This document shows positions 1 to 64,000 of a DNA stretch of 64,000 nucleotides, one piece after another. The stretch comes from Methylococcaceae bacterium TMED69 (lineage in GTDB: Bacteria > Pseudomonadota > Gammaproteobacteria > Ga0077536). Within the stretch, counting starts at the first letter, position 1, and every line of letters begins with the position of its first letter. Both the position numbers and the translations under genes were made by a program. The notes beneath the pieces are model-generated. The model was not told the origin of the DNA. It did not search any database and saw only the letters and a list, made by a program, of their open reading frames with translations. The stretch covers positions 395,673 through 459,672 of the forward strand of contig NHDW01000004.1 in the NCBI GenBank assembly GCA_002170535.1, in the 5' to 3' direction.

Positions 1-379
1 TCAAAAAGGAGCAACTGGGGAGAACTTACTTAAGTTATTAGAGAGAAGGCTTGATAATGTCGTCTATAGGATGGGTTTTGGATGCACTAGAGCCGAGGCA
101 AGACAACTCGTCAGTCATAAATCGATTGAGTTAAATGGCAAGATCGTAAATATCCCTTCTTATCAAGTTAAAGATCAAGATATAATAAGTGTACGAGAAG
201 CGTCAAAAGGTCAGGTCCGTATACAAGACTCACTATCAGTGGCCGAACAGCTTGGTTTCCCTGAGTGGATTGACGTAAACAGTAAAAAGATGGAAGGAAA
301 ATTCAACTCGGCTCCAGAAAGAGATGATCTGCCTGCTGATATAAACGAATCTTTAGTTGTAGAATTGTATTCAAAATAA
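1..379 (+). CDS. rpsD: 30S ribosomal protein S4, C-terminal part (5' end lies outside the window)
   Basis: Frame 2 is open from the window start. The translation [27 protein letters not shown]...VVELYSK matches the conserved S4 RNA-binding half. It directly precedes rpoA, as in the alpha operon. Confidence 0.9.
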
Positions 380-405
380 ATTATAAATAGAAAGGAGACT
401 CGATA

Positions 406-1398
406 ATGGCGCTAGCCTTGGATGAGTTTTTAAAACCACAAATAGCTGAAGTTGAGCCAATCAACGAACGCTCCGCAAAAATAACGATTGAGCCGTTAGA
501 TAGAGGATTTGGTCATACTCTTGGTAATGCTTTAAGAAGAGTACTTTTATCGTCAATGCCTGGGAGTGCTATAACCGAGATCGAAATCGATGGTGTATTG
601 CACGAGTATTCAACTATTGAGGGAGTTCAGGAAGACCTAACAGACATCCTCCTAAACCTAAAAAGCCTGGCAATTTGCGTTAATTCAAAGAAAGATGCAG
701 TTCTCACTTTAAACAAAAGAGGTCCAGGCGAAGTTACTGCGAAGGATATCAATCTTGACCATGACATAGAGATAGTTGACCCGGAACATCATATAGCGAG
801 TTTAGGTGATAACGGTGAACTTAATGTAAAGCTTTATGTCTCTAAAGGAAGAGGTTACTCTCCCGCAGCTCCAGCCGATGCAGATGATCAGACGATTGGC
901 AGACTGAAACTTGATGCTTCGTTCAGTCCAATATACCGATGCACCTATGAAGTTCAGGCTGCTAGAGTAGAGCAGCAAACAGATTTTGATAAACTTATAA
1001 TTGAACTAGAAACTAATGGAACTATCGATCCAGAGCAGGCAGTTAAAGAAGCGGCGTCGATATTGCGGCATCAACTTGAGGTTTTTGGAGAAATAAGTGT
1101 TGAGGCCGAGGAAGAGGAGACTGAGCAAGAAGAAATTGTTATAGATCCTACATTATTGAGATCGATTGATGATCTGGAGTTGACAGTAAGGTCAGCTAAT
1201 TGCCTCAAAGCAGAGAGCATCTACTTTATTGGAGATTTGGTTCAAAGAACAGAGGTTCAATTATTAAAGACTCCAAATTTAGGCAAAAAGTCTTTGACAG
1301 AGATTAGAGATGTTCTGGGAGAACGTGGATTAACGCTGGGAATGACTTTAGAGCATTGGCCCCCAGCGAGTATGACTGCTACTGGCCCGTCAAGTTAA
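406..1398 (+). CDS. rpoA: DNA-directed RNA polymerase alpha subunit
   Basis: 330 aa. The N-terminus is [15 protein letters not shown] and the C-terminal domain reads [16 protein letters not shown]...[15 protein letters not shown]. It lies between rpsD and rplQ. Confidence 0.97.
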
Positions 1399-1412
1399 CA
1401 GAGATATTTAAC

Positions 1413-1802
1413 ATGAGGCATAAGAAATCCGGAAGAAAACTAAATATGGACTCCTCAAAAAGGAAGCTTATGTTTAGAAACCTAGCTGTTTCCTTGTTTG
1501 AGAATGAAATGATAAAAACCACATTAGCTAGAGCAAAAGAATTGAGGAGGGTTGTTGAGCCATTAATTACTTTATCAAAGCTCGACTCAGTTGCCCGCAG
1601 AAGGCAAGCTTTCTCAACTTTGAGGAATAATGATTCAGTGAAAAAGCTATTTGACACGATCGGACCAAAATATATCGACAGGCCCGGGGGATATACAAGA
1701 ATTTTAAAATGTGGTCCTAGAGCTGGTGACAACGCGCCGATGGCGTATGTTGAGTTGGTTGGTAGAGAGCCTAATATTGATGTTTCTTCAGAAGAAGATT
1801 GA
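1413..1802 (+). CDS. rplQ: 50S ribosomal protein L17
   Basis: The internal ATG at 1413 gives [11 protein letters not shown]..., the canonical L17 start. The ORF-track start at 1356 overlaps rpoA and looks like an upstream extension. Confidence 0.95.
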
Positions 1803-1808
1803 AAGTTT

Positions 1809-3251
1809 CTACTGATTCAACTTGTCCTTAATAAGTTTGCTTATACTTTTAGGGTCTGCTTTCCCGGCGGATACCTTCATAACCTGGCCAACTAAGAATC
1901 CAAGTATCTTGTTTTTCCCTGATAAGTACTGTTCTATTTGCTTGGGATGTTCATTTAATACTTTGCTAACGATTTTCCTTAGATTTTCATCATTAAAATT
2001 TTCTTTTCCCGATAAAGTCTTTTTTATTGCTTCCTCAATCAGTGCTTCATCTTCCCAAATCATTCGCAGTATGCGTTTTCCATCATTTTGAGTACATTTA
2101 TCTGTTTCGATTAATTTCAAAATTTTAACAAAGCTTTCCACACTAATTTTTATTTGCTTGATATTAATATTTTGGTCTTTCAAGTATTTCATAATTTCGC
2201 CAGTTATCCAGTTGGCTGCTAACTTCGGTGGCAATGCGGAGTTTGCAATTGATTTTTCAAAAAAGCGGGTTAACGCTGGGTCGGCCAAAAGGGTGTCGAT
2301 TTGGGCTTGATTGAGACCTAGCACCGTTGCGTATCTTTTCCTTTTATCTAACGGTAGCTCGATAGCTATGCTTTTTATTAATTTTAATTTATTTTTATCA
2401 ATCTCTACTGGCAAGAGGTCTGGGTCAGAGAAGTATCTATAATCATTCTCATCTTCTTTGGTGCGCATTGTTTTGGTCTCACCAGTTTTTTCGTCATAAA
2501 GTCTCGTCTCTTGGGTAATTTTTTCTTTATTTTCGAGTCTATTAATTTGCCTAGCAATTTCAAAATTTATGGCATTCTCAACAAATTTGAATGAATTTAA
2601 GTTTTTTATTTCTACTTTAGTTCCCAATTTCTTATCCTGACTTCGTTTAATAGAAATGTTTGCGTCGCATCTAAAGGAACCCTCTTGCATATTCCCATCA
2701 CATATTTGTAAATGTCTGACAAGTTCTCTCAGGTTTTTCATAAATGAAACTGCTTCCTGTGCGTTCCTCATTTCAGGTTCACTAACAACTTCTATAAGTG
2801 GTGTTCCAGCTCTGTTTAAATCTAATCCGGTTAGTCTTTCGTTAGGAATGTGAATAGATTTACCAGCGTCTTCTTCTAAGTGAGCTCTTGTTAAATTGAT
2901 TTTTTTTTCCTGACTACCTGCTTCTATTAGTAAAAAGCCTCCGGATATTATTGGTTCGTCGAATTGACTAATTTGATAACCTTTGGGTAGATCGGGATAA
3001 AAATAGTTTTTTCTAGCAAAAACGGTTTGCTCAGGAATATTGCCGTCAAGCGCTACACCTAACTTGATGGCCATTACGATTGCCTCTTCATTTATAACCG
3101 GTAGCGTGCCCGGGTAGCCTAGATCAATAAGACTCGTTTGGGAATTAGCTACTCCACCAAATTTATTCGGAGCGCCTGAAAATAATTTGCTTTTTGTATT
3201 TAATTGGATGTGGACTTCCAGTCCGATTACGGTTTCCCAATTATTACTCAT
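1809..3251 (-). CDS. gatB: Asp/Glu-tRNA(Asn/Gln) amidotransferase subunit B
   Basis: MSNNWETVIGLEVHIQLNTKSKLFS... is a typical GatB N-terminus, and the protein is full length with a YqeY-like tail. I chose the ATG at 3251 (alternatives 3263 and 3320), which overlaps the gatA stop by 8 nt. Confidence 0.92.
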   Translation of the reverse strand: MSNNWETVIGLEVHIQLNTKSKLFSGAPNKFGGVANSQTSLIDLGYPGTLPVINEEAIVMAIKLGVALDGNIPEQTVFARKNYFYPDLPKGYQISQFDEPIISGGFLLIEAGSQEKKINLTRAHLEEDAGKSIHIPNERLTGLDLNRAGTPLIEVVSEPEMRNAQEAVSFMKNLRELVRHLQICDGNMQEGSFRCDANISIKRSQDKKLGTKVEIKNLNSFKFVENAINFEIARQINRLENKEKITQETRLYDEKTGETKTMRTKEDENDYRYFSDPDLLPVEIDKNKLKLIKSIAIELPLDKRKRYATVLGLNQAQIDTLLADPALTRFFEKSIANSALPPKLAANWITGEIMKYLKDQNINIKQIKISVESFVKILKLIETDKCTQNDGKRILRMIWEDEALIEEAIKKTLSGKENFNDENLRKIVSKVLNEHPKQIEQYLSGKNKILGFLVGQVMKVSAGKADPKSISKLIKDKLNQ

Positions 3252-4719
3252 CACAAGACTCATTAAATTTTGGAATTTGATAATGCCATTCAGAGTGCAG
3301 TTGAAATTGATGGGCGACATTTAAAAGGACGCGCTCATTGAATGCCTGTCCAATTAGTTGCATTCCTATGGGAAGTTCTTTTTTGCCAAAACCAGCAGGA
3401 ATTGAGATCGCTGGTAATCCTGCTAAGTTCACAGGGATCGTATAGAGGTCGCTTGAATACAATTCAGTAGGGTCATTTCGAGCCTCTTTGTTCAACGGAA
3501 AAGCAGTTGAGGGTGTCGTTGGCCCTAAAATGACATCTACTTTTTTAAAAGCTTGATTAAAGTCATTTTTTAATACAGACCTTACTCTTTGCGCTTGCTC
3601 ATAATATTTATCATAGTAACCTGAGGATAGAGCATAGGTGCCTATAAGTATTCTTCTTTTGACTTCAGTTCCAAAACCTTCATTCCTCGTATTTTTATAC
3701 AAGGAATCTATGTCATTTGAATTAATTGACCTAAAGCCGTATCTAACACCGTCGAAACGTGCAAGATTAGATGAGCACTCCGCAGGGGCAATTATATAGT
3801 AAGCTGCAATAGCCATTTCTGTGTTGGGTAGTTCAATATCTACTAAAACGCATCCTAATTTAGAAAAAATATCTTTTGCCTCGGCTAAGCAGTGTCCAAT
3901 CTCTGAGTCTAAATTTCCATCAAAATATTCCTTTGGAATTCCTATTTTCTTACCTTCAAGTTTCGCATAGAGCTCAGAACTATAGTCTCCTTTTGGAATA
4001 TTTGCAGATGTAGAGTCTTTAGGGTCAAAACCAGATAGAAATTCCATGCAAAGAGCACAATCTTCTACATTTCGCGTTAAAAAACCTGCTTGGTCGAGAC
4101 TTGACGCGAAAGCAATCATGCCAAATCTTGAAATCCGTCCGTAGGTTGGTTTTAACCCCGTTATTCCGCAGAGTGCGGCTGGTTGTCTAATGGAACCCCC
4201 AGTATCTGATCCTGTCGCGAAAGGGACTAGCCCAGCTGCAACTGCAGCGGCTGATCCGCCAGATGAACCTCCTGGTACTTTTGTCAAATCCCATGGGTTT
4301 TTTACCGCGCCAAAAAAACTCGTTTCGTTTGTAGAACCCATTGCAAATTCATCCATATTGGTTTTCCCTAGCATTATCAAACCAAGATTCTTTGCGCGAC
4401 GAACTATCTCGGCATCGTAAAGTGGTAAAAAGTTTTCAAGCATTTTTGAACCGCATGTCGTTCTTATCTGACTTGTACAAAAAATATCTTTGTTAGCATA
4501 TGGAATACCTGCAAACGGTGATGGGACACTATTACTTTTTAAATCGGCCTTTTCTGCTTCTTTTAAGGCAGATTCTCTGCAGACTGTAATGAAACAGTTT
4601 ATTTTTTTATTTGCTTTTTCTATCCTGTCTAAAAAAAATTTTGTTAATTCTTTGCAAGAAAAGGACTTGTTATCTAAGCCTTTTTTTATGTCAGACAAGC
4701 TGTCTGTTGGGGTAATCAA
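3244..4719 (-). CDS. gatA: Asp/Glu-tRNA(Asn/Gln) amidotransferase subunit A
   Basis: 491 aa with the amidase signature GGSSGGSAAAVAAG. It lies between gatC and gatB. Confidence 0.95.
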   Translation of the reverse strand: MITPTDSLSDIKKGLDNKSFSCKELTKFFLDRIEKANKKINCFITVCRESALKEAEKADLKSNSVPSPFAGIPYANKDIFCTSQIRTTCGSKMLENFLPLYDAEIVRRAKNLGLIMLGKTNMDEFAMGSTNETSFFGAVKNPWDLTKVPGGSSGGSAAAVAAGLVPFATGSDTGGSIRQPAALCGITGLKPTYGRISRFGMIAFASSLDQAGFLTRNVEDCALCMEFLSGFDPKDSTSANIPKGDYSSELYAKLEGKKIGIPKEYFDGNLDSEIGHCLAEAKDIFSKLGCVLVDIELPNTEMAIAAYYIIAPAECSSNLARFDGVRYGFRSINSNDIDSLYKNTRNEGFGTEVKRRILIGTYALSSGYYDKYYEQAQRVRSVLKNDFNQAFKKVDVILGPTTPSTAFPLNKEARNDPTELYSSDLYTIPVNLAGLPAISIPAGFGKKELPIGMQLIGQAFNERVLLNVAHQFQLHSEWHYQIPKFNESCDE

Positions 4720-4724
4720 TGAAA

Positions 4725-5015
4725 TTACTCAATTACAAGTGGTACGGTTATTAAAGATTCTGAGCTATTAGGACTATTTTTTGAAATACTTAATCTATCA
4801 AGATTCTCCGTTATCTCATCTGGCCGTAATCGGCTTTTATGGGGAGCACTGACTTCTATAGAATTTTGATTGTTTATCAATGGCTGCTCATTTATTTTAT
4901 CAACAAATTTAAGGATTTTGTTTAGTTGTTTTTGCAGTTCCTCTACATCCTTTTCAGATATCTCGATTTTAGCTAAATCTCCAAGTTTGAGAATTTCCTT
5001 TCTTGTAATAGTCAC
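4725..5015 (-). CDS. gatC: Asp/Glu-tRNA(Asn/Gln) amidotransferase subunit C
   Basis: 96 aa, reading KLGDLAKIEISEKDVEELQKQLNKILKFVDKI. It is the first gene of the gatCAB order. Confidence 0.9.
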   Translation of the reverse strand: MTITRKEILKLGDLAKIEISEKDVEELQKQLNKILKFVDKINEQPLINNQNSIEVSAPHKSRLRPDEITENLDRLSISKNSPNSSESLITVPLVIE

Positions 5016-5206
5016 TTTGGTTCCTTTGGGCAGTATTATTTATTTTTATATTATAGTTCAACTAGTTGAGTGTTTCTTTCTCCAATGGTAAGCTCTTTTT
5101 TTGAAGAATTTCTGGCATTAGACTAATTAGTGTACCAAAAAATCACAAATCAAAATATGGATCATTGATATGGTAATCAAATGGTTTGGTAAGTGGCAAA
5201 TAATAG

Positions 5207-6268
<1,062 letters not shown>

Positions 6269-7132
6269 TTGTGCTTTTATGAGGTGGCCAAAATCAGTGG
6301 TTTAGGTAAAGTAAAACAAAATATTACGCCACGACTGGTTGTTTGTGCAGTAATTTCTTTCTTATGCATTTCAGTTGATAGACAAAGTAATTATTTAAAT
6401 CCAGTCAGAGAAACACTTTCGTTTGTTGTTTATCCTATTCAGTTAGCAGTTGATTTACAAATAGGTTTGATAGAGACGATTTCTAGCTATTTAAAGACGC
6501 AAAAGACTCTCATAAATGACATGGAAAAATTAAGAACAGAGAATTTGCAGCTGAGTGTTAGGGCGCAAAGATATTCTGCTGTCAAAAGAGAGAATAGCAG
6601 ATTGAGAGATTTACTGGATTTCCCAGTCGTTCCTAATCAACGAACTATTGTTGCGAATATTTTGTCAATTGATACCAAAAGTGGTTCACAGCAAATCGTA
6701 GTTAACAAAGGTGAAAATACTGGCGCTCAAGTGGGTCAAGCAATGGTAGACGTACATGGTGTTATTGGACAAGTTATCAAGGTCGGACCATACTCTTCGA
6801 CTGGTTTATTAATTACAGACCCTAAGCACTCTATTCCAGTTGAGCTTAACAGGACAGGACTTAGAGCACTTGTCACTGGAATTGATGAGTCTAAAAAACT
6901 ATCTTTATCTTTTGTGCCTATAGATGCAGACGTGGTTACAGGTGATCTGGTAGTTAGTTCTGGTTTGGGAAATAGATTCCCATCGGGCTATCCTGTTGGA
7001 ACCATAAAATCTGTGGCCAGAGTAAAAGGAGAATCATTTGCAGATATCTCCGTAGAACCGATTTCAGATCTTACCTTTTCAAGAGAAGTTCTTTTAGTCG
7101 GCTCCCCTTCCCAAAACCAGGGGGCTGAATGA
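6269..7132 (+). CDS. mreC: Rod-shape-determining protein MreC
   Basis: It has an N-terminal TM segment, a coiled-coil stretch (LRTENLQLSVRAQRYSAVKRENSRLRDLL) and a beta-rich C-terminus. The TTG start at 6269 abuts the mreB stop, so the exact start is uncertain. Confidence 0.85.
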   Translation: MCFYEVAKISGLGKVKQNITPRLVVCAVISFLCISVDRQSNYLNPVRETLSFVVYPIQLAVDLQIGLIETISSYLKTQKTLINDMEKLRTENLQLSVRAQRYSAVKRENSRLRDLLDFPVVPNQRTIVANILSIDTKSGSQQIVVNKGENTGAQVGQAMVDVHGVIGQVIKVGPYSSTGLLITDPKHSIPVELNRTGLRALVTGIDESKKLSLSFVPIDADVVTGDLVVSSGLGNRFPSGYPVGTIKSVARVKGESFADISVEPISDLTFSREVLLVGSPSQNQGAE

Positions 7133-7641
7133 GCACGTTACAAACATTCGGAAGAGAAAGAAATCGAAGCGATTTAATATTTGCAGTGACCTCAATAATT
7201 TTTGGCTTTATGTTGACAGCGATTCCATTCCCAGATTGGTTGAGTGACTTGAAACCTAATTGGATTGGGCTTTTTGTATTTTATTGGTGTATTACTGCTC
7301 CTCAGAGAGTTGGAGTGGTTTTTTGTTTTATTACGGGAATGTTGCTGGATGTTCAACACGGTAGCTCACTCGGGGAACATGCCTTATGCTTATCCTTCAT
7401 TGCTTATTTTGCAGTAACAAATCATCGCAGATTTATACTTTATCCTTCGATTCAACAATCTATCGTGATATTTTTTGTTATATTTTTATACGGGTTAATT
7501 ATTGCGAATATCCAAAGGTTTTCTTCTAATATTACATTTGAATGGGGGGTTCTGTATCAGGCGATGATTACTGCAATTGCTTGGCCATGGTTTCAATTAA
7601 TTTTAGGTGAGTTGAGGCGACTGTTAACATATCGTTCGTAG
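7129..7641 (+). CDS. mreD: Rod-shape-determining protein MreD
   Basis: 170-aa polytopic hydrophobic protein. It overlaps the mreC stop (ATGA) and sits in the conserved position. Confidence 0.8.
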   Translation: MSTLQTFGRERNRSDLIFAVTSIIFGFMLTAIPFPDWLSDLKPNWIGLFVFYWCITAPQRVGVVFCFITGMLLDVQHGSSLGEHALCLSFIAYFAVTNHRRFILYPSIQQSIVIFFVIFLYGLIIANIQRFSSNITFEWGVLYQAMITAIAWPWFQLILGELRRLLTYRS

Positions 7642-7665
7642 GTTAAATTAAAGTTTGAATTTATA

Positions 7666-9549
7666 ATGAAAAGCTTCGGTGAAATACGAGATAGTAATTT
7701 AGAAAGAGACATTTTTCTTAATAGAGTCATTTTAGCAATTGTGGCAATTATTTTGATGGTTTGTCTTGTCATAATAAGGCTGATTTATCTTCAGGTTTAT
7801 AACCATCAACACTATACAACTTTATCGACTGAAAACTATATCAAAGTTCGGCCAGTAGCCCCTCCAAGAGGAGTTATATATAGTGCAGATGGTGTAATGC
7901 TTGCTGGTAATCGACCATCTTTTAATTTAGTTGGGGTTCCAGAGAAAATAAAAGATAACAATGCGCTGGTTTATGAGTTATCCCAGATTCTCGATATTAA
8001 TGAGTCTAAGCAAAATCAAATAATTAAAACCTTAAATACAGCAACTAGATTCACCGCTGTACCTTTAATGACTGATCTGAGCGAGGAACAAGTCGCTTTA
8101 TTTTCTGTCAACAGTCATAAATTTACCGGAGTAGCTGTTGAGGCTGGATTGTCTCGGTTTTATCCCCTAGGGAGTGATACAGCACACCTTCTTGGTTATG
8201 TTTCTAGAATCAGCAACAATGATAAAATAAGACTGCAAGATTCTAATTATGCCGCTACTCAGTACATCGGCAAAACTGGAGTTGAGCGTAAAAGAGAGCT
8301 ATTGCTCCACGGTAAAGTCGGGAGTAAGACTATTGAAATAAATGCTGAAGGTAGGCTCCTAAGAGTTGTTGATAGAGAGCCTCCAGTACCGGGTGAGGAT
8401 CTTAGATTGACCATTGACTCTAAACTTCAAAAGAAAGCGGCATCCTTGTTGCGGGACCTAGATAATCTCAGTGGTTCAATTGTGGCATTGGATGTGCGTA
8501 CCGGAGGAGTGCTGGCTATAGTCAGCCATCCTTCTTATGATCCCAATGCTTTTGCTAATGGAATTTCTCCGGAACTTTACACGACCTGGATGAATTCACC
8601 ATTCCGTCCTTTATTTGATAGATCTATCCAAGGGCAATACCCTCCAGGTTCGACCATTAAGCCTCTTCTTGCGTTGGTTGCTTTGGAGAATGGTCTCTCG
8701 GCCTCTCAGACCGTTAAATGTAACGGATGGTTTTCTTTACCAAGCGCTAGTCATAGATATAGATGTTGGGAAAAGGAGGGACACGGTAGGGTTAACCTAG
8801 TGGAAGCGATAGAGCGTTCTTGTGACGTATTTTTTTACAGTCTGTCTAATGATATCGGCATAAAGATGATTCACACTGTATTTGACCGATTTGGTTTAGG
8901 GAAAGCTACAGGCATAGATTTGCCCAACGAAGAAAAAGGCTTGGTTCCATCTCCAGAATGGAAAAAGAAAATAAAAAAATTACCTTGGTATCCAGGTGAA
9001 ACTGTTATAACCGGTATAGGCCAAGGTTTTCTTTTAGCCACCCCGCTACAACTCGCGAAGCTCGCAGCTACGTTGGCGAATCGAGGCAAGTCAGTTGAGC
9101 CTTTTATCATACAAACCGAGCAACTCGCCTTGTCTGATAAACAACAATCATACGACATAAGTGCGAATAAAAACTTAAAGGGCAACGACCGTTACTGGAA
9201 AGTCGTTAATGATGGCATGGTTGCTGTGGTGCATAGTAGCAAAGGGACAGCAAGAGGAATTGGCTATACCTCTAAGACAAAAATTGCGGGAAAAACTGGG
9301 ACTTCTCAGGTTTTTAGTATCGGCCAAGATGAAGAACTTGAAGATGAGGATATACCCAGTCATCTCAGAGACCACGCATTATTTGTAGCATATGCGCCTC
9401 CGGAAAATCCACGGATTGCTTTAGCCGTTGTAATTGAACACGGGGGCTCTGGAAGTGCCACGGCCGCGCCGATAGCACGGGCCATTTTAGACCAATATTT
9501 CACTAGGAAGGTTGATGCGGAACAATCTAGTTTATCGGCTACATATTGA
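7666..9549 (+). CDS. mrdA: Penicillin-binding protein 2 (elongasome transpeptidase)
   Basis: 627 aa with an N-terminal TM segment. It carries the SxxK motif (GSTIKP) and a KTGT motif (AGKTGTSQV). It is followed by rodA. Confidence 0.93.
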   Translation: MKSFGEIRDSNLERDIFLNRVILAIVAIILMVCLVIIRLIYLQVYNHQHYTTLSTENYIKVRPVAPPRGVIYSADGVMLAGNRPSFNLVGVPEKIKDNNALVYELSQILDINESKQNQIIKTLNTATRFTAVPLMTDLSEEQVALFSVNSHKFTGVAVEAGLSRFYPLGSDTAHLLGYVSRISNNDKIRLQDSNYAATQYIGKTGVERKRELLLHGKVGSKTIEINAEGRLLRVVDREPPVPGEDLRLTIDSKLQKKAASLLRDLDNLSGSIVALDVRTGGVLAIVSHPSYDPNAFANGISPELYTTWMNSPFRPLFDRSIQGQYPPGSTIKPLLALVALENGLSASQTVKCNGWFSLPSASHRYRCWEKEGHGRVNLVEAIERSCDVFFYSLSNDIGIKMIHTVFDRFGLGKATGIDLPNEEKGLVPSPEWKKKIKKLPWYPGETVITGIGQGFLLATPLQLAKLAATLANRGKSVEPFIIQTEQLALSDKQQSYDISANKNLKGNDRYWKVVNDGMVAVVHSSKGTARGIGYTSKTKIAGKTGTSQVFSIGQDEELEDEDIPSHLRDHALFVAYAPPENPRIALAVVIEHGGSGSATAAPIARAILDQYFTRKVDAEQSSLSATY

Positions 9550-10597
9550 TACTCCTTTGCTCGCCGGCGTAATAATCATGTGTTTGCTTGGGCTTGTGGT
9601 ACTGTATTCCGCATCGGAACAATCTATCGATCTTGTAGCGAAACAAGGTCTAAGAATGTTTGTTGGTCTTGTGGTAATGCTATTCATAGCGCAAATACCT
9701 CCTCAAAGACTCGCACATTGGGCACCTCTGGTATATCTAGGAGCTCTCATCTTGCTGGGTTTGGTTCTTTTATTCGGAACAGGCAGAGGAGTTCAGAGGT
9801 GGCTAGATGCAGGAATTTTTCGATTTCAACCATCAGAGCTTATGAAGGTAGTTGTACCGCTAACGGTAGCTAGCCTTGTGGCCAAAAAACTTCTTCCTCC
9901 TGATCTCAAGACTATATTATTATCCATCGTTGTTATTGCAATACCTACATTTTTGATAGGGAGACAGCCAGATCTAGGTACTGCGATTGTGGTGGCGGCA
10001 TCGGGCCTCGTCGTATTATTTTTTTCTGGCATAAGCTGGAAATTCATAAGAAATAGTTTATTTTTCGGGATTGCGATTGCTCCTATAGGTTGGTTTGCGA
10101 TGCATGAATATCAAAGGCAAAGGGTTCTCACTCTTTTTAATCCTGATAATGATGCTCTGGGAGCTGGCTATCATATCATTCAGTCCATTATAGCTGTTGG
10201 CTCAGGAGGAATATTCGGCAAAGGATGGCTCAATGGAACTCAATCCCATCTTGAATTTTTACCTGAGAGAGCTACAGACTTTATTTTTGCGGTTTATTGT
10301 GAAGAATTTGGACTTGTTGGGGTGGTTGTAATGCTTTTAGGCTATAGCTTAATAATTGCTCGTGGGGCTCAAATAGCTTTCTATGCGCAGGATACTTTTG
10401 GGAGGCTTCTTGCCATCGTTCTGACTTTGATGCTGTTTCTATCAGTATTTATCAATATGAGCATGGTAACAGGACAACTTCCAGTGGTAGGGATTCCACT
10501 ACCATTGATTAGTTACGGAGGAACCTCGGTAGTAACGGTAATGATTTGTATGGGCGTTTTGATGTCAATTCAAACTCATAGAAGGTTAGTGTTTTAA
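9515..10597 (+). CDS. rodA: SEDS-family peptidoglycan glycosyltransferase RodA
   Basis: Polytopic protein with the FtsW/RodA motifs PERATDFIFAVYCEEFGLVG and PLPLISYGGTS. Its start overlaps the mrdA end. Confidence 0.93.
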   Translation: MRNNLVYRLHIDTPLLAGVIIMCLLGLVVLYSASEQSIDLVAKQGLRMFVGLVVMLFIAQIPPQRLAHWAPLVYLGALILLGLVLLFGTGRGVQRWLDAGIFRFQPSELMKVVVPLTVASLVAKKLLPPDLKTILLSIVVIAIPTFLIGRQPDLGTAIVVAASGLVVLFFSGISWKFIRNSLFFGIAIAPIGWFAMHEYQRQRVLTLFNPDNDALGAGYHIIQSIIAVGSGGIFGKGWLNGTQSHLEFLPERATDFIFAVYCEEFGLVGVVVMLLGYSLIIARGAQIAFYAQDTFGRLLAIVLTLMLFLSVFINMSMVTGQLPVVGIPLPLISYGGTSVVTVMICMGVLMSIQTHRRLVF

Positions 10598-10599
10598 AC

Positions 10600-11601
10600 A
10601 TGAGATTAGCCATATTAATCCTAAGTATAGTTACCTTTGATTTGTTAGCTTTCTCTCTTGCAAATGAAACCATTGAGGAATTTGTTGAAGAATTAAAAGT
10701 TTATCCTCAATTAGATTTACTAAAAGTAAGCAATTCTTTACATAATATAAAAATTTCAAAAAAAATTATTGGCCTGATGGATCGGCCAGCAGAGAAGACA
10801 AAAACATGGACGCAATATCGAAGTTTGTTAGTTAGTGAAAAACGCGTACAGCAAGGATGTAGCTTTTTGAAAGAAAACCTGAAAACATTCCGTGAAGCAG
10901 AAGTTAGATATGGAGTTCCTTCTTCGATAATCGCGGGTATAGTAGGAGTTGAAACGTTTTACGGTAAAATAAAAGGTAACCATGATGTTTTTACAGCACT
11001 GGCTACGTTGGCGTTTCACTATCCAAAAGACAGCCCCAAAAGAAAAAATTTTTTTCGTTATCAACTTAAAGAATTTCTACTTATGGCTGACAAGCACGAA
11101 AGAGATTTCAATAGTTACAGGGGTTCTTATGCTGGCGCTTTAGGAATACCACAATTTATGCCCGACAATTATCGACGCTTAGCGGTTGATTTTAATAAAG
11201 ACGGAAAAATTGATATTATAAATAATGTTGAAGATGCTATAGGTAGTATTGGGAACTTCTTGCGTTATCATGGCTGGATTCCAAACGAAGCAGTAATTAG
11301 CGTTATACCTAAATCCAGCCACATAAAAAGCGCGAAAATTGAATCCAATCCTAGTAGGACCAATACCACCCTTGTCGAATTAGTACCCGACTGGAGGGAA
11401 ACAAAGTTTGTCCAAACAGGAAATACGGACGGAAATCTTGATTCTACTTTGGTCGCGTTACTTGAACAAAGTGAAGAAGGGGACGTGAAACAATGGTTAG
11501 GTTTTGAAAATTTCTTTACTTTGTTCCATTATAATCCTCGTCTTTTTTATGCGCTAGCAGTAGCCTCTTTAGCCGATGCGCTTAAGGAATGTGAGATATA
11601 A
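10600..11601 (+). CDS. mltB: Lytic murein transglycosylase B family protein
   Basis: It has a signal peptide and the MltB/SltB-type core GIVGVETFYGKIKGNHDVFTALATLAF...GALGIPQFMPDNY. Its position after rodA matches Pseudomonas sltB1. Confidence 0.85.
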   Translation: MRLAILILSIVTFDLLAFSLANETIEEFVEELKVYPQLDLLKVSNSLHNIKISKKIIGLMDRPAEKTKTWTQYRSLLVSEKRVQQGCSFLKENLKTFREAEVRYGVPSSIIAGIVGVETFYGKIKGNHDVFTALATLAFHYPKDSPKRKNFFRYQLKEFLLMADKHERDFNSYRGSYAGALGIPQFMPDNYRRLAVDFNKDGKIDIINNVEDAIGSIGNFLRYHGWIPNEAVISVIPKSSHIKSAKIESNPSRTNTTLVELVPDWRETKFVQTGNTDGNLDSTLVALLEQSEEGDVKQWLGFENFFTLFHYNPRLFYALAVASLADALKECEI

Positions 11602-11606
11602 GTTAA

Positions 11607-12344
11607 GTGGTTATTAAGATATTTTGGTTTTATTTATTGTTAGCAGTTTTGATTGGAGGATGTTCCAGTTTTCAATTAGCAAAGAGACCTCACAACTTGT
11701 CTGAAAAATCTTCTGAATCTGAATATAGGGCGTTTTATGAAGTATTCGGCCAGCGATACTATCCTTTGACGAGTGCAATTGGGTTCACGCAAAAAGGACT
11801 AGCCTCTTGGTATGGCCCGAAATTTCATGGTAATAAAACATCTAATGGCGAAACGTTTGATATGTATAAAATGACTGCTGCCCATAAAACATTACCACTT
11901 CCTTCAAAAGTAAGGGTGACCAACTTAGAGAATGACAAACAGATAGTGGTGTGGGTAAATGATCGTGGTCCTTTTGTGAAAGGACGAATTATCGACTTGT
12001 CGTTTGCTGCTGCTAAGGCTTTAGAATTTGATAAGAAAGGCACCGAAATGGTAACTGTAGAGGTTTTGACAAGCCCTGTAGATAAGAATGACAATACGGC
12101 TTTACGCCTTTATCCAGGAAAAATTGTTTATCAATTAGGTGCGTTTAGAATAAAAAAAAATGCAGCTACGTTTAGAGAATTAAGTCTGTTGAAATTAAAT
12201 GGTGAATTTAAGCTCGATATTGTCGAAAATAATGATGGGCTCTTTAGGGTATGGCTGGTTTTGTCAAAAAATGAAAAATTATTAAATGATCCCTATAAAT
12301 TTTTTGAAGCCAGTGAAATTTCAGAATATAAGAGGGTCTACTGA
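11607..12344 (+). CDS. rlpA: Septal-ring lytic transglycosylase RlpA (lipoprotein)
   Basis: GTG start. There is a lipobox LIGGC, a DPBB core ASWYGPKFHGNKTSNGETFDMYKMTAAHKTLPLPSKVRVTNL and a SPOR-like C-terminus. Confidence 0.87.
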   Translation: MVIKIFWFYLLLAVLIGGCSSFQLAKRPHNLSEKSSESEYRAFYEVFGQRYYPLTSAIGFTQKGLASWYGPKFHGNKTSNGETFDMYKMTAAHKTLPLPSKVRVTNLENDKQIVVWVNDRGPFVKGRIIDLSFAAAKALEFDKKGTEMVTVEVLTSPVDKNDNTALRLYPGKIVYQLGAFRIKKNAATFRELSLLKLNGEFKLDIVENNDGLFRVWLVLSKNEKLLNDPYKFFEASEISEYKRVY

Positions 12345-12357
12345 TTGCAATAGCTAT

Positions 12358-13518
12358 ATGATTATTCAAAAAACAAAGTTTATTTTTATCTCATTTTTCC
12401 TTATTAGTTCCAATCTTTTGGCTTTGGATGATTTTATAAAGCCGCCTGAGCCCATTTTATCTGTAGGATCATTTATTCTTATAGATGCAAATACTGGCGC
12501 CGTTCTTGCTGAAAAAAATTCATCAATGAGGATCGAGCCAGCTAGTCTCGTAAAGATCATGACTACTTATGTTGCGGCCCATGCTTTAAAAGCTGGTCAT
12601 GTAAACTTAACAGACAACGCTATTGTTAGCGAGAAGGCATGGAGGATGGAAGGATCGAGGATGTTCATTGAAGTCGGTTCAGAAGTCTCTGTCGAGTCAT
12701 TATTGAATGGTATAATTATACAGTCTGGTAATGATGCCAGTGTAGCGCTAGCAGAGCATATTTACGGAACAGAGACTTCATTTGTTAGCCAGATGAATGT
12801 CTTCGCGGACAAGCTCGGACTAACAGAGACTAGTTTTGGAAATGTTACTGGCTTGCCAGGAAAAGACACTTATACAACCGCTAAAGATGTTGTGAATTTG
12901 TCTCAAAAGCTCATTTATGACTTTCCCGAAATCTATAAAAGGTTCAGCATAGAAACTTATACCTATAATAATATTGTACAAAGAAATCGAAACATTCTGC
13001 TCAGAAAAAGTAGATTTGTTGATGGAATAAAAACTGGATATACAGAATCCGCAGATTACTGTTTGGTGTCATCAGGGGATAACGGGTCGATTCGATTGAT
13101 AGCTGCGGTGATTGGCGCAAAGACTAATAAGGCTCGGTTTAGAGACACCAAAGCACTCTTGGACTATGGCTTTCGTTTTTTTGAATCAAAACGCTTATTT
13201 GAAAATTTTACTACTATAAAAAAGGTGAAGGTATGGGAAGGTGAGGATGATGAAATTGAGATAGGCTCATCGAAAGATATTTTTGCCCTAAGACCTGCTG
13301 GTTATTCTGAGCCAGTTGATTTTGATATTGTCATGAACAAAAAATTGAGAGCACCTATAAAAAAAGGCCAAAAAATAGGTAATATAGTGATTGAGAACTA
13401 TATTGGAAATAAAATGGTTTATGACCTTATTGCATTAGAGGATGTTGCAGAGGGTGGCTTCTTTAAGCGCATGATTGATAGCGTGTTAATTCTTTTTGAA
13501 GAAGATGAATATGAATGA
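12358..13518 (+). CDS. dacA: D-alanyl-D-alanine carboxypeptidase (PBP5/6 class)
   Basis: The ATG at 12358 gives a signal peptide. It carries SxxK (SLVKIM) and SGN (IQSGNDAS) motifs and a PBP5 C-terminal domain. It follows rlpA, as in other gammaproteobacteria. Confidence 0.9.
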   Translation: MIIQKTKFIFISFFLISSNLLALDDFIKPPEPILSVGSFILIDANTGAVLAEKNSSMRIEPASLVKIMTTYVAAHALKAGHVNLTDNAIVSEKAWRMEGSRMFIEVGSEVSVESLLNGIIIQSGNDASVALAEHIYGTETSFVSQMNVFADKLGLTETSFGNVTGLPGKDTYTTAKDVVNLSQKLIYDFPEIYKRFSIETYTYNNIVQRNRNILLRKSRFVDGIKTGYTESADYCLVSSGDNGSIRLIAAVIGAKTNKARFRDTKALLDYGFRFFESKRLFENFTTIKKVKVWEGEDDEIEIGSSKDIFALRPAGYSEPVDFDIVMNKKLRAPIKKGQKIGNIVIENYIGNKMVYDLIALEDVAEGGFFKRMIDSVLILFEEDEYE

Positions 13519-14344
13519 TATTTGTTATTTAAACGGAGAGTTTTTGAGTCTTGCGGATGCAAAGATTTCCGTACTTGATCGAGGTTTTATTTTTGGAGAG
13601 GGTCTTTACGAGGTGATGACGGCTGTGGAGTGTAACCTTTTACATTATAAAAATCATTTCAAGCGTTTGCGAGACGGTGCAAAAGATATGCAACTAGAGA
13701 TCCCGTTTTCCGACTCTGAGCTTTATTGTTTGATAAATGAGGTTCTTGCGCGTAATCATTTCGCTTGTTGCTCTGTTTATTTGCAATTTACAAAAGGTCC
13801 AGCACCACGCAATCATTTTTACCCATCTGAATATGTCCCGACACTATTTATAATGACGAGTCCATTTAAAATGCCAAGTTGCTTAGATGTTGTCAATGCC
13901 ATTTTATTGAAGGATATTCGTTGGCAAAAATGTAACGTGAAGTCTACCTCGCTCTATGCGAATACGTGGGCAAAAACTATGGCTAAAACATCTGGCGGAG
14001 AAGAAGCGATCTTTGAGAGGGAAGGTATTTTAACTGAGGGTGCGACATCAAATTTGTTTTTAGTATATGAGGATAGAGTTCTTACTCCTAAAGAAAATGA
14101 ATTTATCCTTTCTGGGGTAACCAGAGAATTAGTTTTAGAGATTTTAAGAAGAAAAAATATCAATTATGAGGAGACCGTGATTCCAACAGATAGTCTGTGG
14201 AGAGCCGACGAAGTATTGTTGACCAGCACTACAAAAGGAGTTGTTGCTGTTAAAGCAATTAATGGTAAACCAATTGGTAATGGGAAAAATTTTAATTTAG
14301 GAGTCGAAATATTTGAAGCTATGAAAGCTTTAAGTTTCACTTAG
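13505..14344 (+). CDS. dat: D-amino-acid (D-alanine) aminotransferase, fold-type IV PLP enzyme
   Basis: From my recollection of Bacillus Dat, the match is motif for motif: DRGFIFGEGLYEV, YLQFTKGPAPRNHFYP, DIRWQKCNVKSTSL (catalytic Lys), LTEGATSNLF and LLTSTTKGV. The start is ATG 13505 or 13511. Confidence 0.8.
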   Translation: MNMNDICYLNGEFLSLADAKISVLDRGFIFGEGLYEVMTAVECNLLHYKNHFKRLRDGAKDMQLEIPFSDSELYCLINEVLARNHFACCSVYLQFTKGPAPRNHFYPSEYVPTLFIMTSPFKMPSCLDVVNAILLKDIRWQKCNVKSTSLYANTWAKTMAKTSGGEEAIFEREGILTEGATSNLFLVYEDRVLTPKENEFILSGVTRELVLEILRRKNINYEETVIPTDSLWRADEVLLTSTTKGVVAVKAINGKPIGNGKNFNLGVEIFEAMKALSFT

Positions 14345-15120
14345 CCCCTTAGTCCAACGCTTCTATGCATACAGATTAAGCATATAAAAAAAAGCACTAC
14401 AATTGACACGATCATCATTCCTATCGAAAAGTAAATATTAACGTCACTCACACCTATAAAACTGTACCTAAGTGCATTTACCATATAAAGAATAGGATTA
14501 ACGTGTGATAGGTCTTTCCAAAACGGAGGCAGCAGATTCACAGAATAGAAGATTCCACCCAGATAGGTTAATGGGGCTAATATAAAAGTGGGTATTACAG
14601 ATATGTCATCAAATTTTTTTGCAAAAATTGCATTAATAAAACCACAAATAGCAAATAACGCTGCCGTGAGAATTACCACCGTGATTGCTATGCCGACATG
14701 TTGTATATAAATATCGGTAAAGCAACCCGCAACCGCGGTAACTATTATCCCTACAAGTGCACCACGGCAGATTCCGCCACAGACGTAACCAGCTAAGATG
14801 ACCCCGTTGGGTGTCGGTGACACTAGCATCTCTTCGATATGTCTTTGAAATTTTGCCCCAAAAAACGACGACACAACATTATTGTATGAATTTGTTATTA
14901 TCGACATCATAATTATACCAGGGGCGATATATGAAACGTAATCGTGCCCCTCCATCGTCCCGACACGCGAACCTATGACACCACCAAATATAACAAAATA
15001 AAGAGCCATGGTAATAGCGGGTGGGAATAGGGTCTGAAGCCAAATACGTAAAAATCTCTTCAATTCTTTCGAAAAGATAGTATAAAAACTTATGAGCCAA
15101 GATCTGTAAAGTTCTTTCAT
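14341..15120 (-). CDS. ABC-2 type transporter permease (YadH-like)
   Basis: 259-aa protein with six predicted TM segments. It lies immediately downstream of an ABC ATPase on the same strand. Confidence 0.85.
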   Translation of the reverse strand: MKELYRSWLISFYTIFSKELKRFLRIWLQTLFPPAITMALYFVIFGGVIGSRVGTMEGHDYVSYIAPGIIMMSIITNSYNNVVSSFFGAKFQRHIEEMLVSPTPNGVILAGYVCGGICRGALVGIIVTAVAGCFTDIYIQHVGIAITVVILTAALFAICGFINAIFAKKFDDISVIPTFILAPLTYLGGIFYSVNLLPPFWKDLSHVNPILYMVNALRYSFIGVSDVNIYFSIGMMIVSIVVLFFICLICMHRSVGLRG

Positions 15121-15130
15121 AGAAATCTTC

Positions 15131-16045
15131 CTAAGAAGTGGATATTAGGTCTAAAAAAAGTTTTTCAAGTCGATTGTTTTTATTTCTCATGCTTCTAATG
15201 CCGATACCTTTATCAGATAATTTCACAAACAAGGAGTTAAGGCTTTTCTCCTTTTTATTGATATTAATCTCTATTTGATGCTTATCGATCGCCTTTAATT
15301 CGGGGAAATCTGCGATTTGTGCGTCTGTTACTTCGTCCTCTAAATCCAAAATATAACTCTCAGAATCCAACTGAGAGAGGAGTGTCCGAAGTGAGGTGTC
15401 TTCTATCAAATGGCCGGAATTGATAATGCCGATGTTTCTACAGAGAATTTCTACTTCTTCCAGATTATGAGTTGTGAGGATAATAGTTGTACCGAGACTA
15501 TTGAGTTCCTTAAGGAAACTCCATATTGAGTGTCTGATTTCGATATCAACCCCAGCTGTTGGTTCGTCTAACAGAAGTAATTTTGGCTTATGCACTAATG
15601 CCCGAGCGATCATCAATCTCCTTTTCATACCGCCGGACAAATTACGAGACACCTCTTTTCTTCGATCTTCCAATCTGAGCTTCTCTAGTAATTCGTCCAA
15701 GCGCTCTCTAGCTAGTTTCTTTCGCATACCGTAAAAACCGGCTTGATTAAGTACTATGTCCTCTACAGTTTCGAATTGATTAAAGTTGAGTTCCTGAGGT
15801 GTGATCCCAATGAAGCTTTTAGCAAGAGCAAAGTTTTTATCAATATCCGTATTAAAAATTTTTACTGAGCCCGAGGTTTTTCTTATGAGTGAGCTTATAA
15901 TTCCTATAATAGTAGATTTACCAGCCCCATTAGGACCCAGTAAACCAAAGAAATCACCTTGGGCCACTTGTAAGTTGACCCCCTTTAATGCCTTAGTACC
16001 ATTAGTGTAGGTTTTTTTTAATGATCTTATATCTAACGCATTCAT
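15131..16045 (-). CDS. ABC transporter ATP-binding protein (YadG-like)
   Basis: It carries Walker A GPNGAGKST, the signature LSGGMKRRL and Walker B LLLLDEPT. Confidence 0.9.
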   Translation of the reverse strand: MNALDIRSLKKTYTNGTKALKGVNLQVAQGDFFGLLGPNGAGKSTIIGIISSLIRKTSGSVKIFNTDIDKNFALAKSFIGITPQELNFNQFETVEDIVLNQAGFYGMRKKLARERLDELLEKLRLEDRRKEVSRNLSGGMKRRLMIARALVHKPKLLLLDEPTAGVDIEIRHSIWSFLKELNSLGTTIILTTHNLEEVEILCRNIGIINSGHLIEDTSLRTLLSQLDSESYILDLEDEVTDAQIADFPELKAIDKHQIEININKKEKSLNSLFVKLSDKGIGIRSMRNKNNRLEKLFLDLISTS

Positions 16046-16208
16046 ATGTCTTTATTCTTAAAATTATTGTTATATTATAGCATTACGATATAGATGTTTT
16101 AAACGAACAAATTTCGCTTGAATTTTAAGTATTCATTTTTAACAAAATGATTTTAATATTATATCGCCCGATAAGAAGTATAATAAAACCGAGTCTTTAT
16201 TTAGAGCC

Positions 16209-16817
16209 ATGAAAATAGTATCAAAACACCTCTATATTCAGGAATATCTAGCTTGTTATAAAAATATGCTAATCGAGGCGAAAAAAAGTCCGAGTTCACC
16301 AGATCAAATTTGGTCTTTAGAACATGAGCCAGTAATTACCCTAGGCAAGTCGGCAGATTTCTCAAATATCTTAAATTCCAAAGGATTGCCCATCGTGGAG
16401 ACCGACAGGGGTGGGAAGGCTACATACCATGGCCCGGGGCAACTGGTTTTGTATACAATCATAAATTATCGCCGTTCAAAATTGTCGCCTCGCATGCTAG
16501 TAACAAAACTTGAACAGTCGATGATTGAGTTTCTTGCCCTAAAAGGATTGACTGGCTCCAGGAAAGATGGAGCACCTGGTATCTATATTGATGGGAAGAA
16601 AATTGGATCTATAGGATTACGTTTCGGTAAAAATTTTAGTTACCATGGAATGGCTTTAAATGTGAATATGGATCTTTCTCCTTTTAATCACATACATACC
16701 TGTGGATATAGGGATTTAGAGGTAACTCAACTGGCAAATTTCAACTTAAATATGGGCGTGATAGAATGCGCGACGGAACTTCGTTCAATTTTGATAAACC
16801 TGATATATAATCATTAA
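16209..16817 (+). CDS. lipB: Octanoyltransferase LipB
   Basis: 202 aa with the RGGKATYHGPGQLV motif. It lies upstream of lipA. Confidence 0.92.
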   Translation: MKIVSKHLYIQEYLACYKNMLIEAKKSPSSPDQIWSLEHEPVITLGKSADFSNILNSKGLPIVETDRGGKATYHGPGQLVLYTIINYRRSKLSPRMLVTKLEQSMIEFLALKGLTGSRKDGAPGIYIDGKKIGSIGLRFGKNFSYHGMALNVNMDLSPFNHIHTCGYRDLEVTQLANFNLNMGVIECATELRSILINLIYNH

Positions 16818-16852
16818 AAATATTTAACAAATTTACGAAGTACAAGAAACAA

Positions 16853-17794
16853 ATGGAAAATAACGTCGATAGCCCGAAAAAAGAAGACCGGGGAGTGAAC
16901 AAAGTTTCAAAAATCCCAGTGAAAATTATAAAAGCTCCCTCGCCTGCCAAACCAAAATGGCTCAAGGTTAAAGCACCTACTGGTCATAAGGTAGAGGAAT
17001 TAAAAAATGTTCTTAGGCGTTCTAAACTAAATACAGTTTGTGAGCAGGCTGCTTGCCCTAATTTGGGCGATTGTTTCAATCGTGGTACAGCTACATTTAT
17101 GATCCTGGGTAATTTTTGTACGAGAAGATGTCCTTTTTGCGACGTTGCTCATGGTAGGCCTGCTCCTATTGATAAAGACGAACCCAAAAGGTTGGCAGAG
17201 TTAGCCGCTAATATGGCTTTGAAATATTTAGTTATTACGTCTGTGGATCGTGATGATCTAAAGGATGGTGGAGCCGGACATTTTTCGGACTGTGTACGCC
17301 AGATTAGAAACGCTGTTGATGATATTAAAATCGAAATTTTAGTACCTGATTTTCGTGGTCGCATGGAGAAAGCTCTGAATGCTTTGTCTTCTGATTTGCC
17401 AAATGTATTCAATCATAATATGGAGACCGTTAAATCTTTATATCGCCAAATTAGGCCTGGTGCAGATTATGAATGGTCATTGCAACTAATTAAATCCTTC
17501 AAAAATATCGCACCTGAGGTACCTACTAAATCTGGCATTATGCTCGGTTTTACCGAGACTAAAGATGAGATCAAACAAACTTTGTACGACTTGGTTGCGG
17601 CTGATTGCGATATGGTAACTATAGGGCAATACTTGCAACCTAGCCCGCATCATTTACCAGTCTCAAAATTTGTGCATCCTGAGGAATTTAGAGAATACGA
17701 AGAATTCGCTTTTGGCTTGGGTTTTAAAAGTGTTGCGAGTGGGCCTCTTGTTAGATCTTCCTATCACGCAGATGAGCAATCTAGTTCTTTTTGA
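16853..17794 (+). CDS. lipA: Lipoyl synthase (radical SAM)
   Basis: It has the N-terminal cluster motif CEQAACPNLGDC and the radical-SAM motif CTRRCPFC. Confidence 0.96.
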   Translation: MENNVDSPKKEDRGVNKVSKIPVKIIKAPSPAKPKWLKVKAPTGHKVEELKNVLRRSKLNTVCEQAACPNLGDCFNRGTATFMILGNFCTRRCPFCDVAHGRPAPIDKDEPKRLAELAANMALKYLVITSVDRDDLKDGGAGHFSDCVRQIRNAVDDIKIEILVPDFRGRMEKALNALSSDLPNVFNHNMETVKSLYRQIRPGADYEWSLQLIKSFKNIAPEVPTKSGIMLGFTETKDEIKQTLYDLVAADCDMVTIGQYLQPSPHHLPVSKFVHPEEFREYEEFAFGLGFKSVASGPLVRSSYHADEQSSSF

Positions 17795-19129
17795 TCATTC
17801 TATAATTTTTTCAATCTTTGAAATAACTTTACCTTTGTAAAAAGTTGTCGTTATCTTTGAGTCTGCTGTTTGAGTAGTCGAGTCACTGATAATATTATTG
17901 TTTTGGTCGTAAGTTATTGAATAACCGCGTTTTAAGATATTTCTTGGATTGTTGCTTTTTAAAACAGCAGATGCGGTTTGAGTCCTATGTCTGAGCAACT
18001 GAATTTCTTGGGCTAGTAGGCTTTTTAATATTATCTTTAATTCACAAATGGATTTAATGTTTTCTGTTATAAGATTATTAGGCTTAGTCTGAAGAAGCCT
18101 AGTATTTAAAAATGAAAGTTTTATATTTGCATTTTTAATTTTATTATTGATGACTTCATGAAGTTTTCGGAACAGCTCATCATTCAATTGCAAATTAACA
18201 AGTAATTTATTTTCAGGGCTTATAAGAGAGTTTTTAATGTCTTTAAGCCTGCCATATTGTTCTTTAAACAATAATTCAATGGCTCCTCTAAGTCTCATGT
18301 TAATATTATGAAAGATAGTAGTCGCTTGTCTCACGTCTGGCGATGCTAGCTCTGCTCCAGCTGATGGTGTGGAGGCTCTTATATCCGCTGCCATATCCGA
18401 AATTGTAAAGTCAGTTTCATGCCCAACGGCACTTAAAATAGGTATGTAAGACTGGGCGATAGCTCTTACGGTGCTTTCTTCGTTAAAGGGCCAAAGATCC
18501 TCAAGTGAACCTCCTCCCCGCGTTAGGATAAGAGTATCGCATTCATGTCTTTCGTTCGCTTTTTGAATGGCTTTAACAATTGTTGTTGACGCATTTTTGC
18601 CTTGGACTTGACATGGATAAATAATGACCGGTATTGAAGGAGATCTTCTGTTAATGACGGATAACACGTCTCTTATCGCGGCTCCAGTAGGGGAGGTGAC
18701 TATCCCAATCGCTCTTGGCCATTTGGAGATTGTTTTTTTTGAAGAGTTTTCAAAAAGACCCTCTTGGAGGAGTTTTTGCTTTAACTCTTCAAATTTTCTC
18801 CTTAAAAGACCCTCTCCTGCTGTCTCTAAATAATCAACAATGATTTGGTAGTCACCTCTAACTGTGTAAATGCTCGGCGATCCATGGATTATGATTTCTA
18901 ACCCATTTTTTAATGGTTCGTTTGTCGAAAGAACCCGATTTCTAAAAAGAGCACATTTAACTTGGGCATTTTTGTCTTTCAGAGAGAAATAAATATGACC
19001 TGAGGCTGGTTGGGCAAGATTTGAGATTTCCCCTTTCACAAAAATATTTTTTAGTTGGCCGCTTATAAGTCTATGGACACTCTCGTTCAACTCACCAACG
19101 GAAAAAATTTTTTGAGATTCGGATGGCAT
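17795..19129 (-). CDS. xseA: Exodeoxyribonuclease VII large subunit
   Basis: 444 aa with an N-terminal OB fold (VKGEISNLAQPASGHIYFSLKD), a catalytic core and a helical tail. It is divergent from guaBA, as in E. coli. Confidence 0.93.
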   Translation of the reverse strand: MPSESQKIFSVGELNESVHRLISGQLKNIFVKGEISNLAQPASGHIYFSLKDKNAQVKCALFRNRVLSTNEPLKNGLEIIIHGSPSIYTVRGDYQIIVDYLETAGEGLLRRKFEELKQKLLQEGLFENSSKKTISKWPRAIGIVTSPTGAAIRDVLSVINRRSPSIPVIIYPCQVQGKNASTTIVKAIQKANERHECDTLILTRGGGSLEDLWPFNEESTVRAIAQSYIPILSAVGHETDFTISDMAADIRASTPSAGAELASPDVRQATTIFHNINMRLRGAIELLFKEQYGRLKDIKNSLISPENKLLVNLQLNDELFRKLHEVINNKIKNANIKLSFLNTRLLQTKPNNLITENIKSICELKIILKSLLAQEIQLLRHRTQTASAVLKSNNPRNILKRGYSITYDQNNNIISDSTTQTADSKITTTFYKGKVISKIEKIIE

Positions 19130-19178
19130 TTTTTAATAACTTGCTAAATAATTTCTTTGACAGATTTACTGTCATTAG

Positions 19179-20687
<1,509 letters not shown>

Positions 20688-20699
20688 AATTCTAATCTA

Positions 20700-22253
20700 A
20701 TGACAAAAATCATTATAATTGACTTTGGTTCTCAATATACACAATTAATCGCTCGTAGAATTAGAGAGATGAATGTTTATTGTGAAATAATTTCTTGCAA
20801 TAGCGATTTAGCTGCTCTCGATGAAAAGGGTAATAATGGAATTATTTTATCCGGAGGTCCTGAAACAGTTGACGAACATTATGTGAATAAGTTTTCAGCT
20901 TTGTTTGAAGTAGGCTGTCCAGTGTTGGGTATTTGTTTTGGGATGCAATTGATGGCTCTCGCAGCAGGAGGGGTAGTTTCAAGCACTGTAAGGATGGAGT
21001 ATGGCCATGCTTCTTTAAGGGCACGAGGCCACTCAAAACTATTGGCGGATATTGAGGATAATGTTAACGAGGCAGGTCATGGATTGCTTGATGTTTGGAT
21101 GAGTCATGGGGATAGTGTGACTAAACTGCCGAGTGGCTTTAAATGTATCGCATCTACGACAACTACACCTATTGCTGGTATAGCGAATGAAGCTAGAGAT
21201 CATTACGGGTTACAGTTTCATCCTGAGGTAAAAAATACAACTAAAGGACTAGAAATTTTAAAACGTTTTTGCGTAGATTTGTGTGGATGTGAACGAGATT
21301 GGACTTCATCGAACTTTATTGATCGACGTGTAGAATCAATTAAAAATTTGGTAAAAACTGATAGCGTAGTCTTGGGCTTAAGTGGTGGTATCGACTCCTC
21401 AGTTACGGCGGCGTTAATTCACCTGGCAATTGGTGATAGATTAACATGTTTATTTGTAGATAACGGGCTTTTGAGAAAGGATGAAGCTTCAGCAGTTCTA
21501 GAAATATTTAAAAATCGAGGGCTAAAAATAAGATTGATAAACGCTAGAGAGATTTTCCTGAAAAAACTGGAAGGCGTTACTGAGCCCGAAGATAAAAGGA
21601 AGATTATTGGCAAAACTTTTATTGAAGTATTTGAACACGAGGCGCAGGCCTTGAAAAATATTAAGTGGTTAGCTCAGGGGACCATCTATCCAGATGTAAT
21701 CGAATCAGCAGGGGTTAAGGACGGTATGGGCCATGTGATTAAATCGCACCATAATGTAGGAGGGTTACCGGAGACAATGCGGCTTAGCCTTCTAGAGCCG
21801 ATTCGTAATCTATTTAAAGACGAGGTAAAGCGAATAGGTGAAGAGCTCGGCCTTCCAAAAAAACACATGTTGCGCCATCCTTTTCCTGGCCCAGGTCTGG
21901 CTGTGCGAATTCTGGGAGAAGTTACAAACGAAAAGTGTGAGATACTTAGAGAAGCCGACTCTATTTTTATAGACGAACTAGAAAAAGCGGATCTCTATAA
22001 TTCTGTTAGTCAAGCTTTTGTAGTATTTCTACCTATAAGATCAGTTGGAGTAAAAGGTGATGGTAGAGCTTATGAATACGTAGTTGCTTTGCGTGCAGTA
22101 ACCACCGATGATTATATGACTGCTAAATCTGCTGAACTTGATTTTTCATTTCTTAATGGTGTAGCTACTCGTATCGCAAATTCAATACCCAAGATTGCCC
22201 GTGTTGTTTACGATATAACAAGCAAACCGCCTGCAACTATAGAATGGGAATGA
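20700..22253 (+). CDS. guaA: GMP synthase (glutamine-hydrolysing)
   Basis: It has a GATase motif GICFGMQL, the PP-loop SGGIDSS and the C-terminal end PPATIEWE. Confidence 0.97.
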   Translation: MTKIIIIDFGSQYTQLIARRIREMNVYCEIISCNSDLAALDEKGNNGIILSGGPETVDEHYVNKFSALFEVGCPVLGICFGMQLMALAAGGVVSSTVRMEYGHASLRARGHSKLLADIEDNVNEAGHGLLDVWMSHGDSVTKLPSGFKCIASTTTTPIAGIANEARDHYGLQFHPEVKNTTKGLEILKRFCVDLCGCERDWTSSNFIDRRVESIKNLVKTDSVVLGLSGGIDSSVTAALIHLAIGDRLTCLFVDNGLLRKDEASAVLEIFKNRGLKIRLINAREIFLKKLEGVTEPEDKRKIIGKTFIEVFEHEAQALKNIKWLAQGTIYPDVIESAGVKDGMGHVIKSHHNVGGLPETMRLSLLEPIRNLFKDEVKRIGEELGLPKKHMLRHPFPGPGLAVRILGEVTNEKCEILREADSIFIDELEKADLYNSVSQAFVVFLPIRSVGVKGDGRAYEYVVALRAVTTDDYMTAKSAELDFSFLNGVATRIANSIPKIARVVYDITSKPPATIEWE

Positions 22254-22274
22254 AAGTTTTATACAGAAAAGACT

Positions 22275-22634
22275 CTAGAACAACATAATATCTTGCGGAT
22301 TTTCACAGTCTACTTCCATTATTAACTCTTTGAGCATACCGTAACTCATTTCTTTTGATGGAGAGATTTCTAAAAGACCTTCATCGCTTATTGCAAGTCC
22401 CGCATAAGGTTCTAATGCGTATTCAACATTTGCTTCGTGAAATTCTTCTTTTGTATACCATTTTTCCACTTTCATAAATGGAAACATAATGTTTTTACTT
22501 AAAACTCTATATTCATGAGTAGTACAGTTATATTCATAAGCGCCATATATTTGAACAACTACATCGGAGTTGCTGCAAGATGTTATGACAAAAGTAAATA
22601 GGAGCGCTAAAGAAACCTTTTTTAGTTTTTTCAT
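22275..22634 (-). CDS. Hypothetical lipoprotein
   Basis: 119 aa. It has a signal peptide ending in the lipobox ITSC. I recognised no family. Confidence 0.55.
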   Translation of the reverse strand: MKKLKKVSLALLFTFVITSCSNSDVVVQIYGAYEYNCTTHEYRVLSKNIMFPFMKVEKWYTKEEFHEANVEYALEPYAGLAISDEGLLEISPSKEMSYGMLKELIMEVDCENPQDIMLF

Positions 22635-22905
22635 AACAAAAAATATAAATCAATTTATAAATAGATGGTAATAATATATATTAAAATTTAAACTAACACA
22701 TAACCTACACGCTTTAAAAACAGTCACTGCAAGCATTGTAATATATGGCTTTTAAAAATTAGCACTACTGAGTGGGAGTAACATTTCTCATATTAAATGT
22801 TTTTTTAAGACGAACAAAGATTTCTGGGAATGAGTCAATTAATTTGCCACCCAAATCAAATATAGAGTAATCTTTATTTTAAAATATAGAATTATTGACT
22901 ATTTT

Positions 22906-24117
22906 TTAATTTTTGAATTGAGAAATAAAAAGATCAATACTCTTATAAAGATGGCTCATCATTTCTTCATTTAGACCATGATGGCATGCTAATAGAATGC
23001 CTTGTCTCATAACCCTATCAGCATTAACAAATTCGTCTGCATCACCGACATGCTTTACATTTTTCATCATTGGCTGCCTAATGATATTTCCAGTGAAGAC
23101 AACTCTTGTCTGTATATTCCTTTTTTCAAGGAAGATTTGCATATCAGTTCTTGAAAATGGCGCTTCCTCTTTTACAATCATAGGGAAAGCTAGCCAACAT
23201 GTATATGCATTTGGATTTTGTTCAGGTAACGCAAAAAAATTACTATATTTTGAGAGGAAATTTATATGTGAATTAAAATGACTATTTCTAAGTTCCATAT
23301 TTTTATCAAGTTTTTTTAGCTGAACTAAAGCAAAAGCTGCACTGATCTCTGATGGTTCAAGCTGATACCCTAGTTCCTCAAAGACAAATTTTGCGTCGTA
23401 TTGGATGCCATCAAGATGTACGTTAAATCTATTTTCTATGGCTTCACTTTCAACGAATAAAGACGAGCTTCTTCCCCAAGATCTTAACAAACTACATTTG
23501 TCTGCTATTTTTTTATCAGATGTAACAACCATACCTCCATTACCAGCACCATTAATAATGTGAGATCCATAAAAGCTTGTTATGGCAACGTCAGCGAATG
23601 TTCCAGTCGATACTCCATTATATGTAGCTCCAATAGTGTCAGCTGAGTCTACTAGAATTTTAAGATTGTATTTATCTGCTAAATCTCTAATAAGTGGCCA
23701 CTCGCATATGTTTCCCATTAAATCAGGTGCAGCTATTGCAACTGTATTTTCATTAATCTTTTCTTCAATTTGTGTTTCATCGATACAATATGTATTTTTT
23801 TTTACATCAACAAAGACCGGTATTAATTCATTATTAACTAGAGATGCTATCGTTGTTCCAAAGGTTAATGCAGGAGTTATAACTTCTCCGTTTTTAGGAA
23901 AATTCATTGCTTCAATTGCAAGATACAATGCTGAAGTACCAGAATTAACCATAATACCAAAGTCTTTTGAATATTTTTCTGCAACTTTCGATTCAAATTC
24001 ACGAACATTTTTTGACATTTGCGTAGTGGTCTTAAGGACATCTACCACTGCGTTTATCTCATCATCTCCATGAACTGTAGAACCATAAGGAACCCTTATA
24101 AATTCATTCATAATCAT
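22906..24117 (-). CDS. DegT/DnrJ/EryC1-family PLP/PMP sugar-modifying enzyme, 3-dehydratase-like (His replaces the Schiff-base Lys)
   Basis: 403 aa with the fold-type I sugar aminotransferase layout (NSGTSALYLA, DSADTIG). At the motif SF..(K) it reads SFYGSHIINGAGNGG. His186 (codon 23560-23562, plus strand gtg = CAC) sits where the lysine normally is. Confidence 0.8.
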   Translation of the reverse strand: MIMNEFIRVPYGSTVHGDDEINAVVDVLKTTTQMSKNVREFESKVAEKYSKDFGIMVNSGTSALYLAIEAMNFPKNGEVITPALTFGTTIASLVNNELIPVFVDVKKNTYCIDETQIEEKINENTVAIAAPDLMGNICEWPLIRDLADKYNLKILVDSADTIGATYNGVSTGTFADVAITSFYGSHIINGAGNGGMVVTSDKKIADKCSLLRSWGRSSSLFVESEAIENRFNVHLDGIQYDAKFVFEELGYQLEPSEISAAFALVQLKKLDKNMELRNSHFNSHINFLSKYSNFFALPEQNPNAYTCWLAFPMIVKEEAPFSRTDMQIFLEKRNIQTRVVFTGNIIRQPMMKNVKHVGDADEFVNADRVMRQGILLACHHGLNEEMMSHLYKSIDLFISQFKN

Positions 24118-24990
24118 TTCCTCATACTAGGGGTATTTTAAGGCATTAAAATATAACGATATTATAAATTGCTGCCTATAATTTATCTATTGATTCAGCT
24201 AAAGAAACCCTTACTGACAAAATAAATTTTGCTTTTATCTTTCTCAATTTGGAACATCTACGGCTTTCATTGGAGTTTCGTCATTTCTATTTTGAGTTTT
24301 ACTTTTAATGATTTTTCCGTTTTTTCACATACCATTTTAGCTAAGTCATCATACTTTTCAACATTTGCTCTTTTTTTGGTTTTGATAAAGATAATCAGGT
24401 TTGCAAAACTCCAGTAGTTCTTTCGAAAAATTTGTAATTTTAAAAATGCTAAATCACTGTTTACACAAGCCTTTTCTGGTAGACAGAGATGTAGTAATGA
24501 AGTAAAAAAACTTTTAAATTATTTGGAAACTTGATTTTGTTTCTCGCAAATCTTTGCTATATCAGATTTTGTAAAATTGCAATTATCGAGTGAGAAAAAC
24601 TTTTTGACTAACTATGATTAACACTTGAAACGACACGTTTCGTAATTAGATTTATCCAATTTCTTGATTATTTCATGAGTTAAATTACCGACATTTGGAA
24701 CAAACTCAAATCGGTTAAAATGTGGATTAATAAAGTGACCAAAGCTTTTGCGCCAACGGTCGACCCTAACCAAATTGTTAATTGTTTACAGGTTTCAGAG
24801 CCCTAGGTCTATTAATAGCTCATAAATTTATAAAAAACCTATCTATAAATCGTAAAGATTGGTAAATTAATATTGATTTATTATTTGATGCATTGAATTT
24901 TAGTATCGGACAGCATATTTAAATTGTGGACGACTCAATTCATTCAGATTAAATCTAAAAATTCTTGGATGACTTTAGAAAGGGGGCAAA

Positions 24991-26706
24991 ATGAAATTAA
25001 AAGGATCTGATCTATTCGTAAAAGCCTTGGAGAATGAGGGGGTCGAATATATTTTTGGTATTCCCGGTGAGGAAAATTTAGATTTTCTCGATAGCCTCTC
25101 ACGCTCAAAATCAATTAGACTTATTTTAACTAGGCATGAACAGGGGGCTGGCTTCATGGCGGCCGTTTACGGTAGATTAACTGGCAAAGCAGGGGTTTGT
25201 ATTTCTACTTTGGGACCGGGGGCCACAAACTTCACAACTTCTGCGGCTTATGCCCAGCTGGGTGGCATGCCAATGTTGATGATTACAGGACAAAAACCAG
25301 TTAAAAGCTCGAAACAAGGGCGCTTCCAAATATTGGACGTCGTTGAAATGATGAAGCCAATTACCAAATATGCTATCCAGTTGGTAGCTGCTGATAACAT
25401 CCCAAGTCGTGTCAGAGAAGCTTTGAGAATCGCTGAGCAGGAGAAACCTGGAGCTACCCATTTAGAACTTCCCGAGGATATAGCGGACGAATCTTCAGAT
25501 GAACGACCTATCAAGCCTTCCTCAGTGAGAAGGCCCGTCGCAGAATTTAAATCAATCAGTATGGCGGTGAAAAAGATAGCACAAGCAAAAAGTCCAATAA
25601 TCGTTATAGGCGCGGGGGCAAATCGCAAATTAACGAGTAACATGTTGACTGATTTTGTAAATGAGACGGGCATCCCGTTCGTGAGCACCCAGCTGGGGAA
25701 AGGGGTGATTGATGAAAGACATCCACTTTTTATGGGGTGTGCCGCGTTGTCATCAGGTGATTTTGTTCACAGAGCTATCGAGGCTGCTGATTTGATTATA
25801 AATATTGGTCATGATGTTATAGAAAAGCCTCCTTTTTTTATGACACATGGAACTGCACGGGATCAGGAAATAAGCCACTCATCTGAGGCGGAGCCAGTTT
25901 TAGTGTCTAAAAGCACCCAAGTGATCCATGTTTCTTTTAGCCCAGCGGAAGTTGATCCAGTCTATTTTCCTCAACTAGAGATAATCGGCGATATTGCTAA
26001 CGCTGTATGGCAAATCAAAACCGAGCTTTCTAAAAAAGGAAACTTTGGTTGGGACTTTAGTAGAATGATGGAAGTAAAAAAGCATCACGATAAGAATATC
26101 GCCGAGGGGAATGATGATCCTAGGTTTCCAATTTATCCTCAACGTCTGGTCTCAGATATACGAAGGGTCATGCCTGAAGACGGAATGATATGCTTAGATA
26201 ATGGAGTTTACAAAATTTGGTTCGCTCGTAATTACCCAGCCTACCAGTCGAACACGTGTTTACTTGATAATGCATTAGCTACCATGGGTGCAGGATTGCC
26301 ATCAGCAATGGCCTCTTATCTCGTTTATCCTGATAGAAAAATAATGGCAATTTGCGGAGATGGTGGTTTTATGATGAACTCGCAGGAGTTGGAGACAGCA
26401 GTTCGTTTGCAGATGAACATTACTTGTCTGATACTTAATGATTCTAGTTACGGTATGATTCGTTGGAAACAAGCCAACATGGGGTTTGAAGATTGGGGTC
26501 TCGAATATGGTAATCCAGATTTTGTAAAATATGCTGAGAGTTACGGAGCAAATGGTCATCGAATTAATAGTTCTGAGACTTTAATTGCTACATTAGAAAC
26601 CTGTTTGAATAGTCCTGGTGTTCATCTTATAGATTGTCCCGTAGATTACTCTGAGAATGATGAACTACTTAATAAGAGGATTAAGGAACAGAGTGCTAAA
26701 ATTTAA
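24991..26706 (+). CDS. Thiamine-diphosphate enzyme of the acetolactate synthase/2-ketoacid decarboxylase family
   Basis: 571 aa. The N-terminal Pyr domain reads GIPGEENLDFLD...RHEQGAGFMA, and the TPP-binding motif is GDGGFMMNSQELET...N. Confidence 0.88.
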   Translation: MKLKGSDLFVKALENEGVEYIFGIPGEENLDFLDSLSRSKSIRLILTRHEQGAGFMAAVYGRLTGKAGVCISTLGPGATNFTTSAAYAQLGGMPMLMITGQKPVKSSKQGRFQILDVVEMMKPITKYAIQLVAADNIPSRVREALRIAEQEKPGATHLELPEDIADESSDERPIKPSSVRRPVAEFKSISMAVKKIAQAKSPIIVIGAGANRKLTSNMLTDFVNETGIPFVSTQLGKGVIDERHPLFMGCAALSSGDFVHRAIEAADLIINIGHDVIEKPPFFMTHGTARDQEISHSSEAEPVLVSKSTQVIHVSFSPAEVDPVYFPQLEIIGDIANAVWQIKTELSKKGNFGWDFSRMMEVKKHHDKNIAEGNDDPRFPIYPQRLVSDIRRVMPEDGMICLDNGVYKIWFARNYPAYQSNTCLLDNALATMGAGLPSAMASYLVYPDRKIMAICGDGGFMMNSQELETAVRLQMNITCLILNDSSYGMIRWKQANMGFEDWGLEYGNPDFVKYAESYGANGHRINSSETLIATLETCLNSPGVHLIDCPVDYSENDELLNKRIKEQSAKI

Positions 26707-26773
26707 AAAAGGTTTGGATGATCAAAGATTTCAAATTTTAAGTTTGATTAGAATTTTTATGGTGGATAATTAA

Positions 26774-28216
26774 ATGACAAGCTTACGAAAAGAATACCCT
26801 TATATTTTAGCTAACAAAGCTGTTTATGCTAATTTGAATTTAGAAGTTACCGATAAGTATACGGGGGAAGTTGCGACAAGAGTAGCAATAGCTGATTCAA
26901 ACGTGATCGAGACAGGTATCCAGGCTGCGGTAGATTCAGTGGATCCTTTAGCTCAAATGGCTACTTTCGAGAGGCAGGCGGTTTTAGAACACTGTGTAAA
27001 TAGGTTTAGAGAGCTTTTCGATGAACTTGCGTTTGCATTATGTATTGAAGCGGGTAAACCAATAAACGATGCTAAAGGAGAGGTTGAGAGGTTAATTGAC
27101 ACATTTAAAGTCGCTGCAGAGGAAACTACTAGATTTAATGGCGAGCTTCAATCTTTAGACATAAGTCCTAGAGCGATAGGCTATAGGGGTATGTGGAAGA
27201 GGGTACCAATAGGTCCATGCTCTTTTATATCGCCGTTTAATTTCCCATTAAACTTAGCTGCGCATAAAATTGCTCCAGCAATCGCTGTTGGTTGCCCGTT
27301 CGTGATGAAGCCGGCATCTCGAACACCATTGGGAGCAATCATTATGGGTGAGGTCCTGGCTGAGACTAATCTACCTAAAGGTGCTTTTTCTATTCTTCCA
27401 TGTTCACGAGATGGTGCGGATCTGTTTACAATTGACGAGCGATTAAAATTGCTTTCATTTACAGGTTCTCCTGCCGTTGGATGGGACCTTAAAGCTCGAT
27501 GTGGCAAAAAGAAAGTTGTATTAGAGTTGGGAGGTAATGCTGCTGCAATAATCGATGAGGATGCGGATATAGACTATACCGTGGATCGTTTAATCTTTGG
27601 TGCTTTTTATCAATCAGGTCAGTCATGTATTGGTGTACAACGTATTTTAGTGCATGAGCGTATTTATGATTCTGTGAAATCAAAGCTGGTGGAAAAAGCA
27701 GGTTCACTTGTTGTAGGCGACCCTAGAGATGAAAAGACTTTTATAGGGCCTATGATTGCTGAAAGCGAGGCTTCTCGTTTGTCTGGTTGGATTGATGAGG
27801 CCCTAGAAGCTGGAGGAAAGCTGTTGTGCGGAGGCAAGCGAGACGGTGCACTCTTGGAGGCTACTATTCTTGAAGATGTCCCTAAAAATACTAATGTGTG
27901 TACGGAAGAAGCTTTTGGCCCTGTTGCAGTGTTACAAAAGTTCTCCACTTGGGAGCAAGCTATAGAAATGGTAAATGACTCGAAATTTGGATTGCAAGCA
28001 GGCATTTTCACTCGAGATTTTTATAAGATACAACTGGCTTGGGATAAGCTTGATGTTGGTGGTGTGGTTGTAGGGGATGTACCTTCATACAGAGTAGACA
28101 ATATGCCATATGGAGGTGTGAAAGATTCCGGTTTGGGCAGAGAAGGGATTCGATTCGCAATGGAGGATATGTCTGAAATTAGGAATCTTGTAATAAGAAC
28201 GTTACCGCTCGCTTAG
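26774..28216 (+). CDS. NAD(P)-dependent aldehyde dehydrogenase
   Basis: 480 aa with the catalytic Glu motif LELGGNA and Cys motif GQSCIGVQR. The C-terminus carries PYGGVKDSGLGREG. Confidence 0.92.
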   Translation: MTSLRKEYPYILANKAVYANLNLEVTDKYTGEVATRVAIADSNVIETGIQAAVDSVDPLAQMATFERQAVLEHCVNRFRELFDELAFALCIEAGKPINDAKGEVERLIDTFKVAAEETTRFNGELQSLDISPRAIGYRGMWKRVPIGPCSFISPFNFPLNLAAHKIAPAIAVGCPFVMKPASRTPLGAIIMGEVLAETNLPKGAFSILPCSRDGADLFTIDERLKLLSFTGSPAVGWDLKARCGKKKVVLELGGNAAAIIDEDADIDYTVDRLIFGAFYQSGQSCIGVQRILVHERIYDSVKSKLVEKAGSLVVGDPRDEKTFIGPMIAESEASRLSGWIDEALEAGGKLLCGGKRDGALLEATILEDVPKNTNVCTEEAFGPVAVLQKFSTWEQAIEMVNDSKFGLQAGIFTRDFYKIQLAWDKLDVGGVVVGDVPSYRVDNMPYGGVKDSGLGREGIRFAMEDMSEIRNLVIRTLPLA

Positions 28217-28884
28217 AATAAAGGCAGTTGACCCTGGTTAGTTTAATTAAAAAATTTACAGCACTAGGAAGCGAATGTTTCAAACAAAAATAATTAATTA
28301 GAACTCTTCATAATACATATTTGCTAAATAAATCACTTTAAAGTTAAGAAGATTAATTTAGAAACTAATTTTGATATGGGGATTCAGTATTATAATCTTG
28401 CCCTTTGATGAATTTTTTTGAGTATACATACAACCATGAAATTTTTTTAAAAAATATTCTTAAATTATTAAAATACGCCGGTTGCTTAGAGGTTTCTCTT
28501 CCACACTAACTGCATTAATAAAACTTTTCACTTTCTACATAGATGCCAATAATTATTAAATCAGTCGTTGATAAATATCGTTCTTGTTAAAAGATAGGAA
28601 ATTTTAACTTTTCATGACGATGTAAGCAGATTATCGAACATGATTTTGTCAGAATTGTGGCATTTATATCTATCACAGTCGTAGGGGAGTTCCATCCCAT
28701 ATTAGTTGATATTTGCATGTTGAGAAATTGTTGAAATAGTACCGACATTATTAGCGGAAGTTGTACACAGGCGGCGAAGCGATTAATAACTCTTGATTTG
28801 ATTATTTGCACGACTATTTTCGAAAGCATTATATCTGTATTATATTAAAAACCATGAGCTAAGAATAAAAACAGGAATATTTTT

Positions 28885-29919
28885 TTGAGAATTTATAAGA
28901 TCATTAGGCCGGTCATCTTTAGGTTTGAGCCTGAGATTTCACACAAGTTTATACTTAATAGCTTAAAACTGTTTGGGACCATAAGGTTAGATGAAAGAGA
29001 TGATCCTTTATTGGAAAATTATTTATTTGGTAAGAAGTTTTCTAATCCTTTCGGTTTGGCTGCGGGGTTTGATAAAAATGCTGAAGTTATAGGTGGGATA
29101 AGCAATCTAGGATTCGGATTTACCGAAGTCGGTACTCTTACGCCAAAACCTCAGGACGGTAATCCTCGTCCAAGACTTTTCCGGTTGAGATCCGATCAAG
29201 CAATCATTAATAGATTAGGATTCAATAACCTAGGCTTCAACTATGCTTACAACAATATAAAAAAAGTGAATCGAAAGCTACCAATAGGCATTAATTTAGG
29301 GGCAAATCGAGAAACCTTGAATAAAGTCGAGGACTATTTGGATGGGGTGGAAAAATTCGATAACCTTGCGGGTTATTTAACAATCAATATTTCTTCACCG
29401 AATACACCGGGATTACGTAAATTACAACAGCGCGATGAGTTAGATACGCTTTTAAAAGCGTTTAAAACAAAAAGTATTAAATCAAAAATATTTATTAAAA
29501 TTGCACCCGATTTGAGTGACGAGAATCTGCAAGATATTGTAAGTACCGCAATAAAATACCAAGTGCAGGGGTTGGTAGTTTGTAATACTACTACAGAAAG
29601 AAATTATCCTTTGAAAGATAATTGTTCTATCGAAAAAGGTGGTCTTTCTGGCCCGCCCCTGGTTGATATATCGGCAAGGATGGTATCTGATATCTTTGCG
29701 GTTGCAGGTAATCGGTTAACTCTTATTGGAGTTGGAGGAGTTTCCAACGGCAGGGAGGCTTACGAGAGGATAGCCAAGGGTGCCAGCCTATTACAACTAT
29801 ACACTGCTTTGATTTATCAAGGACCATTTTTGATCAAAAATTTAAAAAAAGAACTTATTCAACTAATGAAGGATGATGGAATAAGAGATATAAGTTCTTT
29901 AATAGGTACAGCGTGTTAA
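28885..29919 (+). CDS. pyrD: Dihydroorotate dehydrogenase (quinone), class 2
   Basis: TTG start. It carries the motifs GLAAGFDKN, RLGFNNLG, NISSPNTPGLR and GGLSGPPL. Confidence 0.92.
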   Translation: MRIYKIIRPVIFRFEPEISHKFILNSLKLFGTIRLDERDDPLLENYLFGKKFSNPFGLAAGFDKNAEVIGGISNLGFGFTEVGTLTPKPQDGNPRPRLFRLRSDQAIINRLGFNNLGFNYAYNNIKKVNRKLPIGINLGANRETLNKVEDYLDGVEKFDNLAGYLTINISSPNTPGLRKLQQRDELDTLLKAFKTKSIKSKIFIKIAPDLSDENLQDIVSTAIKYQVQGLVVCNTTTERNYPLKDNCSIEKGGLSGPPLVDISARMVSDIFAVAGNRLTLIGVGGVSNGREAYERIAKGASLLQLYTALIYQGPFLIKNLKKELIQLMKDDGIRDISSLIGTAC

Positions 29920-30221
29920 AAAATAAAATAAAGGAAAATATTCCAGTATGTGGACTTTGTGGGCGGGAGATTCCAGATCATGTGCCGCAAAGCAAACATC
30001 ACCTTATCCCACGGTCCAAAGGGGGTAAGAAAAGCCCGGTTATTTTGTTGCACCATCAATGCCATAAAGAAATCCATTCTAAATTCTCTGACTCAGCACT
30101 TGCGATAAGCTATAATTCTGTAAATAAATTAAGAAACTCGAGTCAATTAAAAGGATTTATTAGGTGGATAAGAAAGAGACCTCCGGGATTTTTGTCTAGG
30201 ACAAAAAGACCAACCAAGTAG
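29913..30221 (+). CDS. Small HNH-motif nuclease-family protein
   Basis: 102 aa. The GTG start overlaps the pyrD stop. The sequence CGLCG...SKHHLIPRSKGG...LLHHQCHKEIH looks like an HNH/zinc finger. Confidence 0.6.
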   Translation: MLKNKIKENIPVCGLCGREIPDHVPQSKHHLIPRSKGGKKSPVILLHHQCHKEIHSKFSDSALAISYNSVNKLRNSSQLKGFIRWIRKRPPGFLSRTKRPTK

Positions 30222-30282
30222 TCGAAGCAAGTGTGAGCTTTGAATAAAATAGTTTAACTATTGCGTAGGGCGAGTTATTGGA

Positions 30283-30996
30283 ATGAATAAAATTAACAAA
30301 TTAGTAAAAAAGTTTTTGAAACTAATAAGAGATCTAATCAATTTTTTTCTTATTCCGTTCAATCTCTGTATTGTTCATAACAATGTAAACAAAGATTTTG
30401 TTCTATATAAATATAATTCGTACGATGAATACCATAAAACCCAAATTGATCATAATATTCGTAAACTTTCTAAGATCTGGGCGGATGATAGGACTTTAGA
30501 TAGAGTTGCGGAGAAAGCTTTAAGTTTAAAAGCGGACGAGACTATCAAAGGGATTTGTCATGGCACACGAAACGGCTTTGAACAACAATATCTGACTTCA
30601 AATTTCGAGAGAATTCATGCTATTGGAACTGATATTTCAGTGTCTGCCAGTGAATTTCCGTTATCGTTTGTTTGGGATTTTCATGAAAGAAAGATCGCGT
30701 GGGTGGAATCTTTTGATTTTGTATATAGCAACTCTCTTGATCAAGCTTGGAATCCCAAAAAAGCAATGACTTCTTGGTTAGAACAGCTTAATTCGGCGGG
30801 TTTATTAATAGTCGAACTTACAGTGAATCACGGTCCTGAGGGCGCATCCATCATGGACCCTTTCGGAGTCCGCCCAATTGCATTCCCATATGTTTTATCC
30901 GAATGGTTTGGAGAAAAAGTTAAGATTTCACATTCTGTTGAGAAAAAATCGAATATGGACTTGGATGCCTGGCTTTTTTTTATATCAAAAGTGTAG
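30283..30996 (+). CDS. Hypothetical protein, class I SAM-methyltransferase-like
   Basis: 237 aa. It has a weak Rossmann-type motif GICHGTRNGFEQ...IGTDIS...FDFVYSNSLDQ. The family is not firmly recognised. Confidence 0.5.
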   Translation: MNKINKLVKKFLKLIRDLINFFLIPFNLCIVHNNVNKDFVLYKYNSYDEYHKTQIDHNIRKLSKIWADDRTLDRVAEKALSLKADETIKGICHGTRNGFEQQYLTSNFERIHAIGTDISVSASEFPLSFVWDFHERKIAWVESFDFVYSNSLDQAWNPKKAMTSWLEQLNSAGLLIVELTVNHGPEGASIMDPFGVRPIAFPYVLSEWFGEKVKISHSVEKKSNMDLDAWLFFISKV

Positions 30997-31555
30997 AGAA
31001 CACGCACAAAACTTTAAAAAATACGAAATTTGTAAAGTGTTTTCCGGAATTTTTTGGGGGGAGCTTACTTTTTTTCTTAACCACTAGCAAATCGACTCAA
31101 TTTATGGCTTAATAGCGGGTAATTAGGTATGAACCAACCTTGTTTGAAATCTGGAGGTATATATGGAATCGATAGAGGGCTTGATAGTGATACTATTTTG
31201 GGCATTAGTTCTAACACGTTTTCTACCAAAGAAAAATCCCACGAGGCGGTCATGATAAAATTAACCGTAAATTTTGTAAGGCTTCTTTTTCTCTGGATTA
31301 TAGGAAGAACTCGATTTAGCATGATACAAATAGGTTTGGGTTTGATTTCCAGATACATTAAAAAGAGCGTCCGTAGCTCTACAATTAGTCCTGAGATGAG
31401 ACGAAGGGAGCTAAATGATATTTCATCTACACTGAGGCTTATCGCAGGCGACTAAAGTTCCAGTTTCTACTGTGGCACACCAACCTTAACCCTATCTGCG
31501 GTAGAGTGACGTTATGTTATTCTAAACTAAATATAAAGTGATGGGAGCAAGGATT

Positions 31556-32245
31556 ATGAGATCAAATGAAGACCAATTTTTTAATTCAAATGAAATTTCT
31601 GAGATGGAAAAACGAACGGTCGATAGGATTGTTGAAGCGATTGATAATGGGGATTACGAGAAAGCCAAAAAACTCACCCATCGAATGTATAATGAATTCT
31701 TATCTATGCATGATTTATATCGGAACTGGGTAACAAGTTTGCTTAGTGAAATAGGAAGGAGATATGGTGATCAAGATTTAGAAATAATCATGAACGAAAG
31801 TTGCAAGTCATGGTGGCGGCCAATTAGAAAAAAAATCAAACAAAGTTCAAATGATTTAAAAACACAAATCAAAATGTTCATATCAGGTCTTCATGGACAC
31901 TTACAACCTCTTGAAATAAGTGAAGATTCAGAGAAAATAACCGTTAAGATGAAACCTTGTGGAAGCGGTGGGAGACTTGTACAGGAAGGAAAATATGAGG
32001 GCAGGGACTCCTTCTTGATGCTAAAAAAAGCTCAAAAGATTACATACGGTAGAACTGACTTTCCCGTCTATTGTGCACATGAGGCTGCAATGGAAAATGT
32101 TGATTTTGAGGACGATGGAACACCATTTGTAATTGTAGAGCCGGCAAAAGAAATCGGGAAGGACCACTGCTCTTTTATCTGTTATAAAAAAGATTCTTAT
32201 GTTCCAAAAAAATATTACGAGCGTTTGGGCTATAAAAAGAAATAA
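31556..32245 (+). CDS. Hypothetical protein with C-terminal Cys motifs (unknown family)
   Basis: The frame is open from 31538. The ATG at 31556 lies 8 nt after a GGAG. The N-terminal half is helical and the C-terminal half contains KPCGSGGR, VYCAHEA and HCSFICYK. Confidence 0.6.
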   Translation: MRSNEDQFFNSNEISEMEKRTVDRIVEAIDNGDYEKAKKLTHRMYNEFLSMHDLYRNWVTSLLSEIGRRYGDQDLEIIMNESCKSWWRPIRKKIKQSSNDLKTQIKMFISGLHGHLQPLEISEDSEKITVKMKPCGSGGRLVQEGKYEGRDSFLMLKKAQKITYGRTDFPVYCAHEAAMENVDFEDDGTPFVIVEPAKEIGKDHCSFICYKKDSYVPKKYYERLGYKKK

Positions 32246-32282
32246 TTTAGATTGGGGTATTAAGTTGAATCGGAGACTAATA

Positions 32283-32708
32283 ATGCAGGACGCTGTAGCA
32301 TTGGCAAAAAAAGCTGCTAGTCAAGGAGAGGTTCCGGTCGGGGCTATCGTTTTAAAAGGCACAAAAGTTATAGCATCCTCCTTTAATAAAACAAGACAAT
32401 TAAATGACCCAACGGCTCACGCCGAAATTTTGGCTTTAAGGGCCGCTGCTAAAAAATTAGGGAATTATAGGTTGCCTGATGGCTTGCTTTATACCACACT
32501 CGAGCCATGCCCAATGTGCGCGGGAGCAATTCTGGAGGCGCGAATTAAAACTCTGATATTTGGTGCCTATGATATAAAAAACGGAGCTGCGGGCAGTGTC
32601 TACAACCTGGTTTCAAAAAATACTAAGATTGAGATAATAGGCGGAGTAGAGGAAGCTGAATGCAGCCTATTACTCAAGGATTTTTTTAACCAAAAAAGAA
32701 ACAAATGA
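32283..32708 (+). CDS. tadA: tRNA-specific adenosine deaminase
   Basis: It carries the CDA zinc motifs HAEILALR and PCPMCAGA. I chose the ATG at 32283; the ORF-track start at 32199 overlaps the upstream gene. Confidence 0.9.
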   Translation: MQDAVALAKKAASQGEVPVGAIVLKGTKVIASSFNKTRQLNDPTAHAEILALRAAAKKLGNYRLPDGLLYTTLEPCPMCAGAILEARIKTLIFGAYDIKNGAAGSVYNLVSKNTKIEIIGGVEEAECSLLLKDFFNQKRNK

Positions 32709-33202
32709 TTAGTTCAAATAAAAATCTAAATCAATTGGCTACAAAATTAGGCAAATACTTGAGTGACAATAACATTAGAATCTCTGCAGCTGAGTCTTGT
32801 ACTGGAGGTTTATTTGGTAAAACGATAACGGACATTCCAGGTTGTTCATCATGGTTTGATTGTTCGCTTGTAACATATTCTAACGAAGCAAAGATGAGCT
32901 TTCTGGGAGTTAAAAGGGCCACATTAACGGATCATGGAGCTGTAAGTGAAGAAGTTGTCCGCGAGATGGCTGAGGGTGTTTCTCATAGGTCTTCTACTGA
33001 AATTGGGGTCGCTGTAAGCGGTATTGCGGGACCAAAAGGTGGTACTCGTTTAAAGCCGGTAGGTACAGTATGTTTTGGTTTTAATTACCCTGAAACAACG
33101 AAAACTTTCACGAAATTTTTCGATGGTAACCGGGAGGAGATCAGAACACTTAGTACGGAATTTTTATTGGTACAATTACTGGTATATCTTACAACAGATT
33201 GA
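32705..33202 (+). CDS. pncC: Nicotinamide-nucleotide amidohydrolase (CinA C-terminal domain protein)
   Basis: 165 aa with AAESCTGGL and SGIAGPKGG motifs. It lies directly upstream of recA, as E. coli pncC/ygaD does. Confidence 0.88.
   Translation: MISSNKNLNQLATKLGKYLSDNNIRISAAESCTGGLFGKTITDIPGCSSWFDCSLVTYSNEAKMSFLGVKRATLTDHGAVSEEVVREMAEGVSHRSSTEIGVAVSGIAGPKGGTRLKPVGTVCFGFNYPETTKTFTKFFDGNREEIRTLSTEFLLVQLLVYLTTD
33177..33196. promoter_or_regulatory. Candidate degenerate LexA (SOS) box upstream of recA
   Basis: TACTGGTATATCTTACAACA has the form CTG-N10-CAA against the gamma consensus CTG-N10-CAG. It lies about 60 nt upstream of the recA ATG, inside the 3' end of pncC. Confidence 0.25.
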
Positions 33203-33256
33203 TAGTCTATAAAATCGAAAGTCGGTTTGAAAGTGTAAATAACTAAAGGAATATTA

Positions 33257-34285
33257 ATGGATCAAAACAAAGAAAAAGCGTTAAAAATGGCCCTATCTCA
33301 AATTGAGAAGCAATTTGGATCAGGGTCTATTATGCGGATGGGAAATGAGAATACAGTAGCCCCGGTTGATGCTGTGTCCACCGGATCATTGAGCATTGAT
33401 ATTGCTCTGGGCATTGGAGGGTTCCCTAGAGGTAGGGTTGTTGAAATATATGGCCCAGAATCGTCTGGTAAAACCACATTAACTTTGCATGCGGTGGCAG
33501 AAATTCAAAAAGCAGGAGGCACCGCCGCTTTTGTAGACGCGGAACACGCGCTTGATCCAAGTTACGCTGAAAAAGTTGGCGTAAATGTTGAAGATTTGCT
33601 GGTTTCTCAACCGGATACGGGTGAGCAAGCTTTAGAGATAACTGATATGTTGGTACGCTCAGCCGCTGTCGACTTGGTGGTTGTTGATTCCGTTGCAGCT
33701 TTAACTCCAAAAGCTGAAATAGAGGGTGATATGGGAGACACTCATGTAGGATTGCAAGCTCGTTTGATGTCTCAAGCTTTACGAAAATTAACGGGCAACA
33801 TTAAGCGTTCGAATACTTTGGTCATATTTATTAACCAAATAAGAATGAAGATCGGCGTAATGTTCGGAAATCCCGAAACCACGACCGGCGGCAATGCTCT
33901 GAAATTCTATTCCTCTGTAAGACTTGATATTAGAAGAACAGGGGCCTTAAAAAAAGGCGATGAAATTATTGGCAATGAAACACGGGTAAAAGTCGTTAAA
34001 AACAAAGTGGCCCCTCCGTTTAAGCAAGCTAACTTTGACATAATGTATAATGAAGGTATATCAAGGCAGAGTGAATTGATTGAGCTAGGAGTACAAAATA
34101 ACATTGTTGAAAAAACCGGTGCTTGGTATAGCTATGAGGGAGATAGGTTAGGTCAAGGCAAAGAAAATGTCCGTATCTATTTAAAAGAAAACCCCGAACT
34201 TGCGCAGGAGATAGAACATAAAATACGGTCATTATTTTTTGCAAATAGAAAAATTGAAGTCGAGGATGTTGAGGACTCTTCATGA
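33257..34285 (+). CDS. recA: Recombinase RecA
   Basis: 342 aa with Walker [10 protein letters not shown]. The L1/L2 region and overall sequence are typical of RecA. Confidence 0.98.
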
Positions 34286-34746
34286 CTTCAGATGTTGATT
34301 ACAAAACCGTAATGACTAAAGCTTTAAGACTTCTTGCACGAAGAGATCATGCGAAAAATGAATTAAAAATAAAGTTGGCAAATAAAATTCAAGATGCCAA
34401 CGTGATAAATAAAGTTCTTGAAAAATTAGAAAAAGATGGTTACTTAGATGATAAAGCCTTTGCTATTAAATATTTGAGGTATAGATCAGAATTGGGGTTC
34501 GGCCCAAAGAAGATATTTTTTGAGATGAAAAACAAAGGTCTAGATGACCAGTATATTCAGGAGTCCTTTGATACATTTGATTCAAGTTGGGTGGAGTTAA
34601 CTAAAGACGCGTTTCGAAAAAAGTTTGGTGAAACAAAAAACAACGAAATAGATTCAAAAAACTATGAAAAAAAAATTAGATTTCTAGCTCATAGGGGTTT
34701 TTCTTATAATGATATAAAAACCGTGTTAGGAGAGAGTCCACAATAA
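34282..34746 (+). CDS. recX: RecA regulator RecX
   Basis: 154-aa helical-repeat protein. It overlaps the recA stop and sits in the conserved recA-recX position. Confidence 0.85.
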
Positions 34747-37376
34747 TGGATACTCAACGAATTCGCGAAAATTTTTTGGAATTTTTTGAGTCAAATGGAC
34801 ACAAGAGAGTCGAAAGTTCGTCATTGATCCCATCACAGGACAAAACCCTGCTTTTCACTAATGCTGGCATGGTTCAATTCAAAAATTTTTTCACAGGTGA
34901 GCAAAAGCCACCATATGAGTCCGCTACCTCTGTTCAAAGATGTGTCCGCGCCGGGGGAAAGCATAATGATTTGAATAATGTTGGTTTTACCTCGCGCCAT
35001 CATACTTTTTTTGAAATGTTGGGGAACTTCAGCTTTGGTTCTTATTTTAAAGAGGAAGCTATCGGTTTTGCATGGGACCTCTTAACGAATGAATTTAAGA
35101 TTCCGAAGGAAAAGTTATTGGTAACTGTATATGAAGATGATGATGAGGCTGCAAAGATTTGGAATAGAAAAATAAAAGTTCCTGAAAGTAAAATAATAAA
35201 ATGTGGCGAAAAAGATAATTTTTGGGCAATGGGGGATACCGGTCCGTGCGGCCCCTGTACAGAAATATTTTATGATCATGGTCCGAACATAGAGGGTGGT
35301 CCACCTGGAACCCCAAATGAGGATGGTGACAGATTTGTTGAGATTTGGAACTTAGTTTTCATGCAATACCAAATGGATTCGTCTGGTGTTAAAAATTTAC
35401 TTCCAAAACCAGCAGTAGATACAGGCATGGGCTTGGAACGTATTGCTGCGGTTTTACAAAATGTAACAAATAATTATGAGATAGATCTCTTTAAAAAACT
35501 TAATGTCGCTGTCAATAATTCTCTTGATAATGATGTGGAAAATGTTGCTATTCTACGAATTATTTCAGATCACATCAGGGCGGCTACATTTCTTGCGATG
35601 GATGGTGTATTGCCCGGAAATGAGGGAAGGGGCTATGTTCTTAGAAGGATCATTCGCCGCGCGTTGCGCTATGGCCATAAAGTAAATGATAAGAAATTAT
35701 TTTTTTATTGCTTAGTTAGATCATTAACCGACATTATGGGCGAATCTTATCCTGAGTTACGGGAAAAAGAGGATCATATAACTCATATCCTTAAGACTGA
35801 AGAAGAACGCTTTACCGAAACATTAAGTAGAGGTTTGATTATTTTAGATAGAAAAATTAAACAAAATACCACCGGAAGGTTGGAAGGTGACATTGTTTTC
35901 GAACTTTATGATACTTATGGCTTTCCAGCTGATATTACCAAGGACGTTGCTAGGGAGCAGGGTTTAGAGATTGATGTGATTGGTTTTGAACAATTAATGG
36001 AAAAGCAAAAAATTTTAGCAAAGCGTGCTAGCAAATTTAGCGAACAAGCAGATTTTTTTGGGCTGTCAAAATCTACAATTGAAACTGTTGATTTTATGCA
36101 AAAATTTTGTGGTTATACCAGTAATCAAAGTGTATCTGAAGTTGTTTCTATCTATTCTGGCGGGGTCAGAACCAAAAAGCTTTGTAAGAATGAGTCAGGT
36201 ATTATTTGTATTGAGGAAACACCATTTTATGCAGAAGCGGGAGGACAAATCGGTGATATTGGTAAAATTGAGTCCCTCAATGGGGTGTTTGAAGTACGAG
36301 ATACGAAAGTTGTAAATAATATATATTTACACATAGGAGAACTAATAGAGGGCCAATTATTAGAGGGAGAGAAAGTCCAAGCGATGGTAAATATAGAAAC
36401 TCGAACCAGAACCACCATTCATCATTCGGCAACTCATTTACTACATGCGGCTCTCAGGCACGAACTTGGAAAGGGTGTGGGGCAAAAGGGCTCTCACGTG
36501 GCCGCTAACAGAATGAGATTTGATTTTTCACATCCTGAAGCAATTTCAGATTTTGAACTACAGAAAATTGAAATGTTAGTTAATAGTAAGATTAGAGAGA
36601 ACATGATAGTAGAGACCAAGATAATGGATAAAGCTGATGCTATAAATTCTGGGGCAATCGCGTTTTTTGACGAAAAATACGGTGATAAAGTTCGAGTCCT
36701 TAGTATAGGTAAGTTTTCAATAGAATTATGTGGCGGGACACATGTGTCGCGGACGGGTGAGCTCGGATTTTTTAAAATTCTTTCTGAATCGTCGATTGGG
36801 TCTGGAATAAGGAGGATCGAAGCTCTTTGTGGGATTGAGGCCGAGCATCATGCTAGTAAGATCGAAAAATTGATAAAAACGATAAGTTCGACCCTTGAGA
36901 CTTCGGAAGCCAAAATTTTAGATAAATTAAGTTTTTTGATTAACGAAAAATCAAATCTCGAAAGCAAAGTAAAAAAGTATAAGGAATCTTCATTGGATGA
37001 CATTGTTAACGACGTTTACGAACGTGCCGAAGAGATTAATAATGCAAAGTTAGTTGTTGCTAAATTAGAAAACGTTGATCCTAAAGAGCTTAGAAGGCTT
37101 GTAGATAATCTAAAGAGTCGCCCGACGCAGCATGGTGTGATTGTGGTTTTAGCTTCTTCTATGGGGAGTAAACTTAGATTAGTAGTAGGAGTCAGTGAAA
37201 AATTGTCAAACAAAATTAGTGCGGTTGACTTAATAAATCATATGGTGCATAAAGATGGTGGAAAAGGTGGAGGAAGGCCTGACTTAGCTCAAGCTGGCGG
37301 AGAGTTTACTAGCGATTTCAAAGATATTATAGAAATTGGTAAGGTCTGGATTACCAAAAAATCCGAATATTTTTAA
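34746..37376 (+). CDS. alaS: Alanine--tRNA ligase
   Basis: 876 aa with FTNAGMVQFK and HHTFFEMLGNFSFG. The editing domain carries the HxxxH and CGGTHV motifs. Confidence 0.98.
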   Translation: MDTQRIRENFLEFFESNGHKRVESSSLIPSQDKTLLFTNAGMVQFKNFFTGEQKPPYESATSVQRCVRAGGKHNDLNNVGFTSRHHTFFEMLGNFSFGSYFKEEAIGFAWDLLTNEFKIPKEKLLVTVYEDDDEAAKIWNRKIKVPESKIIKCGEKDNFWAMGDTGPCGPCTEIFYDHGPNIEGGPPGTPNEDGDRFVEIWNLVFMQYQMDSSGVKNLLPKPAVDTGMGLERIAAVLQNVTNNYEIDLFKKLNVAVNNSLDNDVENVAILRIISDHIRAATFLAMDGVLPGNEGRGYVLRRIIRRALRYGHKVNDKKLFFYCLVRSLTDIMGESYPELREKEDHITHILKTEEERFTETLSRGLIILDRKIKQNTTGRLEGDIVFELYDTYGFPADITKDVAREQGLEIDVIGFEQLMEKQKILAKRASKFSEQADFFGLSKSTIETVDFMQKFCGYTSNQSVSEVVSIYSGGVRTKKLCKNESGIICIEETPFYAEAGGQIGDIGKIESLNGVFEVRDTKVVNNIYLHIGELIEGQLLEGEKVQAMVNIETRTRTTIHHSATHLLHAALRHELGKGVGQKGSHVAANRMRFDFSHPEAISDFELQKIEMLVNSKIRENMIVETKIMDKADAINSGAIAFFDEKYGDKVRVLSIGKFSIELCGGTHVSRTGELGFFKILSESSIGSGIRRIEALCGIEAEHHASKIEKLIKTISSTLETSEAKILDKLSFLINEKSNLESKVKKYKESSLDDIVNDVYERAEEINNAKLVVAKLENVDPKELRRLVDNLKSRPTQHGVIVVLASSMGSKLRLVVGVSEKLSNKISAVDLINHMVHKDGGKGGGRPDLAQAGGEFTSDFKDIIEIGKVWITKKSEYF

Positions 37377-37397
37377 CGTTTATTATGGTCTATTCAA

Positions 37398-38624
37398 GTG
37401 GCATCATTAGTTTTAAAATTTGGGGGTACGTCGGTCGGAAGCGCAGAAGCTATATTGTTAGTAGCCGACAAAGTAAAAAAACTAAAAGAAGAAGGTAATA
37501 GTCTGGCTGTTGTGGTTTCAGCAATGAGCGGAGAGACTAATAGACTTCTTGACCTGGCAAATAAATTTAAGGCCGAAAAGGGCAAAGCGGTTGACTTTCT
37601 TTTAGCAACAGGAGAACAAGTTTCAGTAGCGCTGTTATGCTCAGCCTTAGAGTCTCTGGGAGTTATATGTCACCCAATGGCAGGCTGGCAGGTGCCGATA
37701 CAAACTGATAATTCTTTTGGCAAAGCAAAAATTACAGAAATAACTCCTGACAATATAGTTAATTTGATGGACGATGGAGTCGTGGTTATAACAGGATTCC
37801 AAGGTGTAGATCAAAGTAATAATATCACAACGTTGGGCAGAGGTGGTTCAGACACTTCAGCGGTAGCGATAGCCGCCGCCATTGGTGCAGATGAATGTAG
37901 GATCTATACAGATGTTCGTGGGGTTTTTACCACTGATCCTCGGATTGTCTCGGATGCGAGGAAACTCGATGTTATTACTTATGAAGAAATGCTAGAGTTA
38001 GCTGGGCTTGGTGCTAAAGTGTTACAGATTAGAGCAGTCGAATTTGCTAGAAACTACAATGTAAAACTGAGAGTTTTATCCACTTTTAACGAAGACCCTG
38101 GAACTTTAATTATTGATGAGGAAGAAGGCATGGGAATGGAACAAGCACTAATTTCTGGCATTACGTTAAAGAAAAACGAAGCGCAAATAATGTTAAGCAA
38201 CGTGCCTGATAGGCCGGGTATTGCAGCTGATATTCTTGGACCCGTGGCTGAAAAAAATATTGAAGTAGATATGATTGTGCAAAATATAGGATCAAATGGT
38301 ATAGCGGACTTTACGTTTACCGTTCCAAAGCTCGATTTTGATGAAACTGTGATGATTCTAAACAATCTCTCGAACCAATTGGGAGGAAGTATTATTTCTG
38401 GTGACGACAAAATTGTAAAACTGTCTATAGTAGGGGTGGGTATGAGATCTCACGCTGGAATTGCTAGCAAAATGTTCTCAGTTTTAGCTGCCGAGAACAT
38501 TAATATTAAAATGATATCCACGTCGGAAATAAAAATCTCGGTAGTTATTGAAGAAAAGTATGGTGAATTAGCAGTTCGGTGTTTACATACGGCTTTTGAA
38601 CTGCAAAGTACGATATCGAAGTAA
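37398..38624 (+). CDS. lysC: Aspartate kinase
   Basis: GTG start. It begins KFGGTSVGS, has an amino-acid kinase fold and ends in two ACT domains. Confidence 0.95.
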   Translation: MASLVLKFGGTSVGSAEAILLVADKVKKLKEEGNSLAVVVSAMSGETNRLLDLANKFKAEKGKAVDFLLATGEQVSVALLCSALESLGVICHPMAGWQVPIQTDNSFGKAKITEITPDNIVNLMDDGVVVITGFQGVDQSNNITTLGRGGSDTSAVAIAAAIGADECRIYTDVRGVFTTDPRIVSDARKLDVITYEEMLELAGLGAKVLQIRAVEFARNYNVKLRVLSTFNEDPGTLIIDEEEGMGMEQALISGITLKKNEAQIMLSNVPDRPGIAADILGPVAEKNIEVDMIVQNIGSNGIADFTFTVPKLDFDETVMILNNLSNQLGGSIISGDDKIVKLSIVGVGMRSHAGIASKMFSVLAAENINIKMISTSEIKISVVIEEKYGELAVRCLHTAFELQSTISK

Positions 38625-38642
38625 GAGCTATTTGGAAGTAGA

Positions 38643-39848
38643 TTGAGTAAAATTGCTATACTAACTCGCGGTGTTTCTGGTGGCGGAGTTCAAAAGATGT
38701 CAGTTAATCTAGCTAATCAGTTGGTTAGTGAGGGATGGAAGGTGGATTTACTGTCACCTGTAAAAGGAAATGACTCTGAGGTAGATCCAAGAGTCAATAT
38801 TATACTAATGCCTTCTAGTTCGAATATAGTCGCTAGATGGTATTGTTTAAAAGCTGCTCCTGATCTTTTAAAGGAACTTTTTCTTCCGGTTATTATTCCG
38901 ATTTTTTTTCCAAAATCATTATCCTATGTTAAATATATTGCCAATTATATGAATAGGCATAAGCCAGTGGCTTTCATTTCAGCTACTACTTATTTTAATA
39001 TCGCTGCGCTATTAGCTAAACGTATAGCGAGAAAGGATATAAAAATATTAATAAGCGAAAGAACAAATCTTAGCGGTACTATTGATTCGATAAAAAATAA
39101 GTTTTTTTTGAGATGGCGGTTTGTCACAAAACTGGTCTTCCGGATATATCAGGAATCCGATTCAATCGTAGCTGTATCAGATGGTGTGGCTTATGATTTA
39201 GCATTGCGCACCGGGTTAGACTTAAAAAAAATTAGAACAATTAATAATCCTGTTATTCCGAATACAGAAAGAAAAAATGGATCGGAAAAAAAAAGAGCCC
39301 ATGGTCGGGCATTTAAAGATAATCATACCAACTATCCTCATTTCGTAATCGTCGGCCGATTAGTTACGGTTAAAAGAATCGATCTTGCGATTAAGGCTTT
39401 TGATTTATTTCTTAGGAAAACGGGAAATGGAAAATTAACTATTCTTGGTGATGGGCCAAGAAGAAAACGCCTTGAACGTATGGTGCGAGAATTAAAACTG
39501 GAACAAAAAGTGATTTTTACAGGTTGGCATCATAAACCTCTTGAAGTCCTAAAATGTGCTGACGTATGTCTTTTGACTTCACAAAGAGAAGGCTCGCCTA
39601 ACATACTGGTCGAGGCGATGCACTATGGCTGTCAGGTAGTGGCAACCAATTGTCCCAATGGTCCATCAGAAATTTTAAAAAATGGCAAATTAGGTAAGTT
39701 GGTTGATGGTTATGAGCCGGAATTAATTTCACAGGCAATGCTCGATATCGTCAACAATCCTATTGACCTGCGTTTGTTAGAGAAGCGTTCGCTCGATTAT
39801 ACAGCCGTAAAAAGCACTAGGGAATACTTAGATAGTTTGGGCTTTTAA
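38643..39848 (+). CDS. Glycosyltransferase, GT4-like (GT-B fold)
   Basis: 401 aa with a TTG start. The N-terminus reads GGGVQKMSVNLANQL and the C-terminal half has an EGSPNILVEAMHYGCQVVAT (EX7E-type) motif. The composition is low-GC, like the host. Confidence 0.85.
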   Translation: MSKIAILTRGVSGGGVQKMSVNLANQLVSEGWKVDLLSPVKGNDSEVDPRVNIILMPSSSNIVARWYCLKAAPDLLKELFLPVIIPIFFPKSLSYVKYIANYMNRHKPVAFISATTYFNIAALLAKRIARKDIKILISERTNLSGTIDSIKNKFFLRWRFVTKLVFRIYQESDSIVAVSDGVAYDLALRTGLDLKKIRTINNPVIPNTERKNGSEKKRAHGRAFKDNHTNYPHFVIVGRLVTVKRIDLAIKAFDLFLRKTGNGKLTILGDGPRRKRLERMVRELKLEQKVIFTGWHHKPLEVLKCADVCLLTSQREGSPNILVEAMHYGCQVVATNCPNGPSEILKNGKLGKLVDGYEPELISQAMLDIVNNPIDLRLLEKRSLDYTAVKSTREYLDSLGF

Positions 39849-39925
39849 AATAATCGGTTTGATTCAATTCAATTTTTACTTAGCATAGCTAAAATCAAAA
39901 AAAAGTGCGAAAATTAAAAAGTATT

Positions 39926-40017
39926 GGAGAGGTGGCCGAGCGGCTGAAGGCGCTCCCCTGCTAAGGGAGTATGCGGTTTATCCCGTATCGAGGGTTCGAA
40001 TCCCTCTCTCTCCGCCA
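39926..40017 (+). tRNA. serV: tRNA-Ser (anticodon GCU), long variable arm, encoded CCA
   Basis: I folded it by hand. The acceptor GGAGAGG pairs with TCTCTCC, the anticodon loop is CT-GCT-AA, the T arm is GAGGG-TTCGAAT-CCCTC, the discriminator is G and the CCA is encoded. It follows alaS/lysC, as serV does in other gammaproteobacteria. Confidence 0.93.
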
Positions 40018-40157
40018 ATAAAAAAAGATTCTCTTTTGTTTGATATTGGGAAAATGGGTGTGGAAGACAGATTAAAAAAATACAGACAGCGAGTTGAATT
40101 ACAACAAGCGGAATTGACATGTGTTCAATCCCGTGCGGCAACCGTGGAGCGGGTTTA

Positions 40158-41225
40158 ATGACCATTTTAGTTACTGGTGGTGCGGGTTTTATCGGTTCCA
40201 ATTTTGTTATCGACTGGCTAGCCGGAAGCGAGGAGCCAGTCATTAATCTGGATCTATTAACCTACGCCGGCAATTTAATAAATTTTGCGGCTCTTAAAAA
40301 TGATGATCGACATACCTTTGTGAATGGTGATATCGGTGATTCATCTCTAACTTTCCAGTTGCTTCAGCAGCATAATCCGCGTGCAGTAATTAATTTTGCA
40401 GCTGAGTCACATGTAGATCGCTCCATTCATGGTCCGGAAGATTTCATGCAGACCAACATTATTGGCACCTTTCGTTTATTGGAGTCCGTCCGAGGGTATT
40501 GGGGCGATCTGCCAGATGCTGAAAAGGCCAACTTTCGTTTCTTGCATGTATCTACAGACGAAGTGTATGGTTCGCTGGATGCCGATGCCCCTGCCTTTGT
40601 AGAAACTAACCGTTATGAACCTAACAGTCCTTACAGTGCCAGTAAAGCCGCGTCAGATCATATTGTTCGCGCCTATCATCACACCTATCGGCTGCCAGTA
40701 TTAACGACCAATTGTTCGAATAATTACGGGCCTTTTCAGTTTCCCGAAAAATTAATTCCGTTGATAATTCATAATGCTTTGGCTCATAAACCTCTGCCAA
40801 TCTACGGGGATGGCCTACAAATTCGAGATTGGCTTTATGTGGGTGACCACTGCAGTGCAATCCGAGCTGTATTGGCGAATGGTACCGTTGGCGAAGTTTA
40901 TAACATCGGTGGGCTAAATGAGATGACTAATATTGAGATAGTAAACAGACTTTGTGACATTCTTGATAAACTTCGGCCCATTTCTTCGGATGCATCAATT
41001 TGCAGTTATTGTGAACTTATCACCCATATCAAAGACCGACCGGGACACGATCGCCGTTACGCTATTGATGCCACCAAAATTGAATCCGCAATCGGGTGGC
41101 GCCCAGCGGAAACATTCGAAACCGGTATTCGAAAAACTGTCGAATGGTATCTGGATAATCAGGAATGGGTTGAACAAATTGTTACTGGCGGTTATCGTCG
41201 TTGGATCGAGAGGCAATACGCATGA
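40158..41225 (+). CDS. rfbB: dTDP-glucose 4,6-dehydratase
   Basis: The ATG at 40158 has a GGAG 8 nt upstream. It carries VTGGAGFIGSNF, YSASKAASDH (YxxxK) and the characteristic C-terminus. Confidence 0.96.
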   Translation: MTILVTGGAGFIGSNFVIDWLAGSEEPVINLDLLTYAGNLINFAALKNDDRHTFVNGDIGDSSLTFQLLQQHNPRAVINFAAESHVDRSIHGPEDFMQTNIIGTFRLLESVRGYWGDLPDAEKANFRFLHVSTDEVYGSLDADAPAFVETNRYEPNSPYSASKAASDHIVRAYHHTYRLPVLTTNCSNNYGPFQFPEKLIPLIIHNALAHKPLPIYGDGLQIRDWLYVGDHCSAIRAVLANGTVGEVYNIGGLNEMTNIEIVNRLCDILDKLRPISSDASICSYCELITHIKDRPGHDRRYAIDATKIESAIGWRPAETFETGIRKTVEWYLDNQEWVEQIVTGGYRRWIERQYA

Positions 41226-42121
41226 AGTTATTGCTTCTCGGTGCAAACGGGCAGCTGGGACAAGAGCTCCGCCGAGCACTTCCAGAAGTTGGCGAAGTTA
41301 AAGCTTGTGATCGGTACGAAGTCGACCTAACCGACACCCAATCCGTTCTTTTGGCTCTTGAAACATTTAATCCGGATATCGTTATCAATGCTGCGGCTTA
41401 TACTGCCGTTGACAAAGCTGAAACAAATTGCATTCAGGCATTTAGTGTAAACGCTGATGCAGTAAGGTTCTTGGCTAATGAAGTGGAGAAGAGAGGTATT
41501 TGGCTTATTCACTACTCTACTGATTATATTTTTGATGGACGAAAAGACGACGCCTATAGAGAAACAGATCCAACAAATCCGGTAAACGTTTATGGAGAAT
41601 CAAAACTTGCCGGGGAACAGGCCGTTATTGCGAAAGGTTCTAAATACCTTATTTTTCGTACTTCATGGGTAATTGGTAAAGATGGGAACAATTTTGCAAA
41701 AACAATCTTAAAACTAGCTAGCGGCCACGACACCCTAAATGTTATCAATGACCAGATTGGGGTGCCTACATCCCCAGCTCTAATTTCTAAAGTAACCGTA
41801 AGTGCAATCAATGCAATTAAAAATGGCGACGCATGGCTGGTCGGTATTTACCACTTAGCCCCCAAAGGAAAAACGACCTGGTTTGGTGTGGCAGAAGTGC
41901 TACTAGATATTGCGACCAATTCGAATATAGAGCTTTCAACAAGAACAACTCAGATAAAGGCAACCATAACAGCGGAGTATCCAACTGCTGCAAAGCGGCC
42001 ATTAAATTCATGTTTAAACACAGACAAATTGGCCGAATACCTTTCATTTGAATTACCACACTGGAAAGATGATTTTTTTGTTACCGCGAAATCGATCATC
42101 AAGGAATTTAAAGCAGTATGA
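41222..42121 (+). CDS. rfbD: dTDP-4-dehydrorhamnose reductase
   Basis: [16 protein letters not shown]..., with an ATGA overlap on rfb[10 protein letters not shown] is the YxxxK motif. Confidence 0.94.
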
Positions 42122-43008
42122 AACGAAAAGGTATTATCTTGGCTGGTGGATCTGGTACACGGCTTTACCCGGCCACAAAGGTCGTATCAAAACAGTTATT
42201 GCCTGTTTTCGATAAGCCAATGATCTATTACCCCTTAAGCACCCTCATGCTGGCAGATGTGCGTGAAATTTTGATTATTTCGACACCAAAGGACACGCCG
42301 CGTTTTGAAGAGCTTTTAGCTGATGGTAGTCAATGGGGATTGAAAATAGATTATGCGCAACAACCATCGCCCGATGGCTTAGCCCAGTCGTTAATAATTG
42401 GCGAAGAGTTTCTGGATGGGGCCCCTTCTATCCTGATTCTCGGTGACAACATTTTTTACGGCAACTCGCTACACGAAAAACTGGCATCGGCTAATCAGCG
42501 TCTGAGTGGCGCCACTATTTTTGCCTATCGTGTGCATGACCCTGAACGTTATGGCGTTGCTGAGTTTGATAAAAATGGGAAAGTTATAAGTTTGGAAGAG
42601 AAGCCAGCTGAACCCAACTCTAATTATGCGGTCACCGGTCTTTATTTTTATGATGAGCATGCACCGAAATATGCGAATCAAATTAGACCTTCTCATCGCG
42701 GTGAGTTAGAGATTACTGATCTTAATAAGATTTATTTGGAAAAAAGCCAGCTTTCAGTAGAGCGAATGAATAGAGGTTACGCGTGGCTAGATACTGGCAC
42801 TCATGAAAGCCTGATTGAAGCACACCAGTTTGTTCAAACAATAGAGCATCGTCAAGGCTTAAAAGTCGCCTGCCTAGAAGAGATAGCCTTCAGGCAGAAG
42901 TGGATAGATCAGCGTCAGTTAGAACTGTTAGCCCAACCTTTACTCAAGAATGGATATGGTAAATATTTACTCCAGGTTATTAGGGAATATGAGAATGAAA
43001 GCGATTGA
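42118..43008 (+). CDS. rfbA: Glucose-1-phosphate thymidylyltransferase
   Basis: It begins [16 protein letters not shown], and the remainder is typical of RmlA. Confidence 0.96.
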
Positions 43009-43543
43009 CACCAAAATTCCTGATGTGAAAATTATTGAACCGATGGTTTTTGAAGATGACCGTGGTTTCTTTTTTGAAAGTTTTAATCACAAAGAATTCG
43101 AAAAAGCTGTCGGAAAATCTGTCCAGTTCGTGCAAGACAATCACTCCAAGTCGACCAAGGGGGTATTACGCGGATTGCACTATCAGCTACCGCCACATGC
43201 GCAAGGTAAACTTATCCGTGTGGTACAGGGTGAAGTCTTTGACGTGGCAGTGGATATTCGCAAATCATCGCCTACCTTTGGTAAGTGGGTGGGAGAGCCA
43301 TTATCTGCCGCCAGTAAAAAACAATTCTGGATACCTGAAGGCTTTGCGCACGGTTTTATCACACTTTCTGAGTCAGCCGAGTTTTTGTACAAGACTTCGG
43401 ACTACTATGCTTCAAATTCAGAACGGTCTATTCGTTGGGATGATCCCAAAATAGCTATCGATTGGCCATTCGATATTGAGCCAATACTTTCATCTAAGGA
43501 CCTTAGAGCGGTTGATTTAAAAATCGCTGAGGTATTCGAATGA
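42995..43543 (+). CDS. rfbC: dTDP-4-dehydrorhamnose 3,5-epimerase
   Basis: [36 protein letters not shown] is a cupin-type RmlC. I chose the start at 42995. Confidence 0.94.
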
Positions 43544-44370
43544 ATCCTCACAGAACCTACTCGACCTCGCTTCTGGCAATTGCGCGTAGCATATGGCAAA
43601 ACCGCTCACTAACTGTCCAGATGATCAAGCGCGATATAATAAGTAGCTATAAAGGTTCGTTCATGGGACTGTTTTGGTCTTTTATTAATCCTATTCTAAT
43701 GCTTGCAGTATATACTTTCGTATTTACGGTCGTGTTCAAAGCGCGTTGGGGCGTGGGAGGAGATGAAAGCATGACAGATTTCGCGGTTGTGTTGTTTGTC
43801 GGTTTAATCATTCATTCAATATTTGCCGAAATACTTAATCGTGCACCCGGCCTAATTTTAGGTAATGTAAACTACGTAAAGAAGGTGATTTTTCCTTTAG
43901 AAATACTACCCATCATTGCATTGGGTGGAGCACTTTTCCGTGGCCTGGTTAGCCTTGTGGTTCTTTTAACGGTTTTTGTGCTGCTTAACGGATTTATTCA
44001 CTGGACCGCTATATTCGTACCTCTTGTGATTCTTCCCTTTGTTTTGGTAATGCTAGGCTTTGCTTGGCTGCTTGCGTCGATCGGGGTCTATCTTCGGGAT
44101 ATTGAACAAGCAACCGGTTTTTTTGCAACCATGATGTTGTTTCTAGCACCTGTTTTCTATCCTGTTTCAATCTTACCTGAGAAGTATCAAATATTAATTT
44201 TGGCTAATCCGTTAACCTTTATTATTGAGCAAGCAAGACAGGTTATGTTATTTGGAAAGCTTCCAAATTTACAGGGTTTGGCAGTTTATAGTGTTGTGAG
44301 TCTGGGGGTGGCGTGGTTTGGCTATTGGTGGTTCCAGAAAACGCGAAAAGGGTTTGCTGATGTCGTCTGA
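43540..44370 (+). CDS. wzm: Polysaccharide ABC-2 exporter permease
   Basis: 276-aa ABC-2 membrane protein. It is followed by the overlapping ATPase and lies inside a glycan locus. Confidence 0.88.
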   Translation: MNPHRTYSTSLLAIARSIWQNRSLTVQMIKRDIISSYKGSFMGLFWSFINPILMLAVYTFVFTVVFKARWGVGGDESMTDFAVVLFVGLIIHSIFAEILNRAPGLILGNVNYVKKVIFPLEILPIIALGGALFRGLVSLVVLLTVFVLLNGFIHWTAIFVPLVILPFVLVMLGFAWLLASIGVYLRDIEQATGFFATMMLFLAPVFYPVSILPEKYQILILANPLTFIIEQARQVMLFGKLPNLQGLAVYSVVSLGVAWFGYWWFQKTRKGFADVV

Positions 44371-45670
44371 TATTGCTATTCGGGTCGAAGGCGTCTCTAA
44401 GAGTTTTAAAATCTATAACAGGCCTCAAGACAGATTAAAACAGAGCCTTTTGCGATGGCGTCAGTACTATAGTGAATTTAAAGCGCTTGATGAAATTTCT
44501 TTCAGTGTTAATAAAGGTCAGACAATCGGAATTATCGGTAGGAATGGGTCTGGAAAGTCTACTTTGCTGGAGGTGATTTGCGGCACCTTGACGCCGACTA
44601 CTGGTAAGGTTGAGGTGAAGGGACGATTAGCTGCGTTGCTTGAGTTAGGTGCGGGATTTAATCCCGAGTTTACTGGCAAAGAGAACATCTACCTTAATGC
44701 CGCGGTCCTCGGCCTCACAGGAGAGGAAATTCGAGACAAGTACGAACAAATCACCGCTTTCGCTGAAATAGGCGACTTTATTGACCAGCCGGTAAAGACT
44801 TATTCCAGTGGTATGTATGTTCGTCTCGCATTTGCTATCCAAGCTAATGTAGACCCAGAGATTCTAATTGTTGATGAGGCACTTTCCGTTGGTGATGCAT
44901 ACTTTGTTCATAAATGTATGTTGCGTTTTAATCAGCTTCGAGAAAGAGGAACGACCATCTTATTTGTTTCACATGACTCAACGGCAGTCAAAACCTTGTG
45001 TGATCACGCGGTGTGGTTGGAGGATGGAAGGATTATGTACTCAGGTGACGCTAGCGTAGCTGTGGACCGCTACCTTGCAGCAGTGAAGAAACAACCCATA
45101 GTAATGGATTTTGCTTCCGATAAAGAACAGAACGGCGGACAAACTGAGGAACAGGTTTCAAGAGGTGGTGCATTGGGAGAAACGATTATTCCAAATATTG
45201 ACCGACGTCTTGGTGACCAGCGATGTGAGTTTATTGGTTTAGGGATGTTCGACGAGAATATGCAGAGGCTACTAACCGTAGAAAATGATTCATTGTTAAT
45301 TCTGCGGCTTACTATCCGCAATAATTCCCTTGAAGAAGGCCGACAGTTGGTACTTGGTTACTGTTTGCGAAATCACCGAGGTGTGGATCTGGCAAGCAAC
45401 AATTCTACGGTCGAAGATACGAATATCACGGCCCCTGCTGTGGGCGACCAACGCACTGTCCGTATTTATATACAACTGCCAGTCCTGCATCCTGGCTCTT
45501 ATTCATTCAGTATCACGATGGGATATAAGCTTGAAAACGGGGTTATGCAGGACTCCGATAGTATCACCAATGCCGTGGTATTTGAGATGACCTCTAGACG
45601 CACTGTTCATGTCCTGATGTCATTGGACTCTAGCTTCGAGGTAGAGGAGGACGAAAGGACATTACTATGA
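44360..45670 (+). CDS. wzt: Polysaccharide ABC exporter ATP-binding protein with a C-terminal extension (Wzt_C-like)
   Basis: It has Walker A GRNGSGKST, the signature YSSGMYVRLAF and Walker B ILIVDEAL. About 170 further beta-rich residues follow the NBD (roughly 45152-45667). Confidence 0.9.
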   Translation: MSSDIAIRVEGVSKSFKIYNRPQDRLKQSLLRWRQYYSEFKALDEISFSVNKGQTIGIIGRNGSGKSTLLEVICGTLTPTTGKVEVKGRLAALLELGAGFNPEFTGKENIYLNAAVLGLTGEEIRDKYEQITAFAEIGDFIDQPVKTYSSGMYVRLAFAIQANVDPEILIVDEALSVGDAYFVHKCMLRFNQLRERGTTILFVSHDSTAVKTLCDHAVWLEDGRIMYSGDASVAVDRYLAAVKKQPIVMDFASDKEQNGGQTEEQVSRGGALGETIIPNIDRRLGDQRCEFIGLGMFDENMQRLLTVENDSLLILRLTIRNNSLEEGRQLVLGYCLRNHRGVDLASNNSTVEDTNITAPAVGDQRTVRIYIQLPVLHPGSYSFSITMGYKLENGVMQDSDSITNAVVFEMTSRRTVHVLMSLDSSFEVEEDERTLL

Positions 45671-45697
45671 AAGAGACGTTAAAAAAGAAGGTTGTCT

Positions 45698-46792
45698 ATG
45701 ACGTATGACGGAGTCAGGGTCGTCCGTTATGGTCCAGACGAAACCCGTGTAGGAACACCGTTTAATGAACAACCTGATGGTTCCTGTGCATTGTGGTTTG
45801 AGGTTGAGGGGCGAGACGATTGCCCTTTAGCTGTTGAATTTGACGGAGTGTTTTTGAAATCAGTTCGCTTAGGTTCTATGTTAACGGCATTACTACCGCA
45901 AAGTCTAATTGCAGTGCCGAGGGAGCTTAATATTCGGATATTCGATGAGACCAGGCCGGATAACCCTGTGTTACTTCACTTTTATGTGCTCGACCCAAGA
46001 GGTAAGAAGATTCGGGGTAAAGTTACAAATCCCGTTACTAAGGTCCCTATTCCCGGATTTTTCATAATTGGCCCACCCCGTAGTGGTACCACCTCTATAT
46101 ATTGGCGACTGCAGGCGCACCCTAGTGTTTATATGTCGCGAAATAAGGAACCATATTACTTCGACCCGCGAGCAGAGGGAGTGTTAAATGATGCTGTAAT
46201 AGATAGAGACGAATACTTGTCGCTGTTTCGGTTCGCGCCATTTCAGTCCAAGGTGGTCGGTGAAGCGTCCACAACTTATGCGAGCTCGCCTGAAGCTCTT
46301 CGCCGAATCCAAATATTTAACCCGCAGGCCAAGGCTTTGCTAATTTTAAGAAATCCGCTTACAGCCAGCGTATCTTTATACCTACAGCATCGGAAGGGTG
46401 GTCTGCATGAGCATGCGTCGAGTTTTCAGCAGGCTTGGAACGAATGTGAGAATGCACAAAACCGGCCCTTTATTTCTAATTATCGTAGTTTATATAAAAT
46501 TGGGGATCAGTTAGCTAGTGCCTCCAGGATTTTTGGAGAGCGCTTACATGTTATGTTATTCGATGATCTAGTGAACGACGGAACTTCGGTATATGCCGGC
46601 TTACTTCGCTTTTTAGGTTTACAAGTGGATTCTTTAGAGCAACTTGAGAAAACAAATAGCTCACAATTGGAAAATATTGAATCCATAGTTTCGCCTGAGC
46701 TACTCGATGAGATGACTGATTATTTTCTGCCGCAAATTCGATTAGTTTCCGAATTTATCGGCCGCGACTTGGGTCATTGGATTGCCAGATGA
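45698..46792 (+). CDS. Sulfotransferase with an N-terminal extra domain of about 125 aa
   Basis: The PAPS 5'-phosphosulfate loop IIGPPRSGTTS lies near 46070-46096, and a 3'-phosphate motif LILRNPLTASVS follows. The N-terminal beta-rich domain has no recognised family. Confidence 0.8.
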   Translation: MTYDGVRVVRYGPDETRVGTPFNEQPDGSCALWFEVEGRDDCPLAVEFDGVFLKSVRLGSMLTALLPQSLIAVPRELNIRIFDETRPDNPVLLHFYVLDPRGKKIRGKVTNPVTKVPIPGFFIIGPPRSGTTSIYWRLQAHPSVYMSRNKEPYYFDPRAEGVLNDAVIDRDEYLSLFRFAPFQSKVVGEASTTYASSPEALRRIQIFNPQAKALLILRNPLTASVSLYLQHRKGGLHEHASSFQQAWNECENAQNRPFISNYRSLYKIGDQLASASRIFGERLHVMLFDDLVNDGTSVYAGLLRFLGLQVDSLEQLEKTNSSQLENIESIVSPELLDEMTDYFLPQIRLVSEFIGRDLGHWIAR

Positions 46793-46852
46793 TGCTTTAC
46801 GCTTTAATATTGTCTAGGCTGTGAAATTTTCCATCTTTGGGGCTCTTAAGAT

Positions 46853-47731
46853 ATGAAATCTATTTTAATTCTTGGAGGTTGTGGTTATATTGGTAGCGAG
46901 CTCTTTCTTATCCTCGACGGCCTTGGCTACTCAGTTTCAACGATCGATTTGGAACTAAATGGGAACTATGTAAACCCCAACAATGTTCGCCAAGATGTGT
47001 CCGATATCACGGCGAAGGATTTGGAGGAGTACGACGTTATTATTAACTTTGCGGCTCATTCGAGCGTAGCCATGGCAAACAACCGAAAGCGCGAGGCTCT
47101 TGAAGATGGTATTGTCAACTTTTTTGATCTGCTGCAAAAAGTAGGGAGTAAGAAGTTTATTTATGCAAGTTCATCGAGCGTTTACAATGGTCTGACTCAG
47201 ACTGAGGCGAATGAGGAATCAGATTTTTTTAACGTTAGCAACCTATATGATTTGACAAAGTTATTTGCTGATAAGCTGGCAAAACTCTATTCGGATCGTT
47301 TCTACGCGTTGCGTTTCGGAACTGTTTGTGGACATTCACCCAACCTGCGAACGGATGTCATGATAAATAAGATGGTTCATTCGGCAATAAATGAAGGAAA
47401 GATCGTCATATATAACAAGAATATCAATCGGCCGATTCTGGGTATTAGGGACTTGTGTAATGCAGTTCGTTGTCTTATCGAAAGGGATGGCGAACCGGGT
47501 TTTTATAATTTAGCGAGCCTAAATGCCACCATTATGGAAATTGGTAATTCGGTTGCTGAGATCATGGATGTGCCCCTTGTGGATATGGGTGAGACTGATA
47601 CATATGATTTTAAGATAAGTTCGGACAAGTTTTGCAGGACCTATGATTTTGAGTTCAGAGAAGACATCCGGAGTATTGTCGAGGATATTAAACAGAATTG
47701 GGACGCAAAGCAGCAGGGGGTCAGGATTTGA
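46853..47731 (+). CDS. NAD-dependent sugar epimerase/dehydratase (SDR family)
   Basis: It has a Rossmann motif LGGCGYIGSEL and the catalytic YDLTK (YxxxK). Confidence 0.8.
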   Translation: MKSILILGGCGYIGSELFLILDGLGYSVSTIDLELNGNYVNPNNVRQDVSDITAKDLEEYDVIINFAAHSSVAMANNRKREALEDGIVNFFDLLQKVGSKKFIYASSSSVYNGLTQTEANEESDFFNVSNLYDLTKLFADKLAKLYSDRFYALRFGTVCGHSPNLRTDVMINKMVHSAINEGKIVIYNKNINRPILGIRDLCNAVRCLIERDGEPGFYNLASLNATIMEIGNSVAEIMDVPLVDMGETDTYDFKISSDKFCRTYDFEFREDIRSIVEDIKQNWDAKQQGVRI

Positions 47732-48969
47732 TGAGATACCAGTCTAATGGTAAATGTTTTTGTTGTGGTAGTTCAGACCTTCTAGTCTATTTCGACCTGG
47801 GTATCACTCCGTTAGCAAACAGTTATCCACTTGAACCAGGAGCAACGGAACAATATCCGTTACGAGTCGCTGTTTGTAAGAATTGTTTTCACAGTCAGCT
47901 ATGTGAATCGGTAAATCCAGATATGCTGTACCGTGAGTACCTTTATGTGAGCGGTACAAGTAATACGCTTAGGGAATATTTTCGTTGGTTCGTTGGTTTT
48001 GTAGAGGATCATATTGACCGTGTAGAGCATAATCGTTCTGTGCTGGAAATCGCATGCAATGACGGCTCTTTGTTGGAAGTATTTAGAGACAATGGCTGGA
48101 GCGTGAAAGGGATTGATCCGGCATTGAATTTGCGGGCAATTACTGAGTCCAAAGAGCTTGATGTGCTTGCGGATTACTGGAATGACGAGACTGCTGCTAA
48201 AATTAATTGTTTATACGATGTGATTGTTGCTCAAAATGTTCTTGCCCACTTGCCTTATCCGAAACGGTTTTTAGAGCTGTGTTGTTTCGTGCTTAAAGAA
48301 GATGGAATTATCTATATCCAGACATCTCAGGCAGATATGGTTGATAACTTGGAGTTCGATACCATTTATCATGAGCACCACTCATTTTTTTCCGCAAACT
48401 CTATGCAGATTCTCGCCGAACAAGCCGGGTTGAAGGTTATAGATGTTAGCAAAGTGCCGGTTCACGGAATGAGTTATCTATTTTCCTTAGGCAGGGCGGA
48501 CGAGCACGGCGCTTCTTTATACTCTCTCATTGAGGAAGAGCGGCAGAATGGTCGATACGATTTGAGTACTTACACGACTTTTTCTCAGAGTGCAGACAAA
48601 TATGTGAACGACTTCCTTAATGTAATTAAGGCCCATCGTGAAGAGGGGCGAAAAATCATTGGCTATGGAGCTGCAGCCAAAGGTAGTACGTTTTCCAGCT
48701 ATAGTAAATTAAAAGTAGATTATATTGTTGATGACAACACGCTCAAATGGGAGCACTATACTCCAGATGGGACGACAAAAATCTTTGGTTCGGCTTCCCT
48801 TGCCCGCGAGGTCGGTGCAGTGACCGTTGTTATTTTTGCCTGGAATTTCTTTGAAGAAATCGCCGCCAGAATAGATCAGATTATAGGTGCTGAGTCTGGG
48901 GAACGAGATTTTCAATATATTACCTACTTCCCCGAATTGAAGCTAACCTCCTGTAATAAATATGTTTAA
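47731..48969 (+). CDS. Zn-ribbon SAM methyltransferase of the NDP-hexose C-methyltransferase (TylCIII-like) architecture
   Basis: The N-terminus carries CFCCGS...CKNCFHS (four Cys). The SAM motif is VLEIACNDG, and there is a C-terminal Rossmann-like domain (IIGYGAAAKG). The start overlaps the upstream stop (TGATG). Confidence 0.75.
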   Translation: MRYQSNGKCFCCGSSDLLVYFDLGITPLANSYPLEPGATEQYPLRVAVCKNCFHSQLCESVNPDMLYREYLYVSGTSNTLREYFRWFVGFVEDHIDRVEHNRSVLEIACNDGSLLEVFRDNGWSVKGIDPALNLRAITESKELDVLADYWNDETAAKINCLYDVIVAQNVLAHLPYPKRFLELCCFVLKEDGIIYIQTSQADMVDNLEFDTIYHEHHSFFSANSMQILAEQAGLKVIDVSKVPVHGMSYLFSLGRADEHGASLYSLIEEERQNGRYDLSTYTTFSQSADKYVNDFLNVIKAHREEGRKIIGYGAAAKGSTFSSYSKLKVDYIVDDNTLKWEHYTPDGTTKIFGSASLAREVGAVTVVIFAWNFFEEIAARIDQIIGAESGERDFQYITYFPELKLTSCNKYV

Positions 48970-49037
48970 TCAGGATAAGAAAAATTCGTCGATAAAAAAA
49001 TCTGAAGTATGTGAGTCTATGGGATGCTAGATTGAGG

Positions 49038-50792
49038 ATGAAGATATTTGATTGTTTTACGTTCTATAATGAACTGGATCTTTTAGAGATTCGACTACAT
49101 CAGTTGTGGGATAAGGTAGATAGATTTGTAATTGTTGAGGGTGACCGAACTTATGCCGGTAAAGAAAAGGAATCGCAGTACCTCGAAAATCAAGAACGTT
49201 TTGCGTGGGCTTCATCTAAGATAATACACGTGATCGCCAGCCTGCAAGCAGAACCGAAGACTCGTTGGGTAAACGAGGCTATACAGAGAGACGCTATCAT
49301 GGAGGGTCTCGATTCGGCAACATCGGAAGATGTTATTTGCATTAGCTGCGTTGATGAAATTTATTCCAATTCAATTTTTTCAGATCTTAGAAATAATCTT
49401 ATTGAATTGCCTGTTCTAGTGGACTTAAAGTTATTTTATTTCTATCTAAATGGTCAATGCACGGGATCCGCAAGTGTATTTCCTTGTCCCGTGATTACTC
49501 GACGTGCGATGCTCGGCAGTTCAGTGCACGAATATTTTGATGACCGTTTCAACTATGAACGTTATTCGTTTGGTGGTTGGCATTTTTCTTTTTTAGGTGG
49601 GGCGCATTGTATTAAAGAGAAAATTGAGGCCTATTCACACCAGGAATATGACAATGATTTCTATAAAAGCGAGGAGAGGTTGGAGCAAGTAATTGCAAAT
49701 GGGGGTGACATTTTTGAACGAAAGGGGGTTGGCGAAGTTGAGTATGTTCAGTTAGACGATTCATTTCCTGATTACGTTTTACAGAATCTTGGTAAATATG
49801 CCCATTTGATCAAGCCGGTCGGACCTGGGTCCTCAGCAATATTCTACGAACATGTCGAGCGGGTTCGAAATTTTGTGCTATCGCAACAAGAACGTAGACA
49901 ACAAATGAGCGGGGAATGTGTCCCTTCCCGTTACTGGATGGACTTTGCACTCAATTTTCGCTATGTATACTCTCTTTCTCTTTCTGAAATCTTACGTATT
50001 CGTTTTCATACCTACCATCTTACTAGCGATTCCTATCTTTCCTATTATTTTGCAGGCGAGGACTACAAAGAGTTGCTTACTAGGGGTTATTGCTATTTCA
50101 TAGACAAAGGAGGGTTGACTCCTTACGATGAAGGCGAGAACGGAATTGGAGTTAAAACCCAATATGGCATAGTCAGCCACGATCTGCTGCGTTATCTCGG
50201 TGCACTCTGTGACATTAAAGAATGTGGTTTTTTTGACGTGACATCGCAATTGGTAGTTATGGAAATTGGTGGAGGATATGGCGGTTTGGCGCGTGCCCAC
50301 TTGATGCAGAACAACCAGCTTAGTTACGTGATTTGCGATCTTGAGGAGACATTGTTTTTTTCCTCGATTTATTTGGCACTCCATTTTGGAGTCGAGCGGG
50401 TGCATCTGGTTAATGAGCCGCTAATTCAAGCTGATCTTCAACCGGGGCATGTATACATTGTTGCTCAATCTCGAATAGAACTGTTGGCTGATATTGAATT
50501 AGACTATGTAATTAATCAGCAGTCGCTTCAAGAAATGACTCGCGATCAGGTAATTCGTTATTTGCAATGGATCCAGCACCATAGTAAGGGCTTTTACTCT
50601 TGTAATCTCAACGATCATGGCTGTATCGCAAATGAGAAAAGTATCGTAACTGATCTAATCGTTGAGCTTCAACATGAGTTTGGCGAGCCATTCTGGACCG
50701 CAGATACGCCTCAAGCAGAATACCGGTTTGGAGATAACCATCTACCGAGATTCGCTTATTACTGTAATAAATTCAGAGAATTAACCGAATGA
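49038..50792 (+). CDS. Bifunctional-looking protein: GT17-like glycosyltransferase domain fused to a SAM-methyltransferase-like domain
   Basis: The N-terminus MKIFDCFTFYNELDLLEIRLHQLWDKVDRFVIVEGDRTYAGKEK is the typical bacterial Glyco_transf_17 start. The C-terminal half has the motif VMEIGGGYGGLA. Confidence 0.7.
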   Translation: MKIFDCFTFYNELDLLEIRLHQLWDKVDRFVIVEGDRTYAGKEKESQYLENQERFAWASSKIIHVIASLQAEPKTRWVNEAIQRDAIMEGLDSATSEDVICISCVDEIYSNSIFSDLRNNLIELPVLVDLKLFYFYLNGQCTGSASVFPCPVITRRAMLGSSVHEYFDDRFNYERYSFGGWHFSFLGGAHCIKEKIEAYSHQEYDNDFYKSEERLEQVIANGGDIFERKGVGEVEYVQLDDSFPDYVLQNLGKYAHLIKPVGPGSSAIFYEHVERVRNFVLSQQERRQQMSGECVPSRYWMDFALNFRYVYSLSLSEILRIRFHTYHLTSDSYLSYYFAGEDYKELLTRGYCYFIDKGGLTPYDEGENGIGVKTQYGIVSHDLLRYLGALCDIKECGFFDVTSQLVVMEIGGGYGGLARAHLMQNNQLSYVICDLEETLFFSSIYLALHFGVERVHLVNEPLIQADLQPGHVYIVAQSRIELLADIELDYVINQQSLQEMTRDQVIRYLQWIQHHSKGFYSCNLNDHGCIANEKSIVTDLIVELQHEFGEPFWTADTPQAEYRFGDNHLPRFAYYCNKFRELTE

Positions 50793-50831
50793 ATGACACT
50801 AAAGAACTATCCTCGAGCGTGATTTTTAATT

Positions 50832-53800
50832 ATGGAATTTAGAGAGTCAAAGTTGGATATTAATACGCCCACACAAATTATTTTCGATCAATACAGCCGC
50901 TACCTTGCCTGCAGCAAGCTACTTCAAAATGCTGGTCTGAATAAGGGTGCAAGCATGTTAGATGTCGGCAGTGGGCCCGAATGTCTATTTGGCTCCTTTT
51001 TGCCAGATATACAGATTACTTACCTTGACCCGCTAATTTCAGTCGAAGATGGACAACATATCAAAGGCGATATCTTTTCTGAACATCTAAATGATCTATC
51101 TTTTTCTGCTGTCGTCGCGGTAGATGTTCTTGAACACGTTCCTCCCGACAGGCGAAACGTATTTTTAAAGCGAGTTTCTGAACTTTCCTCTGATGTAATC
51201 GTCCTCGGGTTTCCAAATTCAGATACGCTTGACGCATCGCAGCTAGACCTCGCGTTAGAGCAACAATATCGAAATATTTATGGATCTGACTACTACTGGC
51301 TGCAGGAACATCACGAATATGGCCTACCATCGTTGAAAGATACACAAGCACAACTAGAACATCAAGGTTGGTATTGCCATTCGGTGGGACACGGTCATAC
51401 TCCTTGGCTACGCGAATTGTTAGGCTTCGTGATTTGTGCTTGGGACAACCCACTTTATAAAAATTTGATAGTATCGATTAGTGAACGATTCAACGAAATC
51501 CTCGCGCAATATGATTTTTCAGAACCCTCTTACAGGCAGTTTATCATCGCGACACGCCAACGTTCTGTTACCCGATTTCAGCCGTCTGATACGGCACAAA
51601 CTTTTGAAGAAGCGAATCGGTTATTTGATGAGTTGATGCAGTATGCACGAACAGAATTCTATAAGTTAGCATTACGCCCAATGGATGAAAATCCACCAAT
51701 TTATATGCAGTTATTAAAAGAGCGTACTCACGAGAGAGATCGCGCGCGAGAGGAAAGGGATAAAGCGCTAGTAGATCGAGCTTTATCAGAAGCGCGAGTT
51801 CAACAAGCATATAACAGTACCTCTTGGAGGCTTACTCGGCCTTTGCGGGTTGGTGCTCGTCTGGTGCGACATGGTCTTACCAAACAGGATCGACAAAAAC
51901 TTATTCAGGCGTTACGCAATCAATATCATAGCTTACCAATACCGAGGCTTATTAAAGGACTTGTAAGTAGAGTCTACCACCAGCAACTTTTGCGTAAATT
52001 TTTTGTAGGTGTTCATCGTAATTTAAGGTTTGAAAAAACATTTCAGTTGCCTGATGAAAAGCTAAAAAGTCAGCAATACGGCAAGCCGGATTATATAATC
52101 TGGGGCGTTATAGATTGGCATTTCCGACATCAGCGTCCTCAACAAATAGCATTGGCGCTGGCTGCAACGGGTCGGCGAGTGTTTTATATTTCTCCTTTAT
52201 TGGTTGATGATCAGTGTGCCGGTTTTGAAGTTGAGGCTTTGGACACATCGAAGCAGCTTTTCCAGATAAAGTTATTTGCTAATAATGCTCCCTCAATTTA
52301 CATGGACGAGCCAAATCTTGAAACCGCTGCTCAGCTCAAACAAAGCCTTGGTGAGGTTTTGAATTGGACAGAAAGCAAACAAATTAATTCACTTGTTGAT
52401 CATCCCTTCTGGCTTGATATCGCTGTTGTGGTGCCTAACAGTCGTCTCATTTATGACTGCATGGATCATCATGCGGGCTTTGGCAGTATCTCAGATTCAT
52501 TGTTACAGCTGGAAAAACGGTTGCTTGCTGAAGCGGAACTAGCCATTTGTACATCCTCGTGGTTGAAAGAGTCTGTCTCTCCCCATGCCAAACAGACGAT
52601 ACTGATTCGTAATGCTGCTGACTATGTGCATTTTTCTTACGCATATCCATATCGCGATCCAAAGGGTCGACGTATCATTGGGTACTATGGGGCGATTGCC
52701 GAGTGGTTTGATCTGGATCTTATTGAGGCTGTTGCGATACAGCACCCAGATTGTTGTGTACTGTTGGTTGGGTCAGATACTGTTGATGCTAGCTCAAGGC
52801 TGTCAAAGTTTAAAAATATTACCTTTTTGGGCGAGGTGCCCTACGAGGAATTACCCTATTATTTACACGGATTCGATGTATGTCTGCTGCCATTCAAAGT
52901 TACCCCATTAACTCTTGCAACTAACCCAGTCAAGATTTATGAATACATGTGTGCTGGTAAGCCGGTGGTGGCCGTTGACTTGCCTGAAATGGCGCAATTT
53001 GAGGGCTTGGTTTATTCAGTTACCGGTAAAGACGCTTTTTTAGACTCTTTAAAAAATGTTTTGAGTCAACCGGAACCCGAAGACCTAATCTGGAAGCGCA
53101 GGGCATTTGCACAGCACCAAACCTGGCGAGATCGTACTGAAACATTGATTAAAAATGCTGAGTCAAGCAACCGGGACCCCAGAGTGAGTGTTATTGTTGT
53201 AACCTACAATAACCTGAACCTAACCAAAGAATGTCTTTCAAGTTTGGAACTTCATAGTCAGTACCAAAATCTTGAAATTATTGTTGTGGATAATGCGTCA
53301 AAAGATGGAACTCTAGCTTACCTCAATAGTTGGGTTATGCGTAACAAAAAAAATAGCCTTATCTTGAATAGTGAAAATCGAGGCTTTGCGGCTGCAAACA
53401 ATCAAGGATTGGAGGTCGCAACAGGCGACTATCTGGTACTACTTAATAACGATACATATGTAACTCTTGGTTGGATTCGAACTCTAATTAGACATATCGA
53501 AACTGATAAGAACATCGGCCTTATTGGTCCTGTTACAAATAATATTGGCAATGAGGCTAGAGTTAATATTGACTATGGAAATATGGATGAAATGCAGGTC
53601 AAGTCATTAGCTTATACACGTAGGCACATCGGTCAAACATATCCATTGAGAACAGCCGCGTTTTTCTGCGTAATGATGCCGAGGTCAACCTACGAAAGAG
53701 TAGGACCATTGGATGAAGCCTTTGGTCGAGGCTTCTTTGAGGATGATGACTACTGCCGCCGAGTAGAGCAACTCGGTCTGCGAATTGTCTGCGCCGAAGA

Positions 53801-54776
53801 TGTATTTATTCATCACCATCTATCAGCGTCGTTTGATCAATTAAAGCAACATGAGCGCCAAAAGTTATTTGAAAAAAATAAAGCAATCTATGAAGCCAAG
53901 TGGGGAGAATGGGTGCCACATGGGTATCGAGATCCGGAACCAGTTAATCAAGATGAAATGTTTAGTCTTCCTGCAGTATTTCAGAGTCAAAAATATTTTG
54001 CAGGGACTTGTATTGCTTGTGGTAAGTCTGCTCGTTTTTTTTATCAAGATGTATCGCTCTGGCGGGAGTCATTGATTTGCGAACATTGCTACACAACGAG
54101 TCGTTATCGGTCGATTGCTCGAGGGCTTTTGCTCGCAATAAATGAACTGACGGGCATTGAGGCATCCTCGCTATCGATACTTCCTCGTGCTCACGATAAG
54201 CGACTAAGCGTCTACGATACGCAACCTCCCTTTTACTTTGGCTCTTGCTCTTACCCGTTACCTGAACTATTAAAAACAACTAAATGGATTGATGTCAAAT
54301 TATCACAATACCGTTCCGATAAAAAGCTTGGAAAGAGATTGTCAAAAGGCGTAACAAATCAAAATTTAGAATGCCTCACTTTCCCCGATGCTTCTCTAGA
54401 TATTATAATTACCAGTGATGTTATGGAACATGTCCGCCTCGATGATCGTGCACATCGTGAGATTTATCGAGTTTTAAAACCAGGAGGCATATATCTCTTC
54501 ACCGTTCCCCATGACCGGTCATGGGAAAATACCGTTACTCGTGTGCAGATTACCGATCCAGGTGATCCTGCTAAAGATATCCACCTTCTCGAACCAGAAT
54601 ATCATGGGGATACTAATAGTCCTGAGGGCACCGGTGTGCTCGCATATCGTGCTTATGGAAGAGACCTTGAAGTTTTTTTGGCTGAGATTGGCTTTGAAGT
54701 TATTTATGAACGAGAAGATTATAAGTCGTTGGGAATAATGAATACCGAATTATATTTTTGTCGTAAGCAAGTGTAA
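50832..54776 (+). CDS. 1314-aa multidomain glycan-assembly enzyme: MTase / charged helical linker / GT-B (GT4-like) / GT2 / Zn-ribbon + MTase
   Basis: MTase 1 is marked by MLDVGSGPE...VDVLEHV. The linker is ERTHERDRAREERDKALVDRALSEARV followed by SWRLTRPLR (51822-51848). The GT-B part starts near 52089 and contains NPVKIYEYMCAGKPVV. The GT2 part starts near 53181 (VSVIVVTYNN...VVDNASKDGT...LLNNDT...EDDDY). The CIACG...CEHC ribbon starts at 54009, and MTase 2 is marked by ITSDVMEHV...LKPGGIYLF. Confidence 0.85.
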   Translation: MEFRESKLDINTPTQIIFDQYSRYLACSKLLQNAGLNKGASMLDVGSGPECLFGSFLPDIQITYLDPLISVEDGQHIKGDIFSEHLNDLSFSAVVAVDVLEHVPPDRRNVFLKRVSELSSDVIVLGFPNSDTLDASQLDLALEQQYRNIYGSDYYWLQEHHEYGLPSLKDTQAQLEHQGWYCHSVGHGHTPWLRELLGFVICAWDNPLYKNLIVSISERFNEILAQYDFSEPSYRQFIIATRQRSVTRFQPSDTAQTFEEANRLFDELMQYARTEFYKLALRPMDENPPIYMQLLKERTHERDRAREERDKALVDRALSEARVQQAYNSTSWRLTRPLRVGARLVRHGLTKQDRQKLIQALRNQYHSLPIPRLIKGLVSRVYHQQLLRKFFVGVHRNLRFEKTFQLPDEKLKSQQYGKPDYIIWGVIDWHFRHQRPQQIALALAATGRRVFYISPLLVDDQCAGFEVEALDTSKQLFQIKLFANNAPSIYMDEPNLETAAQLKQSLGEVLNWTESKQINSLVDHPFWLDIAVVVPNSRLIYDCMDHHAGFGSISDSLLQLEKRLLAEAELAICTSSWLKESVSPHAKQTILIRNAADYVHFSYAYPYRDPKGRRIIGYYGAIAEWFDLDLIEAVAIQHPDCCVLLVGSDTVDASSRLSKFKNITFLGEVPYEELPYYLHGFDVCLLPFKVTPLTLATNPVKIYEYMCAGKPVVAVDLPEMAQFEGLVYSVTGKDAFLDSLKNVLSQPEPEDLIWKRRAFAQHQTWRDRTETLIKNAESSNRDPRVSVIVVTYNNLNLTKECLSSLELHSQYQNLEIIVVDNASKDGTLAYLNSWVMRNKKNSLILNSENRGFAAANNQGLEVATGDYLVLLNNDTYVTLGWIRTLIRHIETDKNIGLIGPVTNNIGNEARVNIDYGNMDEMQVKSLAYTRRHIGQTYPLRTAAFFCVMMPRSTYERVGPLDEAFGRGFFEDDDYCRRVEQLGLRIVCAEDVFIHHHLSASFDQLKQHERQKLFEKNKAIYEAKWGEWVPHGYRDPEPVNQDEMFSLPAVFQSQKYFAGTCIACGKSARFFYQDVSLWRESLICEHCYTTSRYRSIARGLLLAINELTGIEASSLSILPRAHDKRLSVYDTQPPFYFGSCSYPLPELLKTTKWIDVKLSQYRSDKKLGKRLSKGVTNQNLECLTFPDASLDIIITSDVMEHVRLDDRAHREIYRVLKPGGIYLFTVPHDRSWENTVTRVQITDPGDPAKDIHLLEPEYHGDTNSPEGTGVLAYRAYGRDLEVFLAEIGFEVIYEREDYKSLGIMNTELYFCRKQV

Positions 54777-57262
54777 TGCTTAATCGACCTGTAGCCAAAA
54801 CTCCTTCTACTTTCTTGACTTCAAAACTCATTGGTTTGTTATTAGCTATCTGTGCCGTCATAACAACATGGGGTTTTTTGCAAACAACCCCATTACTCAT
54901 TTCCTCTGTTGGCTGGGAGCGTTTGCATCAGTACGTAATTTTCTTGATGGGCGGCGCATCTGCGTTACTGTTTGGTGGATTTATAGTGAATCAGATATCA
55001 AAACAGTTCAATTTAAATATTTATGCTATTGGAGTGGGTATTGCTAGTACCGTTGTAATCCTTGCTGGTGCGATTTGGCCTGTATTTGTAACAATATGGA
55101 TCGCTATTGCCAGCTATCTGCTTGGTATATCTTTTCTTCGGCTGCTTCGCACTAACGTCACTAAAGTAACAGGTACTTCCGCATTTTTAGTAGGTGCGTG
55201 TCTTTACGGAACTGTAGTCGGTCTGGCAGCGCATTATCCTATCAATTATCCCGGAGTATATGGTGTTGCACTAACAGTGCCTGTGCTGCTGGGCTGGCGC
55301 TTAATACTTTCAGCGATTCAATCGCTTCATAAGCATCTAAATGCGTCAGCTGAAACAAAATATTTGGACTTAGCTATTGTATTAATTGGCCTAGTTCATT
55401 TCACAGTATCTCTTATGCCAGAGGTTGGACACGACGCGCTAGCCATGCATCTTTTTATTCCAGGACATTTAGTCTTGCGGCATGAGTGGGGTTTTAATGC
55501 AGAGACTTATGTTTGGGCTGTTATGCCAGCACTCGGCGACTGGCTCTTTTCTCTTGGTTATATGTTGGCGGGTGAGCAAGCTGCACGTCTAATAAATGTT
55601 GGGTTCATTTTCATCTTAAGCTGGTTGATTCGTGATCTTGCATTGTGGGCTGGGGCAGGAGAGAAAGCAGCACGATGGTCAGTGCTCTTATTTCTAAGCA
55701 CTCCGTTGACTTTTACTGAAAGCAGCAGTTTGTTTATTGAAGGCATCTGGGCCGCGTTTATTGTCGGAGGTTCACTGAGCGTATTTAAGATAGGGCAGTC
55801 AAATGGCGAACGAGCAATTAATATTCTTCTAGCCGGTATTTTTCTGGGTGGCGCACTTGCTGCGAAGGCGGTAACTTTTACAATCTTGCCCGCGCTGTTC
55901 ATAGTATTGGTATGGCATTGTCGGTTATGGGTCAAGTCTGAGTTAACAGGTGCCATATTGTTAGGTTTAGCTCTGCTTATGACTATCGGTTCAATTCCTT
56001 ACATGACCGCTTGGTATTTAACAGGGAATCCGGTTTTCCCATTTTTCAATCATATTTTTCAATCCTCCCTTTATCCTGCGGTAGCCTTCGATCAATCAGG
56101 AATCTTTGCTAAAGGTTTAACTTGGGATGTGTTGTATCAAGTAACGTTTCATTCACAGAAATTCTTAGAAAGCAGAATGGGTGCAGCGGGTTTTCAGTGG
56201 ATCTTACTGTTTGTACCTGCCTTACTGACCCTCCTGGCCATTCGCCAGCGCAGGGGATTTATTTTATTTTCGGTCGCAATGCTATCCGTCGCGTTAACTT
56301 TTCAGTCGACGGCTTATTTGCGATATATCTTTCCTGCTTTCGCTTGGGTTGCTGCAGGCGTAGGTGTAGCGCTGTCAGTTTGGGATACTGATTCCGTTAG
56401 ACTCAAAAGATTTGTATATTTTATTATGTGGTCGGTAATTCTGTTAAATATTGTGTTTTTTAAATCCGGCACTAGTTTTGGTCAATTATCAGTTCAGCCT
56501 TTGGCGAGTAAATTGGGGCGAGAAGTTTATCTTAATAGCAGAGTGCCTATCAGAAATGCAGTTGAGTTAGTGAATAAACTCAATCCCTCAGGTTCACCCG
56601 TCGTAGTGTTTTCATCTCCCTTAGCCGCAGGACTGAATTCAGATGCCCTTTATCCCAATTGGTATAATCATCGTTTTCAAAGGAGAGTTTCTGAAACAAA
56701 AACTTCAGAGGATATCGCGCAGCTTATGATGGAGTATGGTTCTGACTATGTTATTCTTGACGACTATTGGGCGACAATTGAGAAACGTGAACTGATTGAA
56801 AACGCAACACAAAAAATTATTAAGATTAACAATATTGCTGTGCGCAAATTAAATAGCTCCTATCGATTTCAAACCGAACTATTAAAAAATTCTGATTTTT
56901 CTAGTTTGGATGGCTGGAAGCTTTCAGCTGGCGCTAAACTAAATGAGGCGTCAGGACAGATTGAAGTATCTGTGTCGGTTCCCGCATCTCAAACTGTGGT
57001 AGTGCAGCCTGGACGTCACTATCAAAATAGCGTGACAGCAAAGTGTGGCAGTCAGCCAAGTCAAGGTAGAGTACAGGTTAATTGGTTAGATTCAAAAAGC
57101 AGATTCATATCCACGGATATATATGTCTTTGAATGTACACCCTCTGAAACTACTCAAATTATTGAAACCGTCGCGCCACGGAACGCAACATTTGGAACTG
57201 TTTATGCCACCGGTCATACTGATACCCCCATCCTCATCACTGAGGTTTCTCTAAAACAATGA
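54776..57262 (+). CDS. Large polytopic membrane protein (GT-C-like) with a C-terminal soluble beta-rich, CBM-like domain
   Basis: 828 aa. I read more than 10 hydrophobic helices in the first 560 aa or so. A soluble region follows, and the last 125 aa or so (about 56873-57259) look like a jelly-roll. The start overlaps the upstream stop (TAATG). Confidence 0.7.
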   Translation: MLNRPVAKTPSTFLTSKLIGLLLAICAVITTWGFLQTTPLLISSVGWERLHQYVIFLMGGASALLFGGFIVNQISKQFNLNIYAIGVGIASTVVILAGAIWPVFVTIWIAIASYLLGISFLRLLRTNVTKVTGTSAFLVGACLYGTVVGLAAHYPINYPGVYGVALTVPVLLGWRLILSAIQSLHKHLNASAETKYLDLAIVLIGLVHFTVSLMPEVGHDALAMHLFIPGHLVLRHEWGFNAETYVWAVMPALGDWLFSLGYMLAGEQAARLINVGFIFILSWLIRDLALWAGAGEKAARWSVLLFLSTPLTFTESSSLFIEGIWAAFIVGGSLSVFKIGQSNGERAINILLAGIFLGGALAAKAVTFTILPALFIVLVWHCRLWVKSELTGAILLGLALLMTIGSIPYMTAWYLTGNPVFPFFNHIFQSSLYPAVAFDQSGIFAKGLTWDVLYQVTFHSQKFLESRMGAAGFQWILLFVPALLTLLAIRQRRGFILFSVAMLSVALTFQSTAYLRYIFPAFAWVAAGVGVALSVWDTDSVRLKRFVYFIMWSVILLNIVFFKSGTSFGQLSVQPLASKLGREVYLNSRVPIRNAVELVNKLNPSGSPVVVFSSPLAAGLNSDALYPNWYNHRFQRRVSETKTSEDIAQLMMEYGSDYVILDDYWATIEKRELIENATQKIIKINNIAVRKLNSSYRFQTELLKNSDFSSLDGWKLSAGAKLNEASGQIEVSVSVPASQTVVVQPGRHYQNSVTAKCGSQPSQGRVQVNWLDSKSRFISTDIYVFECTPSETTQIIETVAPRNATFGTVYATGHTDTPILITEVSLKQ

Positions 57263-58278
57263 CTAAAAACTTAACTGATAATTTATTTCAGGATGTTCAA
57301 GTAGCTGTTGTTATTCCTTGCTTTAAAGTAACTAAGCAAATTGTTAATGTTATCTCTGCTATTCCTTCCGGCGTTTGGCGCATTTATGTCATCGATGATG
57401 CATGTCCGGATGGCTCGGGTAAAATGGTAAACAAAAATGTGACTGACCCAAGAGCGAAAGTTATATTCCATAGCAAAAATTTAGGCGTTGGTGGCGCTGT
57501 GATTACCGGGTATAAGGCTGCTATTTTCGACGGAGCGGATGTAATCGTAAAAGTTGATGGTGATGGTCAGATGGATCCGTTGCTTATCCCCGATTTTATT
57601 TCTCCTATTATTATAGGTGAAGCTGATTATACAAAAGGGAATCGGTTTTTTGATCTCGAGGAGATTCGTATTATGCCAAAATTGCGTTTATTTGGTAACG
57701 CGGTGCTGTCATTGATGGCAAAGTTATCAACTGGCTATTGGAATTTATTCGACCCTACTAATGGCTTTACCGCAATTCATGCCGACGTTGCCAAGCAACT
57801 GCCGTTTGCAAAAATTAGTGAGCGCTACTTTTTCGAAACAGACATTCTTTTTCGTCTCAACACATTACGGGCAGTCGTCATTGATGTTCCAATGAGTGCG
57901 AAATATGGAGAAGAAGTAAGCAATATTAAGATATCGAATATCATAGGTGAATTCCTATTTAAACATATCCGGAATTTTTTTAAGCGTATTTTTTATAACT
58001 ATTATCTGCGTGACTTGTCGTTAGCATCAATTGAGTTACCGTTAGGTGTTTTGTTGTTCCTATTTGGCGCAGGTTTTGGAGGTTATAGTTGGTATGACTC
58101 GGCACGCGTCAACGAGGTGACGCCTGCAGGCACTGTTATGTTAGCGGCACTTCCTATACTAATGGGATTGCAACTAATATTGGCATTTTTAGGTAACGAC
58201 ATTGCTTCGATACCGCGCAGGCCCAGACAGAAAATGTTCCGGCAACTTAGCTCGTACAACAAAGGTAAAAATAAGTGA
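57259..58278 (+). CDS. GT2 polyprenyl-phosphate glycosyltransferase (GtrB/ArnC/DPM1-like) with C-terminal TM helices
   Basis: It carries VAVVIPCFKV, VIDDACPDGSG and VKVDGDGQMDP, and has two C-terminal hydrophobic helices. Confidence 0.85.
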   Translation: MTKNLTDNLFQDVQVAVVIPCFKVTKQIVNVISAIPSGVWRIYVIDDACPDGSGKMVNKNVTDPRAKVIFHSKNLGVGGAVITGYKAAIFDGADVIVKVDGDGQMDPLLIPDFISPIIIGEADYTKGNRFFDLEEIRIMPKLRLFGNAVLSLMAKLSTGYWNLFDPTNGFTAIHADVAKQLPFAKISERYFFETDILFRLNTLRAVVIDVPMSAKYGEEVSNIKISNIIGEFLFKHIRNFFKRIFYNYYLRDLSLASIELPLGVLLFLFGAGFGGYSWYDSARVNEVTPAGTVMLAALPILMGLQLILAFLGNDIASIPRRPRQKMFRQLSSYNKGKNK

Positions 58279-58350
58279 GATTACTTAATATGTTTTTATT
58301 GACGTATTGCATTCAGGCAAGTTGAGGCGGGTCTACGGAGTCGCCACTGT

Positions 58351-58761
58351 ATGAACCAGAAAAAAATTAAACCCATAGAATTAGCCTCTTATATAGGCAT
58401 TCAGGGCTTAGCGTTTGCTTTGGACAACATTATTTTCTTTTCCGTCCTTGCCTTAGGTTTGACCGGTTCACTCGTGGTTGCGTTGGGTGTTGCCCGCACC
58501 ATAAGTTCGATATTCGCGTTTCTTATGCACGCGCAGTTTACTTTTCCGCAGAAAAAAAAGCGAGGATTAAAGGCTCAACTCACAAGCTTTTATGCAATGA
58601 TTTTAGTTCATTTTTTTTTTACGGCACTATGTTTACAACTCCTGACCCAAATCGGTTGGAGCCCCCTATTTGCAAAGATCATAATCGACATACTGGGTGC
58701 TCTTTTGGTATATTTAGCTATGAAATTCGTAACCTTCCTGCCTGCGGACTGGGCATCATAA
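58351..58761 (+). CDS. GtrA-family small membrane protein (candidate polyprenyl-P-sugar flippase)
   Basis: 136 aa with four predicted TM helices and a GtrA-like motif FAFLMHAQFTF. It lies next to the GtrB-like GT2. Confidence 0.75.
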   Translation: MNQKKIKPIELASYIGIQGLAFALDNIIFFSVLALGLTGSLVVALGVARTISSIFAFLMHAQFTFPQKKKRGLKAQLTSFYAMILVHFFFTALCLQLLTQIGWSPLFAKIIIDILGALLVYLAMKFVTFLPADWAS

Positions 58762-58797
58762 GGAAAAGCTGGAAAAGCTATAATGAGGTAAAAAGTT

Positions 58798-59565
58798 ATG
58801 AAAGTAGTAATTTTAGCTGGCGGACGGGGGACCCGAATTCGTGAAGTATCTAACGATAAACCGAAACCGATGGTTGAAATTGACGATCGTCCGATAATTT
58901 GGCACATCATGGCATCCTACGCTCGGTTCGGGCTTAAAGATTTCATTGTCTGCCTTGGTTACAAAGGACATATGATCGCTGATTATTTTCGGAATTACAG
59001 AGAGCGAAATTCAGATCTGATAGTCGATCTGGGCTCTGAGAAAGTATCATTCGTAAACCCCTGCGAAGAAGATTGGAAAATTACCCTCGTGCAGACTGGT
59101 CTTAACACAATGACCGGTGGACGTATTAAGAGAGTAGCAAAGTACCTTGACGATGATGATTTTTGTTTGACTTATGGCGATGCTGTAAGCGATGTGGATA
59201 TTCCTTCATTAATAGAACAGCACAATTCCTCTGGTTCGAAGGCAAGCGTTACCGCTGTAAGGCCAGTTGGTAGGTTTGGGCTTCTGAGCCTTGGTCCAAA
59301 CAATAGAGTGTCATCATTTATGGAAAAGCCTGAAGCGGAGGACGGCTGGATAAACGGGGGTTTTTTTGTTCTAAAACAGTCGGTGATTGACTATATCGGT
59401 GGTGATCAGACCATTTGGGAGCGCGATCCTTTGGAACGTTTGGCTGCAGAGAACGAACTCAGCGTTTACCTGCACAACAATTTCTGGCAGTGCATGGACA
59501 CTTATCGTGATTGGGAACTCTTGAACAAAATGTGCGAAAATCAACATCGACCGTGGCTAGGTTAG
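58798..59565 (+). CDS. rfbF: Glucose-1-phosphate cytidylyltransferase
   Basis: MKVVILAGGRGTRIREVSNDKPKPMVEIDDRPIIWHIM is the canonical RfbF/DdhA N-terminus. The protein is 255 aa. Confidence 0.93.
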   Translation: MKVVILAGGRGTRIREVSNDKPKPMVEIDDRPIIWHIMASYARFGLKDFIVCLGYKGHMIADYFRNYRERNSDLIVDLGSEKVSFVNPCEEDWKITLVQTGLNTMTGGRIKRVAKYLDDDDFCLTYGDAVSDVDIPSLIEQHNSSGSKASVTAVRPVGRFGLLSLGPNNRVSSFMEKPEAEDGWINGGFFVLKQSVIDYIGGDQTIWERDPLERLAAENELSVYLHNNFWQCMDTYRDWELLNKMCENQHRPWLG

Positions 59566-59566
59566 C

Positions 59567-60652
59567 ATGGCTATAAATTCTGATTTTTGGAGGGCCAAAT
59601 CAGTTTTTGTTACGGGCCATACCGGCTTTAAAGGAAGTTGGTTAACTATTTGGCTCGCGAAAATGGGAGCCAACGTTCACGGCTACGCGCTTTCTCCTGA
59701 GCAGCCAAAAAGCTTGTTTGATCAAGCAAATGTGAACAGCTATCTTTCGTCACATACAATTGGTGACGTGGTCGATAGATTAAAATTGGCACAATGCATT
59801 AAGACTAGTGACCCAGATGTTATTTTTCACCTTGCGGCCCAACCACTCGTATTAGAATCGTACACCAATCCTGTCAAAACATTTGAGGTCAACATTCAAG
59901 GCACCGTCAATTTGCTAGATATTAGCCGCAATCTTTCTAAGCAGTGTGCAATTATTGTAGTCACATCGGATAAATGTTATGAAAACAATGAATGGGAATG
60001 GCCATATCGCGAGGTCGATCGTTTGGGAGGCTCCGACCCATATAGCAACAGCAAGGCATGTGCCGAACTCGTAGTAAGCTCATTCAGAAAGTCTTATTTT
60101 TCTAAGCTTGAAAGTAGTGCGCCCTGGCACGGGCTGGCTACTGCAAGGGCCGGTAATGTGATTGGTGGCTGCGATTGGGCGCGGCACAGGCTTATACCAG
60201 ATTTTTTTCGTTCCCTTGAAGAAAAATCCCCACTGCAAGTAAGAAACCCGACCGCGACGCGCCCTTGGCAGAATATTCTGGAATGTCTAGGAGGGTACTT
60301 ATTGCTTGCCGAAAAACTTTATGATTCGCCTGAGCAGTATTCGAATGCTTGGAATTTTGGACCATTACCGCAACAAAATCTTTCCGTACAGCAACTGATA
60401 GATACACTAAATCAACTTTGTGAATCGAAGGCGGACATTTCTTATCAGCCTCTCATTCATGGGAGCGAGCATCAACAATTGGCTCTCGATATTAGCAAGG
60501 CCAATCTAAAATTGGGATGGTACCCTATTTGGAAAATCGAAGACACTTTAGAAGCACTGGTGGCTTGTTACTTAGCTGGTGACGACGAGGTTGAGCTTAG
60601 TTCCCTTATCGATCAACAAATTAATTTCCATGCTAAACTTTCGGTTAAATAA
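59567..60652 (+). CDS. rfbG: CDP-glucose 4,6-dehydratase
   Basis: 361 aa with VTGHTGFKGSWL and YSNSKACAEL (YxxxK). It immediately follows rfbF. Confidence 0.92.
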   Translation: MAINSDFWRAKSVFVTGHTGFKGSWLTIWLAKMGANVHGYALSPEQPKSLFDQANVNSYLSSHTIGDVVDRLKLAQCIKTSDPDVIFHLAAQPLVLESYTNPVKTFEVNIQGTVNLLDISRNLSKQCAIIVVTSDKCYENNEWEWPYREVDRLGGSDPYSNSKACAELVVSSFRKSYFSKLESSAPWHGLATARAGNVIGGCDWARHRLIPDFFRSLEEKSPLQVRNPTATRPWQNILECLGGYLLLAEKLYDSPEQYSNAWNFGPLPQQNLSVQQLIDTLNQLCESKADISYQPLIHGSEHQQLALDISKANLKLGWYPIWKIEDTLEALVACYLAGDDEVELSSLIDQQINFHAKLSVK

Positions 60653-60665
60653 TAAGGAGTAGTAG

Positions 60666-60770
60666 ATGCAACAACGAAGACTTCCGAGTAAAATGAGAGA
60701 CGAAGTTGGGGCTTTATTTATTGAATACTATGAGGCCGCACATCTCCAACAACTCCTTCCGATCAGATGA
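60666..60770 (+). CDS. 34-codon small ORF, possibly the 5' remnant of an rfbH-type gene
   Basis: AAGGAG lies 6 nt upstream of the ATG at 60666. The stop TGA overlaps the ATG of the next gene (GATGA). The peptide is MQQRRLPSKMRDEVGALFIEYYEAAHLQQLLPIR. It is too short for the ORF track. Confidence 0.3.
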   Translation: MQQRRLPSKMRDEVGALFIEYYEAAHLQQLLPIR

Positions 60771-61720
60771 ATATTCTCGTCACCGGTGCATCGGGATTTA
60801 TTGGCGCGCATGTCTGTATTGCATTAGCTCAAAGGGGCCACATTGTGATTGGTCTCACGAGACAAAGCGGATGGCCACATCGTGTTCAAACACTAGATGA
60901 AAACAATATAGCTAACCGGTCAGTTCGAATTAGCCGAAGCACCCTTAATTTCTTTCAAGGCGATCTTTTAAATTCTCAGGTTTTAAAAAAAATTTTCCAA
61001 AATGAGAAAATTGAAATTGTTTTACATCTAGCTGCCTATGCCGTGCAGTCCAGAGAAAACGATGCCAATTTAGCCCATAAGTTGAACGTTGAGGCAACTA
61101 AAAATTTAGCGCAGCATGCAGCCGATTGTGGCTGTGCGCGTTTCGTTTATTTAGGCACCGCGCGTGAATATGGAGATATCCAAAATACTGTTACCGAAGC
61201 GCAACCGACTAATCCGGTCTGCTTGTATGGCAAAACCAAACTAGAGGGGGGGCTCGCCGTCCAAACGATATGTTCAGATAGCAAGATGGCATTGTCTTAC
61301 TTTCGCCTGTTTAACTCCTATGGTCCGCTCGAGGATAGTGCAAAATTTTTTCCTTCGATTATAAAAGGTCTGGCAAACGGTGAACCCATGTCTCTTTCGG
61401 ACGGTCATCAATCAAAGGATTTTCTTTTCATTAGCGATGTAGTCGGTGCGATCATTGCCTTATTGGATCGGCATAATGGGCCGGCTTTTGAACTTTTAAA
61501 TTTAGCGTCGGGTAAAACTTATACGTTAAGGGAAATCGGACAGATAGCGTGTAAAACTTTTAAAGCCGACAGCAGGCTGCTAAGGTGGGGGGAGGTGACA
61601 ACATCTGATCAGGGAGCGGCTTGGTTTAACGTAGATCTAACACACATCAAAAAGAATCTTAATTGGAGTCCTATGATTCCGATTGAAGAAGGTGTTAGGC
61701 AAATGAGAGTATTCCAATGA
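60767..61720 (+). CDS. NAD(P)-dependent sugar epimerase/reductase (SDR; CDP-sugar synthase/epimerase-like)
   Basis: It begins MNILVTGASGFIGAHV and has the catalytic YGKTKLEGG (YxxxK). It lies downstream of rfbF-rfbG. Confidence 0.82.
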   Translation: MNILVTGASGFIGAHVCIALAQRGHIVIGLTRQSGWPHRVQTLDENNIANRSVRISRSTLNFFQGDLLNSQVLKKIFQNEKIEIVLHLAAYAVQSRENDANLAHKLNVEATKNLAQHAADCGCARFVYLGTAREYGDIQNTVTEAQPTNPVCLYGKTKLEGGLAVQTICSDSKMALSYFRLFNSYGPLEDSAKFFPSIIKGLANGEPMSLSDGHQSKDFLFISDVVGAIIALLDRHNGPAFELLNLASGKTYTLREIGQIACKTFKADSRLLRWGEVTTSDQGAAWFNVDLTHIKKNLNWSPMIPIEEGVRQMRVFQ

Positions 61721-63330
61721 TGTCCTTACATCCTCGTGATTTTCAAACACGAATCGTAAATCGAGGTATAGAGCTCAGTTTTAGTTTGATTTTTTGCTAC
61801 TTATTTTTCTGTTTTTATTCCTACTTCACGAAAGCTGCCTTTCCACTGCATGACATTGACAGTGCAGGAATGGTTCAATTACTACAAAATGTTGCGAAGG
61901 GTAATGGGCTGGTCAGCTCAATTTTTTCCTCTATTTACGATTTACTCCCTCTTTTGCCAACAAATGTAGCCGATTTTGAAAACTCAACGTTTTCTTCGGT
62001 ACACTCAGAAACATCATTTTTTCAATGGCATGCATACTTAATAGCTTATCCCGTGGTAGTTCCCATAATAATGGGAGCAGAGGCAACTACTGTGGCGATC
62101 AGCGCAGTAGTTGCAAGTATGACATTTTCCATAGTGGCACCAGCTTATTGGGTAGCAAGAAAAAGTGATAACGCTCTGCTAGGAATTCTTTTTCTGATTT
62201 GCGCCTTCAATTGGGTGCCTTGGAATAACGCGCTATTTGGACAATTATACTTTGACAGGCTATTCCTTGGAACTCAGACTCTTCTTATTTTTACATCTTT
62301 TACCTTATTAATAAACCCTAACTCGCATAGAGCCATTTCGGGTTTGATGTGGTTAAGTGCAATTGCTGGCTGCTTAATTTCGGAACGTACTTCTCTTATG
62401 GTAGGCTGCTATTTTATCGGTCTTATTATTTTATATTGGGGGCCCTTGGTCAAAAACCGCGCACAATTATTTCAATTCGGTGTGCTTGCGGTTATTCCGC
62501 TAATGTGGGTGTTGTTTTACACCAATTTGTACTATGACAGTCCCTATGCTGCGACTACCAGCCTGACAGCTATCTTCCGTAATGTTACAAATTTTTTTGA
62601 TCCTTCAAGTAAATATTTCACCGACTCAGTAATGCTTTTTCTGACTGTGTTGCCTTTCAGTATTTTATCAATGTTCAACTTACGGTTTGGGCTATTATGC
62701 GTCTTGACCGTTATTCCAAACTTCTTAGTCTCGGTTGGCGGGGCTGAAAAAATTGGCTTTACAACGCATTATCATATGATGTACGTTCCTTTTCTGATAG
62801 CTGGCGGTGCTATTGGTCTGGTGTCAATAAACAAATGGATTACAAGAAGTGGACGAAGTAAATCAAAAAATTCAATCGTCATTATGGCTCTTTTACTTGT
62901 GTTCGTTTGGAATTTACTGTTAAGCAATAAATCTTGGTCTGGGGGGCAAGCGTTTGAAGCTGCTAATCCGTTTGTACCTGTCTCCACGCAGACGAAAAAC
63001 CTCGATGAAATTGCTGCGACGCTTAAAGATTTGGATGCAGCAGGAGCTTTAAAAATTTCGGCCCATTCATCCGCGATGCCAGCTCTTGTAAATTTAAAGA
63101 ACACGGTTTTTTTCGCCTTTCCGGTAGGTATTTATGATGTTGACTACTTGCTTGTCCAGTACATTGCCAAAGAGTCTGACTATAAGCCTGTTGTCGATAA
63201 CTATCTACCAAATGCGCTAGAGGGAAAAACTCAATTCATCGAGAAAATTATAGGAAAAGATTTTGATCTTCTCCAAACCCAAAGTTCCAAACCCAAACAT
63301 TACCAATATCGCCTTTACCAAAGAAGATAA
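61717..63330 (+). CDS. Polytopic membrane protein (GT-C/DUF2079-like) with a C-terminal soluble domain
   Basis: 537 aa. Roughly 11 hydrophobic helices are followed by a soluble tail of about 140 aa. The start overlaps the upstream stop. Confidence 0.7.
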   Translation: MMSLHPRDFQTRIVNRGIELSFSLIFCYLFFCFYSYFTKAAFPLHDIDSAGMVQLLQNVAKGNGLVSSIFSSIYDLLPLLPTNVADFENSTFSSVHSETSFFQWHAYLIAYPVVVPIIMGAEATTVAISAVVASMTFSIVAPAYWVARKSDNALLGILFLICAFNWVPWNNALFGQLYFDRLFLGTQTLLIFTSFTLLINPNSHRAISGLMWLSAIAGCLISERTSLMVGCYFIGLIILYWGPLVKNRAQLFQFGVLAVIPLMWVLFYTNLYYDSPYAATTSLTAIFRNVTNFFDPSSKYFTDSVMLFLTVLPFSILSMFNLRFGLLCVLTVIPNFLVSVGGAEKIGFTTHYHMMYVPFLIAGGAIGLVSINKWITRSGRSKSKNSIVIMALLLVFVWNLLLSNKSWSGGQAFEAANPFVPVSTQTKNLDEIAATLKDLDAAGALKISAHSSAMPALVNLKNTVFFAFPVGIYDVDYLLVQYIAKESDYKPVVDNYLPNALEGKTQFIEKIIGKDFDLLQTQSSKPKHYQYRLYQRR

Positions 63331-63335
63331 AATAG

Positions 63336-64000
63336 ATGAAAATCAAACAAAAAATCGGCATCATTTGTCCAGTTTACAATGAGGCTGAGAACATCGAAAT
63401 ATTCTTTAATGAGTTCACGAACATCTTCAAAAAAAACGAAACAGGATTTGAGCACGAATTTTTATTTTTGGACAATGACAGCGAAGACGATTCATTTCAA
63501 ATCATGCGACGTTTAGTAGAAGAAAATGAAAATGTCTTTGCGCTAAGATATACGTCAAACTTCGGAGTTATGAAATCAATCTACACAGGTATTCTCAATG
63601 CTCCGGCTGACTGGGCTGCGTTAGCAGTATTTGATTGCGACTTACAAGATCCGCCCGAGCTTGTTTTAAATTTATTGAGCGAATGGCGAAATGGTACTAA
63701 GATTGTATTTGGTAGCCGAGCCAAACGGCAAGAAGGATTTCTTTATAAAGTATTAAGAAAAGCTTATAAGCGAATCGAAACAGCGATGGTTGGGCGCGCT
63801 CGAAAAGTTGAGTCCGGTGCCTGGTTGATCGACCGCCGGGTTATTGATGAAATCATAGACCGTGATTATTTTTATCCCTATCTGGCTGGCATGATTGAAG
63901 ACCTAGGATTTAAGACAAAAGGTATTGTTTATAATCGTCGCGCTCGCTTACGGGGTGGTACAAAATTTAATCTAGTGCGCTATTTTAAATATGCGATTGA
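63336..64000 (+). CDS. GT2 polyprenyl-phosphate glycosyltransferase-like protein (3' end outside the window)
   Basis: This ORF is not in the ORF track because it runs off the window. My own translation gives MKIKQKIGIICPVYNEAENIE...FLDNDSEDDS...FDCDLQDPPE, the DxDLQDPPE signature of GtrB/ArnC/DPM1-type enzymes. Confidence 0.85.
   Translation, partial: MKIKQKIGIICPVYNEAENIEIFFNEFTNIFKKNETGFEHEFLFLDNDSEDDSFQIMRRLVEENENVFALRYTSNFGVMKSIYTGILNAPADWAALAVFDCDLQDPPELVLNLLSEWRNGTKIVFGSRAKRQEGFLYKVLRKAYKRIETAMVGRARKVESGAWLIDRRVIDEIIDRDYFYPYLAGMIEDLGFKTKGIVYNRRARLRGGTKFNLVRYFKYAI

Follow-up and report, generated by a model that had tools for sequence, protein, structure and literature searches.

The locus analysed here raises the question of whether a sulfate group can be the end-tag that licenses a bacterial glycan for export, with a sulfotransferase (ST) as its writer and the carbohydrate-binding domain (CBD) of the neighbouring Wzt as its reader. 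In O-antigen, S-layer-glycan and related pathways that depend on an ABC transporter, CBD-gated export is the quality-control step. To our knowledge only three export cap chemistries are known (methyl, methyl-phosphate and Kdo), and all of them were described in a few enteric or model organisms. An earlier note on the same DNA, made from the sequence alone, knew of no described export-licensing sulfate cap, and a literature search likewise found no description of one. The window, i.e. the whole stretch of 64,000 nucleotides that was analysed, comes from an uncultured marine bacterium, and the features found in it are listed in Table 1.

Table 1. Features of the glycan cluster, with positions in the window and the basis of each assignment
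Feature	Position	Strand	Basis
tRNA-Ser(GCU)	39926-40017	+	ARAGORN; Rfam tRNA 55.5 bits
rmlB, rmlD, rmlA, rmlC	40119-43543	+	ORFs and translations; Pfam families of the same genes in L005/L006
Recombination block (wzm, wzt and ST)	43500-46860		DNA identity to L005, dS
wzm, ABC-2 permease	43540-44370	+	Pfam ABC2_membrane, E 3e-22
wzt, ABC ATPase with C-terminal carbohydrate-binding domain	44360-45670	+	Pfam, phmmer, AlphaFold2, Foldseek
Wzt carbohydrate-binding domain, residues 282-430	45203-45649	+	Pfam Wzt_C; AlphaFold2 and Foldseek; invariant columns
Two-domain ST	45698-46792	+	ORFs, Pfam, PDB matches, homologue starts
Ig-like (IPT/TIG-like) beta-sandwich of ST	45716-45991	+	AlphaFold2, Foldseek, sequence relatives
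PAPS-type sulfotransferase catalytic domain	46046-46789	+	Pfam, PDB matches, motifs
5'-PSB loop GPPRSGTTS	46070-46096	+	Translation
3'-PB motif RNPLTASVS	46349-46375	+	Translation
NAD-dependent epimerase/reductase (292 aa) and sugar C-methyltransferase	46853-48969	+	Pfam
GT17-like glycosyltransferase fused to NanM-type sugar O-methyltransferase	49011-50792	+	Pfam, TIGR04371
1314-aa protein: methyltransferase, charged helical linker, GT4, GT2, methyltransferase	50832-54776	+	Pfam

The wzt product (436 aa) carries ABC_tran (Pfam, residues 43-175, E 9.5e-23) and then Wzt_C (residues 282-416, E 8e-12; score 45.8 bits, cut-off 30.4) in one chain, and the 3' end of wzm, which lies upstream, overlaps the wzt start. 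Its nucleotide-binding domain (NBD) is closest to Wzt of Aquifex aeolicus (E 1.3e-68). In PDB sequences, phmmer with the full-length protein matched the NBD only and not the CBD, and a profile of the CBD alone found nothing, so the identity of the CBD was settled by fold search. The AlphaFold2 (AF2) model of residues 255-436 is an all-beta sandwich (pLDDT 81.6), and its best 17 PDB matches by Foldseek are all Wzt CBDs (probability 1.0), with target-normalised TM-scores of 0.69-0.75 for isolated CBD chains and identities of only 14-19%. The matches include 5hno and 5hnp (Klebsiella pneumoniae O12), 2r5o (E. coli O9a), 8dky, 6o14 and 8dl0 (A. aeolicus), and 8dne, 7k2t and 8dku. By sequence and predicted fold the tail clearly belongs to the Wzt carbohydrate-binding domains (PF14524). 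The earlier note had described a beta-rich tail of about 170 residues and had set the prediction of its structure as a test; the beta-rich character and the similarity to solved carbohydrate-binding domains are confirmed, while the length becomes about 190 residues, of which the CBD takes about 150. Wzt CBDs bind the terminal cap in every characterised system (PMC9445017, PMC11231755). The CBD belongs to a clade marked by the invariant motifs IPNIDRRLGDQ (starting just 5' of the range given in Table 1), LRNxRGxDLASNNS, LPxLHPGSY, DxITNAxVF and HVLM, and a profile search found none of these motifs in PDB sequences.

The ST gene, which encodes 364 aa, is the next gene after wzt, as the earlier note had stated; it lies on the same strand, and the gap between the wzt stop and the ST start is 27 nt. 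The start is probably the ATG at 45698, which is used in the homologues P0001 and P0003 and is preceded by the ribosome-binding site aagaagg; a TTG at 45692 is the alternative. The PAPS-binding motifs that had been noticed beside wzt are now located within a region (residues 121-320) that scores above the Pfam cut-offs for both Sulfotransfer_3 (E 1.2e-11, 45.8 bits against 27) and Sulfotransfer_1 (E 2.4e-10, 40.7 bits against 22). The closest sequence relatives in PDB are the bacterial ST 3rnl (E 5.6e-20) and the heparan-sulfate (HS) 3-O- and N-sulfotransferases (1e-7 to 1e-5), which have the same PAPS-binding motifs and neither an Ig-like N-domain nor a link to ABC export. Both motifs align with the PAPS loops of 3rnl and 1vkj and do not vary among six homologues with identities of 47-88%. 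A further invariant motif, KEPxxFD (E153), is aligned with EVHFFD of HS 3-OST-1, the glutamate of which we take to be the catalytic base. No signal peptide was found in the translation. Judged from its sequence, the product is an intact PAPS-type sulfotransferase (PF00685/PF13469). No genes for PAPS synthesis (cysC/cysDN) are present among the ORFs of the window, which covers 64 kb of a contig of 459,910 bp.

Residues 9-100 of the ST are modelled by AF2 as a beta-sandwich of about 95 residues (pLDDT 84). The earlier description of a beta-rich N-terminal domain of about 125 aa thus holds for the fold, which is Ig-like in the model, and is shortened in length to about 100 aa, followed by a linker. 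Foldseek matched it best to Ig domains of titin and NCAM and the IPT domain of RelB (TM about 0.5-0.6), which are generic Ig domains and give no functional clue. This domain and its five closest relatives have no Pfam match, including TIG (PF01833), even at E<=10; among distant relatives, P0098 and 6-7 of a set of 80 match TIG or TIG_SUH. The domain carries the conserved motif GPxxTxxGxxFNxQPDGSSALW and has 748 relatives at E<=1e-3, and its family is typically joined to sulfatase-family transferases, acyltransferase-3, glycosyltransferases (GTs) and methyltransferases (MTs).

The earlier note had asked for the co-occurrence of this Wzt_C subtype with sulfotransferases, and a strong pairing was found across most of the CBD clade. 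Clustering at 90% identity divides the clade, which was drawn from MAGs and metagenomes, into 24 clusters, and an ST gene lies directly 3' of wzt in 20 of the 23 evaluable lineages (19 clusters and the frameshifted L031). The ST is of the Ig-like plus ST type in six lineages (type A), a SULT-like ST of 264-282 aa in 11 (type B), and a Sulfotransfer_3 ST of 276-278 aa in three (type C). Types A and B reach only E 0.055 in BLASTP, are missed by each other's HMMs and differ in their nearest PDB relatives; type C gives marginal matches to the type A model in the PAPS motifs only (E 4.5e-5 and 2.9e-4) and no match to the type B model. Since the three types hardly recognise one another, the association is with the activity and not with one inherited gene, and the clade has recruited three different ST families to the slot after wzt. 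L001, L003 and L012 carry the ST as part of an MT-Ig-ST fusion. The MT fused to ST in P0005 and P0006 was compared with the MT domains of the 1314-aa protein, and the similarity was generic to SAM motifs (36% over 55 aa) and so uninformative. One lineage of the clade was reckoned as having no ST; no ST gene was found within 3.6-4 kb in L026 and L027 or within 0.9 kb in L022. We also looked for CBD residues, basic or other, diagnostic for ST linkage, and none separated the ST-linked members from L026 and L027: R62 and R83 are conserved in all members of both kinds, and R83 is apparently common to Aquifex in a weak, non-significant alignment. The CBD positions therefore give no sequence evidence for a sulfate pocket.

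A comparison with the near-identical strain represented by L005 bears on the linkage of these genes. A block of exactly wzm, wzt and ST has 78-89% DNA identity, while both flanks have 97-100%; dS is 0.48-0.95 in the block and 0-0.09 in the flanks, and dN/dS is 0.09-0.15. The three genes have been swapped as one divergent cassette between the two strains, a pattern suggesting that exporter and ST move together as one co-adapted unit. Since the ST motifs are invariant and dN/dS of the ST is 0.15, the ST is under selection.

The cassette is embedded in a higher-GC glycan cluster, with the tRNA-Ser(GCU) gene at its upstream edge as located by the GC shift, and wzm, wzt and ST lie in one operon-like array on the + strand. 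The rml genes provide dTDP-rhamnose/6-deoxyhexose precursors. The epimerase/reductase and the C-methyltransferase (Methyltransf_13/23/14), which are kept 3' of ST in L005, L006 and L007, probably make a branched 6-deoxy sugar. The GT17-like/O-methyltransferase fusion (GT17, E 2.8e-28; TIGR04371, E 9e-24) is a candidate capping-sugar module, and in L001 a long coiled coil is joined to GT17. The 1314-aa protein, homologues of which carry long coiled coils, is a candidate terminator-ruler-polymerase.

Our preferred reading is that the cluster would assemble a polymer of rhamnose type, carried by undecaprenyl phosphate, on the cytoplasmic side of the membrane, and that the polymer would leave the cell interior through Wzm/Wzt after its cap is read by the Wzt C-terminal domain. 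The cytoplasmic ST would use PAPS to sulfate the terminal residue at the non-reducing end, which may be a capping sugar from the GT17-like enzyme and may be O-methylated too, and the Ig-like domain would tether the ST to the end of the glycan or to the assembly complex. The epitope bound by the CBD clade would be the sulfated end-group, either by itself or with methyl, and sulfation would couple chain completion to export, like the phosphate added by the WbdD kinase in E. coli O9a. The pairing in about 20 unrelated environmental bacteria suggests that sulfate is a new export-licensing end-tag; we infer the glycan as acceptor, the terminal position of the sulfate, its binding by the CBD and an effect on termination. 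We see an even chance that sulfate is part of the terminal epitope read by this clade. We propose more tentatively, at somewhat short of even chances, that a terminal sulfate ester written by the ST and read by the clade CBD is a fourth class of export cap, with wzm-wzt-ST as its reader-writer cassette. A methyl-sulfate diester, comparable to the methyl-phosphate of O9a, was dropped on chemical grounds: dialkyl sulfates are alkylating agents, which makes such a cap implausible.

One of the closest parallels to the proposed arrangement is E. coli O9a/K. pneumoniae O3, where the Wzm/Wzt exporter and the CBD fold (2r5o) are the same as here and the gene of the modifying enzyme is likewise directly 3' of wzt; the identity to that CBD is only about 15% and the cap chemistry here is putative. 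The gene concerned is wbdD, which encodes the terminator and in E. coli O8/O9a lies immediately 3' of wzm-wzt. WbdD adds an anionic group from a nucleotide donor, as predicted for the ST, and is an MT-kinase, just as ST relatives here are fused to an MT; it differs in donor (ATP and not PAPS), in fold (kinase and not sulfotransferase) and in having a coiled coil, which the ST lacks. In Klebsiella O7, the terminator ORF6 is an MT-kinase-Ig-like 'CBM'-coiled coil-rhamnosyltransferase protein, and an Ig-like domain in a terminal-modification enzyme has so far been reported as unique to it (PMC11231755). The ST is a candidate counterpart: the O7 polymer is rhamnose-based, as predicted here, and ORF6 likewise combines an MT with an anion-adding enzyme, whereas here the Ig-like domain precedes a sulfotransferase and the ST is a polypeptide separate from the coiled-coil/GT protein. 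By analogy, the MT-Ig-ST fusions would follow the logic of the MT-kinase terminators WbdD and ORF6. The A. aeolicus WzmWzt (8dky, 8dku) recognises a 3-O-methyl-Man/Rha cap (PMC9445017), with a highly similar NBD (E 1e-68), the same CBD fold, a rhamnose-rich polymer and MTs in the cluster, but with no ST partner reported. In the K. pneumoniae O12/R. terrigena WbbB system, the CBD of which (5hno) is the best structural match of our model, a multidomain polymerase carries the terminator, resembling the candidate terminator-ruler-polymerase here, and a beta-Kdo cap is added by a GT99 enzyme with no sulfation.

Several observations weigh against a sulfate cap, among them the ST-less clade members, the lack of a CBD residue diagnostic for ST linkage, the absence of PAPS-synthesis genes from the window and the A. 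salmonicida case described below. Another is the position of the terminator. In all characterised systems it resides in the protein bearing the coiled-coil ruler (PMC11231755), whereas the ST has no coiled coil, its 364 aa being filled by the Ig-like domain, the linker and the ST domain, and the terminator position of the coiled-coil protein is taken by an MT domain. Since the cluster has four MT domains, one of them N-terminal on the coiled-coil polymerase, a methyl cap is a simple alternative, which the earlier note had already raised: this MT or the GT17-fused O-methyltransferase would make the cap read by the CBD, and the ST would sulfate internal residues or side branches in the cytoplasm, its place after wzt being inherited operon order. 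The MT-linker-GT4-GT2-MT layout fits the terminator-ruler-polymerase model (PMC11231755), and the N-terminal MT is as widely kept across the clade as the ST, with 44-53% identity across groups A and B (L003, L009, L010, L011 and L013) and it occurs in loci of group C and in L026, which has no ST, as well. L026 and L027 retain the clade CBD and have an extra MT, plain methyl caps occur in A. aeolicus and E. coli O8 (PMC9445017, PMC7685785), and marine bacteria with fully sulfated polysaccharides have been described (PMC11766843, PMC11641403). Yet inherited order leaves unexplained why three non-homologous ST families occupy the same post-wzt slot, why the ST stop codon is exactly where the recombination block ends, and why terminator-like MT-Ig-ST fusions exist; we give a methyl cap with sulfate elsewhere an appreciable chance, well below even.

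It is unlikely that the ST acts on another acceptor (a nucleotide sugar, some other molecule of the envelope, or the reducing-end primer or adaptor linked to und-PP) or that it is dispensable or cryptic. A frameshifted ST in the clade member L024 and a truncated copy (P0087) speak for this, as does Aeromonas salmonicida A450, the only published case of an ST directly after a long wzt found in our literature search: its wb(salmo) cluster has Wzt (438 aa), ORF19 with a 'sulfotransferase domain' (216 aa) and WbbB in this order, and no sulfate was reported in the O-antigen (PMC4483657). ORF19 is shorter than the ST here, the A. salmonicida Wzt had no match to the clade CBD motifs in our genome scan, and one terminal sulfate per chain would be easily overlooked in repeat-unit NMR. 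The selection on the ST argues against dispensability, and the Ig-like family is usually joined to polymer-modifying and not to nucleotide-sugar enzymes. Finally, all clade loci were gathered through CBD motifs, including a scan of GTDB representative genomes, and many are short metagenomic contigs, so the adjacency might be a single ancestral operon seen repeatedly. We regard such a sampling or phylogenetic artefact as very improbable: differences between the CBDs of different groups reach 55-70%, both Beta- and Gammaproteobacteria occur among the hosts, which include Cellvibrionales, Gallionella and a marine MAG, the remaining gene content varies by locus, and other families have taken the place of the ST itself.

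If the sulfate-cap reading is true, it would bring both a new donor (PAPS) and a new fold of enzyme under the cap rule, and would give a first physiological role to scattered, unexplained wzt-adjacent ST genes such as that of A. salmonicida. With roughly 20 loci available, heterologous expression offers a direct test of the idea, and the wzm-wzt-ST module would be a compact tool for engineering the export of defined sulfated glycans.

A single glycan-assembly array on the plus strand spans 38.6-63.3 kb of the window, and its features are listed in the table below. The ATPase part of Wzt belongs to ABC_tran (E 1.3e-68 against Wzt of A. aeolicus), and its tail matches Pfam Wzt_C above threshold. 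Residues 255-436 were modelled with AlphaFold2 (pLDDT 81.6), and the 17 best PDB matches of the model are all solved Wzt carbohydrate-binding domains (CBDs; 5hno/5hnp, 2r5o, 8dky, 6o14, and others) with probability 1.0 and identity of 14-19%; the tail thus resembles the carbohydrate-binding domains with which the earlier note had compared it. Both PAPS motifs read in the next gene were located, and the sulfotransferase (ST) domain encoded there matches Sulfotransfer_3/_1 in Pfam, PDB 3rnl (E 5.6e-20), and heparan-sulfate 3-OST/NST enzymes. No PAPS-synthesis genes were found among the ORFs of the window. The N-terminal part of the ST, beta-rich as had been described, is without a Pfam match and is predicted to be an Ig-like sandwich (pLDDT 84), with a size of about 95 residues instead of the about 125 aa given previously.

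Features of the glycan-assembly array and of the region upstream of it
Feature	Position in window	Strand	Remarks
rpoA, gatAB, mreBCD, PBP2, rodA, guaBA, aspartokinase			Upstream housekeeping genes
GT4 gene		+	First in array
tRNA-Ser(GCU)	39926-40017		After GT4 gene, immediately upstream of rmlB
rmlB, rmlD, rmlA, rmlC		+	In that order, after tRNA-Ser(GCU) and before wzm
wzm	43540-44370	+	
wzt	44360-45670	+	
ST gene	45698-46792	+	
SDR epimerase/reductase, then sugar C-methyltransferase	46853-48969	+	292 aa; Methyltransf_13/14
GT17-like domain fused to NanM-type sugar O-methyltransferase	49011-50792	+	TIGR04371
1314-aa protein		+	Methyltransferase, charged linker, GT4, GT2, methyltransferase; after GT17-like fusion gene
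Polytopic membrane protein	54776-57262	+	828 aa
GtrB-like gene	57259-58278	+	
GtrA-like gene	58351-58761	+	
Glucose-1-phosphate cytidylyltransferase, CDP-glucose 4,6-dehydratase, further epimerase/reductase	58798-61720	+	
Second polytopic membrane protein	61717-63330	+	537 aa

The CBD profile was searched in 185,579 species genomes, the protein database, and JGI metagenomes; hits were clustered at 90% CBD identity, and the gene directly 3' of wzt was examined for each locus. The resulting CBD clade comprises 24 clusters and one frameshifted copy, and its hosts include Cellvibrionales and Gallionella. An ST directly follows wzt in 20 of the 23 evaluable lineages; the co-occurrence of this Wzt_C subtype with sulfotransferases, raised in the earlier note, is strong within the clade. 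Three types of ST occupy this slot: an Ig-like domain plus ST (type A, six clusters), an ST of 264-282 aa that, among solved structures, is closest to cytosolic SULTs (type B, 11 lineages), and a Sulfotransfer_3 protein of 276-278 aa (type C, three lineages). Searches started from type A miss type B and vice versa, both with HMMs and with BLASTP (E 0.055); for type C, the type B model gives no hit and the type A model only marginal PAPS-motif hits, at E 4.5e-5 and 2.9e-4. The presence of these different families in one slot, in varied hosts and with other genes varying from locus to locus, points to an association with sulfotransferase activity and not with one inherited gene; ST has been swapped for another family at least twice.

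On the 2.5-Mb contig Ga0255338_1000001 (loci L026 and L027), a GT2-coiled-coil gene follows wzt, no ST lies within 3.6-4 kb, and the methyltransferase (MT)-coiled-coil protein has an extra N-terminal MT; this may be a natural replacement of ST by MT. An acyltransferase-like gene follows wzt in L022, a locus with only 0.9 kb of sequence there, while L025 ends just where an Ig-like ORF begins and L028 is too short for judging this gene. In L023, wzt and the ST of type C are separated by an 87-aa ORF (4475-4735) with a motif (HHYISKNAGSSVDY) resembling the PAPS loop of Sulfotransfer_2 enzymes; this ORF may be what is left of a fourth ST type that was displaced. At loci with the type B ST (L009 6090-9410, L010 10481-13022, L011, and L013), a 560-aa carbamoyltransferase of the NodU/CmcH type comes after the short ST, in some cases together with a methyltransferase, and this is a set of decorating enzymes reminiscent of Nod-factor end-group tailoring. 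A second ST is present in L013 and in L001.

Searching among 5.8 billion proteins gave only six full-length relatives of the ST with its N-terminal domain, of which three are about 88% identical, P0004 is 50% identical, and P0005 and P0006 are 47% identical. In the last two, which are 577-581 aa long, a methyltransferase precedes the Ig-like domain and ST in one polypeptide, an arrangement that resembles the known methyltransferase-kinase terminators. Mutants in wbdD or O4 ORF7 lose ligated O-antigen and accumulate und-PP-linked polymer. The order wzm, wzt (with Wzt_C), and ST is found in every genomic context of these relatives, and the CBDs of the adjoining Wzt proteins are 48-80% identical with invariant motifs in common. 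Comparison of the window with L005, a metagenomic contig from another sample, over 40.0-56.8 kb has given 97-100% identity apart from one block with sharp bounds, which consists of wzm, wzt, and ST (window 43500-46860, L005 3510-6860) and has DNA identity of 78-89%. Mismatches are 526/3253 nt in the block versus 32/3540 nt and 119/9998 nt in the flanks, and dS is 0.95, 0.72, and 0.48 for the three genes versus 0-0.09 for flanking genes, with dN/dS of 0.09-0.15 in the block. The three genes are therefore an allelic cassette swapped as a unit by recombination between two environmental strains, and they are under purifying selection. Such exchange is as expected for a co-adapted reader-writer module, and plain adjacency could also yield it.

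The Ig-like domain belongs to a sizeable family without a Pfam model: a profile run against 1.84 billion representative proteins gave 748 relatives at E<=1e-3, and the family motif (window 45716-45991; P0089-P0253) is GPxxTxxGxxFNxQPDGSSALW. The domain is frequently tandem, in proteins of 350-390 aa. Its partners in a Pfam scan of 80 of the 748 relatives were sulfatase-family transferases, TIG, sulfotransferases, acyltransferase-3/SGNH, and glycosyltransferases, and other relatives carry methyltransferase domains. L010 has it attached to a methyltransferase and L001 to an unassigned protein, and it forms a lipoprotein in LPS regions of xanthomonads (L008). We interpret the domain as a module by which enzymes that modify envelope glycans dock onto the glycan or a complex, and the Ig-like "CBM" carried by the Klebsiella O7 terminator ORF6 (PMC11231755) is the one published parallel.

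The epimerase/reductase and C-methyltransferase pair, which lies downstream of ST also in L005, L006, and L007, suggests that the glycan contains a branched-chain (C-methyl) 6-deoxy sugar, possibly as the capping residue. The two halves of the GT17-like fusion are separate genes in L003, and the GT17-like glycosyltransferase is a candidate capping-sugar transferase because L001 has a fusion of the GT17 domain with a long coiled coil. The CDP-glucose genes constitute a second, CDP-linked deoxy-sugar pathway within the same cluster. No Pfam or NCBIfam family matches the 828-aa and 537-aa membrane proteins, and L003 and L010 also have the former, conserved downstream of the cluster; the position of the two proteins flanking the GtrB- and GtrA-like genes suggests that the exported glycan is modified or transferred in the periplasm. 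GC content rises from 0.35-0.39 to 0.42-0.45 at tRNA-Ser(GCU), where the cluster has the look of an inserted island; a spurious 109-aa minus-strand ORF overlaps the tRNA gene. A low-GC patch (0.324) with a minus-strand DegT/DnrJ-type aminotransferase is located at 22000-24200 and is followed by a TPP-dependent enzyme and an aldehyde dehydrogenase at 24991-28216. The host is an uncultured marine Pseudomonadota MAG, and the same protein clusters have members from Tara samples.

Three caps are known: methyl, methyl-phosphate, and Kdo (PMC9445017, PMC11231755). A full-text literature search turned up neither a sulfate cap nor an ST coupled to Wzt; likewise, according to the earlier note, no described system is known to use sulfate as its export-licensing cap. 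The only published wzt-ST adjacency found is that of Aeromonas salmonicida, where the authors could not explain the ST gene because the repeat-unit structure was without sulfate (PMC4483657); one terminal sulfate per chain would easily be missed in a study of this kind.

For sulfate being part of the epitope that the CBD reads, we consider the chances to be even. A methyl cap with sulfation elsewhere is a distinctly less probable reading, and it is favoured by the terminator, which is always on the coiled-coil protein in characterised systems (PMC11231755): this place is held here by an MT domain whose conservation in the clade is as wide as that of ST. Because of this and of the four MT domains in the cluster, the cap claim is restrained. 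The CBD alignment revealed no diagnostic sulfate-binding residues. The probability left over goes to an ST with other acceptors or to an artefact. The best fit to all data, short of proof, is a composite terminal epitope, in which a capping sugar would be both O-methylated and sulfated; the GT17-like enzyme (coiled-coil-bearing in L001) may be what adds this sugar. The comparative evidence links sulfation to the exporter more tightly than adjacency in a single genome could.

Follow-up and report, generated by a model that had tools for sequence, protein, structure and literature searches.

The locus analysed here raises the question of whether a single polypeptide polymerizes a glycan, terminates it and possibly also sets its length, as an earlier note had proposed. 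The polypeptide is encoded by a long open reading frame (ORF) with no internal stops, lying in a 64,000-nucleotide stretch of DNA that we refer to as the window. From its N-terminus, the protein comprises a methyltransferase domain (N-MT), charged helices, a GT-B/GT4 module, a GT-A/GT2 module, a four-cysteine ribbon and a second methyltransferase-fold domain (ZnMT), and no transmembrane segment was detected in its 1314 residues. The features of the protein and of its locus are as follows.

40119-43543, + strand: rmlB, rmlD, rmlA and rmlC, dTDP-L-rhamnose pathway (Pfam)
43540-44370, + strand: wzm, ABC-2 permease (Pfam ABC2_membrane)
44318-45670, + strand: wzt, ATPase with C-terminal Wzt_C carbohydrate-binding module (Pfam ABC_tran, Wzt_C)
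45692-46792, + strand: sulfotransferase directly 3' of wzt (Pfam Sulfotransfer_3, Sulfotransfer_1)
49011-50792, + strand: fusion of a GT17-like glycosyltransferase and a NanM-like sugar O-methyltransferase (Pfam, TIGR04371)
50832-54776, + strand: fusion ORF, ATG at 50832 to TAA at 54776, 1314 aa
50877-51566, + strand: N-MT, class I SAM-methyltransferase domain, aa 16-245 (AlphaFold2 fold, Foldseek, motifs)
51603-51812, + strand: variable helical spacer, helices aa 258-281 and 288-327 (AlphaFold2)
51819-52025, + strand: basic helical module, aa 330-398, opening with SWRLTRPLR (fixed distance to GT4)
52089-53156, + strand: GT-B/GT4-like module, aa 420-775 (Pfam, NCBIfam, AlphaFold2 with Foldseek)
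53178-53921, + strand: GT-A/GT2 module, aa 783-1030 (Pfam, PDB sequence search, Foldseek)
54003-54101, + strand: Cys4 ribbon, C1060, C1063, C1083 and C1086 (invariant Cys)
54102-54773, + strand: ZnMT, divergent methyltransferase-fold domain, aa 1091-1314 (Pfam, AlphaFold2)

An ORF of this length could be an artefact in which a frameshift or misassembly has joined separate genes, and separate-gene versions of these modules do occur in other genomes. However, N-MT through ZnMT is carried in one ORF in 50 of 120 homologue clusters, which come from independent assemblies. The five-part layout is common to 30 of the 120 listed homologues, an extra N-terminal domain is added to it in another 20, and dozens of homologues span 99% of the query at 50-66% identity. 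Sequences of 1314 aa belonging to the same 90%-identity cluster were found in NCBI, ENA and Logan, and a near-identical contig (L103) has the same gene order. Because full-layout homologues recur in this way, we assign the artefact explanation next to no probability, and the ORF is confirmed as a real, intact gene.

The domain order given in the earlier note was upheld by Pfam, AlphaFold2 and Foldseek. For N-MT, Pfam returned only a sub-threshold match to Methyltransf_23 (aa 21-117, E 8.6e-4). In an AlphaFold2 model of aa 1-420 (pLDDT 87), residues 18-241 form a Rossmann-like fold with 635 Foldseek matches in the PDB at E<=1e-3; the best 50 of these are practically all methyltransferases, SAM-dependent or putative, with RebM and AtmM, which act on sugar oxygens, among them. 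Across 39 homologues there is no variation in motif I (LDVGSGPE, aa 43-50), D66 or DVLEH (aa 98-102), the individual invariant residues being G46/G48, D66 and D98/E101/H102. The Rossmann-like fold, Gly-rich motif I and an acidic residue ending beta2 identify N-MT as a class I SAM-methyltransferase. Neither Pfam nor NCBIfam detected a kinase after it, and the module of ~245 aa passes straight into helices. N-MT belongs to a family of 825 clusters (E<=1e-10) in which the domain is almost always N-terminal and followed by a charged helix; among 144 newly listed top representatives, 89 are 300-700 aa long and 109 pass a crude composition filter for a charged helix. We predict that N-MT is a chain-terminating O-methyltransferase.

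Between N-MT and the glycosyltransferases, the AlphaFold2 model places helices at aa 258-281, 288-327, 330-347, 351-367 and 372-398. The Glu/Arg-rich segment ending in SWRLTRPLR that the earlier note described is thus helical, although the coiled-coil heptad pattern is weak in the window protein: in the Glu/Arg-rich 40-residue helix 288-327, the hydrophobic fraction at positions a and d is 0.5 with Ala included. Spacers of homologues carry tandem heptads (ERDAAVS, EKDAALA x9, QKDNEIT x12), and we read the window spacer as the probable counterpart of this heptad-repeat coiled coil. Between N-MT and the SWR motif lie 115 to 287 aa in 39 homologues and 145 aa in the window protein. From the SWR motif to the start of GT4 the distance is 96 aa, with a range of 77-102 aa in 79 homologues. 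The spacer may act as a chain-length ruler; a prerequisite of such a role, variable length beside a fixed module, is seen. SWRLTRPLR itself (aa 331-339) lies within helix 330-347, which has a muH of 0.62 and a net charge of +5, and natural gene splits fall on both sides of the motif. The module that it opens is a candidate membrane-interface and docking element.

The GT-B (GT4-like) and GT2 modules follow in the order claimed, both by Pfam profile and by fold. GT4 scores above threshold for Glyco_trans_1_4 and Glycos_transf_1 in Pfam and has a TuaH-like NCBIfam match at aa 512-773, and Foldseek matches its AlphaFold2 model to MshA, SPS (sucrose-phosphate synthase), PimB' and ManT. The GT2 module matches Pfam Glycos_transf_2 (E 5.7e-28), chondroitin synthase and PcManGT in the PDB sequence search, and GT-A structures including the O-polysaccharide fucosyltransferase WrtF in Foldseek; it contains the motifs NNDT (aa 872-875) and FEDDDYC (aa 969-975). 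GT4 and GT2 are predicted to be the first and second halves of a polymerase.

This GT4-GT2 core is present in at least 585 species genomes, and its N-terminal slot is occupied by a range of modules that join it via heptad repeats of variable number. These include several methyltransferase subfamilies, a sulfotransferase (in ~20 other proteins), DUF4915, GT17+MTase, GT4, GT2+Methyltransf_24, deacetylase+GT2 and acetyltransferase+KpsC/S-like (Kdo-transferase-like) modules. Split forms also occur: in three loci examined (L086-L088), N-MT and spacer are encoded by a separate gene directly upstream of a GT4-GT2-ZnMT gene. The split N-MT-spacer proteins are WbdD-like, 330 and 529 aa in length, and end ~15-20 aa past the SWR motif.

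In the window, rmlBDAC, wzm and wzt lie upstream of the fusion gene on the same strand, and the dTDP-L-rhamnose pathway probably supplies a donor. The nucleotide-binding part of Wzt (NBD) matches Aquifex Wzt structures at E 1e-68, and its C-terminal Wzt_C carbohydrate-binding module (CBM) spans aa 296-430 (Pfam, 45.7 bits; cut-off 30.4). A wzt match was found within the flank of 63 of 80 kept GT4-GT2 loci, wzm-wzt usually being located ~3 kb upstream in the same orientation, and 57 of the 63 Wzt proteins are extended at the C-terminus by 150 aa or more, as counted from the listing. The locus has elements of a capped-glycan system: wzm/wzt, a CBM on Wzt, and N-MT, the putative terminator, separated by a helical spacer from GT4 and GT2.

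The type of CBM on Wzt tracks N-MT and not ZnMT. A CBM like that of the window is encoded at 22 of 30 Wzt-holding N-MT loci compared with 2 of 56 loci without N-MT (counts from listings); its absence from the other eight N-MT loci weighs against the capping reading. Fisher's test on nearly identical counts (22/7 versus 2/56) gives p ~1e-12, uncorrected for shared ancestry. The association persists at loci that lack ZnMT and whose GT modules share only ~35% identity. As far as sequence co-variation uncorrected for shared ancestry can indicate, CBM specificity would match the terminator.

These observations bear on the proposal that both methyltransferases decorate the chain internally, with length set by the balance of polymerization and export, the situation in O2a-type systems of Klebsiella. 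In agreement with this proposal, four methyltransferase domains are encoded in the cluster, pointing to a heavily methylated polymer. The spacer of the window protein, being short with a poor hydrophobic heptad pattern, also favors internal decoration and counts against a capped chain. However, the CBM carried by Wzt is a hallmark of cap-dependent export and its type changes together with N-MT, and across the family the spacer differs in length with all else fixed. We consider purely in-chain decoration highly improbable.

The four-Cys ribbon reported in the earlier note is present, with C1060/C1063 in the motif CIAC and C1083/C1086 in CEHC. None of the four cysteines varies among 51 fused and 44 stand-alone homologues, and the ribbon may bind zinc. 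The "second class I MTase" that was said to follow it is valid for the fold and unproven for activity, because ZnMT lacks the canonical SAM motifs. In favor of the fold, ZnMT matches Pfam Methyltransf_11 at 52.7 bits (cut-off 21.2; profile positions 33-95 only), and its AlphaFold2 strand order fits a Rossmann-like fold. PDB profile matches are confined to beta4-beta5, and hhalign alignments with canonical methyltransferases begin at beta2. The Gly-rich motif I is absent, VYDTQPPFY coming after beta1, and the expected acidic residue ending beta2 is also missing, this position varying between K, E, V, R and Q across 44 homologues.

One alternative is that the two methyltransferase domains have the reverse roles, with ZnMT making the terminating cap and N-MT decorating the chain or adaptor region. 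ZnMT is highly conserved, with 53-77% identity even among stand-alone proteins of distant phyla (435 stand-alone matches, roughly 215-420 aa), and 13 of the 120 listed homologues consist of the core and ZnMT with no N-terminal module. Yet in all three such loci examined, the separate N-MT-spacer gene described above lies directly upstream, and neither the CBM co-variation nor the missing canonical SAM motifs of ZnMT agrees with a terminating role for this domain. We therefore regard reversed roles as very unlikely; most likely, ZnMT modifies residues inside the chain, possibly by O-methylation, with its activity unproven.

Taken together, the data suggest that the product of the ORF is a multi-module synthase, either soluble or peripherally bound to the membrane, that belongs to the capped-glycan branch of ABC-transporter-dependent polysaccharide assembly and is arranged as terminator, spacer and polymerase, a reading to which we assign a probability of roughly 0.7. 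The co-occurrence of wzm with a CBM-bearing wzt, the variable spacer of homologues, the split forms and the co-variation of CBM and N-MT make polymerization and termination, and possibly length control, in one protein the best-supported interpretation. An LPS O-antigen is the most likely glycan made. GT4 and GT2 would take turns in extending a chain linked to undecaprenyl diphosphate on the cytoplasmic side of the membrane, from donors that probably include dTDP-L-rhamnose. The basic SWR helices beside GT4 would anchor the enzyme to the membrane and link it with the spacer. At the distal end of this spacer, N-MT would O-methylate the sugar at the non-reducing terminus when the chain has grown long enough to reach the domain. 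The methyl cap would stop extension and form the epitope for the CBM of Wzt, which would then export the chain. The C-terminal Cys4 MTase-like domain would be an optional accessory beside the polymerase.

The locus also encodes other candidate cap-makers, which weigh against N-MT as the sole source of the cap: the sulfotransferase at 45692, possibly an additional terminal or in-chain modifier, and the upstream partner at 49011 (Glyco_transf_17, E 2.8e-28 in Pfam; TIGR04371, 84 bits, cut-off 44). Because these genes share the locus, the cap may be composite, with the GT17-NanM-like methyltransferase and/or the sulfotransferase adding a terminal residue or sulfate that N-MT then methylates. Such a cap would parallel the methyl-phosphate made by kinase and MTase in E. 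coli O9a and Klebsiella O7. Other genomes fuse the GT17-like domain ahead of N-MT-spacer-GT4-GT2, with the domain right before N-MT in at least nine homologues; a NanM-like MTase lies just 5' of N-MT in several metagenome loci; and a sulfotransferase is repeatedly found next to wzt and N-MT genes, in the window and in L086 and L087, where it adjoins the split N-MT and polymerase genes. Most N-MT loci, however, have no GT17 or sulfotransferase match, no kinase-like domain stands between N-MT and the spacer, and a methyl sulfate ester is in our judgement chemically implausible as a stable cap. A composite cap is thus possible but unlikely.

The preferred reading, in which N-MT caps the chain, has precedents, and the earlier claim that the protein uses chemistry outside the described examples fails on described MTase-GT-GT fusions such as Klebsiella pneumoniae O7 ORF6 and WsaE. 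ORF6 is a characterized MTase(-kinase-CBM)-coiled coil-GT2-GT2 protein (PMC11231755; Kelly et al. 2024). At the level of architecture it resembles the window protein in its N-terminal MTase, central helical spacer and two C-terminal polymerizing GTs, and its locus likewise has rml genes, wzm and wzt. It differs in having a kinase and an Ig-like CBM between MTase and coiled coil, a methyl-phosphate cap and no C-terminal MTase-like domain; the window protein has neither kinase nor CBM, and its first GT is GT-B/GT4 where both GTs of ORF6 are GT2. WsaE of Geobacillus stearothermophilus NRS 2004/3a, an MTase-GT-GT enzyme encoded right after wzm-wzt, adds a 2-O-methyl cap to a rhamnan (PMC2943079). 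Like the window protein, it combines an N-terminal O-methyltransferase with two GT (rhamnosyltransferase) domains, but it lacks a C-terminal MTase-like domain and belongs to a Gram-positive S-layer glycan pathway.

Other systems share parts of the design. WbbB of K. pneumoniae O12/Raoultella terrigena also fuses a terminator, a helical spacer (a coiled-coil ruler in WbbB) and a two-module polymerase (PMC11231755), but its terminator is a GT99 beta-Kdo transferase in place of a methyltransferase fold and its polymerase modules are GT102 and GT103 in place of GT4 and GT2. WbdD (E. coli O9a/O8, K. pneumoniae O3/O5), a coiled-coil protein, makes a methyl-containing cap with an N-terminal MTase, as proposed for the window protein; its membrane-proximal region recruits the polymerase WbdA, and the Wzt CBM reads the cap. 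The split forms in L086-L088 share this two-protein layout, whereas the window protein is fused and has no kinase domain. No WbdD chain appeared in the PDB sequence search (E<=10) or among the best 50 Foldseek matches of N-MT. MTase-only terminators also occur in E. coli O101/O162, where the MTase domain of the O101 MT is N-terminal and its coiled coil C-terminal (PMC13168486), and in the P. syringae TET operon; these are separate proteins in most strains, although some P. syringae isolates have fused GT and O-methyltransferase genes (PMC7820976). We found no glycan structure or biochemistry for members of the present family. The design has thus been described in Klebsiella, E. coli and Geobacillus, and the window protein is a common version of it. 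What goes beyond the characterized precedents is a ZnMT domain without canonical SAM-binding motifs and the short, weakly heptad spacer of the window protein.

The target is a single unbroken ORF (window positions 50832-54776, + strand, 1314 aa) in a same-strand gene cluster that comes after recA, alaS and an aspartokinase gene, and its stop codon overlaps the ATG of the following gene (TAATG). RecA has also been recorded from Tara samples, suggesting a marine origin.

Genes of the cluster (window position, strand, gene or product)
38643, +, GT4 gene
40119-43543, +, rmlB, rmlD, rmlA, rmlC
43540, +, wzm
44318, +, wzt with a Wzt_C carbohydrate-binding module (CBM)
45692-46792, +, sulfotransferase, directly after wzt, its N-terminus extended by an extra segment of about 110 aa
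46853, +, SDR family gene (reductase)
47698, +, TylC3-type sugar C-methyltransferase (Methyltransf_13/23/14), which with the SDR gene spans 46853-48969
49011-50792, +, fusion of a GT17-like domain (aa 7-236) with a putative NanM-like sugar O-methyltransferase (aa 391-532, exceeding the TIGR04371 cut-off)
50832-54776, +, target
54776, +, polytopic GT-C-like protein, 828 aa
57259, +, GtrB-like GT2 with two C-terminal TM segments
58351, +, GtrA
58798-61720, +, nucleotidyltransferase, 4,6-dehydratase, epimerase
61717-63330, +, 537-aa polytopic membrane protein, end of cluster

The earlier note had read the protein as an N-terminal class I SAM-methyltransferase domain (N-MT), a charged helical linker, the motif SWRLTRPLR, GT4 and GT2 domains, a four-cysteine ribbon and a second methyltransferase domain (ZnMT), and this order proved correct by Pfam, NCBIfam, AlphaFold2 and Foldseek. 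In Pfam, aa 610-747 match GT1/GT4-type profiles, aa 786-956 match Glycos_transf_2 (E 5.7e-28) and aa 1162-1223 match Methyltransf_11 (52.7 bits), and NCBIfam gave a TuaH-like match at aa 512-773. The AlphaFold2 model of aa 400-1314 (pLDDT 86) contains a GT-B domain, a GT-A domain and, last, an alpha/beta domain; the small beta-ribbon in front of this last domain bears C1060, C1063, C1083 and C1086, all four of which are invariant across homologues. Foldseek matches of the GT-B domain included MshA, PimB', sucrose-phosphate synthase and the mycobacterial methylmannose-polysaccharide mannosyltransferase. No transmembrane segment was predicted in the protein. For N-MT, the Pfam match within the N-terminal 300 aa was weak and sub-threshold (Methyltransf_23, E 8.6e-4) and a PDB sequence search gave no meaningful match, so the fold was assigned by AlphaFold2 and Foldseek. 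The model of aa 1-420, built from 39 homologues (pLDDT 87), has a Rossmann-like domain at aa 18-241 and returned 635 PDB matches at E<=1e-3; the best 50 of these were essentially all SAM-dependent or putative methyltransferases, including the sugar O-methyltransferases RebM and AtmM. Together with the invariance of motif I (LDVGSGPE, aa 43-50), D66 and DVLEH (aa 98-102), these matches identify the N-terminal domain as a methyltransferase fold.

A frameshift or assembly artefact joining separate genes was ruled out by full-length homologues and by a census of architectures. The homologue search covered 5.8 billion proteins and found dozens of homologues that align across 99% of the length with 50-66% identity; the closest named, among the matches listed, were from Methylobacter/Methylicorpusculum at about 60% identity, and a 'Pseudomonadota bacterium' fragment shares a 90% cluster with the target. 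When the five pieces were mapped onto 120 listed homologues, the five-part layout was found to recur.

Architectures among the 120 listed homologues
Same five parts: 30
Five parts with an extra N-terminal domain: 20
N-MT through GT2, without ZnMT: 21
Other N-terminal module on the same core, with ZnMT: 33
Core and ZnMT only: 13
Other architectures: 3

The GT4-GT2 core was present in at least 585 genomes in a scan of one genome per species, with genera including Pseudomonas, Rhodanobacter, Stenotrophomonas, Lysobacter, Janthinobacterium, Cupriavidus, Paraburkholderia, Nitrosomonas and Nitrospira. N-MT alone gave 825 clusters (50% identity) at E<=1e-10 and is located nearly always at the N-terminus; 89 of 144 newly listed top N-MT representatives are 300-700 aa long, and by a crude composition filter 109 of the 144 carry a charged helical segment. 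A short public metagenome contig (MDSV01066529.1, positions 1-3396) keeps the window's order of C-methyltransferase (97% identity), GT17-like gene (85%) and target start (86%); these near-identical copies in order indicate the same locus type in a close relative.

The charged helical linker described in the earlier note was recovered as helices at aa 258-281, 288-327, 330-347, 351-367 and 372-398 in the AlphaFold2 model, but a coiled coil is not evident in the target itself: the Glu/Arg-rich helix at aa 288-327 has a poor hydrophobic heptad pattern, and the coiled-coil label therefore rests on homologues, whose spacers are built of tandem heptads (ERDAAVS repeats, EKDAALA x9, QKDNEIT x12). The distance from N-MT to the SWR motif (SWRxTxPLR in the family) is 115-287 aa across homologues and 145 aa in the target, and the stretch between the motif and the GT4 start keeps a fixed length of 96 aa (range 77-102, n=79). 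In the target the SWR helix is cationic (charge +5) and shows strong amphipathicity (muH 0.62). In four homologues (P0105, P0111, P0010 and P0016) the spacers are near-perfect tandem heptad arrays, and copy number varies between close relatives, from ERDAAVS or ERDTAIA x4-6 to the x9 and x12 arrays. These arrays look as if they were shaped by repeat expansion and contraction, and a change in copy number could be a quick way of tuning chain length.

Single-linkage clustering of the N-terminal regions merged nearly all of them through low-complexity heptads, and they were regrouped by community detection after heptad masking. The N-terminal slot is occupied by window-type N-MT in 69 of 166 proteins. 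Its other occupants are further class I methyltransferase subfamilies, a sulfotransferase (about 20 proteins, from Dyella, Rhodanobacter, Luteimonas and others), DUF4915 (about 16), a GT17-like domain with a methyltransferase (9), GT4, GT2 with Methyltransf_24, and a deacetylase with GT2. In Cupriavidus gilardii (locus L071, 7409-9709) a hexapeptide acyltransferase, a Capsule_synth (KpsC/S-like) domain and a long coiled coil precede a GT4-GT2-type polymerase. An Acidobacteriia locus (L083, 4127-8983) encodes a pyruvyl-transferase domain together with GT1 and GT2 modules in one protein, and a stand-alone ZnMT gene lies two genes further downstream. The acyltransferase/KpsC/S-like and pyruvyl-transferase modules are terminator candidates.

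The same parts also occur as separate genes. Locus L087 runs from wzm and wzt (Wzt_C) through a sulfotransferase and a 330-aa N-MT and heptad protein, which stops about 15 aa past SWKLTRPFR, to GT4-GT2-ZnMT; in L086 and L088 a 529-aa protein with a methyltransferase, N-MT, heptads and the SWR motif comes before GT4-GT2-ZnMT, and some polymerases begin at the SWR motif. The family could be a natural plug-and-play system in which a conserved GT4-GT2 polymerase is combined with a variable heptad array and an exchangeable cap enzyme (methyl, predicted sulfate, DUF4915, GT17 or Kdo-transferase-like). If true, this would make the ruler model directly testable and new cap chemistries open to discovery.

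Related loci also bear on which of the two methyltransferase domains would cap the chain. Of 80 related genome loci kept, 63 had a wzt match within the flank, and by our own count 57 of these 63 Wzt proteins are extended at the C-terminus by at least 150 aa; in most cases the polymerase ORF begins directly after wzt. With a window-like CBM defined as tblastn E<1e-5, we counted one in 22 of 30 Wzt-containing loci with N-MT (4 of 6 loci from genomes and 18 of 24 from a metagenome scan seeded with N-MT) and in 2 of 56 loci without it (Fisher p about 1e-12, calculated on nearly identical earlier counts, 22/7 versus 2/56, and uncorrected for shared ancestry). The association persists at loci whose GT modules share only about 35% identity with those of the window and where ZnMT is absent. 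CBM type follows N-MT and not ZnMT, and N-MT is therefore the likely cap enzyme, as judged from this comparison of loci. The cap may also be composite, made with the help of the neighbouring GT17-NanM-like and sulfotransferase genes.

The reading of the C-terminal domain as a second class I methyltransferase held only in part: its fold is methyltransferase-like, but canonical SAM motifs are missing, so any activity is putative. ZnMT matches only the second half of the Methyltransf_11 profile, its methyltransferase matches in a PDB profile search are restricted to beta4-beta5, and hhalign alignments to canonical methyltransferase domains start at beta2. Across 44 homologues, the loop after beta1 reads VYDTQPPFY in place of the glycine-rich motif, and the beta2 position that usually holds the ribose-binding acid is variable. 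In the Foldseek search with the 915-aa C-terminal model, GT matches dominated and nothing specific to ZnMT was returned. ZnMT keeps the fold but has lost the glycine loop and acidic ribose-binding residue, and is possibly not an ordinary SAM enzyme. It could have taken on a new role, such as that of a clamp binding acceptor or product, a counter of in-chain modification, or a catalyst with an unusual mode of cofactor binding. ZnMT also occurs alone, in proteins of roughly 215-420 aa (435 matches), keeping 53-77% identity across phyla, and two of three inspected stand-alone genes lie amid glycosyltransferase genes. As an accessory module, ZnMT is optional and is carried by glycan polymerases or encoded beside them; it is an odd domain that deserves biochemical attention, as do the predicted non-methyl caps (sulfotransferase, DUF4915). 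That ZnMT is repurposed and that the family is a plug-and-play cap system we regard as rather unlikely, with a probability of about one in five.

Many further terminator chemistries were reportedly already predicted in the terminator census of Mann, Kimber and Whitfield (Glycobiology, 2019). The capped-glycan strategy, a coiled-coil terminator together with a Wzt CBM, is established for WbdD/WbdA of E. coli O9a/O8 and WbbB of Klebsiella O12, and since 2024 for Klebsiella O4 and O7, where O7 ORF6 is an MTase-kinase-CBM-coiled coil-GT2-GT2 polypeptide (PMC11231755). In G. stearothermophilus, the MTase-GT-GT enzyme WsaE attaches a 2-O-methyl cap (PMC2943079). The E. coli O101 MT, which has its MTase domain at the N-terminus and a coiled coil at the C-terminus, is needed for O-methylation interpreted as terminal capping (PMC13168486), and in P. 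syringae GT and O-MT genes are fused in some isolates (PMC7820976). The target would resemble WbdD, WbbB, O7 ORF6, WsaE and O101 MT in its working but appears to lie outside their sequence families. Unlike WbdD, it has no kinase after N-MT, and no similarity to WbdD appeared in the PDB sequence search or among the best 50 Foldseek matches; it has no GT99 domain, which excludes it from the WbbB family, and its polymerase is GT4 and GT2 rather than the GT2 and GT2 of O7 ORF6. The earlier proposal that one protein combines polymerisation, termination or decoration, and possibly length control is largely supported in its mechanism by comparative evidence. Its claim to go beyond described examples is not, since O7 ORF6 and WsaE are already MTase-GT-GT proteins, and the target adds no new principle to the terminator-ruler-polymerase framework. 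What the survey contributes is the placing in that framework of a large enzyme family (at least 585 species, among them Pseudomonas, Stenotrophomonas, Rhodanobacter, Cupriavidus, Nitrosomonas and Nitrospira). Its conserved core, fixed putative SWR docking module, heptad array of variable copy number, about ten predicted alternative N-terminal cap modules and a Wzt CBM whose type follows the cap enzyme may be useful to researchers on O-antigen chain-length control and glycoengineering.

The remaining genes of the cluster give some indication of the glycan. Four methyltransferase-type domains are encoded (the target's two, the NanM-like and the TylC3-type), and the C-methyltransferase, SDR, nucleotidyltransferase, 4,6-dehydratase and epimerase genes suggest a branched-chain (C-methyl) 6-deoxyhexose. 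GT17 is best known from eukaryotic GlcNAc-transferase III; in other genomes a GT17-like domain is fused N-terminally to N-MT-spacer-GT4-GT2 in three homologues (P0027-P0029) and locus L020, and to another MTase in L010. Sulfotransferases adjoin the split N-MT/polymerase genes of L086 (6588-7427) and L087 (7872-8726), with another at L022 (8678-9718), and their recurrence beside or in the terminator slot suggests sulfate-capped glycans. The 537-aa protein has no Pfam or NCBIfam match and is a candidate for a further GT-C-type transferase, or for a ligase or acyltransferase. The 828-aa protein, likewise without a Pfam or NCBIfam match, has at least 12 hydrophobic segments and a soluble C-terminal domain of roughly 260 aa, and homologues (40-62% identity) come after the polymerase gene in L001, L006, L008, L009, L020, L097, L101 and several Pseudomonas loci. 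With the GtrB-like GT2 and GtrA it forms a predicted three-component set for periplasmic glycan modification (54776-58761).
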